Virus record (IMG/VR): IMGVR_UViG_3300013137_000013
Coordinates: 1-64,000 of that record
Length of the DNA stretch: 64,000 nt
Reading direction: 5' to 3' (one strand)
DNA from: a virus
Shown here: positions 1-64,000 of the stretch, one piece after another
Position numbering within the stretch: the first letter of the stretch is position 1
Layout of the letters: every line of letters starts with the position of its first letter
Position numbers and translations under genes: made by a program
Notes under the pieces: generated by a model
What the model saw: only the letters and a program-made list of their open reading frames with translations
Told to the model about the DNA's origin: nothing
Databases searched by the model: none

Positions 1-104
1 CCATCCTTATATAAATATACAAAAATTTTATAAAATTGCAAAATAAATAAAACTTTTTTTAATTATTTTCGTATATTTGTATGAATTTAAAAATATTTGG
101 CAAT

Positions 105-443
105 TCATCCAACGACTGAAGTGTGTTGGCTTTCTTGCCGATTTCTCATAAGTGTGTCTCCAATGTAAAAACAACCTCTTTTTGACCTGATAGGACCTTT
201 TTCAGAGAAGTCCATTTTGATTTTCACCAAATCAATAAAGTGCAAATTTTTTATAATTTGACATCTTAACTCCTCTAAGGATACTATTTCCCAAGCCTTT
301 TTTAAAATGACTTTATGTATTGCTTGGGCTATTTCAAGACTTTTGGGTCCTAAATAATTGACTGTCTCCCACTCTAATTCACCAAGTTTTTCTCCAGAAA
401 TTTCAAATTCCAAATCAATTATTGATGGATTATTATTTTGCAT
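105..443 (-). CDS. hypothetical protein
   Basis: 112 aa ORF overlapping the upstream ORF 433..705; no recognised motif. Confidence 0.6.
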   Translation of the reverse strand: MQNNNPSIIDLEFEISGEKLGELEWETVNYLGPKSLEIAQAIHKVILKKAWEIVSLEELRCQIIKNLHFIDLVKIKMDFSEKGPIRSKRGCFYIGDTLMRNRQESQHTSVVG

Positions 444-705
444 ATTTTTCAGTTTTTTCTTTGGCTTTATCTAAGTAAGACTCATCATAAGCTTTTCCCA
501 ATTCTAAACCATAAGAATTTTCAAATTCTTCAATTGCTACTTTTTTAGTTTTACTTTGTTTATCTAAAGGAGCAGTCATTTGCTGTTTTCCAATACAAAA
601 CTGATTTGGTTTCAAAATAACACCAGGTGCCATACTTGGCTTAACACAAACAGTGAATTTTACTTGTGAATTTGTTAAATTCTTAATTCTCCAAAATTTT
701 TCCAT
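433..705 (-). CDS. hypothetical protein
   Basis: 90 aa ORF co-directional with neighbours; A-rich leader. Confidence 0.7.
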   Translation of the reverse strand: MEKFWRIKNLTNSQVKFTVCVKPSMAPGVILKPNQFCIGKQQMTAPLDKQSKTKKVAIEEFENSYGLELGKAYDESYLDKAKEKTEKYAK

Positions 706-765
706 AACGTTTTTTATTTAAATCTACTAATATACTATGTTAAAGTAAATAGAAAAATAAATATT

Positions 766-1848
766 TTATTCAACATAACATTTTCTTATAGACATTGGGT
801 TTGAAGGTAAAAAATACTTTGTTTCATTTATTTTGTATACTTTTACTTCTTTGTTGTCACCAATTAATACAGCCTTTTGAGATTTACCTTCTATGGATTC
901 TATTAATTCTTTTGGAGAATCAATTTTTCTTAATTTATTAACCATATCACTTACCGTATAAATGTATGTCTGAGACACTCCTTCTGATACTGGATAAGAA
1001 AGACCATTGGGTGACATTGCAGGTATTCCAGAGTCAATAGAGCTGTGGGTTGTTGGGATAGATGTGTAATTTAAATTTGGGTCATTAACGGCTCTTTCTG
1101 AATTTGTAAGAAAATAGTTTTTAACTATATTCGAAATAACGTCATTGACTTTCTGGTCTATATCTATATTTTGCTTAATATAGCTTTCTATTTCCTTTGT
1201 TGGGTCTGCAGCATATGGATTTTCCTTATATTGTTGCTGTGCAATCAAATCTGGTTCTGCGCCTCTTTCTATAAATTGTGATGAACCACTTTTATAGTCA
1301 AATATAATATCCCCTATTTTTTCAAATTTTGTTTGATATACCTCGGCTTTTGTTATTCCCTTTTCAGACCACATTTGTTGCATTGATTTACTCACACTTG
1401 GGTCTTCCATTGTCTTAAATGGTTTGTTTGAGAGATTTTCTCCACCAACGCTTAATTCGTTAAAATCATATACAAATACTTTTCCAGGTTCTACTTCTTT
1501 TAAAAAGTCGGGGATTTCAGGAACTATTGCAATTTTTGGTTCTGTTGGAACATTTAATGGTTGTGCACCAGCCTCCATTCCTACTTTTGGTATTTCAGTT
1601 GGGACATCTGTTTGAGCAATGTCTGGGGCAACCTTAAACTTTTCTTCATCATCTTCTGGGTTTATAAATGTGGTTGGTCCTTGAGCCACTGCTGGATTTT
1701 CCATTTCAGTCATGCCTTGCATTTCTTGAATTTTTTTCAGCACTTTTTCTTTTACCATATCCAGTTTTATAGCGTCATTTAAACCTACTTTTCTTATTTC
1801 GGCTGCCAATAAAGCATTCACTTCATCTTGATTTATCATTTTTTCCAT
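766..1848 (-). CDS. acidic hypothetical protein, putative late/head-associated
   Basis: 360 aa, E/P-rich; TATTTATA motif 13 nt upstream on the minus strand. Confidence 0.7.
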   Translation of the reverse strand: MEKMINQDEVNALLAAEIRKVGLNDAIKLDMVKEKVLKKIQEMQGMTEMENPAVAQGPTTFINPEDDEEKFKVAPDIAQTDVPTEIPKVGMEAGAQPLNVPTEPKIAIVPEIPDFLKEVEPGKVFVYDFNELSVGGENLSNKPFKTMEDPSVSKSMQQMWSEKGITKAEVYQTKFEKIGDIIFDYKSGSSQFIERGAEPDLIAQQQYKENPYAADPTKEIESYIKQNIDIDQKVNDVISNIVKNYFLTNSERAVNDPNLNYTSIPTTHSSIDSGIPAMSPNGLSYPVSEGVSQTYIYTVSDMVNKLRKIDSPKELIESIEGKSQKAVLIGDNKEVKVYKINETKYFLPSNPMSIRKCYVE

Positions 1849-1942
1849 GATTTTATTTATCTATAAATATTTTAATTTTTCTTTTTTTGATTTTTGGTGT
1901 TTTTCTTTGTATATTTATTATACACCAAATAAACATTAAATA

Positions 1943-2704
1943 ATGGGAAGAAAAGACCAGACTAGCAGAGCACAAGTAAAAGATGAGTTAAAAAAAGAAG
2001 TAAAGGATTATAATAGTAGCAAAATGAAACCTAAAGGTTCTCTTAAAAGAGAGGAAATTGAAAGGGCTCATATTGAACTTACTCCTAAACAACACGAATT
2101 TTATAAAGCCATAAGAAATAATATTTTTACTTTGGTGCAAGGTCCTGCAGGAACATCAAAAACATTTACGGCATGTTATGCATCACTTTGTTTACTTGCA
2201 GACAAAAAAATAGAAAGAATAGTAATTACAAAACCAATTCAAGAAAGTGGTGAAAATTTAGGATTTTTACCTGGAGATATTGATGAAAAAACAGCTCCTT
2301 TTATGAGAAGTTATATGTCTAACTTTGAAAAAATAATTGGAAAACAAAATGCTGAATTTTTGAAATCTATTGGAGACATAAGTGTAGAACCTCTTGCTTA
2401 TATGAGAGGAGTAACTTATGATAATGCTATAATTTTATTAGATGAAGCGCAAAATGCCACAATGAAACAATTAGTTTTATGGATTACCAGACTTGGAAAA
2501 AATTCAAAAGCCGTTTTAATGGGAGACATTAGTCAATATGACATAAAAAAGAAAGATTCAAAATTTTTAGATTTCATTGAAATGGTTAAGGGAGTTGAGG
2601 AAGTGAATACGTTTGAATTTACTTCAGAAGATATTGTAAGAAATAAGTTTTTAATTGAAATTGTGAATAGATATGAACAGTATAAATTGGAAAATGAAAT
2701 TTAG
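1943..2704 (+). CDS. phoH: PhoH-family ATPase
   Basis: GPAGTSKT Walker A variant, LGFLPGD, PLAYMRG, LDEAQN, GDISQYD, DIVRN motifs typical of PhoH. Confidence 0.95.
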   Translation: MGRKDQTSRAQVKDELKKEVKDYNSSKMKPKGSLKREEIERAHIELTPKQHEFYKAIRNNIFTLVQGPAGTSKTFTACYASLCLLADKKIERIVITKPIQESGENLGFLPGDIDEKTAPFMRSYMSNFEKIIGKQNAEFLKSIGDISVEPLAYMRGVTYDNAIILLDEAQNATMKQLVLWITRLGKNSKAVLMGDISQYDIKKKDSKFLDFIEMVKGVEEVNTFEFTSEDIVRNKFLIEIVNRYEQYKLENEI

Positions 2705-2740
2705 AACTATTTATAAGAAACAAATTTAAACTGAATTATT

Positions 2741-2911
2741 ATGGCAAACGATAATGAAAGAAAACAAGGAAGTGGTTTAATAGACCCAAAAAATGCTGCT
2801 GAACCAAAAAAAGAGCCTAAAAAAATTTCTATTAGCCAAGATGGATTAATGGAGAGAGAAGAAAATAAGGTTCTTACTGAAGACGGAAGAGAACTTTTAA
2901 AGGAAAATTAA
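2741..2911 (+). CDS. small hypothetical protein (56 aa), not in the ORF track
   Basis: MANDNERKQG...DGLMEREENKVLTEDGRELLKEN; own TATTTATA motif at 2708 and followed by a terminator. Confidence 0.75.
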   Translation: MANDNERKQGSGLIDPKNAAEPKKEPKKISISQDGLMEREENKVLTEDGRELLKEN

Positions 2912-2931
2912 TAAAGTCCTTCTGTTATTAA

Positions 2932-2966
2932 AATAAAAAAACCGCCTTTTAGCGGTTTTTTTATTT
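2932..2966. terminator. bidirectional intrinsic terminator
   Basis: A-tract, ACCGC/GCGGT stem, T-tract, between convergent genes. Confidence 0.85.
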
Positions 2967-2979
2967 GTAGTATCACAGA

Positions 2980-3678
2980 TTATTCATTAAAATCATTTGG
3001 CCTTATTCCAGAAAGAATTTGCATTCTTTTTAATGTAGATTCACTAACAAGCTGGTCTTTTTTAGGAACGTCTGCTTTGTCTTCGAAAGGAACTGCAGGT
3101 TTTGGTTTAATTTCAGCATTAACGATTGGAGTGCCATCTTGTTCTTTTACAACACCTTCTTCTTCTTTGCAACCCTCTTCAGCTGGTTTGACTTCATCAA
3201 GGTCTTCTCCAGGTGTTTCTTCATCTGGTATTTTTTCATCTGAAGATTCTTGTCCACTACCCACTTTTTCATCAACAGTGGTTTCGATTTTATCTTCAAT
3301 AGCATCAGCTAGTTTTGCAAGAATTGCGTCAATGTTTAAATCGCCTTCCAATGATTCTTCGTCAGCAGGTTCATCAATAACAACTTCGTCAGAAACTTCT
3401 TCGTCTTCGATTAAGTGACTGCCTTTTTTAGTGAATTCAGCTCCGAATTTTTCATCGCCACCTTTTTCTCCAGTCCAAGCAGTAGAACGAACTTTTTCTT
3501 TTCCACCAGCTTTAACTTCTTCTAAGCCTTCTTCTTCCATATCTTCAGAAACGATTTGTTTCATTTCTTCATTGATTTGTTGAAGTCTGTTTTTTAATTT
3601 TATTTCAGTAAGCTTTTTGAAATATTCTTCTTTTATCATTTGTCTGATTTCTTCTTTCGAAATTTTAATCTTTGCCAT
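2980..3678 (-). CDS. acidic putative internal head/scaffold-like protein
   Basis: N-term KIKISKEEIRQMIKEE, many L/I-x-E sites, C-term SESTLKRMQILSGI; TATTTATA motif at 3700. Confidence 0.6.
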   Translation of the reverse strand: MAKIKISKEEIRQMIKEEYFKKLTEIKLKNRLQQINEEMKQIVSEDMEEEGLEEVKAGGKEKVRSTAWTGEKGGDEKFGAEFTKKGSHLIEDEEVSDEVVIDEPADEESLEGDLNIDAILAKLADAIEDKIETTVDEKVGSGQESSDEKIPDEETPGEDLDEVKPAEEGCKEEEGVVKEQDGTPIVNAEIKPKPAVPFEDKADVPKKDQLVSESTLKRMQILSGIRPNDFNE

Positions 3679-3743
3679 AACTTTTAGTTTTAAGTTTTCT
3701 ATAAATAGTAAAAAAAAATGAAATTATTATTTTTGTTTAATAA

Positions 3744-4835
3744 TTATTCTGCTGCTGCAGGAGTATATTTTTGTAAAGCATTAATTGCAGCGTTAAACAT
3801 ACTTGCGTTGTATTGTACTACCTGTTGCATTTTTTCTGCCTGTGCTTTAGCTGCTGCTTGTTTTTCATCCTGTCCCTTTTCATATTCTTGACCAGCTGCC
3901 TGTGCTGCTGCTCCAAGTTTCTGTCCGTATTGCTGAATTGGTGCTGCTACTTGTTGAGCTGCACCTTTAACTGCCTGACCTGCCGATTGAGCTGCGCCCT
4001 TAACTGCCTGACCTGCTGCTTTGGCTGTATCTTTAACATCTTTTCCAAACTGTTTAGCTGCACCACCAATCATGGCACCATATTTTCCAAAAAGTTCATC
4101 TAATTCTTCCTGCATTAATTCTCCTGGTTCTTCGCCTTCTGCAAGTGGAATAATTTGTTTTTTGGAATATTGTAAGCCAAAAGGCTTTAATATTGCTTGA
4201 ATATCTTTTTGAAAATTAAATTGTCGTCCAGCTTTATTTAATTGAGCCATTCTTGTCTGTAAAGCTTCGATTGCTTTCTTTTTCATGGTTTCTATTTCTT
4301 GAGATTGCCTTGTTTGCTGATATTGCTGTTGACCTGCTTGTTTACCTGTTTGCCAAGCTGCCTTTACACCTGAAATTCCAGCCTTTAATTTATCAAACAT
4401 GCCTTCGTTTAAGTCACCAAGAGCACCTTCAATTGCAGCAAGTTTTTCTCTTAACATTGCATTTTCATCTTTTAGAGATTGAATATCATCTGTTGGTTCT
4501 GAATCAGTTTTTACATCTTCTTCTCCACCAAATTCTTCAATATCTTTTTCCAATTTTGGGAATTGGTCTAATTTACAACCACATTCTTCAGGAGTTTGGT
4601 CTTCTGGTTTTTGCTCCTCGTAGTGCGATGGAGTAACTAATCCAAGAACTGGATTTGGGCTTTCGGTGTTTTTGAAGCCCCAACCTAACATGGCACCTGG
4701 GTGACCATATTCATTAAGTTGTTTAAGTTCTTCATTTATTTTTTGAGCTTCTTTAAAAAGTTCTCTTTTTCTTTTTATAGTTAGAGCTTCTTTTAAGATA
4801 GCATCTAAAATTTCTTTTTGGCCAATTTTTTTCAT
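3744..4835 (-). CDS. putative internal head protein with A/Q/G-rich amphipathic repeats
   Basis: N-term resembles 2980..3678 (QKINEELKQL vs QQINEEMKQI); LNE/LAE/LDE sites; AGQAVKGAAQ repeats. Confidence 0.6.
   Translation of the reverse strand: MKKIGQKEILDAILKEALTIKRKRELFKEAQKINEELKQLNEYGHPGAMLGWGFKNTESPNPVLGLVTPSHYEEQKPEDQTPEECGCKLDQFPKLEKDIEEFGGEEDVKTDSEPTDDIQSLKDENAMLREKLAAIEGALGDLNEGMFDKLKAGISGVKAAWQTGKQAGQQQYQQTRQSQEIETMKKKAIEALQTRMAQLNKAGRQFNFQKDIQAILKPFGLQYSKKQIIPLAEGEEPGELMQEELDELFGKYGAMIGGAAKQFGKDVKDTAKAAGQAVKGAAQSAGQAVKGAAQQVAAPIQQYGQKLGAAAQAAGQEYEKGQDEKQAAAKAQAEKMQQVVQYNASMFNAAINALQKYTPAAAE
3961..4020 (-). repeat. 33-nt tandem repeat (11-aa AGQAVKGAAQx)
   Basis: TTAACTGCCTGACCTGC occurs twice, 33 nt apart. 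Confidence 0.8.
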
Positions 4836-4864
4836 ATTTTTTAGAATTGCTTTTTAGATAAATA

Positions 4865-4896
4865 TTTGGAAATTTTCTTTTTTTTTCCTATCTTTA
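4865..4896 (+). promoter_or_regulatory. Bacteroidota sigma70-type promoter (near consensus) for the glycosylation operon
   Basis: TTTG(4865)-N20-TATCTTTA(4889); one mismatch to TAnnTTTG. Confidence 0.5.
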
Positions 4897-4922
4897 CATA
4901 AATAGGGAAAAAAACAGAGTTT

Positions 4923-5723
4923 ATGATTAATGCAACAATTTTTACTTTTGACCGTTCAGCCCAACTTCATCTCTTATTGGAGTCTATTAAAAAAAACGCA
5001 AATAATATTTTTAACATCAATGTCCTGTATAAAAGTTCAAATGAAGAATTTAAAAGAGGATATGATTTGTTAAAGGAAAGGTTCCCATATATAAATTGGG
5101 TGGAAGAAACAAATTTTAAAGAACAAACTTTAAAATTAATAGAAACAGATTTAGAACATACATGTTTTTTTACCGATGATGACATTATATATAATAGTAT
5201 AAGCGAAAGTGATATTGTAGAATGCTTAAAAGACAACAACATTTTTTGTTTTAGTCTTAGGCTTGGAACCAACGTTAGCTATTGTTATACAATGAATTGC
5301 GATGATATTTTAATTCCAGACAAACAAGATGAAAAATTTGTGTGGTGGAATTGGACAAAAAGTTATGCAGACTTTGGTTATCCACTTTCTGTTGATGGGC
5401 ATGTATTTAGAACCAAAGAAATTAAAAAACTTATTAGAGCTGTTAATTTCACAAATCCTAATACTTTAGAAGGAAACTTACAAGTTTTCGAAAACTTTCC
5501 AAAAGAAACTATGGTGGCCTATAAAATAAGTGTCTTGGTAAACTCTCCCAATAATATAGTGCAAAATGTTTATCACAACAGAAAAGCAGAGAAGTATTCA
5601 TTTACCACAAAAGAACTAAATGATAAATATTTAGCCAATGAAATAATTGACCTCAATTCAATAGATTTTTCGAATATTAGAGGTTGTCATCAAGAATTAG
5701 AATTTAAGTTTAAAAAAATATAA
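4923..5723 (+). CDS. GT-A fold glycosyltransferase-like protein
   Basis: N-term IFTFDRSAQLHLLLESI, FFTDDD DxD-like motif; first gene of the GT operon. Confidence 0.65.
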   Translation: MINATIFTFDRSAQLHLLLESIKKNANNIFNINVLYKSSNEEFKRGYDLLKERFPYINWVEETNFKEQTLKLIETDLEHTCFFTDDDIIYNSISESDIVECLKDNNIFCFSLRLGTNVSYCYTMNCDDILIPDKQDEKFVWWNWTKSYADFGYPLSVDGHVFRTKEIKKLIRAVNFTNPNTLEGNLQVFENFPKETMVAYKISVLVNSPNNIVQNVYHNRKAEKYSFTTKELNDKYLANEIIDLNSIDFSNIRGCHQELEFKFKKI

Positions 5724-5724
5724 T

Positions 5725-7716
5725 ATGAATCAAGTAATGCCTCCATTTTTTGTTCCACCTGGCATTCCATCAGTGGAGTATGATAAAAACCCAATTAAAA
5801 TAATAGTCCCATTTTATAATGCAGCCGCTTATATTGAAAGAAGCATGTTATCTGCATTAACACAAAAATATGAAAATTTTAAAATAATTTTCATTGATGA
5901 TGCGTCAACTGATGGCTCCTGGGAAAAATTGCCACATGATGACCCCAGGGCTATTTGTATAAGAAATGAAACTAACGTGACTGCATTACCAAACATTCAT
6001 AGGGCAATAATGGAATATTGTGACCCAAATGACATTGTCGTTCTTTTGGACGGTGACGATTGGCTTCCCAATAATAAAGTTTTGAAATATATCAATGAAT
6101 ACTATTGTCAAAATGATTGTTGGATTATGTATGGTCAGGCCACATGGAGTACTGGGCAAAAAGGTTGTGCTTCAGAATACACCAAGGAAGAATTTGACCA
6201 CTTGAGAATGGCACCATTTAGAGTTTCTCATATTAGAACATTTAGGACTTGGTTATATCATAAAATAAAAGAACAAGACCCAGAATTTTCCTGTATGAAA
6301 GATAAAAGTGGGAACTGGTATAGAATGACATATGATGTTGCAATTATGTTTCCTATTATGGAAATGGCTGGATTTGATAAAATAAAATATAATGACAAAC
6401 CTCTTTATATTTATAACTTTGAGAATCCCAGAAGCGACCACAGAGTCAACCAGCAACTACAGTGGGATATTCATAAAGAAATTGCAAATAAAATACCTTT
6501 TAAAAAAATAGAAAGCATGCTTAAGGAAAACATTTTTAAAAATTACAAAAACAAATATTTTGTTGAAACTGGAAGTCATAATGGAGATGGAATTCAAAAG
6601 GCAATTGAAGCTGGATTTGAAAACATCATCTCAATAGAATTGTCTGACAAATATTTTGATAGATGTGTTCAAAGATTTAAGGATAATAAAAACGTTACAA
6701 TCATTAAAGGAGATTCTGCCTTAGTTTTAAATGACGTTATAAAAGACATTAATTGTAGTATTACCTTTTGGTTAGATGGTCATTATTCTTGTGGCGATAC
6801 AGCATGTGGAGCATATAGAATTCCACTTATTCAAGAACTTGAACAAATAAAAAAACATAAAATAAAAAATCATACAATTCTTATTGATGATATGAGATGC
6901 TGGAAAGAACCCAACGAGGTTCATGGGTTTTATGAAAAAGACATATTTGATAAAATAAAAGAATTTGATACAAAATATAACTTTTCTTTTGTGGATGGCT
7001 CAGAAAAAGATGATATTTTAGTATGCAAACCCAAATATAAAATTGGCTTATTGGTTATTGCAACTGGGAAGTATGATAAATTTGTTCCACCACTTTTAAA
7101 ATCAATGAAAGAACACTTTTTGAAAAATCAAGACGTGACCATGTTTGTATTTTCAGATAAAGAAATTCCTACACAGGATGGCCTAAAAGTAATACAGCAA
7201 GAGCATGAAGGTTGGCCAAATGCAACACTTAAAAGATACCATATATTTTCAAAAAACAAAGATATTTTATCTCAAATGGATTATTTGTTTTATTGTGATG
7301 CCGACATGTTGTTCACAGCAGATGTCGGAGATGAAGTTTTGGGAGATTTAGTTGCAACAATACACCCAGGCTTCTTTGACCAGGGACGTAATAGTTATAC
7401 CTATGAAGGCAGAAAAGAGTCTACAGCTTATATTGCCCTAAATGAAGGGAAAAAATATTATGCTGGTGGATTTAATGGTGGTACATCAAGTAAATTTCTT
7501 GAAATGTCCGAACAAATTAAAAACAACGTAGACATAGATTTTTCAAACAACATTATTGCCATATGGCACGATGAAAGTCACCTAAACAGATATTTGGTAA
7601 ATAATGAACCAACTGTTGCATTATCACCTTCTTATTGCTATCCAGAGTCATGGAACATTCCTTTTGAAAAAAGATTATTGGCCTTGGACAAAAATCATTC
7701 AGAAATAAGGCAATGA
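5725..7716 (+). CDS. three-domain fusion: GT2 + SAM methyltransferase-like + GT6 (ABO/alpha-1,3-Gal(NAc) transferase family)
   Basis: GT2: IIVPFYN, IDDASTDGS, LDGDDW. From internal Met at 6517: FVETGS..GDG, FWLDGH, ILIDD. GT6 from ~7039: IATGKY, WP..TLKRY, CDADM, YYAGGFNGG, WHDESHLNRY, LSPSYCYPE. Confidence 0.9.
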   Translation: MNQVMPPFFVPPGIPSVEYDKNPIKIIVPFYNAAAYIERSMLSALTQKYENFKIIFIDDASTDGSWEKLPHDDPRAICIRNETNVTALPNIHRAIMEYCDPNDIVVLLDGDDWLPNNKVLKYINEYYCQNDCWIMYGQATWSTGQKGCASEYTKEEFDHLRMAPFRVSHIRTFRTWLYHKIKEQDPEFSCMKDKSGNWYRMTYDVAIMFPIMEMAGFDKIKYNDKPLYIYNFENPRSDHRVNQQLQWDIHKEIANKIPFKKIESMLKENIFKNYKNKYFVETGSHNGDGIQKAIEAGFENIISIELSDKYFDRCVQRFKDNKNVTIIKGDSALVLNDVIKDINCSITFWLDGHYSCGDTACGAYRIPLIQELEQIKKHKIKNHTILIDDMRCWKEPNEVHGFYEKDIFDKIKEFDTKYNFSFVDGSEKDDILVCKPKYKIGLLVIATGKYDKFVPPLLKSMKEHFLKNQDVTMFVFSDKEIPTQDGLKVIQQEHEGWPNATLKRYHIFSKNKDILSQMDYLFYCDADMLFTADVGDEVLGDLVATIHPGFFDQGRNSYTYEGRKESTAYIALNEGKKYYAGGFNGGTSSKFLEMSEQIKNNVDIDFSNNIIAIWHDESHLNRYLVNNEPTVALSPSYCYPESWNIPFEKRLLALDKNHSEIRQ

Positions 7717-8588
7717 AAAAAATAAAATTATTTTCTTCTTATTGCTCGGATGAGCAAATATATAATAACATAGTAGGTTCTTGGGGAAAAGGAAATACCT
7801 CATATAAGGACTTTGTTTTCACAGTTAATGATGATTACACGCATGCAGTACTATTCAATACGGCTATGCATAATAAATCATTAAACCCCAAAAACGTTAT
7901 TGGTTTTTCTCATGAACCCAGGAAAATATTGGGAATAGATAATGATAAAAATTATATAAATTTTGTGGCAAACAACGTTTCTGCTTATTATATAAGTAAT
8001 AGAGACAATTTACCTCCCAATTTTATAGAAGGAAATACTTTTATTTGTCCTTCAGAATTTAAAGAAAGTGAAAATAAATCATATTCTCATGAAAACAGAA
8101 TGAGTATGATATTGTCAATGAAGATGTATATGCCAGGGCACACAATGAGGCATAGAATTTTAAAAGAAATTTTAAAAACAGATTTAGATATTCATTTTTT
8201 TGGAAATGGTGTTGATGAAGTATATAATGATGAAAGAGTAAAAAAGTTTGATTGGAATATTTTTAACATTCCTTATGAAAACTACAAATATCAAATTGTC
8301 GTAGAAAACATAATAGACCGAAATTGGATTTCTGAAAAACTAACAAATTGTATTATTAAAGAAACAATACCAATTTATTATGGGTCAGAAAAGGCCATTA
8401 AGGAATATTATCCAGATAATTCAATTATAATATTAAATGATAATTTAAAAGAAAATGTTGCTAAAATAATTGATTTGTATAACAAAACAGAGAATGGGTT
8501 AACAACTTCTTTTGCAAAAAACAAACTTTATTCAGAAAATAATCTTTTAGAATTTATTTATTTAAAATTTAAAGATGTAGCAATATGA
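7713..8588 (+). CDS. GT10-like (alpha-1,3/4-fucosyltransferase fold) glycosyltransferase
   Basis: YKYQIVVEN...NWISEKL...IPIYYG matches the GT10 C-terminal motif; HEP motif in the N-terminal half. Confidence 0.75.
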   Translation: MKKIKLFSSYCSDEQIYNNIVGSWGKGNTSYKDFVFTVNDDYTHAVLFNTAMHNKSLNPKNVIGFSHEPRKILGIDNDKNYINFVANNVSAYYISNRDNLPPNFIEGNTFICPSEFKESENKSYSHENRMSMILSMKMYMPGHTMRHRILKEILKTDLDIHFFGNGVDEVYNDERVKKFDWNIFNIPYENYKYQIVVENIIDRNWISEKLTNCIIKETIPIYYGSEKAIKEYYPDNSIIILNDNLKENVAKIIDLYNKTENGLTTSFAKNKLYSENNLLEFIYLKFKDVAI

Positions 8589-9250
8589 TAGGAGTAATTT
8601 TTTTTCATAAAAACATATTTAAAATCTATCAGGAACGATGGATTAGAAAATCAATGGAATCCATGATACATCAAAAGAAAGTTGATTACAAAGTAGTTTA
8701 TTATGAACTAAACTATGAAGGGAATGGTTTGTCCTTGTTTAAACATTTTGGATTTGAAACAAATGAAAAAACTGATTATTTTTTTATAAATCAAGAAATG
8801 AAAAATCATGTAGAAGCCATGAATTTTATTATTTCAAAAGCATTCCAAGATGGTTGCAAATATGTTTTTAACACAAACTTGGATGATTATTACAGAACTG
8901 ATAGGTTGAAGTTACAACTAGAATTATTGGACGCTGGCGCTGATATTGTATCTTCAGATATGTGTTATATTGATGAAAACGATAAAAGATTTTTCGAAAA
9001 ATATTTAAATCAATTTGACACAAAAGAAAAAATAATTAATGCTTTCAATGGTGGAGATAATGTAATAGCACACCCATGTGTAGGATATTCAAGAAAATTT
9101 TGGGATAACAATAAGTACTTGGATGAAATTCCTATGGAAGATTTTAAGTTATGGAAAAGAACCATTGGTGATTACGACTTTAAAATACACAAAGATGTGC
9201 TTTTGTTTTATAGGATTCATAATTCACAAATAACAAAGAGTTTAAGATAA
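8585..9250 (+). CDS. GT2-like glycosyltransferase
   Basis: NLDDY...DRLKLQ, IAHP, EDFKLW, FYRIH motifs. Confidence 0.75.
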   Translation: MIGVIFFHKNIFKIYQERWIRKSMESMIHQKKVDYKVVYYELNYEGNGLSLFKHFGFETNEKTDYFFINQEMKNHVEAMNFIISKAFQDGCKYVFNTNLDDYYRTDRLKLQLELLDAGADIVSSDMCYIDENDKRFFEKYLNQFDTKEKIINAFNGGDNVIAHPCVGYSRKFWDNNKYLDEIPMEDFKLWKRTIGDYDFKIHKDVLLFYRIHNSQITKSLR

Positions 9251-9942
9251 TGGATTCGCAAATAAAAATACCAAAAGTTTCTATACTTTTGGCAACTTAT
9301 AATGGAGAGAAGTTTATCAAAAAGTCAATTGATTCAGTGTTGTCTCAAACATTTAAGAAATTCGAACTTTTAATAGGTTTTAATGGAACTACGGATGACA
9401 GCAAAGATATAGTAAACTCCTATAATGATGAAAGAATTAGAGTTTTTGATTATGGTGACGATAAGGGTAAATCTAAAACTTTAAATAAACTTTTAAAAGA
9501 AGCAAGAGCCGACTGGTTGGCAATTCAAGATGACGATGATATGTGGATGGGCAACAAATTAGAAGAGCAAATTTTATTCTGTAAAGATTTTGACATTATA
9601 GGTTCACAAATAAGATACGTAGACGAAAATGATGCATTGACGGGAACTATACTATCATTAGCAAAAGACCATAACGACATACTTTTTAGGGCACTTAATG
9701 GTGATAACCATATTGCAAACACTTCTGCTGTGTTTAAAAAAGATAAAACAGTACAGGTTGGCGGCTGGGATGAGAGTATAATCGGGGTTGAAGATTTTGA
9801 TTTTTGGCTAAAGATGATAAAAGTTGCTGATTGTAAAGTTACAAACCTTGACAATATACTTGTACATCACAGAGTACATTCCAACAGTAACTTTAATACC
9901 AAAGTTTGGAATGTAGATGAAATTTTAAAAAAATATAAATAA
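9250..9942 (+). CDS. GT2 glycosyltransferase
   Basis: PKVSILLATYNGEKFI, IQDDDD, KLEEQ, EDFDFWL, HRVH. Confidence 0.92.
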   Translation: MDSQIKIPKVSILLATYNGEKFIKKSIDSVLSQTFKKFELLIGFNGTTDDSKDIVNSYNDERIRVFDYGDDKGKSKTLNKLLKEARADWLAIQDDDDMWMGNKLEEQILFCKDFDIIGSQIRYVDENDALTGTILSLAKDHNDILFRALNGDNHIANTSAVFKKDKTVQVGGWDESIIGVEDFDFWLKMIKVADCKVTNLDNILVHHRVHSNSNFNTKVWNVDEILKKYK

Positions 9943-10580
9943 TGTTAATAGATTTAAAATATTTGTGTGAAAAGTACCAATTTATTCCCAAGGGAATAAT
10001 TCATATTGGTGCACACTTAGGAGAAGAACATGTCATTTACTCCACGCTTGAAATAAAAGAAGTATTGTGGATTGAGGCGAATAAAAGCATCTTTCAAAAT
10101 TTATGTTCCAAACTATCCCACATATCAACATATAAGTTTTTTAACTATCTTGTTTCAGATGTGGACGACAAAGAATATAAATTTTTTATCACAAACAACG
10201 GGGAATCGTCTTCATTGCTTGAATTAGAAGAACATTTAAAAGAACATCCTCAAATTTTTGTTTCCGATGTTGTCGAAATGAAATCTAAAACCGTTGATTC
10301 TATAATTCAAGTAAACAAAGTTGAATCTAGCAAATACAATTTTTTGAATTTAGATATTCAGGGGGCAGAATTGTTGGCACTAAAAGGCGCTGTTGATTTG
10401 TTGAAAAATATTGACTATGTTTATTCTGAAGTGAATATAAAACATCTTTATAAAGATTGTGCATTAATGGACGAAATGGATTCTTTTCTTAAAGAACATG
10501 GATTTGAAAGGGCTGAAGAAAAAATATTAAGTCACGGTTGGGGAGATGCATTTTATATTAAAAATAAATTAAACAATTAA
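9942..10580 (+). CDS. FkbM-family methyltransferase
   Basis: IIHIGAHLGEE, WIEAN, SSSLLE, LNLDIQGAELLALKG, WGDAFY. Confidence 0.9.
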   Translation: MLIDLKYLCEKYQFIPKGIIHIGAHLGEEHVIYSTLEIKEVLWIEANKSIFQNLCSKLSHISTYKFFNYLVSDVDDKEYKFFITNNGESSSLLELEEHLKEHPQIFVSDVVEMKSKTVDSIIQVNKVESSKYNFLNLDIQGAELLALKGAVDLLKNIDYVYSEVNIKHLYKDCALMDEMDSFLKEHGFERAEEKILSHGWGDAFYIKNKLNN

Positions 10581-10583
10581 AAT

Positions 10584-11102
10584 ATGCCAGGGAATTTAGA
10601 CGCTTTCAAAGAAAGTGGGTACAAAAAGTTTTTTGTTGAAACTGGTTGTTATCTGGGAGATGGAATATCAAGCGCATTGACAGCGGGGTATGATAATATA
10701 ATTTCAATAGAAATTGCAGAAGAATTTAAAAAAAATTGTGAAGAAAAGTTCAAACAAAATAAAAACGTAAATGTCGTATTGGGCGACTCATGTGAGATTT
10801 TATTTGATGTAATAAAAAACATAAATGAACCAATTACGTTTTGGTTAGATGGACACTTTTCTGGAGGAAACACTGGATTTGGCAAGTACGAATTTCCCCT
10901 AATACAAGAGTTAAAGCAAATAGAAATGCATCCAATAAAAACCCACACCATTATGATTGATGATATGAGGCTGTTTGGCGATAAAAAATATGGGTTTGAT
11001 AAAAATATGATTATAGAAACCATTTTACAAATCAACAAAGATTATAAAATATCTTACAAAGACGGTTGTGAAAAAAATGACATCTTAATTGCTTCAGTAT
11101 GA
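10584..11102 (+). CDS. SAM-dependent methyltransferase-like protein
   Basis: FVETGCYLGDG, ISIEI, GDS, FWLDGH, IMIDDMR; paralog of the middle domain of 5725..7716. Confidence 0.75.
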   Translation: MPGNLDAFKESGYKKFFVETGCYLGDGISSALTAGYDNIISIEIAEEFKKNCEEKFKQNKNVNVVLGDSCEILFDVIKNINEPITFWLDGHFSGGNTGFGKYEFPLIQELKQIEMHPIKTHTIMIDDMRLFGDKKYGFDKNMIIETILQINKDYKISYKDGCEKNDILIASV

Positions 11103-11895
11103 TAAACATTTTTTCTTCATATGACCAAAGTGGACCAAAGAAAGTAAAAGACAACTTGAAATTGGGACTTGAATTGTGCGAAATAAAGTTTGCAGAAAAC
11201 TGTTTTACTTATGAAAATAGTATATTTTTATCCGACAAGCCAGAGATGTATAACTCAAATAATTTAGATAAAACTATCGTAGGACCCAATGTGTGGCCTT
11301 TTCAAAACGAGTGGGTTTTAAAGCAAAATTATAAATGTTATATAGTTCCATCTGCCTGGGTAAAAAACATGCTCATTAGCAAAACGTCCATGTCCAAAGA
11401 CAAGATTCAAATATGGCCAGTGGGGATTAATACAGAACTTTTTTGTGACATGTCAAAAGAAGAAAGCAATCAGAACTAAAAACCGTGACAGATTTGCTTA
11501 AATCTAAGAATCAATCTTTTGAAATAATTGAATATAGCAATTATAGAGAAGAAGATATGATTTTAAAAGCAAAAATAAGTAAATATTGTTTTGTAATTAA
11601 TGGAACAGAAAGTCAAGGAATCGCATTAGAAGAGTTAATGAGTTGTAATGTTCCACTATTTGTTTGGGACGTTAATTCCTGGAATGACATTGGAGAACAA
11701 TATAAGTCCCCAGCAACAAGCGTCCCTTATTGGTCAAACACCTGTGGGGAAAAATTTTTAAACGAAGAAGAATTAAATATAAAATTTGATGAATTTTTAA
11801 AAAATATTGATTCTTACAATCCAAGAAATTATATTTTAGAAAACTTAAACTTAAAAAAGCAAGCCCTTGAATTAATTAAAATTTTTAAACAATAA
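11099..11895 (+). pseudogene. GT-B (GT4-like) glycosyltransferase split into two ORFs by a frameshift
   Basis: 11099..11479 (VPSAWV, WPVGINTELF) and 11485..11895 (ESQGIALEELMSCNVP) read as the two halves of one GT-B; frame change near 11453-11465. Confidence 0.7.
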
Positions 11896-11897
11896 AT

Positions 11898-12443
11898 ATG
11901 GCACACCAAGAACAAAAAGATTATTTTTTGGAAATAAAAAATAAATTTCCAGAGTATTTTAAAAACAAAAAAGTTTTAGATATTGGTTCCTTAGACATAA
12001 ATGGAAACAATAGACACTTATTCGAAAATTGTGAATATACAGGACTTGATGTGGCCGAAGGAAAAAACGTTGATGTAATTTGTTTAGCACATCAATACAA
12101 TGCTCCAGACGCAACCTTTGACGTAATTATAACTAATGATTGTTTTGAACATGATATGTTTTATAAAGAAACAATTAAAAATATTTTTAGGTTATTAAAA
12201 CCAAATGGGCTACTCCTGTTTACATGTAAAACAACTGGTTCTGGCGAGCATGGAACACTAAGGTCTGATGGAGGATTTTCATCCCCCCTCACATCAAAAA
12301 TTCCAGAGTGGGCTAACTATTATCGCAACATAATAGAGGAAGATGTAAGAGACATCCTTAATATAGAAGAATCATTTTCTACTTTTGAATTTAGTGTTTT
12401 AAACATTACTTTCGATTTGAGATTTTATGGAATAAAAAAGTAA
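11898..12443 (+). CDS. class I SAM methyltransferase (type 11-like)
   Basis: VLDIGSLDING, YTGLD, FDVII..CFEHD, LLKPNGLL. Confidence 0.88.
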   Translation: MAHQEQKDYFLEIKNKFPEYFKNKKVLDIGSLDINGNNRHLFENCEYTGLDVAEGKNVDVICLAHQYNAPDATFDVIITNDCFEHDMFYKETIKNIFRLLKPNGLLLFTCKTTGSGEHGTLRSDGGFSSPLTSKIPEWANYYRNIIEEDVRDILNIEESFSTFEFSVLNITFDLRFYGIKK

Positions 12444-12447
12444 AATC

Positions 12448-13092
12448 ATGAAAAATTTTTTAGATGAATTAGCCATAAAGTATAATACAGATAAGAGTTC
12501 GAAAAATCATAATTATACAAAAACATATGATAAATATTTGAGTCCCATAAGAGAACAAAAATTAAACATTTTAGAAATCGGAGTCCTAAATGGGGCTTCT
12601 TTAAAAATGTGGGGAGAATACTTTCCAAATTCTCAAATATATGGCCTGGACATCAGCCCAGATTGTAAAAAGCATGAAAAAGATAATATAAAAGTAATCA
12701 TAGGCAGTCAGGATGATGAAGAATTCTTGATTCAGAATATTAAATCTATCAAATTTGACCTCATTATAGATGATGGAAGTCATATATCAAGGCACCAAAT
12801 AAAAAGCTTTAATGTACTATTTGACAGCCTTAATAGTGGGTGTTATTATATTATAGAAGATGTTTGCTGTTCATACTGGAATAGTCATGAAGGTGGGTAT
12901 AAAAAACAGGGCTCTGTCATAGAATACTTTAAAGACAAAATTGATGATGTCAATTTTTACGGATTCAAAGGAGATTTGTACGATAGGAAAAGAGAGTATA
13001 TTACATCCATTAAAAAGGATTTGACATTTTTTGAAAAGACTATTAACTCAATACATTTCTATAACAGCATAATTATTATAGAAAAGATATGA
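12448..13092 (+). CDS. class I SAM methyltransferase, MycE/TylE-like sugar O-methyltransferase
   Basis: TDK...HNY, LEIGV..GASLKMW, GSQDD, IIDDGSH, YIIED. Confidence 0.8.
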   Translation: MKNFLDELAIKYNTDKSSKNHNYTKTYDKYLSPIREQKLNILEIGVLNGASLKMWGEYFPNSQIYGLDISPDCKKHEKDNIKVIIGSQDDEEFLIQNIKSIKFDLIIDDGSHISRHQIKSFNVLFDSLNSGCYYIIEDVCCSYWNSHEGGYKKQGSVIEYFKDKIDDVNFYGFKGDLYDRKREYITSIKKDLTFFEKTINSIHFYNSIIIIEKI

Positions 13093-13673
13093 TAATTTTA
13101 TTTACCAGTGCCCTTACAGAAAATCTCTTCGAACAAAGAAAAGAAGAATATATAATCTCTTTCAACACTTTGTGTTCATTTGGATATAAGAACAACATTC
13201 AAATAATAGAATGTATTAACAACTCCGAGGATAGTTTTCTTAATACTTTGACTGAAAAAGTTTTTTATACAAAACAAAATTATGCCTATAGAAACAAAGG
13301 CGTTAATGAGTTGTTAAATATTAAATTCTTTTTAGAAAACTTTAATGTTGATGATGAAGAAAAAATCGTCAAACTAACTGGAAGATATAATCTTCTCGAT
13401 AATTCATTTATTAAAGAGTTTGAAAATAGTTCTTGTGACGTACTTTATAAAAAAGATTCTGTCAACCAAGTGTTTTTTGGGTGTTTGTGTTTAAAGAAAA
13501 AAGTCCTAACAAACTTTATCAATCAATTAAACTTTAATGTTCTTGAATCAAATCTTGTATGTATAGAAAAATCTTTTGCCGACTTTATATACAAAAGTGA
13601 ATATGAACAAAAGGTGATTGAAAAAATAAATATCAGATGCAATATTAATAATGAAGATTTACACACTCTTTAA
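13089..13673 (+). CDS. hypothetical protein, probable GT-A-like glycan enzyme
   Basis: NKGVNE and IVKLTGRY motifs; last gene of the GT operon. Confidence 0.55.
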   Translation: MIILFTSALTENLFEQRKEEYIISFNTLCSFGYKNNIQIIECINNSEDSFLNTLTEKVFYTKQNYAYRNKGVNELLNIKFFLENFNVDDEEKIVKLTGRYNLLDNSFIKEFENSSCDVLYKKDSVNQVFFGCLCLKKKVLTNFINQLNFNVLESNLVCIEKSFADFIYKSEYEQKVIEKINIRCNINNEDLHTL

Positions 13674-14812
13674 ACTGGATACTTAAATATTTCTTCCTCA
13701 TAATTCTTTAAATAAATATATTTTTCATCAGCTCCAACTATCGAATTTGGTAATATTGGAATTTTACCGCCACCCCCAGGCGCATCTATAACATATTGCG
13801 GAATTGCATAACCACTGGTAAATCCCCTTAAAGACTGAATAATATTCAAACCTTCTTCTATTGTTGTTTTAAAATGTGCCGAACCAATGATGGGGTCACA
13901 TTGATATAAATAATAAGGCTTAATTCTAATTTTTAAAAGCTCATGAAACAATTTTTTTAACACTTTTGGCTCATTATTAACACCATTCAATAAAACAGTT
14001 TGACTTCCCAAAACAATTCCCACATCAGCCAATTTTGTAACGGCCACTTTTGATTCATCTGTGATTTCGTCTGGGTGCGTTGAATGAATGCTTAAGAATA
14101 GTGGATGGAATTTTTTTAAAATTGAAACAAGATTGTCTGTAATCCTTTGTGGCAAAACAAAAGGAACTTTTGTGCCAATTCTGATTATTTCTACATGAGG
14201 AATGTTTCTTATATTCTCAAGAAAATATTCTATTTTTGAATCTGAAAGAGTAAGTGGGTCTCCACCAGATATAATAACGTCCCTAACTTCTGAATGGCTT
14301 TTTATATAATCAAAAACTTTTTCATAATCCACAAATTTTTCTTTGTTTTCAATAATCCTTGAGCGTGTGCAATATCTACAATTTGCTGAACAAAAATTTG
14401 TTGCTAAAAGAAGAACTCTATCTGGGTATCTATGTACAAGACCTGGAAGGGGAGAATCTTCAATTTCAGAAAGGGGGTCTATTTCTTCTCCAAAATTTTT
14501 GTTAAGTTCTTTATCAGTGGGCACCATAGTTTTTCTAATCTCTTTACTACTGTGCACCAAACTGAGATAGTATGGGGTAATTCGCAAAGGAAGTTTTGTA
14601 CTATCAACATCTTCGGCTGCTGTAATATTTAAAAACTTTTTAATTTGAGAAATGGTTCTGATGGAATTTGACAACTGCCATTTCCAATCATTCCATTGAA
14701 TATTTGTTATTTGGGGGTAATATTTTTTTTTGAAACTTTCAACAAGACCTAAAGGGTCTTCTGCTTCTACATCTGCGACTGCTATTTCATCTGTACAATC
14801 CTTTGTTTTCAT
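13670..14812 (-). CDS. kamA: KamA-family radical SAM lysine 2,3-aminomutase
   Basis: WNDWKWQL, GLVHRYPDRVL, CSANCRYCTR (CxxxCxxC), SGGDPL, PYYLYQCD, SGYAIPQYVIDAPGGGGKIP (PLP lysine). Confidence 0.93.
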   Translation of the reverse strand: MKTKDCTDEIAVADVEAEDPLGLVESFKKKYYPQITNIQWNDWKWQLSNSIRTISQIKKFLNITAAEDVDSTKLPLRITPYYLSLVHSSKEIRKTMVPTDKELNKNFGEEIDPLSEIEDSPLPGLVHRYPDRVLLLATNFCSANCRYCTRSRIIENKEKFVDYEKVFDYIKSHSEVRDVIISGGDPLTLSDSKIEYFLENIRNIPHVEIIRIGTKVPFVLPQRITDNLVSILKKFHPLFLSIHSTHPDEITDESKVAVTKLADVGIVLGSQTVLLNGVNNEPKVLKKLFHELLKIRIKPYYLYQCDPIIGSAHFKTTIEEGLNIIQSLRGFTSGYAIPQYVIDAPGGGGKIPILPNSIVGADEKYIYLKNYEEEIFKYPV

Positions 14813-14954
14813 TTTGGTGAGTTTATTCTAAATATACAAATAATACGCAAAAATTACATAAAAGTTACCTAAAAAAGAAAAAAAAATTTCATCATTTTTC
14901 TGAGTTCTACAACCATTTGATTTTCAAGTAAAAAATACGAAAAACTGGGTTAAA

Positions 14955-14986
14955 GTTGTATTTTTATTTTTTTTTATTTATATTTG
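14955..14986 (+). promoter_or_regulatory. Bacteroidota sigma70-type promoter
   Basis: GTTG-N20-TATATTTG upstream of 15011. Confidence 0.65.
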
Positions 14987-15010
14987 CCACAAATTTAAAC
15001 AACAAAGAAT

Positions 15011-16615
15011 ATGATGTTAAAAAATTTAGAACAATCCGACATTGAATACATCAAGAAGACTTACGTAGACAAAGCATTAACATGGGATGAAAGAATGGGA
15101 ATTCTTATGAGTCATTTTGGTAAATCCGAAAGAACTGTAAGAAAATGGTTGTCAAAGTTAGGAATAAAAGAGAAAACAAATGGAACAGCAAGAGGCGATG
15201 TAGAATCTCCCCAATTTGAAGAAGCTAAAAAAAAGCAGTTTGACAAAACTAAAAAAAGATTCATTGTAACCTGGGCGCAAAATAATACCCCTGTTCATAA
15301 GCAATTCTTAGAAAACATTAAGGCATATGCAAAATTTTTAGATGCAGACCTTCATGTAATTGCTGGAAGATATAAAAACCCAACTTCTGTTTTTGCAGAT
15401 AAAGACTTTGATTTTTGGGTAGAAGATGTCGCTCCGTATCTTGATGCTAACCGTCACGACATTCACAAATACGTTTCAATTCTATCAGATGTTAAAATTC
15501 AGCCCACTGCCGTAAACCCAATGAGCGGTTTAGAAGGAATGAGTGGGGTTAATTCTTGTATTTTTGGCTCTCCAAAGGTACAAATGGAAGTTATAGGCGC
15601 TCTGGAGGGTTATAGGCCAAAGTTGATGCTTACCACTGGTGCGGTCACTTTAAAGAACTATACGGACTCTAAAGCGGGAAAAAAGGGAGAATTTCATCAC
15701 ATTCTTGGATTTGTAGTAGTAGAAATTAAAGATGAAGAAAAATTCTTCGTCCGTCAAGTTACAGCTACTACAGATGGAGAATTTACAGACCTTTACTATT
15801 CTGTTAAAAATCAAGAAGTAAAAGAAATTGATGGAATAGAAGCTATTGTTTTGGGAGATATTCACCTGGGGCAAGTAGATGAAACTGTTATGAGTTCAAC
15901 AATTGACCTTTTAAACAAACTCAAGCCAGACAATACCATAATTCATGATTTATTTGATGGCTATTCTATAAGCCATCATGACATGAAAGACCCAATAAAA
16001 ATGTATAGGAAAAGTGTAGAAGGCCGAGATTCTCTTAAAAAAGAAGTTGACTATATGCTTACCTGGTTAGAAGAAATGAGGAAATATCATCTTGTAATTG
16101 TAAGAAGTAATCACGATGACTTTGTTGATAGGTGGATAATAAATACAGACTGGAAGAAAAATATTCCAAATTCAGTTGAATATATGGAATATACAAAAGC
16201 TCTACTTGAAGACAAAGCCCCCAACGGAATTATCCCTTACATTATTAACCAAAGGTTTAAAGATGTCAAAACTCTTGGTAGAATGGATTCGTTTAAAGTT
16301 AAAAAATGGGAATTGGGGGTTCACGGAGATTACGGGCAAAATGGAAGTCAGGGTTCAATTACACAATTTAGAAAATTAAATACAAAACTGGTTATTGGTC
16401 ACTCTCATACTCCAGGAAGGAAAGATGGAGTTTTGCAGGTTGGAACATCTACCAAAAAGAGACTTGGGTACAACCTTGGTGCCAGCACATGGCTAAATTC
16501 ACACGTTATTATTCACAGAGATGGAAAAGCACAACATGTAAATTTCCTTGACGGAGAATATACAACATTTAAAATGGAAAATTTTCAGAAAAAGACTGCA
16601 AAACATAAAAAATAA
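15011..16615 (+). CDS. T5 A1-like protein (metallophosphoesterase-fold nuclease) with N-terminal HTH-like segment
   Basis: FIVTWAQNNTPVH...F, LGDIH, HDLFDG, SNHD, HGD, GHSH calcineurin-like motifs; GKSERTVRKWL HTH-like. Confidence 0.75.
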   Translation: MMLKNLEQSDIEYIKKTYVDKALTWDERMGILMSHFGKSERTVRKWLSKLGIKEKTNGTARGDVESPQFEEAKKKQFDKTKKRFIVTWAQNNTPVHKQFLENIKAYAKFLDADLHVIAGRYKNPTSVFADKDFDFWVEDVAPYLDANRHDIHKYVSILSDVKIQPTAVNPMSGLEGMSGVNSCIFGSPKVQMEVIGALEGYRPKLMLTTGAVTLKNYTDSKAGKKGEFHHILGFVVVEIKDEEKFFVRQVTATTDGEFTDLYYSVKNQEVKEIDGIEAIVLGDIHLGQVDETVMSSTIDLLNKLKPDNTIIHDLFDGYSISHHDMKDPIKMYRKSVEGRDSLKKEVDYMLTWLEEMRKYHLVIVRSNHDDFVDRWIINTDWKKNIPNSVEYMEYTKALLEDKAPNGIIPYIINQRFKDVKTLGRMDSFKVKKWELGVHGDYGQNGSQGSITQFRKLNTKLVIGHSHTPGRKDGVLQVGTSTKKRLGYNLGASTWLNSHVIIHRDGKAQHVNFLDGEYTTFKMENFQKKTAKHKK

Positions 16616-16635
16616 ATTTTTTTTAAATATTTAGC

Positions 16636-16667
16636 AAAAAGCCTTTACAATCGTAATGGCTTTTTTT
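16636..16667 (+). terminator. intrinsic terminator
   Basis: AAAAAGCCtTTAC-AATC-GTAAtGGC followed by T7. Confidence 0.7.
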
Positions 16668-16690
16668 ATTTTTTGTCTAAATAACCCGTT

Positions 16691-17038
16691 ATGGACGAAA
16701 AGTTTTTAAAAAGAACTAAATACACATTTGGTGCTCCAATAATTACTGTCGAGCTCACCGATGAAATGATAACAGAATTATTCGAAACCGCAGTTGAAGA
16801 TTTTGACATGTATTCAAAAATTTCAAGAAGAGGCACAAAAAGCCTTAGAGAAATAAAAGATACCTGGATTAAAAAATACACCATTGCACTTTGTAAGGAA
16901 ACGATAGGAATGATAAGGGAAAAAATTGACGGAGCAACCAATATTCCTTCTGGAAATTTGAAACTCGAATACGAAAGTTTGCTTGCTGAAAGTCGTAAAG
17001 AAAAATCATTCCTTATAAGTATTTGTTTAAATAAATAA
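16691..17038 (+). CDS. minimal T4 gp13-like neck/head-completion protein
   Basis: FGAPIITVELTDE and WIKKYTIALCKE..G..R.K resemble the N- and C-terminal conserved blocks of gp13. Confidence 0.6.
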   Translation: MDEKFLKRTKYTFGAPIITVELTDEMITELFETAVEDFDMYSKISRRGTKSLREIKDTWIKKYTIALCKETIGMIREKIDGATNIPSGNLKLEYESLLAESRKEKSFLISICLNK

Positions 17039-17066
17039 ATCTAAAATCAACTTTAAAATACACAAC

Positions 17067-17837
17067 ATGAAAAAATTAGGAATATCAATTGACGGAGTAA
17101 TTAGAAATTATCTTGATGCATTCGATAAACAATACAGAAAAGCTTTTATTTATAATGAAAGTATTGTTGAAATGAGCGAAGAGTTCAAATATAAGGAACC
17201 AACCGAGATGGATATAGAAGCCAAAGCAAAGCAAATTGAAGAAAGGACTAAAGAATTAATTTCTCTTCCCGTAGACTCTCCAGACCTTTTGAATCACTAT
17301 CAATTTAACGAAATTAAAGAATTTGAAAACGAAAATGCTTTCCAACAAGATTCTACTGAGCAAAATATTCTTTTCGAAAATTTTAATTCATTTGAAAACA
17401 GAGTTCTTACACCCCAGGAGGCACTTGAAAAATTTATGTACGAAAAGCATCCTTTTAGAATATTTGGCGACTCAGAAGAATTTCAAAATGCAATGAGCCA
17501 CTTTAATAGAATTCAGACATACGGACTGCAAAATAAACTTTTTGAAACCGTTTTGATTACCGACTTAAAGGCTTCTGCAATTTCTGCAAATTATTTTTTC
17601 CTTCACAAAACAGGATGTAGAGCAAGAAACATACAAGTTGTAAAAGACCACGCTGACAAGTGGAACTACTGTGATGTGCTTGTAGATGCCGCACCTGAAT
17701 CATTCCAAACAAAACCAGATGGAAAAATTTCAATCAAAATTGATAGACTATACAATCAACATGATGAAGCTGACTATACAATAAAAAACTTAAAAGAAGT
17801 TAATAATGAAATGTTACTTAAAAAAATATTTAAATAA
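17067..17837 (+). CDS. HAD-fold 5'(3')-nucleotidase-like protein with degenerate motif I
   Basis: LGISIDGVIRN (DxD changed to SxD), DVLVDA, YN motif. Confidence 0.6.
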   Translation: MKKLGISIDGVIRNYLDAFDKQYRKAFIYNESIVEMSEEFKYKEPTEMDIEAKAKQIEERTKELISLPVDSPDLLNHYQFNEIKEFENENAFQQDSTEQNILFENFNSFENRVLTPQEALEKFMYEKHPFRIFGDSEEFQNAMSHFNRIQTYGLQNKLFETVLITDLKASAISANYFFLHKTGCRARNIQVVKDHADKWNYCDVLVDAAPESFQTKPDGKISIKIDRLYNQHDEADYTIKNLKEVNNEMLLKKIFK

Positions 17838-17849
17838 AATTCAAAACTT

Positions 17850-18869
17850 ATGGCAAAGAAAATGAAAAATTCTGTTAAAACAGAAATGAAAAACATGGTT
17901 CAAAGAGAACTTGTTAGAATCATGGCAAAACAAATTTCCAATGAAGATTCCTTCAAAGAAATGGTTCAGGAAGTTATTAGTGATTTTTATGAAGAAGAAG
18001 CAGTAGTAGAAAATCAAACAAGCTATAATTCCAAGAAGGACTTACAAAAGGGCAGACTTGGACTTTTAACCGATATTATGAATGGGAAATACAAAGAAGA
18101 GTTTTTGACTTGTATCAATAAGGAATTGGAAGAAAAAAATTTATTAATGGATTCCTTAGTAACTCCACACAAATCTTCAATCCCAATACAAAAACAGTCT
18201 AATGTTGAACTTTCAAAAGAACAAATGGATGCGTTGTTTAGAATAAGTCCAACAAAACGTGCAGAAAATGAGAAAATAGACAATCTAGTTTTTAGCAAAG
18301 CAAATGTACATAACATGAGGATTTTGAATAATATAAATGCTGAACAGGCATCTCAGGATTATCAAAAAATTCAATGCACAAAAGAAATTTCCGACCAATT
18401 ATTTGATTATATTGAAAACAACAAAGGTAACTTAGATGCTACTCATGAACAATTGCACATTAACAACAAATCAATTGAAACCTATAAAGTCCACAATAAA
18501 GAAGAAAAAGAAAAAATAGGAAACTTCAAATTTGGCAAAGGATTTACTACAACACTTAATCCAAAATATTTTGCTTTTGAATTGGAAATTAAAACAAACG
18601 AATTAACCAAACAAAGAACACTTACTCTCAAAAATATAACAATGGAGTCAAACTCAATTTCAAAAGATGTTATGAGTGCTAAAAATATAGAAAAATTGCT
18701 AAACATAGTTCAAGAGATTTATTCCAATACCACAATTAAGCCTCTTTCGCAGACAGAGCCAATTACAGAAGAAGAAAAACGTGCTGCAAAAAAATTAAAA
18801 AGTAACCAACGTGCAAAAAAGGCTTGTAATACTATTAAAGCAAAAAAACAAATACAAAAAACAAAATAA
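17850..18869 (+). CDS. hypothetical protein
   Basis: 339 aa ORF with a basic C-terminus. Confidence 0.75.
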   Translation: MAKKMKNSVKTEMKNMVQRELVRIMAKQISNEDSFKEMVQEVISDFYEEEAVVENQTSYNSKKDLQKGRLGLLTDIMNGKYKEEFLTCINKELEEKNLLMDSLVTPHKSSIPIQKQSNVELSKEQMDALFRISPTKRAENEKIDNLVFSKANVHNMRILNNINAEQASQDYQKIQCTKEISDQLFDYIENNKGNLDATHEQLHINNKSIETYKVHNKEEKEKIGNFKFGKGFTTTLNPKYFAFELEIKTNELTKQRTLTLKNITMESNSISKDVMSAKNIEKLLNIVQEIYSNTTIKPLSQTEPITEEEKRAAKKLKSNQRAKKACNTIKAKKQIQKTK

Positions 18870-18928
18870 CCATTTATTTTATTTGGAAATTTAAGTAATA
18901 TTAACCTAACAAATGTAATTAAATTTAT

Positions 18929-20116
18929 ATGGAACAAGAAATGATTGATACCACGCAGATTGACCACAATGCATTAGTACAGTCTGTAATTGAAAAAGTA
19001 AGAAATAATGAATCGAAATATTATTTCTATTGCCCTCCTTTAAATGTACCCAGTGGGGGAATTGGCGTTTTAATCAAGATGGCAAGAATTATGAAAGATT
19101 CTGGCTATAACGTCAAGGTTGTTTTCGAACCAAGACAAGACCAGAGAGCATCTTTTGAAGAATCAAGAAAACAGAATAAACAGGTTGATATATTTGAAAA
19201 ATTTAATCCCCAGTGGTTGGATTTTGATTATTCAGACATTGATTTCTTCCCACTTGGAGATAAAACCATTGTTTACAATGATGGCACCAAACAAGAATGC
19301 GTTGCTTTAAATGTTAATCCAGAGGATTTCTTTATTATTCCAGAAGGATTTCCAAATATCATGAAAAAAATCATGCAGGTGGCATGTAAAAAGATTGTTT
19401 TGGCACAGAGCTGGTTTTATATTCTCAATTCTTTAAACACTGGCGAAACATGGCAGGGAATGGGTATATTTGATGTTATTTCAGTTTCCGATGCAATTAC
19501 AGAATATCTTCACACGGTTATGCCTGGACTAAAGATTAAAAACTTTTCACAAGGTATTAACAGAAAACTTTTCGCTGCTCCAGCCAAAATGTCCAACAAA
19601 TATCCAATGGTTGGATTTATGGGAAATAGGGGACAAGAAAACCAAATGAAAACATTCAACATTATTAAAACCTTCCAGGCATTTTATCCTCACTTAAGAT
19701 GGGTAAGATTTATTCAATTAAGCGGACTTTCTAAAAAAGATTTCGCAGAAAGATTGGCAAGCTGCGCATTTGTTTTATATACTGATGACATTGCTGGATT
19801 TGGAACATTACCTCTTGAATCTATGGCAAGTGGAACACACGTTGTTGGCTGGAATGCATATGGCGGAAAAGAATATGTTACCACAGAAAATGGATTTTGG
19901 ACTGTTAATGGAGATATTTTTCAAACAGCAGAAATTTTAGGTGTTGCTATTGATAAATGGTTAAACGGCGAAATGGATGTGGATGAAATTCAAGCATCTT
20001 ATGAAAAAACCCTTGAAAAATATACAGAAGAAGGGGAAAAAGAAAACTTCTTAAATATAATTAACGAATATAAAAATGAAAGAATCAATGAACTTGAAGG
20101 ACTTAAAAAACAGTAA
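18929..20116 (+). CDS. GT-B (GT4-like) glycosyltransferase
   Basis: PSGGIG, IIPEG, GFGTLPLESMASGTHVVG. Confidence 0.85.
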   Translation: MEQEMIDTTQIDHNALVQSVIEKVRNNESKYYFYCPPLNVPSGGIGVLIKMARIMKDSGYNVKVVFEPRQDQRASFEESRKQNKQVDIFEKFNPQWLDFDYSDIDFFPLGDKTIVYNDGTKQECVALNVNPEDFFIIPEGFPNIMKKIMQVACKKIVLAQSWFYILNSLNTGETWQGMGIFDVISVSDAITEYLHTVMPGLKIKNFSQGINRKLFAAPAKMSNKYPMVGFMGNRGQENQMKTFNIIKTFQAFYPHLRWVRFIQLSGLSKKDFAERLASCAFVLYTDDIAGFGTLPLESMASGTHVVGWNAYGGKEYVTTENGFWTVNGDIFQTAEILGVAIDKWLNGEMDVDEIQASYEKTLEKYTEEGEKENFLNIINEYKNERINELEGLKKQ

Positions 20117-21035
20117 TGTACTTGTCGCAATTTTTATTGACGATTTAAGTAATTTAATCACATTAGAAGAAACATTTTACAGTGTTTCTAAACAGACACA
20201 TAATGTTGATTTACTTGTGTTGCACTCAAACACATTTTCTGATGAGCAAATCAATTCTTTAAAGTCAGCATTGGATAAACCAAAGCTTATTTTAAGAAAG
20301 CAAAATGCAGAAGGAAAATTAGAAGAACAGGTTTTAGAAACTGATGGAAAAATAAATTATTTTTTAACCCCATCAAATTCTGATTCTTTTCCAAAAATTT
20401 TCAATGAAGGATTTAATGTTGCATCAGAAAATGAGTATGAATTCTTTTCCGTCATTGAACCAAATGATGTAGTAGGATTGAATTGGTATACCCAGGCAAA
20501 CATTTATGCAAAAGAAAATGAAAATGTTTCAATGTTCTTCCCAATTATTAGGAATACTGTAAATGGTGTTTTTAATGGGTTACTTAATGAAGCGCCTTGG
20601 GCTGAAGGACTTGCGGAAGAAGCAGGAAAAATTGATTTAAATCTTTTAAATCGTTTTAACTGTGTTGTTCCAACGGGCTCTATGCTTAAAATAAGTGCTC
20701 TCAAAGAATATAGCGAACAAAGGCAAGATGGAAAGTTTTATCCATTTAAAGAAAGCATGAAAATCAGTCATTATTATGAATTCTTAATGAGAATGGTTTA
20801 TAATGATGTGAAAGCAATGTGCATCCCCAGAATCGGGTACGAATTCAAAGTTAAAAACAATAATGAATTCAAACACGTTTATTGTAAAATTCCGCAGAAT
20901 ATTGCCCAAATTCCTGCTGAACAGGGAGGAATAACCCCAAATGAAGGCAAATTTTGGATGGAAACTGCGAAAAAAGAATATTTCTTTGATGAAGACAGGA
21001 ACAAAGTTTATGAAGAAGCGAGTCAGCAAAACTAA
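20076..21035 (+). CDS. GT-A-like glycosyltransferase, divergent
   Basis: FNEGF, FSVIEPND, YEFLMRM, IPRIGY; coupled to the GT-B gene. Confidence 0.6.
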   Translation: MKESMNLKDLKNSNVLVAIFIDDLSNLITLEETFYSVSKQTHNVDLLVLHSNTFSDEQINSLKSALDKPKLILRKQNAEGKLEEQVLETDGKINYFLTPSNSDSFPKIFNEGFNVASENEYEFFSVIEPNDVVGLNWYTQANIYAKENENVSMFFPIIRNTVNGVFNGLLNEAPWAEGLAEEAGKIDLNLLNRFNCVVPTGSMLKISALKEYSEQRQDGKFYPFKESMKISHYYEFLMRMVYNDVKAMCIPRIGYEFKVKNNNEFKHVYCKIPQNIAQIPAEQGGITPNEGKFWMETAKKEYFFDEDRNKVYEEASQQN

Positions 21036-22032
21036 GAAAAAACAAAACTTTGATATACAAAACGAGGATGAGGTATTAGATTTTTTTTGCCAGGAATGCG
21101 CAGATAGAAACGAACTCAAAGAGGACTCAGAAGAGCCAGAGTCTCAACTACCAGACGAATTCGAAGAAAAAATCTTAAACGAATCTGAATTAAAAATCGA
21201 AAGTAATGAGTTGGTACTTGATGAGAAAAGCGTTAAGACATATTGGACCGACGATACTGAAGCGGGGGTTATAGATTTTCTATACCTTAATGAATTTTTT
21301 TATGAAAATAGAATTAAAGAAGAGATAGAAGATGCACAAAAAGAAAAGCGTGTAGTAAACAAATTCTATTGCAATGAAATGCAAAGAAAGATGGAAGAAG
21401 TAATGCGCATTTCAGACCGTGTAGAAAGAAGGGAAAAAATTTTTAGAGAAAAAATTGAAACTCCGCTTAAAAAACTTGTCGAAAACATTCTTTTTAATTA
21501 TAAATTACTTTTACCATACACAGATTCAAAAACTCAGCAAAAAGATTGTTTTACCTTTTTATATCTTAAGTTTTCCAATTTTAACCCATGGAGAAAAACC
21601 AAATCCTTTTCTTATTTTGGAACTATTGCAAAACATCATTTTCTCGGAAACAAAAAAGAATTTTCCAAAAATTTGAAAATTCTTTATGACTATGATTCGA
21701 ACAAAGAAGAAGCTGACAACAAAAAAATAGAAGACCCTAAACCATATGTAAAAGAAGATACATTATCTGATTTTTTTAATTTTATCATATCGTCTATTGA
21801 ATCTGAACTAAATAAAGGTTCCTTATCTAAAAATGACCAAAAGGTCGGAGACGCAATAGTTCAAATTTTTAGAAACCACGAAATTTTAGGAGTATACAAT
21901 AAAAACCAAGTATACCAACTAATTAAAGAAAACACAGGACTAGAAACAAAAGATATAACTTACTCCTTACACAGATTCAGAATTATATATAAAGTTTTAA
22001 AACAAGAATTTGTGAATAAACGAGAAGAATAA
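21010..22032 (+). CDS. phage sigma factor, T4 gp55-like late sigma
   Basis: KLVENI...NFNPWRKTKSFSYFGTIAK resembles the gp55/sigma region 2 signature; start inferred at internal Met 21010. Confidence 0.65.
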   Translation: MKKRVSKTKKKQNFDIQNEDEVLDFFCQECADRNELKEDSEEPESQLPDEFEEKILNESELKIESNELVLDEKSVKTYWTDDTEAGVIDFLYLNEFFYENRIKEEIEDAQKEKRVVNKFYCNEMQRKMEEVMRISDRVERREKIFREKIETPLKKLVENILFNYKLLLPYTDSKTQQKDCFTFLYLKFSNFNPWRKTKSFSYFGTIAKHHFLGNKKEFSKNLKILYDYDSNKEEADNKKIEDPKPYVKEDTLSDFFNFIISSIESELNKGSLSKNDQKVGDAIVQIFRNHEILGVYNKNQVYQLIKENTGLETKDITYSLHRFRIIYKVLKQEFVNKREE

Positions 22033-22048
22033 TTTTTTTTTAGTCATA

Positions 22049-22056
22049 TATTTATA
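22049..22056 (+). promoter_or_regulatory. putative late promoter TATTTATA heading the morphogenesis operon
   Basis: 15 nt upstream of 22072; one of 15 perfect intergenic copies. Confidence 0.75.
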
Positions 22057-22071
22057 GAAAAATTAATAATT

Positions 22072-22452
22072 ATGGCTGAAAAAATAGAAATTTCAAAAGA
22101 CGGTTATCTAGCTTTAATTAAACGAGTCTTTGAAAACAAACTCGAAGAAAGAGAGCTTGCCTTGGACAGATACAGAAAGGCGGATGACCAAATGGAAACT
22201 GCAGAGCAGTTTGCAATAATGGGAAAAAATGCTGTTTCCTTTTTAAACCTAGCGTCCTTATCTACAAATGATTTAGCGGCACTGGCCAAAGAGGTCAAAA
22301 GTCTTGTCTATAAAGACGAAGTAGGCGGCGACATCAATCTTAATTTATCTGAGGATTGGAAAACAGCCATTTCCGAAAAAATTGAAGAGGTTGAAAAAGC
22401 AAGAACTTCTTCTAGGAACGTAGATAACAACAACGATAGCGAGGGAAAATAA
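22072..22452 (+). CDS. hypothetical protein
   Basis: 126 aa helical ORF; TAATG coupling to the next gene. Confidence 0.8.
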   Translation: MAEKIEISKDGYLALIKRVFENKLEERELALDRYRKADDQMETAEQFAIMGKNAVSFLNLASLSTNDLAALAKEVKSLVYKDEVGGDINLNLSEDWKTAISEKIEEVEKARTSSRNVDNNNDSEGK

Positions 22453-23924
22453 TGGCATATACAGTACCACTCGACCAACCTTTAAGCGAAACCCAAGCTA
22501 AATTAATTGCCCAAGTAGGGACAATGAAAAATCTCGCCAATCTTTCCTTTTTAAAAAAGTTTAAATTTAAAAGGGAAGAAAATATGTCTTTATTTGACTA
22601 TTTGCTTAAAATATTAAGGTCAATGGGTATTGACCCAGAAATTATATTAACTGCCTTCCTAAATGATTTTTTCAGAACTGATAAAGTAGTAGATTTTCTA
22701 ATTACTGCTATTGCAAGATTAGCAACATCTATAAATAAACAATTGGATTCTAATGCACAGCTTTCATTTACTCCAGGTGATGATGTTGTTATGGATGATG
22801 CACGAATTAAAGAATTAAATGACTCTAATTATAAATATTTAAACAATTTTTCTGTAAGTTTGGATAGCATGACAGTTCCCCTTAAGCCTGCCTTATATAA
22901 ACTCATAGATGCACTAAGAACCAGAATGATTCAAGAACTCATGGTTATAATTTTTGGGAAACCAAAAAAGGCAGTAACTGGACCCAATGGCATGGTTACT
23001 GATGACAATAGAATGAATGAACTCATTGATGAAAGTGTGTGCGGTGGAGAAACAATATTTAGTGTATCTAATCCAGCTGCTATAAACTTTGGAGATTTAG
23101 AATATAATAGACTTCAAAAATTAGAAAAAGCAAAAAACGGAAATCTTTCTTTTTCCATTACTTGCCAAGGCGTACAAATAACGCTTCCAGATGACCCGAT
23201 GTATTTGTTTAAAAGTGTACCTCCAGGATTTCAAGGCGGAGAATCCGTATCACCCGAAGAGGCAATGACGAATGTTTTTAATTTTGTATCTAATCAAGTA
23301 CAAAAACAAACAAGTGGTGCGAGTAGTCAGTCTAATGCTTCGTCTGCTGGTAAAAGTTTTATTCAAAAATTTTTAGAATCTTTAATTGCTTCGATTACAA
23401 CATTGGTAAAACCTTTTTTTGTTGGAATTATTGGAACAGTGCCAGGAGAAGCACAGGGTCTTGCACCAGAGGCTTTTGATTTATTACAACAAGGATTGCT
23501 AAACATGGTTTTTCCAGGTTCAGTAACAACTGACCCTAATACAGGGAAAAGAGTTGGTGATTATGTTCCACCTTCAAGTTGCGAAATTAATAGTCAATAC
23601 CAAAAAGGAGCTTTAGATTCAATTAAAAAGAAAAAAGTATCTTTGATAATTATATTGTGTAATTTACTATTAAATATTGCCATAGGTTTTATCATGGCCT
23701 ATGTTCTTGAGAAGATAAAAAAAATGATTAAAAAATATGTAGCAAAAAGAGCACAAGAAAAAGCTGCAAGAAAAATTCAAAAATTAAAAGATAAATATGC
23801 AACATCCGTTGCTGGAAGACAAAAAAAGAAAACAGATAGAGCTGTAAGACAAATAAAATTAATGAAGAAAATTTTTGGAATCCTTCAGGCAAACGCTGGC
23901 TCATTTACCCCTACCCCTAAATAA
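22452..23924 (+). CDS. putative virion structural protein
   Basis: 490 aa in the late operon; hydrophobic segment then basic C-terminus. Confidence 0.6.
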   Translation: MAYTVPLDQPLSETQAKLIAQVGTMKNLANLSFLKKFKFKREENMSLFDYLLKILRSMGIDPEIILTAFLNDFFRTDKVVDFLITAIARLATSINKQLDSNAQLSFTPGDDVVMDDARIKELNDSNYKYLNNFSVSLDSMTVPLKPALYKLIDALRTRMIQELMVIIFGKPKKAVTGPNGMVTDDNRMNELIDESVCGGETIFSVSNPAAINFGDLEYNRLQKLEKAKNGNLSFSITCQGVQITLPDDPMYLFKSVPPGFQGGESVSPEEAMTNVFNFVSNQVQKQTSGASSQSNASSAGKSFIQKFLESLIASITTLVKPFFVGIIGTVPGEAQGLAPEAFDLLQQGLLNMVFPGSVTTDPNTGKRVGDYVPPSSCEINSQYQKGALDSIKKKKVSLIIILCNLLLNIAIGFIMAYVLEKIKKMIKKYVAKRAQEKAARKIQKLKDKYATSVAGRQKKKTDRAVRQIKLMKKIFGILQANAGSFTPTPK

Positions 23925-23940
23925 ACTTAATTATGTTATT

Positions 23941-24363
23941 ATGGCAGCACCATTCGTAGATATAGACCCCAAATTAAACATTTCAGAAGACGTTGCTGAT
24001 TTGTTATTAACGCTCATGAGTGATTCTTTTGAGTTAAATAGAAATTTAACAGTATATGAAATTTTAGCTGAAAAAATAAGACCTGGAATAAATTCAGATG
24101 TTTTATCAAATGCTATAATTTCAAGATTTAAAGAAATCGGCCTACCAAGTGGACCTTTAGTAAATGGAGCACAAAATGTAATGGAAGCTTTTGTGGTTGT
24201 ATTTTGTGAAGAACTTGTAGATGCCATACAAAATGACATGAGAGTAGATATTGGTATTTTCCCAGGCGGAACTGTTAATACAAATGGAGCCAATGCTGGA
24301 GGTCCAGTGGTTTCCATAGGAACAACTGTAAATGCACAACAAGGTATAGGAATAGCTAGATAA
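23941..24363 (+). CDS. putative baseplate-associated protein
   Basis: start inferred at Met 23941; G-rich C-term GANAGGPVVSIG; upstream of the spike gene. Confidence 0.6.
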   Translation: MAAPFVDIDPKLNISEDVADLLLTLMSDSFELNRNLTVYEILAEKIRPGINSDVLSNAIISRFKEIGLPSGPLVNGAQNVMEAFVVVFCEELVDAIQNDMRVDIGIFPGGTVNTNGANAGGPVVSIGTTVNAQQGIGIAR

Positions 24364-24364
24364 T

Positions 24365-24529
24365 ATGGAAGAAAAAAATAAAAAAACGAAACAAGAATTA
24401 CTTGAAGATGCTCAAAAATTAACAGAAAAGCATGCTGAATTAAAATCAGTAATTATGAATATGCTTGACGAAATGGATAAAATTGAGTTAGAGTATAATA
24501 AAATTATTGAAGAGATTAAAAAGAAATAA
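24365..24529 (+). CDS. small coiled-coil protein (54 aa), not in the ORF track
   Basis: MEEKNKKTKQELLEDAQKL...IIEEIKKK fills the gap between flanking genes exactly. Confidence 0.7.
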   Translation: MEEKNKKTKQELLEDAQKLTEKHAELKSVIMNMLDEMDKIELEYNKIIEEIKKK

Positions 24530-24531
24530 AT

Positions 24532-25863
24532 ATGCCAAAAGACGATATTATAGCGCAACGAGCTCTTCAAAACGCTGGACAAGGAAATTACAGCTCTAAT
24601 ATTTCTAATGGGAGAGGTATATATCCTGCCATTGTTGTTCCTTATGGTACCAACGATAACTCAGAACAAAACCGCATAAGAGCAAGAATAGTAACTGTAC
24701 AAGATGATGGAAAAATACAGGGTAGAATAAATTTAAATAGTGAAGAAAATTATAATGGTTATTCTGGCAAAGATAGGGGGATAACTGATGATAATCTTGT
24801 TTTATGTATGCCTCTTCTGCCAGAGTTTTTCCACATAAGACCGCAAGTTGGAGAAATGGTTTTTGTTATTCTGGAAAATCCTACCGATAACTCCAGTGTG
24901 AGATATTGGATTGGACCTATAATTTCATCAAAATTAAAATTAAATTACCAAGGTTTTGAGGATTCTTATAAAATGTTTAACAAAACCACTTTTATATCTA
25001 GTCCCAAAACAAGCGGTTCCTTAGACCTTTCAACAACCTTTCCAGAAGACTCTGATGTTGCAATCCAGGGAAGAAAAGATGCAGATTTGATATTAAAAAA
25101 CAGAGAGGCTTTACTTATTGCTGGCAAATTTTCAGACTTTCAAAATTTTGTTATCAATACCGACTATCCTTCATATTTAAGGTTAAAACAATTTGATAGT
25201 ACTACAACAGAAGAAAAACCTACAGTAGAGCCTAAGAATATTATTCACAACATCAATGTAGGGATGGTACATGACCCTATTGGTAACAAATTTGCTGGAA
25301 CAATAATAGTAAAAGAAATAAAAAGTGATATTGAGCTAAAAAACGAAACAAACACATATATATCAAGTTCTGATACAATAAGTTGGTTAAGTACAAAAAT
25401 TACAGAAGTTAAAACAAAATATCCAAATTGGTCATTTACTTCAGAAATGGAAACATATAAAACCTATAAAAAAGATTATTATGTAGTTTCAGCGCCATCC
25501 GTCACAGACCCACCAGTCGCAACGAATAATGAAAATTTATTAAAAAAATACTCCCAAGCAACTCTTATTTCAACAAATATTAACATATACTCTCCAAGAG
25601 GCAAATTTAGAGGTAATGATGTAAAATCTTTCGAAAAGAATGATGATTTAAAATCTTTTGGGACTTTTGCAGACACACTTCATCCAGCAATATTTGGAGA
25701 TGAAACAGTCAGAGTTTTAGATTTAATTATTAGACTACTTCTTACCCACATTCACACACCAGAAATGCCTTTATTACAAACTGCAATTTCAAATGAGTTG
25801 AAAAAATATACAGTGGATGGATGGTTACAGAATCTTATATCTAACCACATCAGGATTAATTAA
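24532..25863 (+). CDS. baseplate central spike (gp5/VgrG-like OB fold)
   Basis: RIRARI...PLLP...PQVGEMVFV...YWIG OB-fold signature; C-terminal HxH (THIHTP). Confidence 0.75.
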   Translation: MPKDDIIAQRALQNAGQGNYSSNISNGRGIYPAIVVPYGTNDNSEQNRIRARIVTVQDDGKIQGRINLNSEENYNGYSGKDRGITDDNLVLCMPLLPEFFHIRPQVGEMVFVILENPTDNSSVRYWIGPIISSKLKLNYQGFEDSYKMFNKTTFISSPKTSGSLDLSTTFPEDSDVAIQGRKDADLILKNREALLIAGKFSDFQNFVINTDYPSYLRLKQFDSTTTEEKPTVEPKNIIHNINVGMVHDPIGNKFAGTIIVKEIKSDIELKNETNTYISSSDTISWLSTKITEVKTKYPNWSFTSEMETYKTYKKDYYVVSAPSVTDPPVATNNENLLKKYSQATLISTNINIYSPRGKFRGNDVKSFEKNDDLKSFGTFADTLHPAIFGDETVRVLDLIIRLLLTHIHTPEMPLLQTAISNELKKYTVDGWLQNLISNHIRIN

Positions 25864-27275
25864 AATGGCTTAATTATCTTTAGGTCTATTCTTTCTGGCA
25901 TTACCCTATTTGTTCCCATTTCATTAATCTTAAAACTAATTTGATATGTTTGATTGTGTAATAACCAAGATGCGTCTACATCAAAATAATTAGTTGTACA
26001 ATCATCTATGACAGCATGATTAACTTCAGTCCATGGAATAACTTCAACTTGATTGTTCATTATCATTCGGTACTGTAAAGAATAGGATGTGCTTGGTTTA
26101 TTTGTGCTATAATTAACTCTCAAGTCACAATATACCCTTATTTTTTCATCCTGATGAACTATCATGCCCTGTTCAATTCCATAGGTTTCAAGAACATATT
26201 CATTTATAGATGGCCTATTGGCTGTATAATAATTTTTTTGTATTTGGAATGTTTGCGATATATTTTGATTGTCATATTGACTAAAACTTACATTATTCCA
26301 AACATCCACATATTTTTCCCCAGGGGTAGCGCCAGACATCCATACGTTTACATAATATGCTCCAGTAGATAACTGAGAAGGAATAAGCCCAGAATAAACT
26401 GTAGTGTTTCCTCTTTTAATATCTACAGTCACTGCAGACAGATTTATGTTTGTAAAATTATGACCACTAAAGGTATATAAGAATAAATTTGATGGTCTAT
26501 TGTTAGAAATTTGTTTCCTATCATCTTGAATGACTTGATTGTACACAACCTCAAGAAATGGCTTAAATGCAGTATTTGTTTTTTCAGTAAAAAATGAACT
26601 TATATATCTTGTGTCTGCACTAAACAATTCATAATCTCTTCTATAAGCAATTGCAATTCCATTGTTTTCAGAACCACCACTTAACCAATCTTTTACAATA
26701 TCAGTTACATCCATATTTAAATCCTCATCTCCAATATCAAAATGCTGAGAAGTGTGATAAGTTGTAGATGCGGATGGGTCAATATATATTCCTGGTTCAT
26801 TCCAGAAAGTCAATGACGTAGCGTAATCCCAATTAGAAACCCCAGATGTCAAATAGTTTCCAGATTGTCTAACAATATAAATTTCTTTGATTAAATCATA
26901 ACCTCTGCCCTCTTCCCAATACTTATTTATTGGGAAAGCAATCAAATCGAATGAGGTGGCAACCATTTTTTTTAAAACATCATGTTCATATTCAGACTCA
27001 AGAACCAAATCTCTTGGTTTCGAATTTTTTAACTTTAATTTATAAGATGTAACCAAAGATTCATTAATTTCTTTAGTGCTGAATTTTTGCTGTAAATTAG
27101 TTAAATCAAAATAAAGTAGAAATCTGCTAACAGAATTTCTTTTGTCTGGCGCTGTATCTGTTCCTCCGCCACCATACCACAAGTCTGTTACGGTGTTTTG
27201 ACCAGAGTTTAGGTTGCTATAATAACTTCCAGCTATAGTGTTGCTTTTTGATGGATAAATTCTAAAAACTGACAT
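25860..27275 (-). CDS. putative virion protein with DNRLRE-like beta-sandwich domain
   Basis: SRFLLYFDL, MDVTDIVKDW, NNGIAI, PFLEVVY; TATTTATA motif at 27290. Confidence 0.6.
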   Translation of the reverse strand: MSVFRIYPSKSNTIAGSYYSNLNSGQNTVTDLWYGGGGTDTAPDKRNSVSRFLLYFDLTNLQQKFSTKEINESLVTSYKLKLKNSKPRDLVLESEYEHDVLKKMVATSFDLIAFPINKYWEEGRGYDLIKEIYIVRQSGNYLTSGVSNWDYATSLTFWNEPGIYIDPSASTTYHTSQHFDIGDEDLNMDVTDIVKDWLSGGSENNGIAIAYRRDYELFSADTRYISSFFTEKTNTAFKPFLEVVYNQVIQDDRKQISNNRPSNLFLYTFSGHNFTNINLSAVTVDIKRGNTTVYSGLIPSQLSTGAYYVNVWMSGATPGEKYVDVWNNVSFSQYDNQNISQTFQIQKNYYTANRPSINEYVLETYGIEQGMIVHQDEKIRVYCDLRVNYSTNKPSTSYSLQYRMIMNNQVEVIPWTEVNHAVIDDCTTNYFDVDASWLLHNQTYQISFKINEMGTNRVMPERIDLKIIKPF

Positions 27276-27386
27276 TTTCTTTTTTTTATTATAAATAGCC
27301 TACTTTATTATTTTTTTAAACCCTCAAACATAAATATAAATGTTTATTTTTTTTTAAGTAATATTTATATTTAAAACAAAGGAAAC

Positions 27387-27770
27387 ATGAAATCATTAGG
27401 AATACAATTTCCATTTACAGAAACTTATAACGGGGGAATTATAGGATACACTCAAATAGATGTTGAGGCAATAAAATCCAACCTGACAGCATTTCTTACT
27501 CTTAAAAGAGGACAAAGGCCGATGCATAATTCATTGTATTCTCCTTTATATGATTATATAATGGAACCTTGGGACAATATTAGTGAATCAAGATTAACAG
27601 ATGATTTAAGCAAAAAGCTGGTAGAATTTTTTCCAGAAATAGAAGTAAAAAAAATAAATTTTGTTTTTGAAGAAGAAAACAATTATTTACATCTAACACT
27701 TTATTATACAGTAGTTGATTTAAAGGTATCAGACAGTGTTTCTGTAACAATAGCCATTCAACCAAAATAA
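27387..27770 (+). CDS. baseplate wedge subunit, gp25-like
   Basis: GIQFPF, IKSNL..LTLKRGQRPM, LYDYIMEP, FFPEIEV. Confidence 0.85.
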   Translation: MKSLGIQFPFTETYNGGIIGYTQIDVEAIKSNLTAFLTLKRGQRPMHNSLYSPLYDYIMEPWDNISESRLTDDLSKKLVEFFPEIEVKKINFVFEEENNYLHLTLYYTVVDLKVSDSVSVTIAIQPK

Positions 27771-27778
27771 GATAAGAA

Positions 27779-29680
27779 ATGTCAACAAATTTAAATTTAA
27801 ATGCACAATTTACTCAGTCAGCAGTAGGTATTAAACAAATAAACTACTTGAGTAGAGATTTCCAAACAATAAGAACCGATTTAATTAATTACTTAAAAGC
27901 CTTTTTCCCAGAACAATGGCAAGACTTTAATGTTGCATCACCTGGCATGGCTCTTTTAGAATTAAATGCTTATGTTGGTGATTTATTAGCTTTTTCTATT
28001 GACAAAAAATATAATGAACTTTTTCTTGATGGTGTGCAACAAAGAGAAACTGTATATAGAATGGCAAAAACTTTTGGATTTAAAGTTCCTGGAGTTCGTC
28101 CAGCACTCACAATTGTAGATTTAATTTGTGATGTTCCAACAACTGCAGATGGACCCAATTATTCATATGCTCCAGTTTTAAGGCCAGGACTTCAAATAAA
28201 AGGGGGAGGACAAACATTTGAAACTGTTTATAATGTTGATTTTGCAAGTGATTTTAGTGAAACTGGTGCTGCAAATAGAACCATACAACCTATATTAAAT
28301 GGGAATCAAGACCTAATAAAATATAGAATTTTAAAAAGAGAAGTCATAAAAGCTGGTATTACAAAAAATATGAAGGTTGAGGTGCCTTCAGGTCAAGAAA
28401 AGCCTTTTATGCAAATTGTTTTACCAGAAAATAACGTTTTAGAAATAGTAGATGTAATGGTTGAGCCTGGAATTGGATTAACCAAAAATCCAACTTATGA
28501 AGATTATCATGACCTTTCTAAAAGATACTGGGAAGTTGAATATTTAGCAGTTGATAAAATATTTGTCGAAGACGATAATGAACCGTCTGTAAATGGTGTA
28601 AAAATTGGAAAATATTTAAAAGTTTCAAAAAGATTCATCAAAGAATTTATGTCTAATGGTACTTGTAAATTAACTTTTGGAGGAGGTAGCGAAAATTACG
28701 ATTCATATGAAGAATATTTACAAGGGTTAACAAATAGTTGTTGTGATATTACCACCAACTTAAATGTGTCTTCGTTGCTATTAAATCCTTCTCTGGGCGA
28801 GATGATTCCAGGCAACTCAACTTTATATATAAAATATAGAATTGGGGGAGGTGCACTAAGCAATATTGGACAAAATGTTTTGCAAGCAGTTAGTAATGTA
28901 AATGGTATTATATTGGGAACTGACCCAAACCTAAATCAAGCTGTTTTGTCATCAATTAGAGCAAATAACCCTGTTCCCGCAATCGGCGGAAGGGGATTGC
29001 CTACTGTTAGTGAAATCAAAAACTATATAGCATCAAATTTTGCATCACAAGATAGGTGTGTAACATTGGAAGATTACATTTCTAGGTCATATCAAATTCC
29101 TGGAAAATTTGGAGCGCCATTTAGGATATATGGAGAAGTAAATGATAATAAAGTTATTTTATATATTCTCACTAAAGATGCTAATGGCAAATTAAATACA
29201 ATTTCAACTGGTGAGATAAAAAATAATTTAGTAACATATCTTCTTCCTTATAGAATGATAAATGATTTTATTGAAATTAATGATGGAAAATTTGTGAATC
29301 TGGAAGTCCAAGCAGATTTATTTATAGACAAAACTTTTAACAGAAGTGAGGTAAAACTTAATTCTATTTTGAAAATTCAGAATTTTTTCAACACAGACAA
29401 TTGGCAAATGAATCAACACATATACGTTTCTCAATTAACAGATATTTTAAGAGAAATTCCTGGAGTAATTAATGTTGTTGATATTAGATTTTATAACTTA
29501 GAAGGCGGTCTTTATTCTTCAACTTTATGTTCTCAAGCTATTGGACCAAGAACCCAAGATATTGATTTGGGCGTATATAAAACACAGGTTTTACCAGTGG
29601 ATAACGCAATATTTAGTACGCCATTATCAATGTTTGAGGTTCGTTATCCAGAAAAGGACATAAAAGTAAGAGTGGCATAA
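27779..29680 (+). CDS. baseplate wedge protein, gp6/baseplate J-like
   Basis: YLSRDF..IR..LI, DFNVASPG..LLEL.AYVGD, YRIGGG..SN, QDRCVTLEDY, IPGVINV. Confidence 0.9.
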   Translation: MSTNLNLNAQFTQSAVGIKQINYLSRDFQTIRTDLINYLKAFFPEQWQDFNVASPGMALLELNAYVGDLLAFSIDKKYNELFLDGVQQRETVYRMAKTFGFKVPGVRPALTIVDLICDVPTTADGPNYSYAPVLRPGLQIKGGGQTFETVYNVDFASDFSETGAANRTIQPILNGNQDLIKYRILKREVIKAGITKNMKVEVPSGQEKPFMQIVLPENNVLEIVDVMVEPGIGLTKNPTYEDYHDLSKRYWEVEYLAVDKIFVEDDNEPSVNGVKIGKYLKVSKRFIKEFMSNGTCKLTFGGGSENYDSYEEYLQGLTNSCCDITTNLNVSSLLLNPSLGEMIPGNSTLYIKYRIGGGALSNIGQNVLQAVSNVNGIILGTDPNLNQAVLSSIRANNPVPAIGGRGLPTVSEIKNYIASNFASQDRCVTLEDYISRSYQIPGKFGAPFRIYGEVNDNKVILYILTKDANGKLNTISTGEIKNNLVTYLLPYRMINDFIEINDGKFVNLEVQADLFIDKTFNRSEVKLNSILKIQNFFNTDNWQMNQHIYVSQLTDILREIPGVINVVDIRFYNLEGGLYSSTLCSQAIGPRTQDIDLGVYKTQVLPVDNAIFSTPLSMFEVRYPEKDIKVRVA

Positions 29681-29692
29681 TATGAATTTAGT

Positions 29693-32600
29693 ATGCAAGA
29701 TGAAATTTTAATAAAAAGATATAAGAGTGGAACCACAATTCATTATTTTAATACGGATATAAATCCTAATAATTATTCCACGTCAACAATACCAGCCATC
29801 GTAAAATTAAATTCGACGGACAACGTTCCCTTGGAACTTCATGGATATGATGGAGTATTTTTGACTGGTAATTCTCCAACTGTTTTGTGGAAAAGAAATG
29901 AACAACAGAATTCATATGATTCTGGAATAAATATGAATTATGTTATTGATACATATTTGCCAAATTCGAATTATGTTTCTGGAAGAACATTTTCTTTAAC
30001 CGTAAATATTCCTATTAATAAATTGAAAACAACTACACTATCAAATAGATTCTTTGATAGCATGAATAATCTATTTACAGCTGGCACTACATCATTTGTG
30101 TTTTTTGAACCGATTTTAATAGACGATTTGTATGCAAATGTTAAATTGGAAAAAACATTTGACGTTTTAAATACTTTAAATATTTATAACAAAGTTTCTG
30201 GCGAAATTCCAATTAGAGAATCTACAACTGGAGTAGTTTTTGGAAGATTAGAAGCCATTCAAAAAATTTCTGATACAAATGGGAATAGAATAAAAATCCC
30301 CTTGAGAAACGTTCCAATAGGAGTTTTTAATCCTTCTGTAGAATTCCAAACTCCAGATGAATTAGATAGTGAAGGGAATAGAATAAGGCTTAATTATAGA
30401 CCCCTTACAGTATCTGAGGATAATTATTCACAACAATCTCCACTTGGCTGTTTAGAATATTATTTTAATTCAGAATCCGCACAATTTGATAACATATTTC
30501 TTAAACAAACTCCAATGGATGGAATTAATGTCCACCCAACATTTAGTGGGGTTGTTTATACCAATGAAAACGGAGAATTTTTTTTACACAATGTCGAAAT
30601 TGGTCCTCAAATTTTATTTTTCGAGGTAGATTTATTAAAACAAGGACTCACCAAAGATGAGGTTGCTTTAAACTTTTTCCCATATCCACCAAACTATGAC
30701 AACATATTAATAGATACTGTTCCTCATTATTTTTACAGAGCAATCCCAATAGACGTTGTTCCAAGTTATGGAAGGTCTTATCAAACTGGATATACAGAAG
30801 TAGATGTTTCTGTTAATTTGGATTTGAGAAAATGGGCAACTTATATCATTCCTCCAGTAACGTATCAAAACAATGAAATTGATAGCGCAATCTATAGAAA
30901 AATTTCAAAAGCACCTCTTACTGTAAAAGTAAGAGATATGAGTAAATTTGATAAAAAGAAAGCGGCATCTACATCTGGGGCAATTAGAATAGAGACTTAC
31001 CCATCCACAGGAATTCAAATAGTTGAAATACAAAACATTGGCGACAAAAACTCCAATCAACAATGGGAGTGGGCTAATGAATTTTCTCAAATTAAAGACA
31101 AAGCACTTTTTTATTCATATGGTTATCATGCAGTAAAATTGCCTGCAAATATTTATGATGATCAATCATATAAAACAAATATTTATGGCATTCCAAAAAA
31201 CGGGACAACAGAAGAAGCAAAATTCTCAAAAGGAGTTTGGTTATGTGGTTATCAACTTAAAGTTTACTTAACAAAAGAAGATAAATATTATAGAACCACA
31301 GGAATGGAAGTTGGGTGGAATGGCTCTATTTCAGAAAAGTGGTATTCAAGAGACCATTATCATTGTAATTTATATGATACAAATAGGCTACCATCTATTT
31401 ATCAATTTGTTAATAGTGATAATAATTATAATACAGTGATAGGGCAAGGAATAGGTATTTATCCGTATGAACAAGCTTGGACTAAAAACTACCCAAAACC
31501 ATACAGTATTCCTAAAAAACCAACAATTTCGAATTTTATTGACCCTTATTTAGAAAAACCATATATGGAAACTCCAACATGGCAAGATGGGGACATTATT
31601 CGTGGAAGTTCATATTTAGGATTTGCTGGTTTTGGACTTGGCTGGAATGCAGAAATTGTGCAATATACGGATTTCGCAACAGATGTTATAGGAAATTCTA
31701 ACGATTCAGATATGTACAAATATGAACCAACAGTAAATGCAGATTGCGGTTGCTACGCCAATGGATATTGTTATGATTTAGATAATGCAAACTCTGGAAA
31801 TGGAGTTGGTAGCACATCAAGAGTAATTGGAGCAGAAGAATTTCAAAGAGTAGAGGCTGGTTATGGATATTTTTTATTTCCAAGTTCTATGCCTAGAATA
31901 ATTCCATATCCTTGGTATTATGATGGTCTTCATATCAAAGAGACTGATTATAGCAAATATAATCAACAAGATGCAATGTACACATCTCAAATACAATTGT
32001 TGTTTCAAGGATATAATCAAGTGCTTTTACATCATTATCATTCATTTAGTATACTAAATAATGGGAAAAGTATAGCAATGGATTTAAGTAAAAAAGGAGA
32101 TGGGGGAGTTATAAATGATAGATTAAATATTTATAGAATTATTAATGGAGCAAATAGACTACCATATACTACAAAACAATTAATAATACCGACATATTTT
32201 AATATCGGCTTGGGTGGTTTTATGGATGGTTGCTATTCATTTGTATTTATTAACGATGGAGAAATAACAGTTGAAATTGAAAACGCTTTTAGTACACCAT
32301 TAAATGCAAGTCATTTACGATATGGAGCTATAATGAACACAGATAACTCAAAAATTATTTTGCCACCTGGGAGTTATTTTATCATAACTAAAGCAAATGG
32401 TAATGATATTGAAGCAACTTTAAATTATACAAAAATAAATTATATTCCTGCAAATTTTGCTTTTAACGATGAACACAATAGATATACAAAAGCAAAATAT
32501 CATATAGTTGTATCACTTAATGATAGTACTTTAGACGGTCCATGGAATAGTAGTTCATCTGAATCATACGAAAATTATCAATCAATAACAAATCACCATT

Positions 32601-32854
32601 GGGCGGCCCATGGCGGATATGCAGATATAATTTTGAATATAGATGCAAATGAAATTCCAGAGGATTGGTTCTTAAATACAGAATCGACTGGAGGTGCTGA
32701 ATGTGCAACATTAGGGTGTGGGAGTGCAAGTAATGGAAATAGATATGGTATCACACAATGGGGTAGTGGTTCAGTCCAACCAAGCTGGTACAGGATTTGG
32801 GTTGGAAAAACAAAAATGTGTGATGTTTCTACATTCGGCGGCAATCCTTGTTAA
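29693..32854 (+). CDS. large baseplate/tail structural protein with carboxypeptidase-regulatory-like domain
   Basis: GVVFGRL..PLRNVPIGVF..TNENGEFFLHNVEIG; follows the gp6-like gene. Confidence 0.65.
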   Translation: MQDEILIKRYKSGTTIHYFNTDINPNNYSTSTIPAIVKLNSTDNVPLELHGYDGVFLTGNSPTVLWKRNEQQNSYDSGINMNYVIDTYLPNSNYVSGRTFSLTVNIPINKLKTTTLSNRFFDSMNNLFTAGTTSFVFFEPILIDDLYANVKLEKTFDVLNTLNIYNKVSGEIPIRESTTGVVFGRLEAIQKISDTNGNRIKIPLRNVPIGVFNPSVEFQTPDELDSEGNRIRLNYRPLTVSEDNYSQQSPLGCLEYYFNSESAQFDNIFLKQTPMDGINVHPTFSGVVYTNENGEFFLHNVEIGPQILFFEVDLLKQGLTKDEVALNFFPYPPNYDNILIDTVPHYFYRAIPIDVVPSYGRSYQTGYTEVDVSVNLDLRKWATYIIPPVTYQNNEIDSAIYRKISKAPLTVKVRDMSKFDKKKAASTSGAIRIETYPSTGIQIVEIQNIGDKNSNQQWEWANEFSQIKDKALFYSYGYHAVKLPANIYDDQSYKTNIYGIPKNGTTEEAKFSKGVWLCGYQLKVYLTKEDKYYRTTGMEVGWNGSISEKWYSRDHYHCNLYDTNRLPSIYQFVNSDNNYNTVIGQGIGIYPYEQAWTKNYPKPYSIPKKPTISNFIDPYLEKPYMETPTWQDGDIIRGSSYLGFAGFGLGWNAEIVQYTDFATDVIGNSNDSDMYKYEPTVNADCGCYANGYCYDLDNANSGNGVGSTSRVIGAEEFQRVEAGYGYFLFPSSMPRIIPYPWYYDGLHIKETDYSKYNQQDAMYTSQIQLLFQGYNQVLLHHYHSFSILNNGKSIAMDLSKKGDGGVINDRLNIYRIINGANRLPYTTKQLIIPTYFNIGLGGFMDGCYSFVFINDGEITVEIENAFSTPLNASHLRYGAIMNTDNSKIILPPGSYFIITKANGNDIEATLNYTKINYIPANFAFNDEHNRYTKAKYHIVVSLNDSTLDGPWNSSSSESYENYQSITNHHWAAHGGYADIILNIDANEIPEDWFLNTESTGGAECATLGCGSASNGNRYGITQWGSGSVQPSWYRIWVGKTKMCDVSTFGGNPC

Positions 32855-32866
32855 AATTAAACAAAA

Positions 32867-34273
32867 ATGGATGAAAGAAGAAGAATATTATTAGGAAATA
32901 AAGATATATTATCCAGAAAGATTAAAGATTTTTATCTTGATATAAATCTTTCTAGGGATAATAAAGAGATTATACCATACAAATATGATAATGTTTTTGA
33001 TTTAACAAGGTTTTATGACCAAGAAAGAAATCAAAGCAGAAATTTTATCATATATGGCATTATAGATTCTTGTTCTTGGGATTGTGATAATCTATTAATT
33101 CAAGTATACCAATCCCCAGATTTAGATACTCCAAATTATTTATGTAGTACAGTAACAAAAAATGTTGTTAATCAAGCTATGCCATTTAAGAATATTTTTA
33201 ATAAACTGAGAGGAAGATATATTATTGATAATATTCCAACAACCTTTACTGGATGTTCCGTTTATTTAAAGGTAAATGTTCCTGGATATACATATATTAC
33301 TGAACAACAATTAATTTTTACAACATTAACATTAAGCAGTACTGGTGAAAAAGTTATTGAACAACTCAAATATGGAATAGATGAGGCTATTACTGATTGT
33401 GACGGAAATGTAATTCCAATAACTAATGATTTTGATTTTTTTTATAATAAACATTGGATTAAAAAAGATATATTTGCCACCGACTATAGAACTATTTGGG
33501 TTGGAAATCCAGAGGATTTTTTATGTATACAAGACCAATACGGATATAATACAGGAATGGCACATTATAATTCAGTAATTGAATTATATGCTATTAACCA
33601 TTATCCAACTGGAAACATGCAAAATAACGCCCCCCCTTATGATGTGGCAGATTTTGAGAATCTTGGAGCTTGCCCATTACCAATTCCAACAGAACAACTT
33701 ACAATTATACAAAGCCCATCAAATGGAGGAACATTTATTATAAATCCAGAAAAATTAAATTTATTATATTTGCCAATTGATAATGTTCACATATCTGCAA
33801 CAGCCAATAGTTGTTTCAATTTTTCTGCTTTCACATATTCAGATGGCACTATAATTCCACACAATGTCACAGATAATGGAATTGATGTTTTAATGAATAG
33901 CGCCCAAACCATTTCTGTTATTTACAATTACAAAAAATATACATTAAGAGTTAGATTTACTTATACTGTAGAGACTAGTCCTTACGACAGCTATGACTTA
34001 AACGAATTTCCACTTGACATAAATACTAGTCAATCACCAGTAAGAATAAATGGAATACTAACTGCAAATAATGTTGATTTAATATTTAATTGTGGAGATG
34101 TAGTATATATTTCACATTTTCTCAATACAATTTTTTCACAATCATTAGGTAGATTTTGGCTTGGCGATGTAGTATTTGAAGGAAATAGCCACTCGCCAAA
34201 TGATTTTGATTTTATAATTAATTCTGATTCTACTTTAGAAATTGTATATGTTGCTTATTATCATCATCAATAG
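32867..34273 (+). CDS. structural protein with InlB-B-repeat-like domain
   Basis: LTIIQSPSNGGT...ISATANSCFNFSAF...MNSAQTISVIY. Confidence 0.6.
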   Translation: MDERRRILLGNKDILSRKIKDFYLDINLSRDNKEIIPYKYDNVFDLTRFYDQERNQSRNFIIYGIIDSCSWDCDNLLIQVYQSPDLDTPNYLCSTVTKNVVNQAMPFKNIFNKLRGRYIIDNIPTTFTGCSVYLKVNVPGYTYITEQQLIFTTLTLSSTGEKVIEQLKYGIDEAITDCDGNVIPITNDFDFFYNKHWIKKDIFATDYRTIWVGNPEDFLCIQDQYGYNTGMAHYNSVIELYAINHYPTGNMQNNAPPYDVADFENLGACPLPIPTEQLTIIQSPSNGGTFIINPEKLNLLYLPIDNVHISATANSCFNFSAFTYSDGTIIPHNVTDNGIDVLMNSAQTISVIYNYKKYTLRVRFTYTVETSPYDSYDLNEFPLDINTSQSPVRINGILTANNVDLIFNCGDVVYISHFLNTIFSQSLGRFWLGDVVFEGNSHSPNDFDFIINSDSTLEIVYVAYYHHQ

Positions 34274-34297
34274 TATTCTAATTTTAAAAAATAAATT

Positions 34298-34873
34298 ATG
34301 AATTTAAACAAAAACTACATAAAAAAAACTATATTTCTTCAAAAAAGAGACAAATCTCCCTTTACTCCAATCAGTACTCTTGATATTCAAGATTTGAATT
34401 TTTCGCAAGGTCTTCAAAAGGGTTATTTTTCTATACCAGAAGACATGTATGTCAACGTTTTGTTAACAAAAACATGTGAAATTTTTGAATATGTTGACAC
34501 AAAAAAAGATGATAGAATATATGCGATTGACAGACAATTAATAAATCCATATTATATAAATTTCGATTTTTTTAATACGGTAAGAAGAATAAAAGTCAAC
34601 ACTTCAGATGATTTAACACTACAAATGAAAGCGCATCTTCAAACTGCTTATACGGAGTCAATAATGCTATATTCTGCAAGCACAGACCCAACCACTACTT
34701 GGTTTAATGAAATTGGTTATAATATTCTTGTAAATGATATAATAATAACAGTTGATGATGTTACAGGATTAAAGCGAGAAGAAAATGGATTAGAAAGATT
34801 AGAAAAAATTAAAAAAACATTTTATAGTGTTGTTTCCAAAGCTTTTTATTTCCCAATAGATATAAATAAATAA
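34298..34873 (+). CDS. hypothetical structural protein
   Basis: 191 aa within the baseplate operon. Confidence 0.7.
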   Translation: MNLNKNYIKKTIFLQKRDKSPFTPISTLDIQDLNFSQGLQKGYFSIPEDMYVNVLLTKTCEIFEYVDTKKDDRIYAIDRQLINPYYINFDFFNTVRRIKVNTSDDLTLQMKAHLQTAYTESIMLYSASTDPTTTWFNEIGYNILVNDIIITVDDVTGLKREENGLERLEKIKKTFYSVVSKAFYFPIDINK

Positions 34874-34875
34874 GA

Positions 34876-37278
34876 ATGGAACAAATTCATGACATATTAA
34901 TTAATAGATTTTTTACTGGTTCCACCAGTGCAACTACTATTGTCACCACTCAAAGTGATTTGAAATATGAGAATAGTTATTACTATAACCCCATTGGAAC
35001 TCCAGACATTATAGTAGATTATTCAAACGTAAGAGCATTTTTGTCAAATGAAAACAATCAAAAATTCGTTCAAGAATATTATTCATTTTTGACATCTTCT
35101 ACGTTAATGAATTCTGCAATTTTGGCTGACCCAAATACAACACTTTTTATTCCAACGGCTGCATTTAAAGAAATTTATTACGATGATGAAAAACTTGCAG
35201 AATCTTATAATAATTTTTACAATTCATCTCTTTTAAGGGGACTTGATACCAATTACATATCTAATCCTGATATTACAAATACTTCACTTAAAAATTTGCT
35301 ATTGTCAGACGGTGTTAATCAATTGATAACTCAAAATGTTTTTCATAATTATTATTTTTGGCAAAGTTCCATCCCAGCAAATCCAGCGTATTCACCACCA
35401 AAAAATCCATTTTTTACAGCTGGAACCCCATACTATACATCCCCACCATTAGATGTTTATGGAGGAGATAGAGACGAAAGTGCAGAAGAGAGGCTTGTTG
35501 AAATTCCTATAAATAAGGAAAATTATTATGTAAATGTTTTATTACTAAAAAGATTTACTCAAACAGCAAGAATGGCATTCGAGACATGCAACAATGTTAT
35601 ATATAAAACAATAAACTCAACAAACACACTTTCTCAAAATCCAACTGATACAATAAGATATAATGATTTTGTAACGACATCAAATACAAGATTAACAAGC
35701 AATTTAGATGGGTCTCAGATTGTAACAATCCAGCAATCATACGATAAAGCGCTACAAGAAAATTTTACTCAATCAACAATTGATATTTCAGAATCAGAAT
35801 TACAAACTGGGAAAACATATTTACAATGCTTTGTTGACCCTAATTTTAAAACTAATGAAAATGAATATTGGACTGATATTAAGGCCAATTATGTTAGATT
35901 TGAGCATTCTTCTTATTCTTTACCGATTGGAAACACCATAGGGGTCAAAGTTATTTTACAACATCCCGCAGAAGAATATGTAACCGTAGAAGTAAAAATA
36001 GTAAACGAAACAGCTAATTCTTATTATGATTATAATATACTTTCTCCATTTCATACTTTAGAAACAAACAAATATATCACTGTTTACTTTAATGAAGGAG
36101 AAAGTGTAAAAACAATATATTTTGAAAATTCTTACACTTCTTACGAAATTGGCACAGAAGAAGTGGGGAAAACATTACCAATACCACAAAGCGAGAATTC
36201 TAATGTAAATATTTTAGGAGAAATTAGCGGAGGCACATCCAATGCCAAGACGTTTGTAATTCAACCATCTCAGATTGATACTGCCACAACATTAGAAAAT
36301 TCCTCAATGAGATTTGCAACCATAGAAGATTTAAATACTATTACGTCATCTACTACTTTTATCAACACAACATATACGCCACCAAATAATGATTATATAG
36401 AAGTAAATAATTTAACAGAAATTGCTACTTCTTTAACTGATGCTGGATTCAAACTTGGGGGTGCGTATGGTTTGAGTAAACAAGGCTATGTTTTCAGAAG
36501 TAAATTTAAAGATTTAGATTTCTTTGTTACTAAAAATAATGAAACGTCCATTTTGGTTGTACCATATGAAATAATAATAGAAAACTTTATCCCAGATTCA
36601 ATTCCAAGTCAACTCAAAACCTTTCTTTCTTATATATTTGCAACTAGAATAAAGGTAAGTAAAATAAAAAAACAATTTTCAACCAAAACCGATTTAATTA
36701 ATGTTTGGTATTCTATTTATACAGATTATGGAGTAATAGAACTGTTCTTTTATAATAATTCTTTTAAAGTAAATTTATTAATGCCAGAACTTGTAGATTA
36801 TACTGAAATTTTAACATTGAAAAGCTTAGTGGCACGTCCAAAAGACTTAAACGACGTAGAGCTTTTTGTTCCATATGCTACACCACTTCGTATAAATCAA
36901 AATTCAATAATAAATGCAAGCTCTGAGTATGCAAAATCAATCACTATTAATCAATCAACCTTAAAAACATATACAATAACAACAATTGATACTAAAAACA
37001 TTCTCTTAACTTTATCAAATTCATATGGAGGTTTATTAATTGGAAATATTAGCAGTACTAATATAGCAACGGAAAGGTACCAAGTTCAATATGAAACAGA
37101 AACAGAGCCAGAGCCAGCATCAGAAGTAACACAAGCATCTCAAACACAGCAAGTTCAAACAGAAGAAGTAATGACATGGGGAAGCGAACCAGACCCACCA
37201 GAAGGAGGAGACTCACAATCAGAACAAACTCAAGGTGGAGATTCTGGAGGCGACTCTGGAGATGGTGGAGATTATTAG
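34876..37278 (+). CDS. structural protein with Calx-beta-like domain and acidic tail
   Basis: VRFEHSSYSL..VTVEV..TA..DY..VYFNEGESVKTI; C-term E/Q/G/D low complexity. Confidence 0.6.
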   Translation: MEQIHDILINRFFTGSTSATTIVTTQSDLKYENSYYYNPIGTPDIIVDYSNVRAFLSNENNQKFVQEYYSFLTSSTLMNSAILADPNTTLFIPTAAFKEIYYDDEKLAESYNNFYNSSLLRGLDTNYISNPDITNTSLKNLLLSDGVNQLITQNVFHNYYFWQSSIPANPAYSPPKNPFFTAGTPYYTSPPLDVYGGDRDESAEERLVEIPINKENYYVNVLLLKRFTQTARMAFETCNNVIYKTINSTNTLSQNPTDTIRYNDFVTTSNTRLTSNLDGSQIVTIQQSYDKALQENFTQSTIDISESELQTGKTYLQCFVDPNFKTNENEYWTDIKANYVRFEHSSYSLPIGNTIGVKVILQHPAEEYVTVEVKIVNETANSYYDYNILSPFHTLETNKYITVYFNEGESVKTIYFENSYTSYEIGTEEVGKTLPIPQSENSNVNILGEISGGTSNAKTFVIQPSQIDTATTLENSSMRFATIEDLNTITSSTTFINTTYTPPNNDYIEVNNLTEIATSLTDAGFKLGGAYGLSKQGYVFRSKFKDLDFFVTKNNETSILVVPYEIIIENFIPDSIPSQLKTFLSYIFATRIKVSKIKKQFSTKTDLINVWYSIYTDYGVIELFFYNNSFKVNLLMPELVDYTEILTLKSLVARPKDLNDVELFVPYATPLRINQNSIINASSEYAKSITINQSTLKTYTITTIDTKNILLTLSNSYGGLLIGNISSTNIATERYQVQYETETEPEPASEVTQASQTQQVQTEEVMTWGSEPDPPEGGDSQSEQTQGGDSGGDSGDGGDY

Positions 37279-37320
37279 TGAACATAAATTTTTTTAAATT
37301 ATTTATAAAAAAGCAAAATT

Positions 37321-38196
37321 ATGGCAGTAGGAATTTACGGTACGAAAAAATTAGCAGACGTTGACTTCAATGATGTTGATGTTTTGTATGCATATGCCCC
37401 CACCAGGGAATCTGTTACAGACAATCAATTAAGACCGTTATTTGCTAATATTACCAACAGCGACTTTACTAAAATGTTTGGGGCTGACGGTGCATATAAG
37501 TTAAAATTACCAGCATCGGTTTTTAATAAACTTGGATTTTATGCAGTTTTAATAAAACCAAAAACATTTGAAACGAATATTATAGACTGTTCTTTTGTCG
37601 TAACAGAAACTGTAGAAGAAATTCAAATTTCAAGAAAGGGAATTGTTATCCCAAAATTGCAATTTCAAGGAACTGGTAGTTTAATTGGTTATCAAATAGA
37701 ATATTTTGATGATAATGGAATAAAAATTAAAAATTTTCATAAAATTGTAACAGGAAGTGACCCCGTAAGCCCAGCACAAAACTCTAATCAATCAGTGCAA
37801 GGGTCAACAACCAGTTACACTTTAAATGACAATGGAGCCTCATTGTTTTTAACTTTGACACCAGATGAAGTTAGTTTAATATCAAATTTGGCAAAAGCTG
37901 ACTTGGGAAAGGCGGGACAAAAAATATTAATTTCCAATACATTTTTTGACCCAGTAATGCTAGAGATTGAAATGGTTGACCAAACCGTTAAAACTTTAAG
38001 TTATGGTATATTTGGAAACTCTACAAGAGATATGGAAACTGGTTTATTCTCTATATTTGATGAAAATAACAATCTTTACAAACAATATAATTTGTTAACC
38101 AGGAAGAAAGTGTTTACAAATGGTAATATTGATTATAAAGAACAAAGAACATCTATAAATTATAATCAAAACTTTAATGACTTATCGCAACAATAA
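37321..38196 (+). CDS. putative baseplate/virion protein
   Basis: 291 aa; own TATTTATA motif at 37300; terminator downstream. Confidence 0.7.
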   Translation: MAVGIYGTKKLADVDFNDVDVLYAYAPTRESVTDNQLRPLFANITNSDFTKMFGADGAYKLKLPASVFNKLGFYAVLIKPKTFETNIIDCSFVVTETVEEIQISRKGIVIPKLQFQGTGSLIGYQIEYFDDNGIKIKNFHKIVTGSDPVSPAQNSNQSVQGSTTSYTLNDNGASLFLTLTPDEVSLISNLAKADLGKAGQKILISNTFFDPVMLEIEMVDQTVKTLSYGIFGNSTRDMETGLFSIFDENNNLYKQYNLLTRKKVFTNGNIDYKEQRTSINYNQNFNDLSQQ

Positions 38197-38197
38197 T

Positions 38198-38226
38198 AAA
38201 AAAAGCCCCAAATTGAGGGGCTTTTC
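38198..38226. terminator. bidirectional intrinsic terminator
   Basis: AAAAGCCCC-N7-GGGGCTTTT between convergent genes. Confidence 0.85.
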
Positions 38227-38228
38227 TA

Positions 38229-39839
38229 TTAATTATAATTGTATCCTATATTCCAATAGAATGTTGTTGTAGATGCTCGATAAACAAATGAGATAATGTC
38301 TTCGGCATTTATGCCTGATGATAAAAGTACAGAACCACCACCGCCATTTACAATCTTATGAGTACCTGGAGTTCCACTAAATGATAATGTTCTGCTACCA
38401 GAACCATCTTGCTGTACAATTAATGTTCCAGAATCACCATCAGAAACGCCAGTTATTGATAAACTTCTATTTCCACCTAATTGGGCAAATGCATTTGCGC
38501 CCAAATCATATCCCCACGTAATTGTGGCATCATCAATAAGTGTTTGGAATGCACTCGTTCCAGAAACAACATTTCCATTAATATCTATGCCCAATCCAGC
38601 AACCAATGTCCCAGTATCTAACTTATTAACATTTAACCTATACACATATGTTGTGTATGCTTGCGTTCCAGTTAATGAAAATCCACCAATAATTGCACTA
38701 TAATTTGCAGTAGAATCTAAATAATTATTCGAACCTCCCAAAATTACGCCACAACTTGCATCATTAGCATTTAGTGAGCCGTGTGTCAAAGAGTAACTTC
38801 CTTTTGCTGTTGTATGATTTCCAAAAGTATTTGAATTCTTGCCCAATGCCGTTGTATAGGCACCCTCTGCATGAGATGCTTCTCCTGAAGCTATTGTGTA
38901 ATATCCTTCTGCATGAGAATATTGCCCATATGCCGTTGTATAACATCCTTCTGCATGACTATATCCTGGCTGAATGAGTTGTGAATATCCACCTGCAGTT
39001 GTGTAATATCCCTCTGCATGAGATGCTTCTCCTGAAGTCATTGTATAGTACCCTTCTGCATGAGATGCTTCTCCTGATGCTATTGTGTGATTCCCTTCTG
39101 CATGAGAATATTGTCCATATGATACAGTATTTTTTCCTTCTGTATGAGATGTTGCTCCATTTGCTGTTGTTTGACCCCCTTCTGAATGTGAATTATTTCC
39201 AACCGTAGTTGTTAAACCCCCTTCAGCATGAGATACTGCTCCAGATGCTATATTATATCCGCCTTCCGCATGAGATGCTAATCCAAAAGATATATTATAT
39301 CCACCTTCAGCGTGAGAAGCATCCCCAATGGCAGTAGTTCCAGAACCTTCTGAATGACTTGCACTTCCTGAAGTTATTGTCTCAACTCCCTCTGCATGAG
39401 ATGAATAACCATTAGCTAATGTTAATTGCCCTTGTGCAAATGAATAATCCCCACCTGCTACTGTATTATAACCAGCAGCAAAAGAAGTATTGCCACTAGC
39501 AAGGGTTGAATTATTGCAAGCAAACGATGAATAACCCGTGCCACTGGTGTTAAATCCTGATGCGGTTGCATAATTTCCAGTTGCATCTGTTCCACTATCA
39601 TTATTTTCTTTAACAGAATAATTACCACTTGAACCAGAAATCCATATATCAGAACCTTGTGCTTGAAAAACGTTATATAAATCTGTGTTGCCAGAATAAA
39701 GGGTTCCTCCACTAAGAGAAGTTGAATAAGCTTCATTAAAGGTAGCGGCATTGAAAGATGATGTTGCACTAAATGCATTATTTAGCGCAACCCTTCCTTG
39801 GTCAAGCGTATATGAACTTAATAATAATTCGCCAATCAT
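38229..39839 (-). CDS. tail fibre/adhesin with YadA-head-like SHAEG beta-roll repeats
   Basis: 13 SH[AST]EG repeats with a 14-aa period; C-terminal beta-sandwich (GDSGTLIVQQDGSGSRTL). Confidence 0.8.
   Translation of the reverse strand: MIGELLLSSYTLDQGRVALNNAFSATSSFNAATFNEAYSTSLSGGTLYSGNTDLYNVFQAQGSDIWISGSSGNYSVKENNDSGTDATGNYATASGFNTSGTGYSSFACNNSTLASGNTSFAAGYNTVAGGDYSFAQGQLTLANGYSSHAEGVETITSGSASHSEGSGTTAIGDASHAEGGYNISFGLASHAEGGYNIASGAVSHAEGGLTTTVGNNSHSEGGQTTANGATSHTEGKNTVSYGQYSHAEGNHTIASGEASHAEGYYTMTSGEASHAEGYYTTAGGYSQLIQPGYSHAEGCYTTAYGQYSHAEGYYTIASGEASHAEGAYTTALGKNSNTFGNHTTAKGSYSLTHGSLNANDASCGVILGGSNNYLDSTANYSAIIGGFSLTGTQAYTTYVYRLNVNKLDTGTLVAGLGIDINGNVVSGTSAFQTLIDDATITWGYDLGANAFAQLGGNRSLSITGVSDGDSGTLIVQQDGSGSRTLSFSGTPGTHKIVNGGGGSVLLSSGINAEDIISFVYRASTTTFYWNIGYNYN
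38862..39402 (-). repeat. 42-nt coding tandem repeat (SHAEG units)
   Basis: recurring CC[TC]TCTGCATGAGA core at ~42-nt spacing, with one 63-nt unit. Confidence 0.9.
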
Positions 39840-39870
39840 TTTTATTTTTTTTATAAATAGTTAAACAAAA

Positions 39871-41574
39871 TTAATCTATACCAAAAATTTTATCACCCAT
39901 AACTCCCCATGTATCCCACATATTGCCCCAAAGCAATTTGAGATGAATAACTCCAACCGAGGTGTCACCAGTAATACTAATAGTTCTACTGTCTTGTTTA
40001 TATCCTCTATAGAAAGTATTTAAAGTATATGTTCCAGGTTCTAGCTCTGTAAATACAAAATTTCCAGTAAGGTCAGTCGGTTGAGTTATATAACTACTAT
40101 TTGGATAAATTAATTGAATAGTAGCACCAGTCACAACACTTCCAGAAACAACTCCACTAAGAGAATATTGACCCTGGAGAGAATCATCTAAATATGATGG
40201 ATATGCCCACATAGGAGAATCTGCAATGTGTGGGCTATCTGATTGGGTATAAACATAAGATTTATATACACTTGGGGTCGTTATTGCAGTTCCAACATCA
40301 GAAAAAGTTACAACACTTTGCTTCACTCCAAATATGTTTATTAATTCTTTGACCCCACCCATTCTGTACCAAAATTGTGTTTTATTTAATAAAGGAACAG
40401 AATATTCTCTTACAATGTCAGTTGTTTTTTGTGTTATAGACCAATCTTCAGATTCAGAGCCCAACAATTCATTTGTACTTAATTTTGTATCTTCTTTTTT
40501 AATTGGATAAGAATATACCACACCACTAAAAGATTGTGAATCTCCAGAATCATAAACAACTTGTAATAAATAACTATCTGCATCATTAGAATTTGACCAA
40601 AAGAAGTTGGGGGAAAAAGTAGTTAGTTGTCCAGTCACATAAGGTTTAACCCATTGTGGTTTATTTGGAATCAAAAAATATGTGAAATAATTTCCATAAA
40701 CAGTAATTCCCGAAAATGTTCCACCAGTTATTATGTGTGCTGGTACTGGAGTAGTTTCCTTATAATATTGTTGATAACTTATAGGCACAATGCTATCATC
40801 ATCTCCAAGTTGACAAAATTCATATAATCCCGCTCCCTGCATTCTTTCAAACTCGAATTGTGTTGTAATAAAGTATTGCGCATAATCCTCAAATAATTGA
40901 AAAGCGAAATCTCCTTTTCTTTTTTGATATTCTGCTAAAAATAAATCATAAACACTTGTTGAAATCCCAGATGTTGTTGCAGTAATCGTTAGAATTGGAT
41001 TTTCTAACATTGTTTGCATTGCTTTATATTTATCAGATTGACTAATTGAGGATGTTAATTCCGATGGAAATGAACTTGGAGCCAATAATTCAGAAACGTT
41101 GTTTAAAGATATTTTTCTTTTTGTAACACTTGTGCTTGATATTCCATCTTTTGTTATTGTTTCCTCAATGGTTTCCTCAGATGCATTTCTTGTTTCCTGA
41201 ACTTTTGTCCTTTCTAAATTAGCAACACATTCTTTATAATTTTTATAAGGAATTTTATAAAGTTGATGTTTAATTGTTACACCAGTTCCAAAGTGGTCTG
41301 TGTTTGCAGTAAATATAAACCTAATAAATGGCCTAGAGACATTGGTAAAAATAGACCAATAATCCTGCATATAATAATTCAATGTTCCACCTAAAGTGTA
41401 ATAAGTGGGCGTATCGAATTCAAAATAATCGCTATTTACAATATTTACATCAACAAAATGATTAGTGTAAAATCCTTCAGCAAAACTTTCTGGGTAACAA
41501 GCTGGCATACCAGAATGCTTTTGGTAATCTTGCTTTATGAAAATCTTTTTATTTGAATCGTATATTAATGACAT
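39871..41574 (-). CDS. structural protein with Fn3-like and carboxypeptidase-regulatory-like domains
   Basis: PNFFWS..ADSYLLQV; YSLSGVV..GATIQL..TDLTGNFVFTELEPGTYTL..GYK. Confidence 0.65.
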   Translation of the reverse strand: MSLIYDSNKKIFIKQDYQKHSGMPACYPESFAEGFYTNHFVDVNIVNSDYFEFDTPTYYTLGGTLNYYMQDYWSIFTNVSRPFIRFIFTANTDHFGTGVTIKHQLYKIPYKNYKECVANLERTKVQETRNASEETIEETITKDGISSTSVTKRKISLNNVSELLAPSSFPSELTSSISQSDKYKAMQTMLENPILTITATTSGISTSVYDLFLAEYQKRKGDFAFQLFEDYAQYFITTQFEFERMQGAGLYEFCQLGDDDSIVPISYQQYYKETTPVPAHIITGGTFSGITVYGNYFTYFLIPNKPQWVKPYVTGQLTTFSPNFFWSNSNDADSYLLQVVYDSGDSQSFSGVVYSYPIKKEDTKLSTNELLGSESEDWSITQKTTDIVREYSVPLLNKTQFWYRMGGVKELINIFGVKQSVVTFSDVGTAITTPSVYKSYVYTQSDSPHIADSPMWAYPSYLDDSLQGQYSLSGVVSGSVVTGATIQLIYPNSSYITQPTDLTGNFVFTELEPGTYTLNTFYRGYKQDSRTISITGDTSVGVIHLKLLWGNMWDTWGVMGDKIFGID

Positions 41575-41599
41575 TTTTTAAAGATTAATAGTTAAAAAT

Positions 41600-43975
41600 T
41601 TATTCGGCCACTAATTGTTGTGATGAACTAATTATAGATGCTGTGGCGATTACGGCACCAATTTCTGAATTAACAGTTTTAGTATTAACACTACATGTAA
41701 TGTTTAAAGCCTTTATGGATGCCTCCTTTGTCTCAATTTTTTGGCAGGAAAACTTAAAAGGAAAAACATTTTGCTGAGTTGGAATAATAATTTTTACATC
41801 AGAAAGCGAACAATACTTAAATTGTCCTATCACTGGTTCTAAAGAATCTCTTCTAAACATAGAACCTTTGTCAACTCCTTCTCTGTAAACAAATCTTTCT
41901 CTATGAAAAACTGGATTTTTATATGTAGTTGGAACGTGTTCATTAAAAATTGTGGTAGCTGGAACTAATTGTAGCATATAATCTCCGAGTTGTACTTCAA
42001 GTAACTGTATGTATGATTCCAATTTACACATTGTTAGTGAATTGCTATCAGGACAAGTTGCATAATAATAAGATAAATATATATTTTTTAGTTCTGGATA
42101 GCCCCAAACAGTATGACATTGTGCGTTTGTTTTTCTATTTGTTGGATTAATTGAATTCGTATAAACATAATCTATATACTGACTTAAAGTCATAGCAGCT
42201 ATATTTATTGGTTGCACGTCTTCTTGTGTAAAAGTTAAAAATTCAAACGGAATAGTCATACAACTAAAAGAAGGGCATGGACTGCCCCACATCCATGATG
42301 CACATGGTTGCTGAAAATATTGCCAAACATCACATTCAATAGCTTGTGTTGGAGCAAATTCAAGTCCCACTTCTTTTGTGTTAACAATACTTCTTGTACC
42401 ATCAATTGGGTCTCCAACCTCTATTTTAATATTATCAACCCTCATAAGTGGGTCAAATTCTGGCCTCCATTGATTAATATAATCATATCCATTTCCCCTG
42501 TTAATTCCCCCTTGTTGGAATATATATAAACTTTCAGAATAATTAATATATCCGTCAGTATCAACTTTTGATGTTACATTTGGGGCTGTTTTAACAATAT
42601 CATAAACAAATTCATTGAAATTTATTAAACAATCTGGAGCTCCAAGAAGTTTAAATATAAACGTAATAGCGTCTCTGGTGCCCTTTTTCTTATACAACCA
42701 CACTATATTAATTAAAATTCTTCTCCAAATTTCAACATTAAAATAAGAAAATGAATTATTGCTTTGGTCCAAATCGCTTGTTAAATAATCAAACAAATCC
42801 AATTCGCTAAATCCATCTGATAATTTCCACCCCAAAAGAGTCCCTAACTTCATCATAAATTTTCTTGGAACAGTTTCTTCGTTATTATATTCAACACTAT
42901 GAGCATATGCTATTGCGTCTATATAATTTTTAAGTTTATCAAATTCATAAGCATATGTTTGAATAATACTTCTATAAATTTGTCCATTGGAATCCAACTC
43001 CAAATAGTTTTCTGGAATTACAGTTTTTATAAAAATATCAGTTTTCTCCTCATCAACCCTTTCTGCTGCAACTAAAATTTTATCTTTATATGTTTCAAAA
43101 TTAGAACCATATGAATCAGGAGCAAAACCATCAATCGTTCTTGGCCATATAAATTGTTTATTAATATAATCATCTTCTGTTGTTTCTGTATTTGGAATCG
43201 CAAAAATTCCTTCTCCCAACAATTGTGTTTCTAATGAAGTTATCGAATCATTGTAATTATACATTCTTTCAATGGTTGGCCTGATGTATAATGCTTTTGT
43301 AAAAACAGGACTTGAATTGCCACCCATTAAAAGCCCAGAGACTTCAAAATACAAATATGTTCCAGAGAAAGAATAGTTTTTTATTTTATGAATTTCCGTT
43401 TGTCCACTTAATTGTACACAAAACTGTTTATAGTCATAAGATAAACTGTAATTATTAGGAGTATTTGCAGACGTTAAAATAATATTACTTTGGTTAGTTA
43501 AACCAGATGTTGGTATTTTAAAAACCGACCACGTTTCAAACGTTATATTGTCATAGTGCTCAGAATAGTCAAATATATTTACGTTACCATTATTATAAGA
43601 TAGAATTGCATATGGATAGTCGGATATTATTCTATTTATTGCTGACGCTACGCTGGTATAAAACGAAGAAAAATAAGAATGACTTTTAGGTTTTCTTTTT
43701 GGTAAATTTAATTCGTTTTGTTGAACGAATGTGCTAGAAACAGAACTAATTAAATTTACAGCATTTAAGGTCTCTAAATTATCAAATGTGCCAAAACTAG
43801 CAAATTGTGTAGAGGAAGTTAAAACATCTAGGGAATAATTTTTTTCAATTGTAAAATCCCCAAAAGAAAATATGGCATCAGACTTTGAGGCTACTAATCT
43901 TTTTTCCTTTCCTGGTTGTGGACGTATAGATAATGTTGTAGCAGAATTTATATTTGTCTCAAAAGGTATTGGCAT
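41600..43975 (-). CDS. baseplate wedge protein (gp7/tail protein I-like)
   Basis: LYKKKGTRDAITFIFKLLG motif preceded by LGWKL. Confidence 0.7.
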   Translation of the reverse strand: MPIPFETNINSATTLSIRPQPGKEKRLVASKSDAIFSFGDFTIEKNYSLDVLTSSTQFASFGTFDNLETLNAVNLISSVSSTFVQQNELNLPKRKPKSHSYFSSFYTSVASAINRIISDYPYAILSYNNGNVNIFDYSEHYDNITFETWSVFKIPTSGLTNQSNIILTSANTPNNYSLSYDYKQFCVQLSGQTEIHKIKNYSFSGTYLYFEVSGLLMGGNSSPVFTKALYIRPTIERMYNYNDSITSLETQLLGEGIFAIPNTETTEDDYINKQFIWPRTIDGFAPDSYGSNFETYKDKILVAAERVDEEKTDIFIKTVIPENYLELDSNGQIYRSIIQTYAYEFDKLKNYIDAIAYAHSVEYNNEETVPRKFMMKLGTLLGWKLSDGFSELDLFDYLTSDLDQSNNSFSYFNVEIWRRILINIVWLYKKKGTRDAITFIFKLLGAPDCLINFNEFVYDIVKTAPNVTSKVDTDGYINYSESLYIFQQGGINRGNGYDYINQWRPEFDPLMRVDNIKIEVGDPIDGTRSIVNTKEVGLEFAPTQAIECDVWQYFQQPCASWMWGSPCPSFSCMTIPFEFLTFTQEDVQPINIAAMTLSQYIDYVYTNSINPTNRKTNAQCHTVWGYPELKNIYLSYYYATCPDSNSLTMCKLESYIQLLEVQLGDYMLQLVPATTIFNEHVPTTYKNPVFHRERFVYREGVDKGSMFRRDSLEPVIGQFKYCSLSDVKIIIPTQQNVFPFKFSCQKIETKEASIKALNITCSVNTKTVNSEIGAVIATASIISSSQQLVAE

Positions 43976-44114
43976 CTAATTTTTTATTTTTTTATAAATA
44001 TTCACAAAAAAGATTTAAAAACAAACAAAAATGGTTTTTTTAAAAGTTAACTATTTATTTTTAGAAAAAGTTTGAATATTTTTTTATTGATTATTTATAG
44101 GAAAAAGAAAAAAA

Positions 44115-46214
44115 ATGAGTTATATAGTTCAAGAACCCTCAAATTTTATAAACATCAAGCTTACTGATACAGGAAGAAGATTATTATCGTTGGGAGCATT
44201 AACTTTTAATAGTATAATCTTTTCCGACAGAGAAGTTAATTATTACTTAGGAAGAAATAATATATATGATATTTGTCGCAATAGAGTTTTAGCTCCAAAA
44301 GATGACCAACCAGCCATTTCTGGGATTCCGTTTAATCAAATACCTAGTATTTCAACTCCCACGGCAGTTGAAAAACTAAGCCTTGCCTTAAGTTCAAGTT
44401 TCAACGGAGCCAATAGTGTTCCCATAACTTCACAAAACTTAACAAGTGCAAAACAAATTGTTTCTGCCATGACGAGTTCGGTTGGTTTTTTCACTGGTAG
44501 TTCTTATAATTGGCAAATAAAAACTGGAGCAACAGTTGGCGATGCTTATAGCATTGGCATGGCCGAAATAGATTATTCAACGACTATTCCAAATGGAACA
44601 ACAGAAATTGATGTTACAGCTGGAGGATATACTGCAAAAACGGGGGATTTGGTTTATATTCCATGGGAACCACCTCAATATAGTGCTATAACTAATAATA
44701 CAACTTATGTGTTTAGTGCAAGACCAGAAGTTGCATTATGGTATAGAGTTCAGGGGGTAAATGGAACCACTCTTTCTCTTGATAGAAGTGTACCAAATTT
44801 TGGGAATACCCCAATCGTGGGCTCTACTCAAAAAATTAAAGCATATTTTTATCCTTATGGAAAAGTAGAAAACTTTTATGGTTCTGCGGTGACAGTGGAT
44901 TGTGGAGTTTGGAATATGAATATAGTAAGAACATCTTCTGAAATTGGAACACTCCCATTAATGAGTGGGTATACAACATATGGTTCTATTGAATATAATG
45001 GAACAAAACAATATTTAGGTTTTGGATATGATATCAAAGCTTTTGGTATAATTCATTATACAAACAAATTTTCTGGAAATACCTATGCAGAACAATTAGT
45101 ACCAAAAACGGTTAAATTAGAAATTCCAAATATAATGTGGCACAGAAGTTATTCTGTATCAGTTGGCCAAGAATTGATTCATGGCTTGACATTATATGAT
45201 TATTATGGAACTGACATATTCGATACAATTGCTCAAACAACTTACAGAGAGCTGAGAGATGGAACATCAAGCACATCTTTTGTAGTTGGAAGAGTTTATC
45301 ATAAACTTAAAATAATTGTTATAACCGACCAAGAATTGTTGACGGCTTTAACATATAAATCAAATAGAAATTATACATTACCAGAATTAACACTTTCTAC
45401 AGAGCCATCTATACTTGGCTCATCATCTGGATTTTGTAAGAGTGATTATGTTTATTATGTAACATATTTAACGTCAAGCAATGCTTATCAAGACGGTGTA
45501 AGTTATGGATACTCACAAAGTTTACCATGTGGTTATATAAAACAAATTAATGGAGATACAGATACAGTTACTGGTCTACATTCTGTTTTAAAAGCCAACT
45601 TCTCAACACTCTCATTTCCTTACATGAGAAATAGCACTAATTTAACATCTTTATCTGGAACTGGATGGAATGCCAATTCAGTACAATTAATATTCCAAGA
45701 ATATCCAGTATCGGCCTCTACAAACGTGGGAACTTTACCTACAGATTTGTGGAAAATATTCACTGGAGGCAATGGGGTATATACTGGAGAAACAGGTAGT
45801 ACAACTATAAATCCAGCAGATTTGCAGAGTCACGTTTTTGCTCTCAATCTGTCAGATTACTATTCATCAACCACCTATTCATTAACAGGCTTATATTCCG
45901 CATTTACTACAAATACAGATTCATATACTTCAAGTGGATTAACATTTGGTGACGAGGCATTCTTTTATGGTAATTTAACAACAGGAATTCAGGCAAATGT
46001 TTACAAAACAATTATTACTATATATGCAAAAAATGACGAATATAATTCATCTTTGAATTCTACTTTCGACAGTTTGTATAATGATAGTACGTTTATAACC
46101 GAAATAGGAATTTTGAATACCAAAAATGAACTTGTGGCAGTGGCCAAGCCAGCTTATCCAATAAAAAAGGATTCTTCAAGATACCTTGCATTTCAGTTGG
46201 AATTAGATTTTTAA
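44115..46214 (+). CDS. tail collar/fibre-attachment-like structural protein
   Basis: N-term KLTDTGR and C-term ITEIGILN...LVAVAK..PIKK. Confidence 0.65.
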   Translation: MSYIVQEPSNFINIKLTDTGRRLLSLGALTFNSIIFSDREVNYYLGRNNIYDICRNRVLAPKDDQPAISGIPFNQIPSISTPTAVEKLSLALSSSFNGANSVPITSQNLTSAKQIVSAMTSSVGFFTGSSYNWQIKTGATVGDAYSIGMAEIDYSTTIPNGTTEIDVTAGGYTAKTGDLVYIPWEPPQYSAITNNTTYVFSARPEVALWYRVQGVNGTTLSLDRSVPNFGNTPIVGSTQKIKAYFYPYGKVENFYGSAVTVDCGVWNMNIVRTSSEIGTLPLMSGYTTYGSIEYNGTKQYLGFGYDIKAFGIIHYTNKFSGNTYAEQLVPKTVKLEIPNIMWHRSYSVSVGQELIHGLTLYDYYGTDIFDTIAQTTYRELRDGTSSTSFVVGRVYHKLKIIVITDQELLTALTYKSNRNYTLPELTLSTEPSILGSSSGFCKSDYVYYVTYLTSSNAYQDGVSYGYSQSLPCGYIKQINGDTDTVTGLHSVLKANFSTLSFPYMRNSTNLTSLSGTGWNANSVQLIFQEYPVSASTNVGTLPTDLWKIFTGGNGVYTGETGSTTINPADLQSHVFALNLSDYYSSTTYSLTGLYSAFTTNTDSYTSSGLTFGDEAFFYGNLTTGIQANVYKTIITIYAKNDEYNSSLNSTFDSLYNDSTFITEIGILNTKNELVAVAKPAYPIKKDSSRYLAFQLELDF

Positions 46215-46249
46215 AAAAATTTTTAAATATATTTATAAAAAAAAAAATT

Positions 46250-46684
46250 ATGGGAAACGTTTTATCATCAAGTACGATTTATGCAGTAGCATATTTAACA
46301 GATTTGGGAAGAAAGTATTTGTTTGACCCAATAACAAATCATAGATTTGTAAGAGATGCTGCTGGAAATACAATTGATGCTTTTAAAATTGTATATTTTT
46401 CTATGTCTGACCCAGACTACAATTATAATTTAACTCAAGGAATAGCACTTGAAAGTGGCGACATTGCTAATGTTTCTGGGAAAAATGACGATTTTATCCA
46501 AGGTTCCATTGTTAGCGAAGAAAACAATTTGATTTCTGTAAACGGAGAAGTTGGGGGCATGAATGGTATGACAACTCCAACAGAAAATATATCAATAGAT
46601 GTTCCTTATATTTTAGAAAGCAATATGACTGACAACGTTCTCACAGTTAATACAAGTACGTTTCAAGTTGCTACAGGTATATAA
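46250..46684 (+). CDS. structural protein (LTDxGR N-terminal module)
   Basis: AYLTDLGRKYL...F.MSD.DYNY parallels the N-terminus of 44115..46214; TATTTATA at 46230. Confidence 0.65.
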   Translation: MGNVLSSSTIYAVAYLTDLGRKYLFDPITNHRFVRDAAGNTIDAFKIVYFSMSDPDYNYNLTQGIALESGDIANVSGKNDDFIQGSIVSEENNLISVNGEVGGMNGMTTPTENISIDVPYILESNMTDNVLTVNTSTFQVATGI

Positions 46685-46698
46685 TTAATTAAAAGAAT

Positions 46699-47442
46699 AT
46701 GGCAGCAATAACAACAACAACGACAATATCCACGAATACAGCATCTAAGGTTGCATCTAACCTTGGTATTTCTTATTCTGATGCTATTCAAAATTTGAAT
46801 AACAATAGGAGCCCAATTATATCAATGAATGAAAACCCTCACCCAAGTAATTATGTTACCAATGGAGTGGCAAGGGTAATACAATTATTGACATACTATG
46901 GTGGTAATATAAATAATAACAGCATAGCTGTAGAAAAGTATTCAATCAGCCCAAATTTTACTGGATTGATTAAATGCTCTGGGCCGCAAAAGGGGATTTG
47001 GTATCTTCCTTTTCCAAATACTGTTTACGCAATTAAATTTTATGGACCAGATGAATATGATGCAAAGTATTATAATCACGTTTATGCTGTTCCTGCAAAA
47101 ATAGACAGTTCTTATTGGACTGGGCTTAAAGATTATACAACCGCAGTGCCTCAAGAATGGATAACAGCATTTGTGCAATACGCAAGTACGATACCATCAA
47201 ATATTACACCTGCAACCCCCACTCTTACTCCAATATTAAATGCAGTTAAAAGTTTTCCAACAACTGATGCTACTCAAAAATATCAATTTTCTTTTAATTT
47301 TTGGGGAAGTTTAAGTGGAACAATCGGCAAAGCTTCAAGTTTTGCTTTTGAATATGTATTTTACCCAGGAACAGCACCAAAACCTCCAGTGGTAGGAACA
47401 GTAATTAATGCTGATTTGAATACTTTTTTATCAGCAACGTAA
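46699..47442 (+). CDS. hypothetical structural protein
   Basis: 247 aa T/P-rich ORF in the late operon. Confidence 0.7.
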   Translation: MAAITTTTTISTNTASKVASNLGISYSDAIQNLNNNRSPIISMNENPHPSNYVTNGVARVIQLLTYYGGNINNNSIAVEKYSISPNFTGLIKCSGPQKGIWYLPFPNTVYAIKFYGPDEYDAKYYNHVYAVPAKIDSSYWTGLKDYTTAVPQEWITAFVQYASTIPSNITPATPTLTPILNAVKSFPTTDATQKYQFSFNFWGSLSGTIGKASSFAFEYVFYPGTAPKPPVVGTVINADLNTFLSAT

Positions 47443-47466
47443 GCAATAAAATAAAAAAATAAATCT

Positions 47467-48639
47467 ATGGCAGAAATTAATAAAAGATTAGTCAATTCAT
47501 CAACTTCTATTAGAAAGGAAGTATCAACTTGGGTAAGTTTGTCTGATTCCAAGTTGTTATATACTCTTGCAGATAGAACTGATGTCAATAACAAATATGG
47601 ACATTATTTTTCCACATTTAATATTCCCTACAAACGCTCTAATTCTATTTTTTATAGCGGGGAAACAATGGCAAGAACCAATCCAGAATTGTTTCAATTA
47701 AATGTTGATAAAATTGTAGTAATTCCTATTAGTGAGAACTATTATAGTGAATATATTGATGGAAGGTCAATTACTTTAAAAGTTCCACAAACAGGCGGCA
47801 CATACAAAACGGTGGTTTCTAGTTTCTATTCTGATACTTTAAGAAATGCCAAAACTGGAGATTCGCCAATTCAATATTTTGGACCTTATAATACTGCTTT
47901 TTTATTTTCAGATGATATAAATAAACCTTTTACTGGAACAACCGAAAACGGTTCTATAAACCACAATCAAATTACAACCTGGGACCCAACTACTGATTTT
48001 AGAAATAGACCATCTGCTGTTGCATATAATCCCGAAATAAAAAGAAGTGATTATAACAAAGACCAGAGACCTTGGTCATCAGTAGATTTGGCAGTATATG
48101 TAAATCAAGCATATCCTAAATCTTTAAATACATACGATGATGTTGTTAACGGCTATAATTATGATATTCCAGTTGGTTTTGTTAGCTTAGATAAGGGGTA
48201 CATAATTTTAACACACCCAAGTATTGTTGATAATATTCCATGGACAACTGGAAGCAAAACATATCAGCCAGGATATGGAGAAGCAAATGCGGGAGAAAAT
48301 ATTATAACGGGAGATAATTTAGCTGGAAGCACAGAGAAAATTGTGTTTACTGGTTTAACATCTACTTTAACTTTTGAAGATATAAGCATAAGATATTTAA
48401 CTTCTGTTGTTTGTATTGCAATGCCAGGGGAGTTTTTTATATCAAAAAACCCATCATGGCCATTATCAAGAAATTTGGCTGAGATTAGCAATCAAACAAC
48501 CAATTTTGATTCCATTTTTATTACTCAAATTGGCTTGTACAATATTCACGAACAACTAATTGCGGTTGCAAAACTAGATAGACCAGTTGAAAAAACATAT
48601 GATGGACTAATAAATTTCAATTTACAAATTGACATTTAA
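47467..48639 (+). CDS. structural protein (C-terminal ITxIGLY...LIAVAK module)
   Basis: SKNPSW..ITQIGLYN..LIAVAKLDRPVEK parallels the C-terminus of 44115..46214. Confidence 0.65.
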   Translation: MAEINKRLVNSSTSIRKEVSTWVSLSDSKLLYTLADRTDVNNKYGHYFSTFNIPYKRSNSIFYSGETMARTNPELFQLNVDKIVVIPISENYYSEYIDGRSITLKVPQTGGTYKTVVSSFYSDTLRNAKTGDSPIQYFGPYNTAFLFSDDINKPFTGTTENGSINHNQITTWDPTTDFRNRPSAVAYNPEIKRSDYNKDQRPWSSVDLAVYVNQAYPKSLNTYDDVVNGYNYDIPVGFVSLDKGYIILTHPSIVDNIPWTTGSKTYQPGYGEANAGENIITGDNLAGSTEKIVFTGLTSTLTFEDISIRYLTSVVCIAMPGEFFISKNPSWPLSRNLAEISNQTTNFDSIFITQIGLYNIHEQLIAVAKLDRPVEKTYDGLINFNLQIDI

Positions 48640-48650
48640 TTTTCAAAGAG

Positions 48651-48689
48651 AAATAAAAAAGGGGAGTCAAAAACTCCCCTTTTTTATTT
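48651..48689 (+). terminator. intrinsic terminator ending the structural operon
   Basis: AAAAAAGGGGAGT-CAAA-AACTCCCCTTTTTT. Confidence 0.9.
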
Positions 48690-48748
48690 TACTATTGATT
48701 TGTGATTTTGTTTTTTCTATATTTCATCTGAACAAAAAAAACAAAAAC

Positions 48749-49291
48749 ATGTTGTTATCGTTAGATATAAGTACAAGCTGTATTGGATATTCAGTATTCA
48801 ATGAAAAGAATACTTTAATAGAAATGAATTATGTAAAGTTCGACAGCAAAAAAGACCTTTTCGAAAAGTTAGAATATTTTATAGAAAAAGTTTCTTATTT
48901 GTTAAAATTTCCAATTACAGCAATAGCTATCGAAGAACCCTTACAAAAATTTCAAGGAAAATTCTCAAGTGCTCACACAATTTCTATATTAAACTTTTTT
49001 AACGGAATGATTAGTTCCTTTCTTTATAGTCACTTTAGGATTAAACCTATTTACTATAACGTAAACAATGCAAGGTCAATTGTTTTGCCAGGTTTCAAAA
49101 TTAAAAAAGAAGGCGCATCTACAAAACATCAAATATGGGAAAAGGTGGTAGAAATGGAGCCACAGATTAATTGGAAATACGGAATAAAAAGCAGAAAGCT
49201 TTTAGAGGAAAATTATGATATGGCTGACTCATATATAGTTGGAAAATGCTTTATCAAAATGCTTGAAATTCAAAAAAATAAAATTTCTTAA
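48749..49291 (+). CDS. RuvC-like Holliday junction resolvase
   Basis: LLSLDISTSCIGYS, IAIEE, DMADS acidic triad; start inferred at Met 48749. Confidence 0.8.
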   Translation: MLLSLDISTSCIGYSVFNEKNTLIEMNYVKFDSKKDLFEKLEYFIEKVSYLLKFPITAIAIEEPLQKFQGKFSSAHTISILNFFNGMISSFLYSHFRIKPIYYNVNNARSIVLPGFKIKKEGASTKHQIWEKVVEMEPQINWKYGIKSRKLLEENYDMADSYIVGKCFIKMLEIQKNKIS

Positions 49292-49362
49292 CATTAATTG
49301 TGTAAATTCATTTTTTTTTGGATATTTATAGGCGATTTAAAACAAACTTAAAATTATATAAA

Positions 49363-49557
49363 ATGAAAAAACTAATTACATTGTTATTTGCAATCTTAGC
49401 ATTTGCATTAGTTTCTTGCAACTTTGGAGAAACAAAAGAAGAAGTAAAAACCGATTCAACCGCAGTATGCGTTGATACAACAAAAGTGGTAGTAGATACC
49501 ATAGCTAAAGTTGATACTTGCGAAAAAGTAGAAAAAGCACCTGTTGTAAAAAAATAA
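49363..49557 (+). CDS. small Bacteroidota-type lipoprotein
   Basis: MKKLITLLFAILAFALVS-C lipobox; D-S/T repeats; TATTTATA at 49323. Confidence 0.8.
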   Translation: MKKLITLLFAILAFALVSCNFGETKEEVKTDSTAVCVDTTKVVVDTIAKVDTCEKVEKAPVVKK

Positions 49558-49576
49558 ATAAATCTGAAAAGATTTA

Positions 49577-49612
49577 CAAAACTCCCAAAGTGAAAACTTT
49601 GGGAGTTTTTTG
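49577..49612 (+). terminator. intrinsic terminator
   Basis: AAAACTCCCAAAGT-GAAA-ACTTTGGGAGTTTTTT. Confidence 0.9.
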
Positions 49613-49623
49613 TTTTATTCTAC

Positions 49624-49654
49624 TTTGATTTGTCAATAATTAACCTTATATTTG
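49624..49654 (+). promoter_or_regulatory. Bacteroidota sigma70 promoter (perfect consensus)
   Basis: TTTG(49624)-N19-TATATTTG(49647), 6 nt before the primase ATG. Confidence 0.8.
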
Positions 49655-49660
49655 CAGATT

Positions 49661-50659
49661 ATGGAAGACCAAAAATTTATTATAATATCCATTTTAAAAA
49701 ATTTTCTCGGTGATCCCAAGTCTTCAAGAGATTTGGAAACGAGAGAACAGTGGGAATTTAATTGTCCCAGCCATCAGTGTAGGAACGATATAAACAAATA
49801 TAACCTGGCCTTTAATACAAAAAACAATATCTACAAATGTTGGAAATGCAAGGATAGCGGAATTATTCATAAATTAGTCTACAAATATGGGTCTGCAGAA
49901 GACAATAAAAGACTAAAGCTTATAATGCCCACATATACAGGTAATTTTATTAATGTTTTCAGAAAAAATATTGTAAATCACAACCTTATAACTTGCCCTC
50001 TTCCAGATGGATATACCCCAATCACGTCCGCCATCAAAACACCAATGCATCAATTGGCCTATGATTATGCGGTAAAAACCAGGAGGCTATCATTTAACCA
50101 ATTGATTGAACACAAAATAGGTTATACAGAAGTGGGTGCTTATAGAAACAGAATTATAATTCCTTCGTTTAATGATTATGGGAATATTAATTATTTTGAG
50201 GCCAGGACATTCCTTAAAAATATAAAACCACCCTATTATAAGCCTGACCAAAAGGTTTTTCCAGACAAAAACATACCAGAAAAATATGATATTATTTTTA
50301 ACGAAAGAAATATAAACTGGGATTTACCAGTTTATTTGGTCGAAGGAGTCTTTGATATGTTCCGTATACCAAATTCAATACCTATGCTTGGAAAAACACC
50401 ATCTTGGTTATTGATTTCTCGACTTATAGAGCACAATGCTACTGTAATTATTTGTCTCGACGAAGATGCATTTAAAGACAGTTTTGAAATATATGAGCAA
50501 CTTTCCTCTTTAGGTTTGGATGTTTATTTTGTAGACTTAAAGGGTTTGGGAGACATTTCCTATCATTATGAGCAAAATGGTGCCCAGGGAATAACGGGAT
50601 TATTACAAAGTAGAAAGAAAATGGATTTTATTTACAAAATTTCAAGAATATTAAATTAA
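49661..50659 (+). CDS. DNA primase (Zn-binding + TOPRIM)
   Basis: CPSHQC...CWKC, RIIIP, YFEAR, VEGVFD, CLDED. Confidence 0.88.
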   Translation: MEDQKFIIISILKNFLGDPKSSRDLETREQWEFNCPSHQCRNDINKYNLAFNTKNNIYKCWKCKDSGIIHKLVYKYGSAEDNKRLKLIMPTYTGNFINVFRKNIVNHNLITCPLPDGYTPITSAIKTPMHQLAYDYAVKTRRLSFNQLIEHKIGYTEVGAYRNRIIIPSFNDYGNINYFEARTFLKNIKPPYYKPDQKVFPDKNIPEKYDIIFNERNINWDLPVYLVEGVFDMFRIPNSIPMLGKTPSWLLISRLIEHNATVIICLDEDAFKDSFEIYEQLSSLGLDVYFVDLKGLGDISYHYEQNGAQGITGLLQSRKKMDFIYKISRILN

Positions 50660-50669
50660 AGGACAAAAC

Positions 50670-53600
50670 ATGAAAATAGCACATTTATCAGATATTCATA
50701 TAAGATTTGCAAGTAGACATGACGAATACAGAGAAGTTTTTAAAAGACTTTTTGATGATTTAAAAAAGCAAAAACCAAACAGAATAGCAATTACTGGAGA
50801 CTTAAACCACTTAAAAGTAAATATGTCCCCTGGGTCAATTGATTTAACTTCTGAGTTCTTAATAAATCTTGCAAAAATTGCTCCAGTTGACATCATATTG
50901 GGAAACCATGATGTAAACCTGCAGCAAAAGGAACAGGGAGACACTATAACGCCAATTTTTAACGTGGCCGATAGATTCTCTGATTTAATGTCAGAGTCCG
51001 TTAAAAAGAGTATAAAGAAGTCGTTTATCATAGGAAAAGATAATGCCAACACAGTTGATTTTTCAAAAAAAGGAATTTATTTCTTTCCAGATAGTGATTT
51101 CTACAAAATTTCAGAAACATTAGTCTATGGAGTTTATTCCTGTAAAGATGACAAAATTCTTACTCTTACCAAAAAAGAGCCAGGAGTAAAATATGTTGCC
51201 TTATTCCATGGACAACTGAAAGGTGCCAGAGGAGACAATGGATATGAACTCGTTGGAGATGACCTTCTTAATGTAACTACATTCAATAACTTTGACGTAG
51301 TATTTTTAGGCGACATTCATGAACATCAAGCATTTAGAGAAGACGAAAGTATGGCTTATTGCGGTTCCCTAATCCAACAAGATTACGGTGAATCAATAAA
51401 TAAGGGATATTTGATGTGGGATTTGGAAAAGAATTCTTTTCAGAGAAGGTATATACTCAACGATTATGGTTTTGCAAAAATAACCATTTCTAAAGGGGAA
51501 TTATTCGAAGAAAGAATTGAAAATATCAAATTCAGCAATGACAAAAAAAGAACAAAAGTTTATATTGTCTGGGAAGATTACGAAGAAAATTATTCCACAG
51601 AAAAAGAATCTCAAATTGCAAAACTTGTAAAAGAAAAATTTGGCTGTGATGTTGTAAAAGTGGAGTTTTCTGAAATTAAAAAATTACAACAAGAAAACAC
51701 AGATGTGGCGGATTCCAGAAACAAAGAAACATTTCTACAACAGCTTGCAGATTATATTAAAGAAATAAATCCAGATGAAGATGAAGATGTTGTTAAGGAA
51801 GTATTACAACTCGCAGAAACAATAGACAAAGAACTTGAAATTTCTGATAAAGTAGAAGATGTAAAACTTTGGAATGTTGATTGTGTGGAAATTTCAAACA
51901 TATTTTCCTTTCCAGAAAAACCAACTATTGTTAATTTTGAGAAATTGCGTGGCTCTACTGGTATTTTTGGAAAAAATTATTCTGGAAAATCAAATGTTGT
52001 CAAAGCAATTGTGTGGGGGTTATACCAGCACATTCTTGGGGGCGGAAATGCTAAAAAGATTGTAAACATTTACACTTCTTCAAACAAGGGATATGTAAAA
52101 ATACATCTCACCGTTGATGGGGAAAAGTATTATTTTAAAAGAGAAGTCATTACAAAGATTGATAAACATGGAGAATCATCAAACACATATCCAATAGAAT
52201 ACAAAAAATTAGTTATTGATGATTCTGGAAAAGAAAAGTGGGTAAGCGAAATATCAGACAAAAAATCCAATGACAGGAAAGAGATTAAGAACATTATATT
52301 GGCCGCAATTGGAACTGTAGAGGATTTTACCAAAGTGTGTCTTCAGACTCAAGGGGGAAAAGAAGATTATATAAATCAAGACCAGCAACCAAAAAACGAT
52401 TTGGTTAATAAATATCTTGGACTTGAACCTTTCAGGGACAGATATGAGTATGGAAATAAAAACTTTAATGATGTAAAAAAGAAACAGAAAGAATTGGGCG
52501 ATATAGTTTCTTTACAATCCACCGTACTGGAAATAGAAAACAATATTTTAAAACTTCAGAAAGAATATGACCTTTTGGTTGATGAAAGAGAGAAATCGGA
52601 AAAACAAAAGGATGTATTAAACAACAAGGTTTTGGAGCTTTCGAAAAACTTGAAACAATACGTACAATTATCAAAAGATGAAATAGAAGATGAAAGCCTT
52701 ATATTAAGCAACATTAGTGCATTAGAAGAACAAGTAAAAGACGATGGAACAAAATTGCAGGAGTTGTCTGACTGGGTTTCTGTAAATTTTAAAAGAGAAT
52801 TGCCGTTTGACGAAAACGAAACAATTGAAAGTCTTTCTTCGGAACTTACAAAAGAAAGTTCAGAATTTACCAAAGATAAAAACAAATATATTGAAGTAGA
52901 AAATTGGATTAAATCTAACCCACTAAGGCCACTTGCAAACATCGAAGGTTATGATTTAATTATTCAAAATCTAAATATTCAAATAGTTGGTTTACAAGCA
53001 AAACTCCCAACATATAAAGGAGAAAAGTGTCCCACTTGCGGACATGTCACCACACAGCCCAATCCTGATTTGTATAATCAGTGTTTGCAGGATATTACCA
53101 CACAAACTGGGCTTATGAACAATTATATAAATGCTGTAAATAAATACAGAGATGATGTTGCCCATAACAATACTTGCGATTTACAAAATTCAAATCTTCA
53201 GACACTACGAGCCACATTGACCGCAAGAAAAAATAGAAAGGAATCTTTAACACAAAGAATAGCACTAATATCTCAGTCACAAGACATTTTAGTTTATAAT
53301 CAAACTGTAGAAGATAAAAATAAACTTTTAAATTCTACCAGGTCAGCTATTGATTTAAAGAAAAAATTTATTGACAAACTCAATACCAATCTCGAAAAAG
53401 TAAGACAGAACACAGAAAGTAAAAGCCATAATGCATCAACGGAAAATGAAATTTTCAACATTCAAGAGCAAAGTAAATCATATAAATTTGCCGCATATGG
53501 CCTTTCACAAGACATAAACAATAAGAATGGAGACATTAGAGTTGAAAAAAATAATTTGGAAAATTATAAAAGTAAACTCGATGAAGTAAAGGCAGCTGAA

Positions 53601-54140
53601 AAAATATACAAAAAGTATTCTCTTTATCTGCAAGCTGTTCACAGAGATGGGATTCCTGCTAAAATAATCAGAAGAAAACTTCCAATTATTAACAACAAAA
53701 TTAACAGTATACTTAGCACAATTGTAAATTTCAAAATAGAGATGAGCATAACTATAAAGGGGGATATTATAGAAGGTTTTTATTTTAGTCCAGATAAATC
53801 AGATATGCTTCCTCTTGCATTTGCTTCGGGGGCTCAAAAATTTATTTCCAGCGTTGTTATTAAAGATGCTTTACATTATATGAGCAATCTTATAAAACCA
53901 TCACTAAACATCATTGATGAAGGATTTGGAACTCTTGATGATGATTTAATTTCTGGAATTATAATCGTTCTTCAGTATCTTAAAAACAAATACAAAAATG
54001 TGCTTATAATTACCCATAGAAATGAAATCAAAGATAGCGTAAACAATATCATAGAGGTATATAAAACATATGAAAACATTCCCCAGGAAGTTCTTGATGT
54101 AAATGAGCATGCTGGAATTACTCAACTTAATATTTCTTAA
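50670..54140 (+). CDS. fused SbcD/Mre11 nuclease - SbcC/Rad50 ATPase (gp47-gp46-like)
   Basis: LSDIH, TGD, GNHD, GDIH; Walker A GKNYSGKS, zinc hook CPTC, ASGAQK signature, IIDEGFGTLD, ITH. Confidence 0.93.
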   Translation: MKIAHLSDIHIRFASRHDEYREVFKRLFDDLKKQKPNRIAITGDLNHLKVNMSPGSIDLTSEFLINLAKIAPVDIILGNHDVNLQQKEQGDTITPIFNVADRFSDLMSESVKKSIKKSFIIGKDNANTVDFSKKGIYFFPDSDFYKISETLVYGVYSCKDDKILTLTKKEPGVKYVALFHGQLKGARGDNGYELVGDDLLNVTTFNNFDVVFLGDIHEHQAFREDESMAYCGSLIQQDYGESINKGYLMWDLEKNSFQRRYILNDYGFAKITISKGELFEERIENIKFSNDKKRTKVYIVWEDYEENYSTEKESQIAKLVKEKFGCDVVKVEFSEIKKLQQENTDVADSRNKETFLQQLADYIKEINPDEDEDVVKEVLQLAETIDKELEISDKVEDVKLWNVDCVEISNIFSFPEKPTIVNFEKLRGSTGIFGKNYSGKSNVVKAIVWGLYQHILGGGNAKKIVNIYTSSNKGYVKIHLTVDGEKYYFKREVITKIDKHGESSNTYPIEYKKLVIDDSGKEKWVSEISDKKSNDRKEIKNIILAAIGTVEDFTKVCLQTQGGKEDYINQDQQPKNDLVNKYLGLEPFRDRYEYGNKNFNDVKKKQKELGDIVSLQSTVLEIENNILKLQKEYDLLVDEREKSEKQKDVLNNKVLELSKNLKQYVQLSKDEIEDESLILSNISALEEQVKDDGTKLQELSDWVSVNFKRELPFDENETIESLSSELTKESSEFTKDKNKYIEVENWIKSNPLRPLANIEGYDLIIQNLNIQIVGLQAKLPTYKGEKCPTCGHVTTQPNPDLYNQCLQDITTQTGLMNNYINAVNKYRDDVAHNNTCDLQNSNLQTLRATLTARKNRKESLTQRIALISQSQDILVYNQTVEDKNKLLNSTRSAIDLKKKFIDKLNTNLEKVRQNTESKSHNASTENEIFNIQEQSKSYKFAAYGLSQDINNKNGDIRVEKNNLENYKSKLDEVKAAEKIYKKYSLYLQAVHRDGIPAKIIRRKLPIINNKINSILSTIVNFKIEMSITIKGDIIEGFYFSPDKSDMLPLAFASGAQKFISSVVIKDALHYMSNLIKPSLNIIDEGFGTLDDDLISGIIIVLQYLKNKYKNVLIITHRNEIKDSVNNIIEVYKTYENIPQEVLDVNEHAGITQLNIS

Positions 54141-54221
54141 TATGCAAAAATAAGGAGTTTTAAAACAAAAGAAAATGCTGAAAAAGCCTTACTTTTGTTC
54201 AAAAAAAGAGTTTATAAAACG

Positions 54222-54267
54222 GAGCGTAAAACCCACCCACCAGCTTTGCTGTGGGTGGGGAGTTCAC
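54222..54267 (+). mobile_element. probable IS200/IS605-family right-end remnant (GC-rich hairpin + AGTTCAC)
   Basis: CCCACCCAC-c-AGC-TTT-GCT-GTGGGTGGG hairpin followed by GAGTTCAC with no U-tract; GC island in AT-rich DNA. Confidence 0.55.
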
Positions 54268-54281
54268 TAAAAACTTATAAA

Positions 54282-54662
54282 ATGAATTCAGAACAAAGAA
54301 AAAAATATGACGAGCAAGTTGCCTTAGAATACAAAAGTAGAAAAGAAAAATCTCTAAAAGAAAAGGAAAAGGCCAGGCAGACCCAACAAAAAAAAATGTT
54401 AGAACCAGCCATTAAAAAAAACATAGTTATTTGGATTGACAAATTTAATAATGGAAATGTTTATGAAGGAAGTTTTGGTAAAGAAATTTGCTTTGAAATC
54501 AAAAGAGGGTTGTTATCTTTTTCTTTAAAAATAGTTCATCCAGAATTAAAAACGCCAAGTAAGAACAATGTTTCTACTGAGCTTATTAAATTACAAGAAA
54601 TAGCAAATAAAATTCTTTGGAACAATCCTAAGTTTCTATTAAAATTTAAACCCGTCTCTTAA
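54282..54662 (+). CDS. hypothetical protein
   Basis: start inferred at Met 54282, downstream of the hairpin. Confidence 0.65.
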   Translation: MNSEQRKKYDEQVALEYKSRKEKSLKEKEKARQTQQKKMLEPAIKKNIVIWIDKFNNGNVYEGSFGKEICFEIKRGLLSFSLKIVHPELKTPSKNNVSTELIKLQEIANKILWNNPKFLLKFKPVS

Positions 54663-55388
54663 AAATTTATTCCAAGGCTTTTTAAGATACAAATTTCTTC
54701 TTTCTCTTTCTGTCATTGATTTTTCAGCTCCAGTTTCTGGAGCTTTTTCTTCTGGTGCCTCTGGGGTTTCTACATTTTCTGGCGCTTCCGCTGGGATTGG
54801 TCCAGTTGGAGTAACTTTTGACAAATCAATTGGTTCGCCCAACTTTTCTCCCCTACCTTCTCTATCATCTCTTTCGACTTCTGCGTTTGTAATGTCGTAC
54901 TGGTCTGTAATTGTGACAAATCTTCTGTCTCCTTTTTTATATCCTGGGGGATATTCATAAAAGAATTTATCTGTAAACCACATACTTTTAAAACTTTTTG
55001 GGTCAAGGTCAAATAATCTCCAAACGCTTTCAGTTTCTTGACTTCTTGTTCCAGTTTTTTGTGCGGCTCTTTCTGATTGTCCAGCCAGGTGAAAAGCACT
55101 CAATTTAAGCGGAACCCCTGATTTTGTTTTATATGTTCCCAATGTAACGGGAAGAATAATTCTAAATTTTGTAATTGGCATATCAGTACTTTTGTAAGAT
55201 ATGCCTATTGCCCTACCTTCACGAATAGCTTGTTTTAGCATGTTTAAATCGAAACCCTGAACTCTTTGCCAGCTTTTGTCATATGCCTTCGTCAAATCCT
55301 CTCTATTGAAGTCAATGACCTCATCAAGTGGCATTATCCCAGCCAGCTTCATTATTCTACTTTTATATGACTCAGAAAGAAAACCCAT
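54639..55388 (-). CDS. WYL-like domain protein with putative head-targeting N-terminus
   Basis: LKQAIREGRAIGISY..RIILPVTLG..LSAF..WRLF; N-term LSESYKSRIMKLAGI; TATTTATT motif upstream. Confidence 0.6.
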   Translation of the reverse strand: MGFLSESYKSRIMKLAGIMPLDEVIDFNREDLTKAYDKSWQRVQGFDLNMLKQAIREGRAIGISYKSTDMPITKFRIILPVTLGTYKTKSGVPLKLSAFHLAGQSERAAQKTGTRSQETESVWRLFDLDPKSFKSMWFTDKFFYEYPPGYKKGDRRFVTITDQYDITNAEVERDDREGRGEKLGEPIDLSKVTPTGPIPAEAPENVETPEAPEEKAPETGAEKSMTERERRNLYLKKPWNKFLRDGFKF

Positions 55389-55434
55389 ATGTAATAAATA
55401 TGGAAATAATCTTATTTTTTAGGATTTTTTTTAT

Positions 55435-55442
55435 TATATTTG
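55435..55442 (+). promoter_or_regulatory. Bacteroidota -7 element TATATTTG
   Basis: 14 nt upstream of Met 55457; no clear -33 element. Confidence 0.55.
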
Positions 55443-55456
55443 CAAAAAAACGAATT

Positions 55457-56401
55457 ATGACTATAAAAGTAATAGACAAAAAAATAATTAAAGACGACTT
55501 GCACGCTTCCTTGGGACAAGATAGCAACAATACCCATATTAGCTTTAGTGAATTTTCTCTTTATAATGAATGTGGCCAAAAACATTTAATTTTTAAATAT
55601 CTCGCTCTTGATACTCAAGAGCAATCTATACATTTATTCTTTGGAAATGCTATTCATGAGTCAATCGAGATGGGTGTAAAAAATGGACTTAACAATGAAC
55701 AAAGAGCAAAATATTTTGCGAACAAGTTCAAAAAAGACATGATGGATAACATGCTTCATGATAAGCAATTTGCTGATGTAGAAGATTTTATTGAGCAAGG
55801 AAAGCATATTTTGTTAATACTCGACACAGAAGTTCTTTTAAAGGGTTATCAAATTGTAAGTGTAGAAGACCCCTTATACGAAGTAATATATAAAAAATTC
55901 AGATTCAAGGGATTTATTGACCTTATTGCTTATAATCCAACTACAGGAAGATATTTAATTATTGATTGGAAAACCTCTGGAGAAGAATGGAATGTTGACA
56001 AAAAGAAAAAAGATGACATTTTTCTTTGCCAGATGCGTTTTTACAAGTTTTTCTGGGGCAGAAAGAGCAAAGTACCACTTGATAAAATTGATTGCAAATA
56101 CGTTGTTTTAAATAGGCTTAAAAACAAAAAGAACCCCCAGGGTGGATTTGGAGAAATTCAGATAGTTGATATTAATTCTACTGAAGCAGAGATTTTTGAA
56201 TCATTAGACAGACTTGGCAATACTTTAAAAAACATTCACGTAGAAAAAATCTTTCCCAAAGTTAAATTTACTGGAAACGAAAGATTTAACTGTATGTTTT
56301 GTAAATATAAGGGAGGAATTCACCCCCTCTGCAACTCTAAGTATAATCAATATGTAGAGTTGTTACAGGAACATGAACATAAAAAACTTACTAATATTTA
56401 A
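55457..56401 (+). CDS. PD-(D/E)xK exonuclease, Cas4/RecB-like
   Basis: ISFS...EC, GNAIHE, GFIDL, IIDWKT, QMRFY, CMFCKY..C. Confidence 0.88.
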   Translation: MTIKVIDKKIIKDDLHASLGQDSNNTHISFSEFSLYNECGQKHLIFKYLALDTQEQSIHLFFGNAIHESIEMGVKNGLNNEQRAKYFANKFKKDMMDNMLHDKQFADVEDFIEQGKHILLILDTEVLLKGYQIVSVEDPLYEVIYKKFRFKGFIDLIAYNPTTGRYLIIDWKTSGEEWNVDKKKKDDIFLCQMRFYKFFWGRKSKVPLDKIDCKYVVLNRLKNKKNPQGGFGEIQIVDINSTEAEIFESLDRLGNTLKNIHVEKIFPKVKFTGNERFNCMFCKYKGGIHPLCNSKYNQYVELLQEHEHKKLTNI

Positions 56402-56417
56402 TATAAAACTTTAGAAT

Positions 56418-56822
56418 ATGGCATATTACAGTAAAGAAGGTGTAAAAAAATACATCAATGAAAACAATGACAAAATTGAAAACAAGGGACATAAATCCAT
56501 AACACCAGTTGAGCATTCATTTATGCAATTAGACGACGAGGAAGATGTTGTGGGATTCTTCTGGATGGACATTAACGAAGAAAGCGGTGACGGTGCAAAG
56601 GTTAAAATGCAAGGAAAAACATTTGTCAGAATTGATTTTAATTTATACACGGACGACAGATTTGCAATAGACCTCTATCAATCTCAGGCAGAAGGCACAA
56701 CTGTTACTCAAGTAATTAAAAACAGAGAGATAGACCAGGAGCGTGCAAAAAAGTCTATAAAAGAGAACAAGGAAGATTTAGAAGATGGCCTTTCTGACAA
56801 ATTACACCACAAAGAAGAATAA
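56418..56822 (+). CDS. hypothetical protein
   Basis: 134 aa acidic ORF in the operon. Confidence 0.75.
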   Translation: MAYYSKEGVKKYINENNDKIENKGHKSITPVEHSFMQLDDEEDVVGFFWMDINEESGDGAKVKMQGKTFVRIDFNLYTDDRFAIDLYQSQAEGTTVTQVIKNREIDQERAKKSIKENKEDLEDGLSDKLHHKEE

Positions 56823-56825
56823 AAT

Positions 56826-57161
56826 ATGGAACTAAGCGAACTATACGAACTTACTGCACTTAACGAACTCGATTTACTTTATAAACTCATTGAAATTGCT
56901 GAATCAAACAAAAAAGATGCAGAAAAAATTTTAAGAGGGGAAAAGGCTGCTGGGATTCGCATGCGTGATAGTTTACAGGATGTTAAAACATTATGCGAAA
57001 TTATAAGAGACCAAATACAAATAAGAAAAGGAATGGAGTGGGGACCAAAAAGAGTTTCTGCTTTAGACAAGGCCATCAATGAAGCTCAAAAAAGACAAAT
57101 AAAGGATAAAGAATTAATTGATAAGAAAAAAAGAGAGCGCCTGGCAAGGCTTGCAAGATAA
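56826..57161 (+). CDS. histone H1-like Hc1-family nucleoid protein
   Basis: DAEK..GEKAAGIRMRDSLQDVKTL..IR resembles the Hc1 GNKAAGxRxRK core. Confidence 0.55.
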   Translation: MELSELYELTALNELDLLYKLIEIAESNKKDAEKILRGEKAAGIRMRDSLQDVKTLCEIIRDQIQIRKGMEWGPKRVSALDKAINEAQKRQIKDKELIDKKKRERLARLAR

Positions 57162-57165
57162 GAAT

Positions 57166-59112
57166 ATGGCAAAACGGACAAAAAAAGAACAAGACAATCA
57201 AGAAGTTAACGTTGTAAAAATAAGAAAGCTTAAAGTTAACTTCGAATTAAGGTATGACTACTTAAAAGTCCTGACTGAATATATAAAAAGACTTCCCAAA
57301 GAGCACAGGTCTTTTAGAAAAGATAGTGTTATAGGAATGGATGGACATCCAAAAGATGAATGGGTGAGAATCGTCAGTGAGGCTAAAATGGGAGAAATTG
57401 TTACATTTTTAATTGATAATAAAATTAAATTTGCTTTTGAAAACATTACTTCTGATGTATTAGATAGGTTTAGAAATGAATACCTTGAAAGGCTAAGAAA
57501 AATATCTGAAGTTTTAAAATTAAAAGCCGAACAATTAGATATTTCTGGGGAAGATTATTCCTTCATGAAAATCCAGCCATATGATTATCAAAAAAAGGCC
57601 ATCAAATTTTTCGAAATAAACGATGGAATTTCAATATTAGGAGACCAACCTGGTGTCGGAAAAACCTGCCCCGCATTTGCTTACGCATCAAAATATAAAT
57701 TAAAAACATTAGTAGTTTGTCCAGCATCATTAAAGCTGATGTGGAGGAAAGAGATATTAAAATTCACCAATGAAAATGCTTTTGTTTATAAATTAAAACC
57801 AAAAAAGAAAAGTAAATTAATAACCCATACAAAGGAAGAGTCTTTATTCCATATTACTAATTACGAAGCAATAGAATCATACATAAAACTTGAATACCAC
57901 CATAAATGTAGTGGTAATATTCTACAAACAAAAGGGGGAATGGGTAAATGCACATGGGAACAAACAGACCTTACCAAACAATACAAAAAGTGTCCCATTT
58001 GCGAAAATACTGGCACTGTTAAATCAAGAATTGTAGATTTAGTTTATTTTAACGATGCTTTTGGACAAGAAATAAATCCAGCAGATTATGATTTAATCAT
58101 TATTGATGAATGTCATAGAATGAAGGAGTTAAAGACAACTTGGACAAAAATTATTCATCGAGCATTTGCTTGTATTCCCAAAAAACTTTTATTATCTGGA
58201 ACTGTTATAAAAAGTCGTCCATTTGAATTTTTCTCCACACTTAATTTTATAATGCCAGAAGAATGGAAAAATTCTCATGAATTCGGTGTAAGATATGGTG
58301 CAGGATATCAAGATAATTTTGGATGGAATTATAATGGTGCATCTAACTTAGAAGAATTATTTACCAGGGTATCCCCCTACTTTTTAAGGAGGCTTAAACG
58401 TGATGTTTTAAAAGAACTTCCTCCAAAAACATATCTTGAAATTCCCCTTGAACTTGATGACAAAGAATATGCAGAATATCAAAAATTAAAAGAAGGGGTC
58501 AAAAAAGAAATAGTTGATGGAAAAGAAGTTGAGAAAAAAGATTCATATTTAACTTCAGTTCATAAGCTTAAAAAATTTCTTGGCAAAATTAAGGTTAAAA
58601 AAGCAAAAGAAATTATAGAAGATATAATTGATGGTGGCGAAAAGGTAGTTGTAATTTCAGATTACCAGGAAATGGCCGAAGAAATTGCTGATATGTTTAA
58701 AGGAATATCGGTTCTTCATACTGGTTCTTTGAGTGATGTTGATAAACAAACTTCGGTTGATAGATTTCAAGAAGAAAAGGAAATTAAAGTTTTTTCTGGA
58801 ATGGTAATTGCCTCTGGGGTTGGAAATACGTTGACGGCTGCCAGTAAACTTATTAAATTGGGATTTTCATGGACTCCTTCAGATGAAGAGCAGGTAGAAG
58901 ACCGAATTCATAGAGCAAGTACCACAGCTGATACAATAGAGATTATAACCTTATATTGCCTGGATACTATTGATGAAGACATCATGGAATTATTGAACGA
59001 AAAGTCATATATCGTTACAAAGGCATTAGACAATAAAGAATATAAAAAACAGAGTACCACCGTAGATGAAAGTATTTTCAAAGACTTATTAAGAAGGATT
59101 CAAGAAAAATAA
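57166..59112 (+). CDS. SNF2-family helicase/translocase
   Basis: PYDYQ, DQPGVGKT, VVCPASL, IIDECH, LLSGT, LRRLK.DVL.ELPPK, QVEDRIHR; start inferred at 57166. Confidence 0.93.
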   Translation: MAKRTKKEQDNQEVNVVKIRKLKVNFELRYDYLKVLTEYIKRLPKEHRSFRKDSVIGMDGHPKDEWVRIVSEAKMGEIVTFLIDNKIKFAFENITSDVLDRFRNEYLERLRKISEVLKLKAEQLDISGEDYSFMKIQPYDYQKKAIKFFEINDGISILGDQPGVGKTCPAFAYASKYKLKTLVVCPASLKLMWRKEILKFTNENAFVYKLKPKKKSKLITHTKEESLFHITNYEAIESYIKLEYHHKCSGNILQTKGGMGKCTWEQTDLTKQYKKCPICENTGTVKSRIVDLVYFNDAFGQEINPADYDLIIIDECHRMKELKTTWTKIIHRAFACIPKKLLLSGTVIKSRPFEFFSTLNFIMPEEWKNSHEFGVRYGAGYQDNFGWNYNGASNLEELFTRVSPYFLRRLKRDVLKELPPKTYLEIPLELDDKEYAEYQKLKEGVKKEIVDGKEVEKKDSYLTSVHKLKKFLGKIKVKKAKEIIEDIIDGGEKVVVISDYQEMAEEIADMFKGISVLHTGSLSDVDKQTSVDRFQEEKEIKVFSGMVIASGVGNTLTAASKLIKLGFSWTPSDEEQVEDRIHRASTTADTIEIITLYCLDTIDEDIMELLNEKSYIVTKALDNKEYKKQSTTVDESIFKDLLRRIQEK

Positions 59113-59174
59113 TTAGTAAATTAATTTTTTATTTTTTTTTCTATATTTATAGGAAATGTAAAAAAAATATTGCT

Positions 59175-59942
59175 ATGAAAATTAAAAAATCTATCGTAGA
59201 ACAGATAATAAAAGAAGAAGCTGTAAAAGTTAAGAAACTTATTTCTTTAAACGAAGAAAAAAAGGTTATTCTCAAACAGCTCAACGAATTATATGAAGAA
59301 CAACCAGAAGAAGAGCCAGTAATGGAAGAAGATTCAATTTTAAGTTTGATTCCAGACCCAAAAGACCAGCAAATCGCACAACAAGACATTCAACAGGCAC
59401 AGCAAACTGGACAACAAGCCACACCAACTACATTAGAAGAAGAAATGCTAAGTGAAGCTATGGGTGGAGTATTGGGAAAACTTCAAAATTTGTTACTTGG
59501 TAAATTAAAAGCCCAAAACCCAGAAGGTTTTGAACAAGCTGCAGATGCTGTTGGACAGAAATATGCTAACGCATCATATGCAGATATATTCAAAAGTGTT
59601 AAAGCAGCAGCACAGCCTGTAATGGAAGAAGCAGTTGCAACAGGTAAAAAAACAATGACCAAAGATGAGGCTAAATCAACAGTTGAAAAAGTTGCTGGTA
59701 AAGTCGGAAGTGCTTTAGGTATTGCAGCCCCAATCACTTACTTTGCAAGTGCTATGTGGACAGCCGCAACAGGAACAGGTTTCGGAATACCTTCAATACT
59801 TGGCATGGCATCTGGTGGTCTTTTAGCAGCAGCCGTTGTTGCTGGATTAATTTATCTTCTTGCTGTTTATTACAAACAGAAAAAGCAGCAAAAACCTGCA
59901 GCACCAGCAGCTAAAGCACCAGCCGCAGCTCCACAAGCTTAA
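59175..59942 (+). CDS. putative head-packaged protein with hydrophobic C-terminal hairpin
   Basis: MKIKKSIVEQIIKEE N-term; LNE/LEE/LSE sites; G/A-rich hydrophobic segments; TATTTATA at 59144. Confidence 0.6.
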   Translation: MKIKKSIVEQIIKEEAVKVKKLISLNEEKKVILKQLNELYEEQPEEEPVMEEDSILSLIPDPKDQQIAQQDIQQAQQTGQQATPTTLEEEMLSEAMGGVLGKLQNLLLGKLKAQNPEGFEQAADAVGQKYANASYADIFKSVKAAAQPVMEEAVATGKKTMTKDEAKSTVEKVAGKVGSALGIAAPITYFASAMWTAATGTGFGIPSILGMASGGLLAAAVVAGLIYLLAVYYKQKKQQKPAAPAAKAPAAAPQA

Positions 59943-59964
59943 TTAAATTATAGCAATTATAAAC

Positions 59965-59992
59965 AAAAAAGCCCCGCATTGGGGCTTTTTTT
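59965..59992. terminator. bidirectional intrinsic terminator
   Basis: AAAAAAGCCCC-GCATT-GGGGCTTTTTTT between convergent genes. Confidence 0.9.
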
Positions 59993-60317
59993 ATTTCTTA
60001 TCTTCTGGTTTATCTTCAGGTTCCTGAAAGTTATTATTAATACTATGAACTACGCCGTCAATCATGCCATGTACCTCAATCACTTTTTTCTTGAATAAAA
60101 ATCTATACATTAACTCAAAGAAAATTGGATAAATGATAAGAGAAAGTGTAATAAAGCCAAGCGTTTGCTGAGTGATGGAAAAATCAATCTTCATGGCAAC
60201 GGGTGCCATAAAAATGAAAAAATTAACGAAAAATCCCATACCTTTACTAAATAAGGTTTTGAGGGCAATAAGAAAAATTTTTACTATTCTCCAACCGATG
60301 TTTGCCTTTGTTTCCAT
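59991..60317 (-). CDS. small membrane protein, holin candidate
   Basis: two hydrophobic segments and a charged C-tail; divergent from the endolysin. Confidence 0.5.
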   Translation of the reverse strand: METKANIGWRIVKIFLIALKTLFSKGMGFFVNFFIFMAPVAMKIDFSITQQTLGFITLSLIIYPIFFELMYRFLFKKKVIEVHGMIDGVVHSINNNFQEPEDKPEDKK

Positions 60318-60467
60318 AATTACGTTTCTTTTGTTTGTTTCTACTAAATAATACGAAAATTAACAAAAAATGTTGCAAATTAATTATCTTTTATTTGGAA
60401 ATATTATTTTTTTTCGTATGGCGAATATTAGAAAAAAAATACCTATTTATAAAGAAATGTATTTCAT

Positions 60468-61367
60468 ATGGTAAAGTTTGGTGACATAGGTACAGAAGTA
60501 GCTGAAGTACAAAAGCTATTGTCCCTTTTAGGCTACGACTTAATAGTTGACGCTTCCTATGGTAATAAAACACTTAGGTCTGTAAATGCTTTTCAAAAAA
60601 AATATGGACTTGTTCAGGATGGGATTGTGGGCGAAAAAACGATGACTGCCTTAAAAGCGGCACAAAAAAGAACATCTAAAGAAAACGCAACTCCACTTGA
60701 TTCAGTTGATTATGGCGATTTGATAATAAAAACAGATTGTCCTATGCCAGACCAACAATATGTAAAACAAGTAACTCAAAAAAGTCAGATATTTCTTCAT
60801 TTTACCGCTGGAGGTTCCAGTGCAAAAGCCACAATAAACTATTGGACAAGCGACCCAGTCCAAGTTGCTACTGCTTATGTTATTGATGGAGACTCTGGGC
60901 TTCCATATCAAGCTTTTCATCCAGATTATTGGGGTTGGCATCTTGGGGCAAAAGGCACCAATGGGAAGCTCGATAAAGCGTCAATAGGAATAGAAATATG
61001 CGCCTTTGGTCCACTTGTTAAAAAGGGCGAAAATTATTATGCATGGCCAAACAATTACAATACAAAAGTGAATTCTTCAAATGTTTATACCTTGGATAGT
61101 CCATTTAGACAGTACACATACTATTTTAAATATACTGACAAACAAATAGAAAACCTTGAAAAGCTTTTAATATTTCTAATAAAGAAATACAATATTAAAG
61201 TACAAGAAAAATTCGATTTACAATGGCTTGAATATAATCAAGAATTACTTGATAAATGTTTGCCTGGAATATGGTCTCATACCAATGTTAGAAAAGATAA
61301 GTTTGATACATATCCAGATGCAAGATTATTTGAAATGCTCAATAGAATAGCTAAGCAATTTAATTAA
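60468..61367 (+). CDS. endolysin: peptidoglycan-binding domain + N-acetylmuramoyl-L-alanine amidase
   Basis: GDIGTEV..VQKLL..DGIVGEKT; IFLHFTAG, WHLG, SIGIEI, SHTNVRKDKFD; TATTTATA at 60444. Confidence 0.9.
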   Translation: MVKFGDIGTEVAEVQKLLSLLGYDLIVDASYGNKTLRSVNAFQKKYGLVQDGIVGEKTMTALKAAQKRTSKENATPLDSVDYGDLIIKTDCPMPDQQYVKQVTQKSQIFLHFTAGGSSAKATINYWTSDPVQVATAYVIDGDSGLPYQAFHPDYWGWHLGAKGTNGKLDKASIGIEICAFGPLVKKGENYYAWPNNYNTKVNSSNVYTLDSPFRQYTYYFKYTDKQIENLEKLLIFLIKKYNIKVQEKFDLQWLEYNQELLDKCLPGIWSHTNVRKDKFDTYPDARLFEMLNRIAKQFN

Positions 61368-61368
61368 T

Positions 61369-61662
61369 ATGACAACACAAGACGAATTAAAAGTTCGAGA
61401 ACTAATTAAATCTGCTATTGACAAAGAACTCAAAAAGCAGAAAGAAGAATTTGAAAAAAAAATTCTTCAATCAATAAAAGATAGTGAAAAAACTCAAAAA
61501 GAAGAATTTTTAAAATCTTTGAAGAAAGAAATTGATGCTTTTGATAAAAAAACTATGACAAAAGAAGACGTAAAAAACCTTATGATTAAAGCTTTTGTTA
61601 GACAAAATAGATTCATGTGGGAAAAATCAAAATTTATAACCTCTTATTTTAAAGAATTATAA
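61369..61662 (+). CDS. hypothetical coiled-coil protein
   Basis: 97 aa, tightly spaced in the late operon. Confidence 0.75.
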   Translation: MTTQDELKVRELIKSAIDKELKKQKEEFEKKILQSIKDSEKTQKEEFLKSLKKEIDAFDKKTMTKEDVKNLMIKAFVRQNRFMWEKSKFITSYFKEL

Positions 61663-61663
61663 T

Positions 61664-62362
61664 ATGGACGAAGTTGCAAGAAAAAAAGTATTAGAAATAA
61701 TCAGAAAGTCTATAGATGAAGTTGTCTATGACGAAATGAGACAAATGCCTGGCAGAATTCAAGCTAGACAAGAAGAATTTAAAAAAACCAGGTCACAAAG
61801 AGCCCAAGATGCTCACGAAGCACTATTTGGAAAAGAAGATGAAGAAGTTAACTACAGACTAAGTCTTCATGAAGAAGAAGATAAAAAACCTAAAATAACC
61901 ACCAATGAGCTCTCTCAGTTTGAAAAGGAGTTTAAAAGTCGTTTTCCCGATATTACTTTTGACAAACAAAATGCCCCTGGGCAAAATGGCCAAATTGTAG
62001 ATTTTCCAATAATAAATGGGAAAAAAGATGCTGTTGCTTCTGGTAAAATAATTATTGATAAAGAAACAGTTGGATTCACAATGTCACTATCCGACGGATT
62101 TAAAATTAAAAGCACAATTGAAAACGGTAAGCCAAAAGAGTTTGAGATTAAATCAGAAACAAAAGATGTCTTTGGAAAAATTCTTAATTTATTCGACGAA
62201 CTGTTTAAGAAAAAATTCAACGAAATTATTAATCCTATTAAAGAACCTGCAGCTGATACAATAGCTGCCCCCGAAGGAGGAGTTCCTCCAGTGGCAGCGG
62301 CAGCACCAGCACCAGCTCCAGGTGGAGAAACTGCACCTCCAACCCCAGCTCCTGGAGTGTAA
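61664..62362 (+). CDS. hypothetical protein with P/A-rich tail
   Basis: 232 aa in the late operon. Confidence 0.75.
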   Translation: MDEVARKKVLEIIRKSIDEVVYDEMRQMPGRIQARQEEFKKTRSQRAQDAHEALFGKEDEEVNYRLSLHEEEDKKPKITTNELSQFEKEFKSRFPDITFDKQNAPGQNGQIVDFPIINGKKDAVASGKIIIDKETVGFTMSLSDGFKIKSTIENGKPKEFEIKSETKDVFGKILNLFDELFKKKFNEIINPIKEPAADTIAAPEGGVPPVAAAAPAPAPGGETAPPTPAPGV

Positions 62363-62416
62363 TATAAATTAAACAACTATTTAGTTTATCCTTTTTTAGG
62401 ATTATATTTTCTTTGC

Positions 62417-62707
62417 ATGCATTCAATTCAACAAATAATAGAGAACCAAAGTAAGTTTAAAGAAGAAATTTTTTCTTTTTTTTCTAAGGAACAGGCGGAA
62501 GCCAAGCGAGTTCTAAACAATATTAAGTCGGAAGATGAATATATTGTTAAAGAAAAGAATAAATTGAAAAACAAATTTAAAAAGATTAAACAGAGCATTT
62601 ATGTAGAACGCCTGTTTTTTTTAAATTCTTCCAGAAACAAAACTTTATATGTTTGGTGGGACGAAGAAGAAAAAGATGCTAAAATTTTTAAATATGACAA
62701 AAGATAG
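62417..62707 (+). CDS. hypothetical protein
   Basis: 96 aa ORF. Confidence 0.6.
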   Translation: MHSIQQIIENQSKFKEEIFSFFSKEQAEAKRVLNNIKSEDEYIVKEKNKLKNKFKKIKQSIYVERLFFLNSSRNKTLYVWWDEEEKDAKIFKYDKR

Positions 62708-63014
62708 AAAAAACACCCAAGTTTATCTCGTTGATATTAAGTATAGACATTCCATGAACTACTTCGAAGAATGCTATGGAGAAAGTATAAATTATTCTTT
62801 CATTGAACAGGAAAGTTACATTGATTTGAAAAAAATGGTTTCTAAATTGATTAGTGAAAAAATCAAATTCAGAAAATATGAAAGAAACAAAATGGTTTTA
62901 ACGCTTAAAGTTGAAATGTTGGAAGAAGAATTAGAAAAATTGAGATATTTAATAAAAGAGAAGAAGATGAAATTTTTTCACGATTATGAAATAAGTGACA
63001 TTAGAAAACTATAA
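62694..63014 (+). CDS. hypothetical protein
   Basis: start inferred at Met 62694. Confidence 0.6.
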   Translation: MTKDRKNTQVYLVDIKYRHSMNYFEECYGESINYSFIEQESYIDLKKMVSKLISEKIKFRKYERNKMVLTLKVEMLEEELEKLRYLIKEKKMKFFHDYEISDIRKL

Positions 63015-63026
63015 AAATATTGAATT

Positions 63027-64000
63027 ATGGGACAAGAATTAACACCAGCTCAATTAGAGAGGTTAAAGCAACAAAGAGCCGCAAAGTTCAAATCTATGGG
63101 TTTGCCTGCAACTGCAGGACAATTGATGGACATTCCTGTGGAAAACATACCAGAACAAAGAACTTATGAAGAACAACCACAAGTTGTTCAAGAATCAACT
63201 CAATATGAGCAAATAGACCCACGCATCAACGTAGAAATTCCAAACCAATCAAATATTACAGAAGCAATTCAGCAACAATTGGCAGAAGAAAGAGCACAAA
63301 GACAGAGTACAATGTATACAGCACCAAGGGATAAGTTCAATGCATTAGAAACAATTAAGCGAGGTGCAAAAAAACAAGAATTTAAAACATTCATGAAGGC
63401 AGAATCCCCCAATCAAAAATTTCAAGAATTAAAAGTTCCAAACACAAAAAGAAAAGGTCAACCACAACAGCAATCGAAATCTTCAAACGCTGTTGCCCCT
63501 CAAGTATTTAATTCTTTAAAAAGTAGAGAGGAAGATATGTTAGCAAGCTTATTTACAGAGAATTCTGCTGGAATTAATATGAGTTCAACTGGGAGTGCTG
63601 CACCACAAGGAACACTTATTGAAACTGATGAAAACTACTCAAACATAGGACCATATTTTGACCCAGTTGCACACTTAAAAGCAAAAGCTGCAGAAAAGGG
63701 AATTAACATTGGCTTTTCTAAGAAAAAGCAAGTTCTACAAGAAGGTCAAACGCCTCAAATTTTTCAAGCTGGAAATTCAGAACAGCTGGACAAAATGATG
63801 TTGATGATGGAAACCATGATGAAAAGTCAGCAAAAAACTTATGACATTGAAGCCATCAGACAAGAAATCCGTACTGTTGCGAAAAAAGTTGCAGAAGATA
63901 CTATAAGAACCGTTTTAAAGGAATACTTAGAGGTTCGAAAGAAAAAACAAGCATTTGAAGTAGTTAACAAAGAACAAAACGTAGTTAAAATAGGCGAAAA
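63027..64000 (+). CDS. hypothetical protein, runs off the window end
   Basis: MGQELTPAQLERLKQQRAAKF...; frame appears open to the window edge; not in the ORF track because it has no stop. Confidence 0.75.
   Translation, partial: MGQELTPAQLERLKQQRAAKFKSMGLPATAGQLMDIPVENIPEQRTYEEQPQVVQESTQYEQIDPRINVEIPNQSNITEAIQQQLAEERAQRQSTMYTAPRDKFNALETIKRGAKKQEFKTFMKAESPNQKFQELKVPNTKRKGQPQQQSKSSNAVAPQVFNSLKSREEDMLASLFTENSAGINMSSTGSAAPQGTLIETDENYSNIGPYFDPVAHLKAKAAEKGINIGFSKKKQVLQEGQTPQIFQAGNSEQLDKMMLMMETMMKSQQKTYDIEAIRQEIRTVAKKVAEDTIRTVLKEYLEVRKKKQAFEVVNKEQNVVKIGE

Follow-up and report, generated by a model that had tools for sequence, protein, structure and literature searches.

A hypervariable island of soluble glycosyltransferases and methyltransferases in a freshwater jumbo phage, tentatively read as a virion glycosylation system

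Introduction

Sugar gene blocks resembling the one described here are already known in large phages. The P-SSM2-type 'LPS' or capsular clusters (P-SSM2, S-SCSM1, S-SCSM2R) are polymorphic between related phages, and their published, putative role is the modification of host polysaccharides (PMC7824862, PMC12801897). Viral enzymes can also build glycans on virion proteins. PBCV-1 A064R is a soluble GT-GT-MT enzyme (glycosyltransferases, GT; methyltransferase, MT) that makes the methylated terminus of the capsid glycan; assisted by a separate methyltransferase (A061L), it acts in the cytoplasm and uses neither ER/Golgi nor lipid-carrier machinery (PMC9614988). The only proven precedent in phages is the virion O-glycosylation of mycobacteriophages: in the account of Freeman et al. 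(2023), as cited via PMC12619734 and PMC13445384, Che8, Corndog and Myrna decorate capsid and tail-tube proteins with their own cytoplasmic glycosyltransferases. DNA is another acceptor. Phage glycosyltransferases related to LPS and teichoic-acid enzymes put up to trisaccharides on 5hmC, the GT-A forms matching TarP best in the PDB (bioRxiv 10.1101/2023.12.21.572611), and RB69 and DLP3 have poly-arabinosylated cytosines (PMC13326640).

Here, we describe an island at positions 4923-13673 of a 64,000-nt window (positions 1 to 64,000 of IMG/VR record IMGVR_UViG_3300013137_000013). The 76-kb contig is not a whole genome but about 24% of an uncultured freshwater jumbo phage of about 300-370 kb from lake water, whose host probably belongs to the Bacteroidota. 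Like the P-SSM2-type clusters, the island belongs to a large lytic phage, packs many soluble glycosyltransferases from several families and O-methyltransferases densely on one strand, and is polymorphic between relatives. Three genes have orthologues in P-SSM2 that share their local order: ORF8/9 (PSSM2_266, gp266), ORF6 (PSSM2_267, gp267) and the GT6 domain (PSSM2_268, gp268; 47% identity). In contrast to P-SSM2, the present phage is a freshwater phage of another lineage and of the size given above, its island lacks nucleotide-sugar enzymes (though its relatives have them), GT2, methyltransferase and GT6 are fused, and a Pfam-less GT-A enzyme (ORF1) is paired with a GT2 as the conserved anchor. 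We tentatively read the locus as one strain's variant of a hypervariable glycan island whose enzymes would build a methylated glycan on virion proteins (probability roughly 0.4).

A compact operon of soluble enzymes

The features of the island and its surroundings are as follows:

4865..4896, + strand: candidate operon promoter, TTTG-N20-TATCTTTA
4923..5723, + strand: ORF1, Pfam-less GT-A glycosyltransferase, conserved first island gene (AF2 pLDDT 92, Foldseek)
5725..7716, + strand: ORF2, fusion of GT2 (residues ~1-270), FkbM-like 'FVETG' methyltransferase (~270-435) and GT6 (437-662) (Pfam, PDB, profile match)
7713..8588, + strand: ORF3, GT10-like, fucosyltransferase-type (PF00852, 1.2e-8, GT10 C-terminal type)
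8585..9250, + strand: ORF4, divergent GT2-like (PF00535, weak, 26 bits; cut-off 23.3)
9250..9942, + strand: ORF5, GT2 glycosyltransferase (PF00535, 2.6e-23)
9942..10580, + strand: ORF6, FkbM-family methyltransferase (PF05050, 1.4e-15; TIGR01444, 1.5e-13)
10584..11102, + strand: ORF7, stand-alone 'FVETG' domain, paralogue of the ORF2 middle domain
11099..11895, + strand: ORF8 (11099-11479) and ORF9 (11485-11895), halves of a small GT-B-type glycosyltransferase in different frames (frameshift split)
11898..12443, + strand: ORF10, class I SAM methyltransferase, type 23/11 (PF13489, 3.5e-11; PF08241, 4.4e-7)
12448..13092, + strand: ORF11, MycE/TylE-like deoxysugar O-methyltransferase (PDB 3ssm, MycE, 1.3e-26; 8ia9, demethylmacrocin O-methyltransferase, 6e-20)
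13089..13673, + strand: ORF12, mostly viral Pfam-less family with a GT-A-like/sugar-nucleotidyltransferase fold (AF2 pLDDT 94, Foldseek)
13670..14812, - strand: lysine-2,3-aminomutase-like radical SAM gene, distal island edge (PF12544, 1.7e-17; PF04055, 8e-12)
18929..20116, + strand: GT4-type GT-B glycosyltransferase, core lineage gene (PF00534, 27.9 bits; cut-off 26.4)

The twelve co-directional ORFs overlap by 4 bases at four junctions (7713/7716, 8585/8588, 11099/11102, 13089/13092) and by 1 base at 9250 and 9942. With ORF8 and ORF9 counted as one frameshift-split GT-B gene, they amount to the eleven tightly coupled genes of the original prediction. All ORFs match glycosyltransferase or methyltransferase folds, and the predicted domain counts held up in Pfam, PDB, AF2/Foldseek and profile comparisons: about eight glycosyltransferase-type domains (a novel GT-A, three GT2, GT6, GT10-like, the split GT-B and a GT-A-like fold) and five methyltransferase domains (FkbM, two FkbM-like 'FVETG', type-11/23 and MycE-like). 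A hydrophobicity scan of the 12 ORFs found no membrane segment (19-residue Kyte-Doolittle maximum at most 1.08), in line with the predicted lack of an obvious membrane anchor. A further conserved GT-B lies outside the cluster, at 18929-20116. The promoter would be of a type resembling the Bacteroidota -33/-7 class; its intergenic region is conserved in four relatives, and this AT-rich DNA shows no significant excess of the motif class, making the assignment a weak one.

The anchor pair

The AF2 model of ORF1, which has no Pfam match, adopts a GT-A fold with Foldseek matches to GnT-I (4e-8), TarP (5.5e-7), POMGnT1 and SpsA. Its DDD motif (residues 85-87) is invariant in 26 homologues. The 934 homologues found are mostly on viral contigs, of sizes up to 676 kb; the best 120 of them, from many habitats, share at least 50% identity.

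ORF2 combines an N-terminal GT2 (Pfam, 8e-19) and a C-terminal GT6 domain (1e-50). The GT2 part is a stand-alone gene of about 266 aa in relatives (68-80% identical), and the GT2-MT junction is spanned by independent lake-sample contigs with zero differences. The GT6 domain aligns over the whole catalytic domain of Bacteroides ovatus BoGT6a (8e-57) and human GTA (2e-41), with DAD, AGG and HDES aligned and HPGF kept; it thus retains a DXD and the catalytic HDES, and its donor motif is the AGG of BoGT6a, a GalNAc-transferase. Whereas BoGT6a has NXN, is metal-independent and carries a C-terminal membrane-binding domain, the ORF2 domain has DXD, lacks that tail and follows a GT2 and a methyltransferase in one polypeptide. 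It belongs to the DXD-bearing minimal phage clade (PMC3516806). Over residues 271-440, the middle domain is 51% identical to its paralogue ORF7. Both 'FVETG' domains are tied to FkbM at the profile level only (hhalign probability 92%, E 5e-7, SAM-motif region); ORF7, which has no sequence match in Pfam, NCBIfam or the PDB, is a probable SAM methyltransferase. In plan, ORF2 resembles A064R (~640-660 aa), with two glycosyltransferases and one SAM methyltransferase, a likeness of domain architecture. The order differs (GT-GT-MT versus GT2-MT-GT6), and the PBCV-1 acceptor is proven to be the major capsid protein, whereas virion proteins are a candidate acceptor here.

The enzymes downstream

PDB matches of ORF3 are limited to fucosyltransferases (7yro at 1e-5, H. 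pylori FucT, FUT9). ORF4 is 41% identical to an ORF between the GT2 and GT6 of the 642-kb phage LR756502, the NCBIfam models closest to ORF5 are TuaG and EpsE, both far under cut-off, and ORF6 is 39% identical to the methyltransferase PSSM2_267. ORF8 and ORF9 both align to the single 287-aa gene PSSM2_266 (38% and 46%) and match one single frame in Marine virus AG-345-F15. Their GT-B assignment draws on Glyco_transf_4 (21.6 bits, under the 28.5 cut-off) and on homology to PSSM2_266, itself recorded as a hypothetical protein. The split is real in the population, because an independent lake-sample contig spans 11376-12175 with zero differences; the gene may be a pseudogene, a recoded gene or an enzyme made in two pieces. 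The ORF12 model matches KfiA (1.3e-6), KdsB, IspD and GT8 in Foldseek; the protein has neither a Pfam match nor a DXD, and some of its 332 homologues are fused behind GT-D-fold glycosyltransferases or Methyltransf_24.

A conserved start in a variable slot

In four relatives, ORF1 (71-75% identical in G001, G002 and G004) and the GT2 domain are syntenic, the pair being 68-80% identical across the four, and both island flanks are conserved, while the remainder is swapped for other sugar gene sets of 19-22 kb. On these grounds, we regard the locus as a hypervariable glycan island. The G001 island contains 25 ORFs, including GMD, epimerases, aminotransferases, GT10, GT11 and GT17; those of G002 and G003 carry a Maf/MptE-like domain. 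Islands of the 372-kb and 291-kb sister phages fill the same slot, from the ORF1-GT2 pair to a T5 A1-like gene, with the same soluble design and almost wholly different content behind the pair: the present island has GT6, GT10 and five methyltransferases without sugar-nucleotide genes, whereas one sister has GDP-sugar/aminosugar genes and the other nonulosonate/Maf-like sets. With at least 11 genes here and up to about 25-28 in such islands, they are larger than the mycobacteriophage systems, which comprise 2-4 genes in the account cited above.

The core GT-B at 18929-20116 is 84-87% identical in G001, G002 and G004, the highest conservation among proteins of the stretch, and a conserved unannotated gene block that runs up to a baseplate wedge gene follows directly downstream. 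ORF1 and/or this GT-B might glycosylate a hydroxylated pyrimidine in the phage's own DNA, and the variable enzymes would then extend and methylate the sugar, resulting in restriction evasion. TarP, matched by ORF1, is also the top PDB match of the 5hmC-modifying GT-A forms, and a thymidylate-synthase homologue carrying two insertions occurs in relatives. However, this homologue lies about 75 kb from the island, retains the uracil-specifying Asn and best matches the canonical L. casei enzyme (1.6e-73). Searches of the contig and relatives for a TET/JBP domain were negative, as was that of the 76-kb contig for a C5 DNA methyltransferase. Moreover, eight glycosyltransferase domains, including glycan-acceptor types (GT6, GT10, GT11, GT29), and five methyltransferases of sugar or small-molecule type, none a DNA methyltransferase, go far beyond known DNA glycans. 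We consider DNA modification very improbable.

At the other edge, the aminomutase-like gene keeps its position, at 80% identity, in G004 and a second contig, did not turn up in the retrieved parts of the G001 and G002 islands, and is possibly cargo. Its presence in three contigs would also fit a free or lipid-borne product: a methylated oligosaccharide, glycolipid or glycosylated small molecule (decoy, osmolyte or metabolite), to which a beta-lysine-forming aminomutase might contribute. MycE/TylE-type and FkbM-type methyltransferases stem from natural-product sugar tailoring (PF05050), and for a second cyanophage cluster Iyer et al. suggest roles in secondary metabolism (PMC7824862). Yet the cluster has no genes for aglycone or scaffold biosynthesis (PKS, NRPS, lipid), blood-group-type glycosyltransferases extend glycan chains, and conserved initiators with swappable elongators better suit a displayed, selected epitope, leaving such a product unlikely.

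Export machinery and the host envelope

Bacterial O-antigen and capsule loci normally include an initiating transferase, flippase, polymerase and ligase. The lack of a flippase and polymerase in the window had been noted from the sequence, and the absence extends to near-complete relatives and 80 homologous loci: no WbaP-type or WecA-type initiating transferase, Wzx or Wzy/WaaL occurs in G000-G004, among them relatives that are 100% and 91% complete (controls positive), and none of the 1828 ORFs within 10 kb of 80 ORF1 homologues encodes a polytopic membrane protein (at least 4 hydrophobic segments). Together with the enzyme folds, this supports the predicted soluble glycan assembly line. The step from solubility to a virion acceptor is less secure, since peripheral glycosyltransferases of O-antigen and capsule pathways, which act on lipid-linked intermediates, are equally TM-free.

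The phage enzymes could therefore modify a host undecaprenyl-pyrophosphate-linked intermediate (O-antigen, capsule or a Bacteroidota general O-glycan) at the inner membrane face, and the host's flippase and ligase or oligosaccharyltransferase would display the altered glycan; the phage could likewise borrow the host initiating enzyme. This agrees with how the literature interprets the homologous P-SSM2-type clusters (PMC7824862, PMC12801897) and with the three syntenic orthologues gp266-gp268. BoGT6a is reported to make cell-surface A antigen (PMC3516806), and the named cellular models nearest to the GT2 domains are envelope polysaccharide enzymes (TuaG, EpsE, WcaA), all far under cut-offs. 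Against this stand the missing export genes and the lack of a tyrosine integrase in any record examined. The phage is probably strictly lytic, and without an integrase classical lysogenic serotype conversion is unlikely. The identity among the best ORF1 homologues also fits poorly with variable host glycans, unless the acceptor is universal, such as Und-PP-GlcNAc. Envelope remodelling is a somewhat less likely alternative.

A candidate virion glycan coat

Virion proteins, which the original prediction had favoured as cytoplasmic acceptors, keep the first rank, above host envelope glycans and DNA, on circumstantial grounds. Hints of a protein acceptor are the Maf/MptE-like domains in two sister islands, the fusion of ORF12 homologues to GT-D-fold enzymes, the position of the core GT-B just upstream of the block leading to the baseplate gene, and a [ST][GA]xT motif enriched in fibre-like proteins, a motif that was chosen post hoc and may reflect fibre repeats. 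Arguing the other way, the island operon is not preceded by the sense-strand TATTTATA motif of the structural genes, and ORF1-family islands of other lineages adjoin replication genes, not structural genes.

The data directly show which folds and families the enzymes belong to, that they are soluble, that export genes are missing and that a conserved start precedes a variable remainder; we infer the sugars, the sequence of steps and, most of all, the acceptor. After infection, about eight soluble glycosyltransferase domains would add sugars stepwise from host-made nucleotide sugars, and the five SAM methyltransferase domains would O-methylate them. ORF1 and the ORF2 GT2 domain would begin the chain on an acceptor that all relatives share. 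The product may be a branched, methylated oligosaccharide with GalNAc or Gal added by GT6 (A-antigen-type alpha-1,3 transfer) and probably with fucose or another 6-deoxyhexose (GT10-like, MycE-like). If the host envelope were the acceptor, the outcome might be blocked superinfection, or altered grazing or recognition. The swappable enzymes downstream would determine the strain-specific outer structure. Virion proteins would receive the glycan in the cytoplasm, ahead of assembly or in its course, and the particles would gain a variable sugar coat.

Origin of the contig and its host

The cluster lies on a single 76,245-bp IMG/VR virus contig, of which the window is the first 64 kb. Its G+C content is ~30%, CheckV estimates its completeness at 24%, and a search of the record for a terminal repeat found none. 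The encoded proteins include a baseplate wedge protein, a primase, an Mre11–Rad50-like fusion, an SNF2-type helicase, an endolysin, PhoH and a T5 A1-like protein. Proteins 81–84% identical to the baseplate protein are encoded on viral contigs 372 kb (100% complete), 291 kb (91%) and 187 kb in length, which makes the window one part of an uncultured jumbo phage genome of about 300–370 kb. PHROGs and Pfam left most of the neighbouring structural ORFs unnamed, and the major capsid protein was not identified. Cluster sequence is contained in several lake-water metagenomes. Megablast found no match for it among 50,697 phage records.

The A1-like protein is nearest to those of Maribacter and Flavobacterium phages, and the cellular relatives of the GT2 domain in the cluster (GT, glycosyltransferase) come from Mucilaginibacter, Chitinophaga and Paraflavitalea. 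Together with the AT-rich DNA, these kinships point to a probable host among the Bacteroidota. Maribacter phage Panino, the best isolate match of the A1-like gene, was considered as a syntenic counterpart and rejected, because it lacks both the synteny and an island of this kind.

Enzymes of the cluster

Twelve plus-strand ORFs, with overlaps of 4 bases or 1 base, span positions 4923–13673. Their assignments come from Pfam, NCBIfam and PDB searches. PDB sequence and profile searches gave nothing meaningful for ORF1, ORF12 or the FVETG domain (an FkbM-like domain found in ORF2 and ORF7), and the folds of ORF1 and ORF12 were therefore predicted instead.

ORFs of the glycan cluster
ORF1, +: no Pfam match; GT-A fold (model pLDDT 92) matching GnT-I (3.8e-8, ~4e-8), TarP (5.5e-7), POMGnT1 and SpsA; invariant DDD
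ORF2, 5725–7716, +: fusion of GT2, FVETG domain (residues ~270–435) and GT6
ORF3, +: GT10-like
ORF4, +: weak GT2 match
ORF5, +: GT2
ORF6, +: FkbM
ORF7, +: paralogue of the ORF2 middle domain, 51% identity
ORF8, 11099–11479, and ORF9, 11485–11895, +: the two parts of a split GT-B
ORF10, +: type 23/11 methyltransferase
ORF11, +: MycE/TylE-like deoxysugar O-methyltransferase (3ssm, 1.3e-26)
ORF12, +: no Pfam match; nucleotide-diphospho-sugar transferase fold (model pLDDT 94; KfiA, KdsB, GT8), without DXD

The original prediction had counted about eight GT-type and five methyltransferase domains, a count that these searches and models bear out; the enzymatic reading is well supported, and the observation was confirmed in full and slightly extended. 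The two FVETG domains are probably class I SAM methyltransferases: they carry Rossmann SAM-binding motif I, and their profile aligns with that of the FkbM family at an hhalign probability of 92% (E 5e-7) over 102 columns that include ETG.y.GdG, the SAM-binding region. Because neither domain has a direct Pfam or PDB match, we hold this assignment with moderate confidence. No nucleotide-sugar epimerases or dehydratases were found among the 12 ORFs.

Residues 437–662 of ORF2 match PF03414 with 172 bits (cut-off 25) over profile positions 74–312 of 313, and NCBIfam Gltr_6 with 233 bits, slightly below the strict cut-off of 250. The domain aligns over its full length with BoGT6a (8e-57) and human GTA (2e-41); its WHDESHLN, including the catalytic Glu, is identical to that of GTA, and its DAD aligns to DVD in GTA and NAN in BoGT6a. 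By sequence, it can be assigned to CAZy GT6, the ABO-type retaining α-1,3 Gal/GalNAc transferases. The donor-selecting position reads AGG, as in the GalNAc-transferase BoGT6a, and from this motif only UDP-GalNAc is the predicted donor. The domain groups as a member of the minimal, DXD-bearing phage and marine GT6 clade around P-SSM2 that has already been described (PMC3516806).

ORF8 and ORF9, which are read in different frames, each align to the same 287-aa gene of Prochlorococcus phage P-SSM2, and their counterpart in Marine virus AG-345-F15 is a single frame. They therefore represent two parts of one small GT-B, which brings the cluster to 11 genes; that they are two independent genes was rejected, as both map to one gene in these two cyanophage-type records. 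The split GT-B could be dead, recoded, or active in two pieces in the manner of Alg13/Alg14, a GT that works as two pieces. One contig from an independent lake sample spans 11376–12175 with zero differences, and other independent contigs span the GT2–methyltransferase junction of ORF2, so an isolated assembly error explains neither the frameshift nor the fusion. Read-mapping joints with sides of only 20–31 letters were disregarded as likely cross-matches from related strains.

A conserved enzyme pair and a variable cassette

The left flank of the cluster is syntenic in all four relatives compared (G001–G004), where ORF1 is 71–75% and the GT2 domain of ORF2 68–80% identical. The GT2 of the relatives is a free-standing gene of ~266 aa, and behind it the counterparts of ORF3–ORF12 are limited to weak family-level matches. 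The right border is formed in all relatives by the T5 A1-like gene (window 15011–16615, +; phrog_1745, 1e-155). The island is thus polymorphic between close relatives, which keep the flanks and the first two enzymes and swap the remainder, and the ORF2 fusion sits exactly at the border between its conserved and swappable parts. The A1-like protein is itself just 47–50% identical among the relatives, far below its neighbours.

The island of G001 covers ~22 kb with 25 ORFs, encoding a GDP-mannose dehydratase, epimerases, DegT aminotransferases, three FkbM proteins, GT2, GT10, GT11, GT17 and a B12-radical SAM enzyme, while that of G002 covers ~19 kb and includes a Maf/MptE-like domain. GT17 and GT11 of G001 are eukaryote-type GTs, as are a GT29 sialyltransferase-like (6e-20) enzyme and GT47/RXYLT1-like enzymes in homologous viral islands (L123:13887–14519 and other ORF1-family loci). 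Convergent with the last island gene lies a lysine-2,3-aminomutase-like radical SAM gene (13670–14812, −). Two other contigs have it in the equivalent position with 80% identity, and it was not found in the fetched island regions of the 372-kb and 291-kb relatives; on this distribution it behaves as island cargo. Lake contigs were also seen to match the window and then continue into unrelated sequence, at 11455–11470 (e.g. after 11465, runs X3 and X4) and at many places in 4923–13673, which suggests co-occurring strains with different island content.

Expression signals were compared across the window. The motif TATTTATA occurs 30 times against 11.6 expected, a number that no shuffle reached; its excess and placement fit the earlier idea of a late promoter. 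Many sense-strand copies directly precede structural and lysis genes; among the 30 sites are 3700 (−), 22049 (+), 27362 (+), 44092 (+) and 60444 (+). Although it precedes many structural genes, sense-strand TATTTATA is absent upstream of the operon. There, the four relatives have in common TTTG-N20-TATCTTTA, a candidate operon promoter. This motif is a weak hint only, as it is not distinguishable statistically from background: the Bacteroidota-type promoter (TTTG-N17-21-TAnnTTTG) has 6 strict matches against 3.7 expected, which is not significant.

No export genes found in ORF1-family islands

ORF1 has 934 homologues in a large protein collection, the best 120 of which are 49% or more identical, none with a Pfam domain. 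IMG/VR holds 217 confirmed ORF1-family loci, the longest of their contigs measuring 676 kb, and neighbourhoods were surveyed for the best 80 of them. The recurrent neighbour families in these 80 loci all lie on the same strand, and include GT2 (54 loci), SDR epimerase/dehydratase (37) and FkbM (35), as well as GT4, GT10, GT8, GT6, GT29 sialyltransferase-like, GT47-like and cytidylyltransferase proteins. The ORF1 family marks such glycan islands widely.

Hydrophobic stretches were sought in all 12 ORFs and none was found, so the soluble, transmembrane-free design that the original prediction had described stands. Likewise, none of 1828 ORFs in the 80 homologous loci has four or more hydrophobic segments. 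WbaP-type or WecA-type initiating transferases, Wzx and Wzy/WaaL (PF02397, PF00953, PF01943, PF04932) gave no match in the viral records compared (G000–G004), with positive controls; the reported absence of a flippase and polymerase from the window thereby extends to near-complete genomes and to the 80 loci. The set that defines a Wzx/Wzy-dependent O-antigen or capsule locus, in which an initiating transferase, a flippase and a polymerase or ligase accompany the GTs, was thus not found in G000–G004. Tyrosine integrases were also absent from G000–G004, while control genomes gave matches.

The acceptor of the glycan

Our first choice of acceptor, plausible at a probability of about 0.4, is the phage's own virion proteins. 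The export-free design in 80 loci and the apparently lytic lifestyle support this reading, as does an initiator pair conserved about as strongly as structural proteins and followed by swappable elongators. The original prediction had reached the same acceptor in part by an invalid step: it argued from the lack of transmembrane segments and of a flippase to a cytoplasmic virion acceptor, which does not follow, because peripheral GTs of lipid-linked pathways are also free of transmembrane segments.

That same property suits an alternative, in which the cluster enzymes remodel the host envelope. Bacterial GT6 works in surface-antigen synthesis, and envelope remodelling is the reading in the literature for clusters of the P-SSM2 type. 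Iyer et al. described such jumbo-phage clusters as 'capsular polysaccharide modification systems', noted that they draw on eight or more GT families and are polymorphic among related viruses, and proposed a role in protection from superinfection through diversified outer polysaccharides of the host (PMC7824862); in cyanophage papers the same host-polysaccharide proposal is made, or DNA glucosylation is proposed instead (PMC12801897). We regard envelope remodelling by this cluster as possible but doubtful.

Modification of DNA appears very improbable. LPS-like GTs of phages are able to add sugars to 5hmC, and their GT-A forms match TarP (10.1101/2023.12.21.572611), as does ORF1; its match to GnT-I is better, and all of its structure matches are generic GT-A. 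However, neither the contig nor its relatives yielded a TET/JBP domain, and a C5 DNA methyltransferase, sought in the contig, was not found either: PF00303, PF12851 and PF00145 gave no match in the 76 kb, where no base-hydroxylating or hydroxymethylating enzyme was found near the GTs. The thymidylate-synthase homologue of the relatives is ~75 kb off and looks canonical, and the number and types of GTs and methyltransferases go far beyond any known DNA glycan. This homologue (L139:1444–2697 in G001, at ~276 kb; also in G002, G003 and G005) has 417 aa with two insertions (~residues 239–282 and 350–379), and both the catalytic Cys and the uracil-specifying Asn are retained; a canonical thymidylate synthase is its probable identity, the alternative being a dUMP-modifying variant. 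We likewise consider it unlikely that the enzymes make a free or lipid product.

Several indirect hints lean towards virion proteins. Maf proteins glycosylate flagellin in the cytoplasm, and by analogy a Maf/MptE-like protein of ~255 aa inside the sister islands (L140, G002:200827–201399; L141/L142, G003:5924–6469; PF01973, 46–47 bits summed, above the cut-off) hints at a protein acceptor. Homologues of ORF12 are fused to GT-D-fold enzymes. Outside the cluster, a GT4-type GT-B (18929–20116, +) is conserved more strongly than any other protein of the stretch, being 84–87% identical in three relatives. Located directly upstream of a conserved unannotated gene block that reaches the baseplate wedge gene, this core GT-B may be the acceptor-specific enzyme of the lineage. 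It had no tblastn match in the 50,697 phage records; ORF2, searched against the phage collection, gave 84 weak matches, one of them a Mycobacterium phage. Finally, [ST][GA]xT, a motif noted earlier and chosen post hoc, is reproducibly enriched over composition-preserving shuffles in the fibre- or baseplate-like ORFs 25860–27275, 34876–37278, 39871–41574 (8 against 1.2 expected), 44115–46214 (13 against 2.4) and 47467–48639, and does not occur in the replication proteins; instead of a sequon, the motif may represent a fibre repeat.

Viral self-glycosylation is proven for PBCV-1, where the 638-aa A064R, with GT–GT–methyltransferase domains, builds, with A061L, the methylated terminus of the capsid N-glycan (PMC9614988), and, according to papers citing Freeman 2023, for mycobacteriophages (PMC12619734, PMC13445384). 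Proteomic analysis of jumbo phage XacN1 detected glycoproteins (PMC5852040). We tentatively suggest that the lake jumbo-phage clade, and many large aquatic phages of the ORF1 family, would bear on their own particles a coat of methylated, histo-blood-group-like glycans that differs between strains. Synthesis would take place wholly in the cytoplasm, by the conserved pair of initiators together with a swappable cassette, and would give particle 'serotypes'.

Relation to known islands and significance

The cluster is a new, compact example of known, repeatedly seen phage glycan islands. In P-SSM2, epimerases, GT2, GT1, a methyltransferase and GT6 are annotated in a row, and orthologues of PSSM2_266, 267 and 268 occur in the cluster in the same order. 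With P-SSM2-type clusters it shares a dense same-strand block of several GT families in a large phage, polymorphic between relatives. Unlike them, it lacks nucleotide-sugar epimerases and dehydratases of its own, which the G001 island and 37/80 homologous loci do have.

Big aquatic phages repeatedly carry large multi-enzyme glycan islands, and this locus offers a version of ~9 kb without sugar-nucleotide genes. Its value lies in a clear architecture, in which two putative initiating enzymes shared by the lineage precede a cassette that changes from one close relative to the next, and in a size small enough for reconstitution, which makes the acceptor question directly testable. Were the host surface the target, surface remodelling by strictly lytic phages would be documented. 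If virions are the target, phage particles would carry variable, blood-group-like glycans, which would matter for phage–host recognition and adhesion, for grazing and for how the GT6 family arose.
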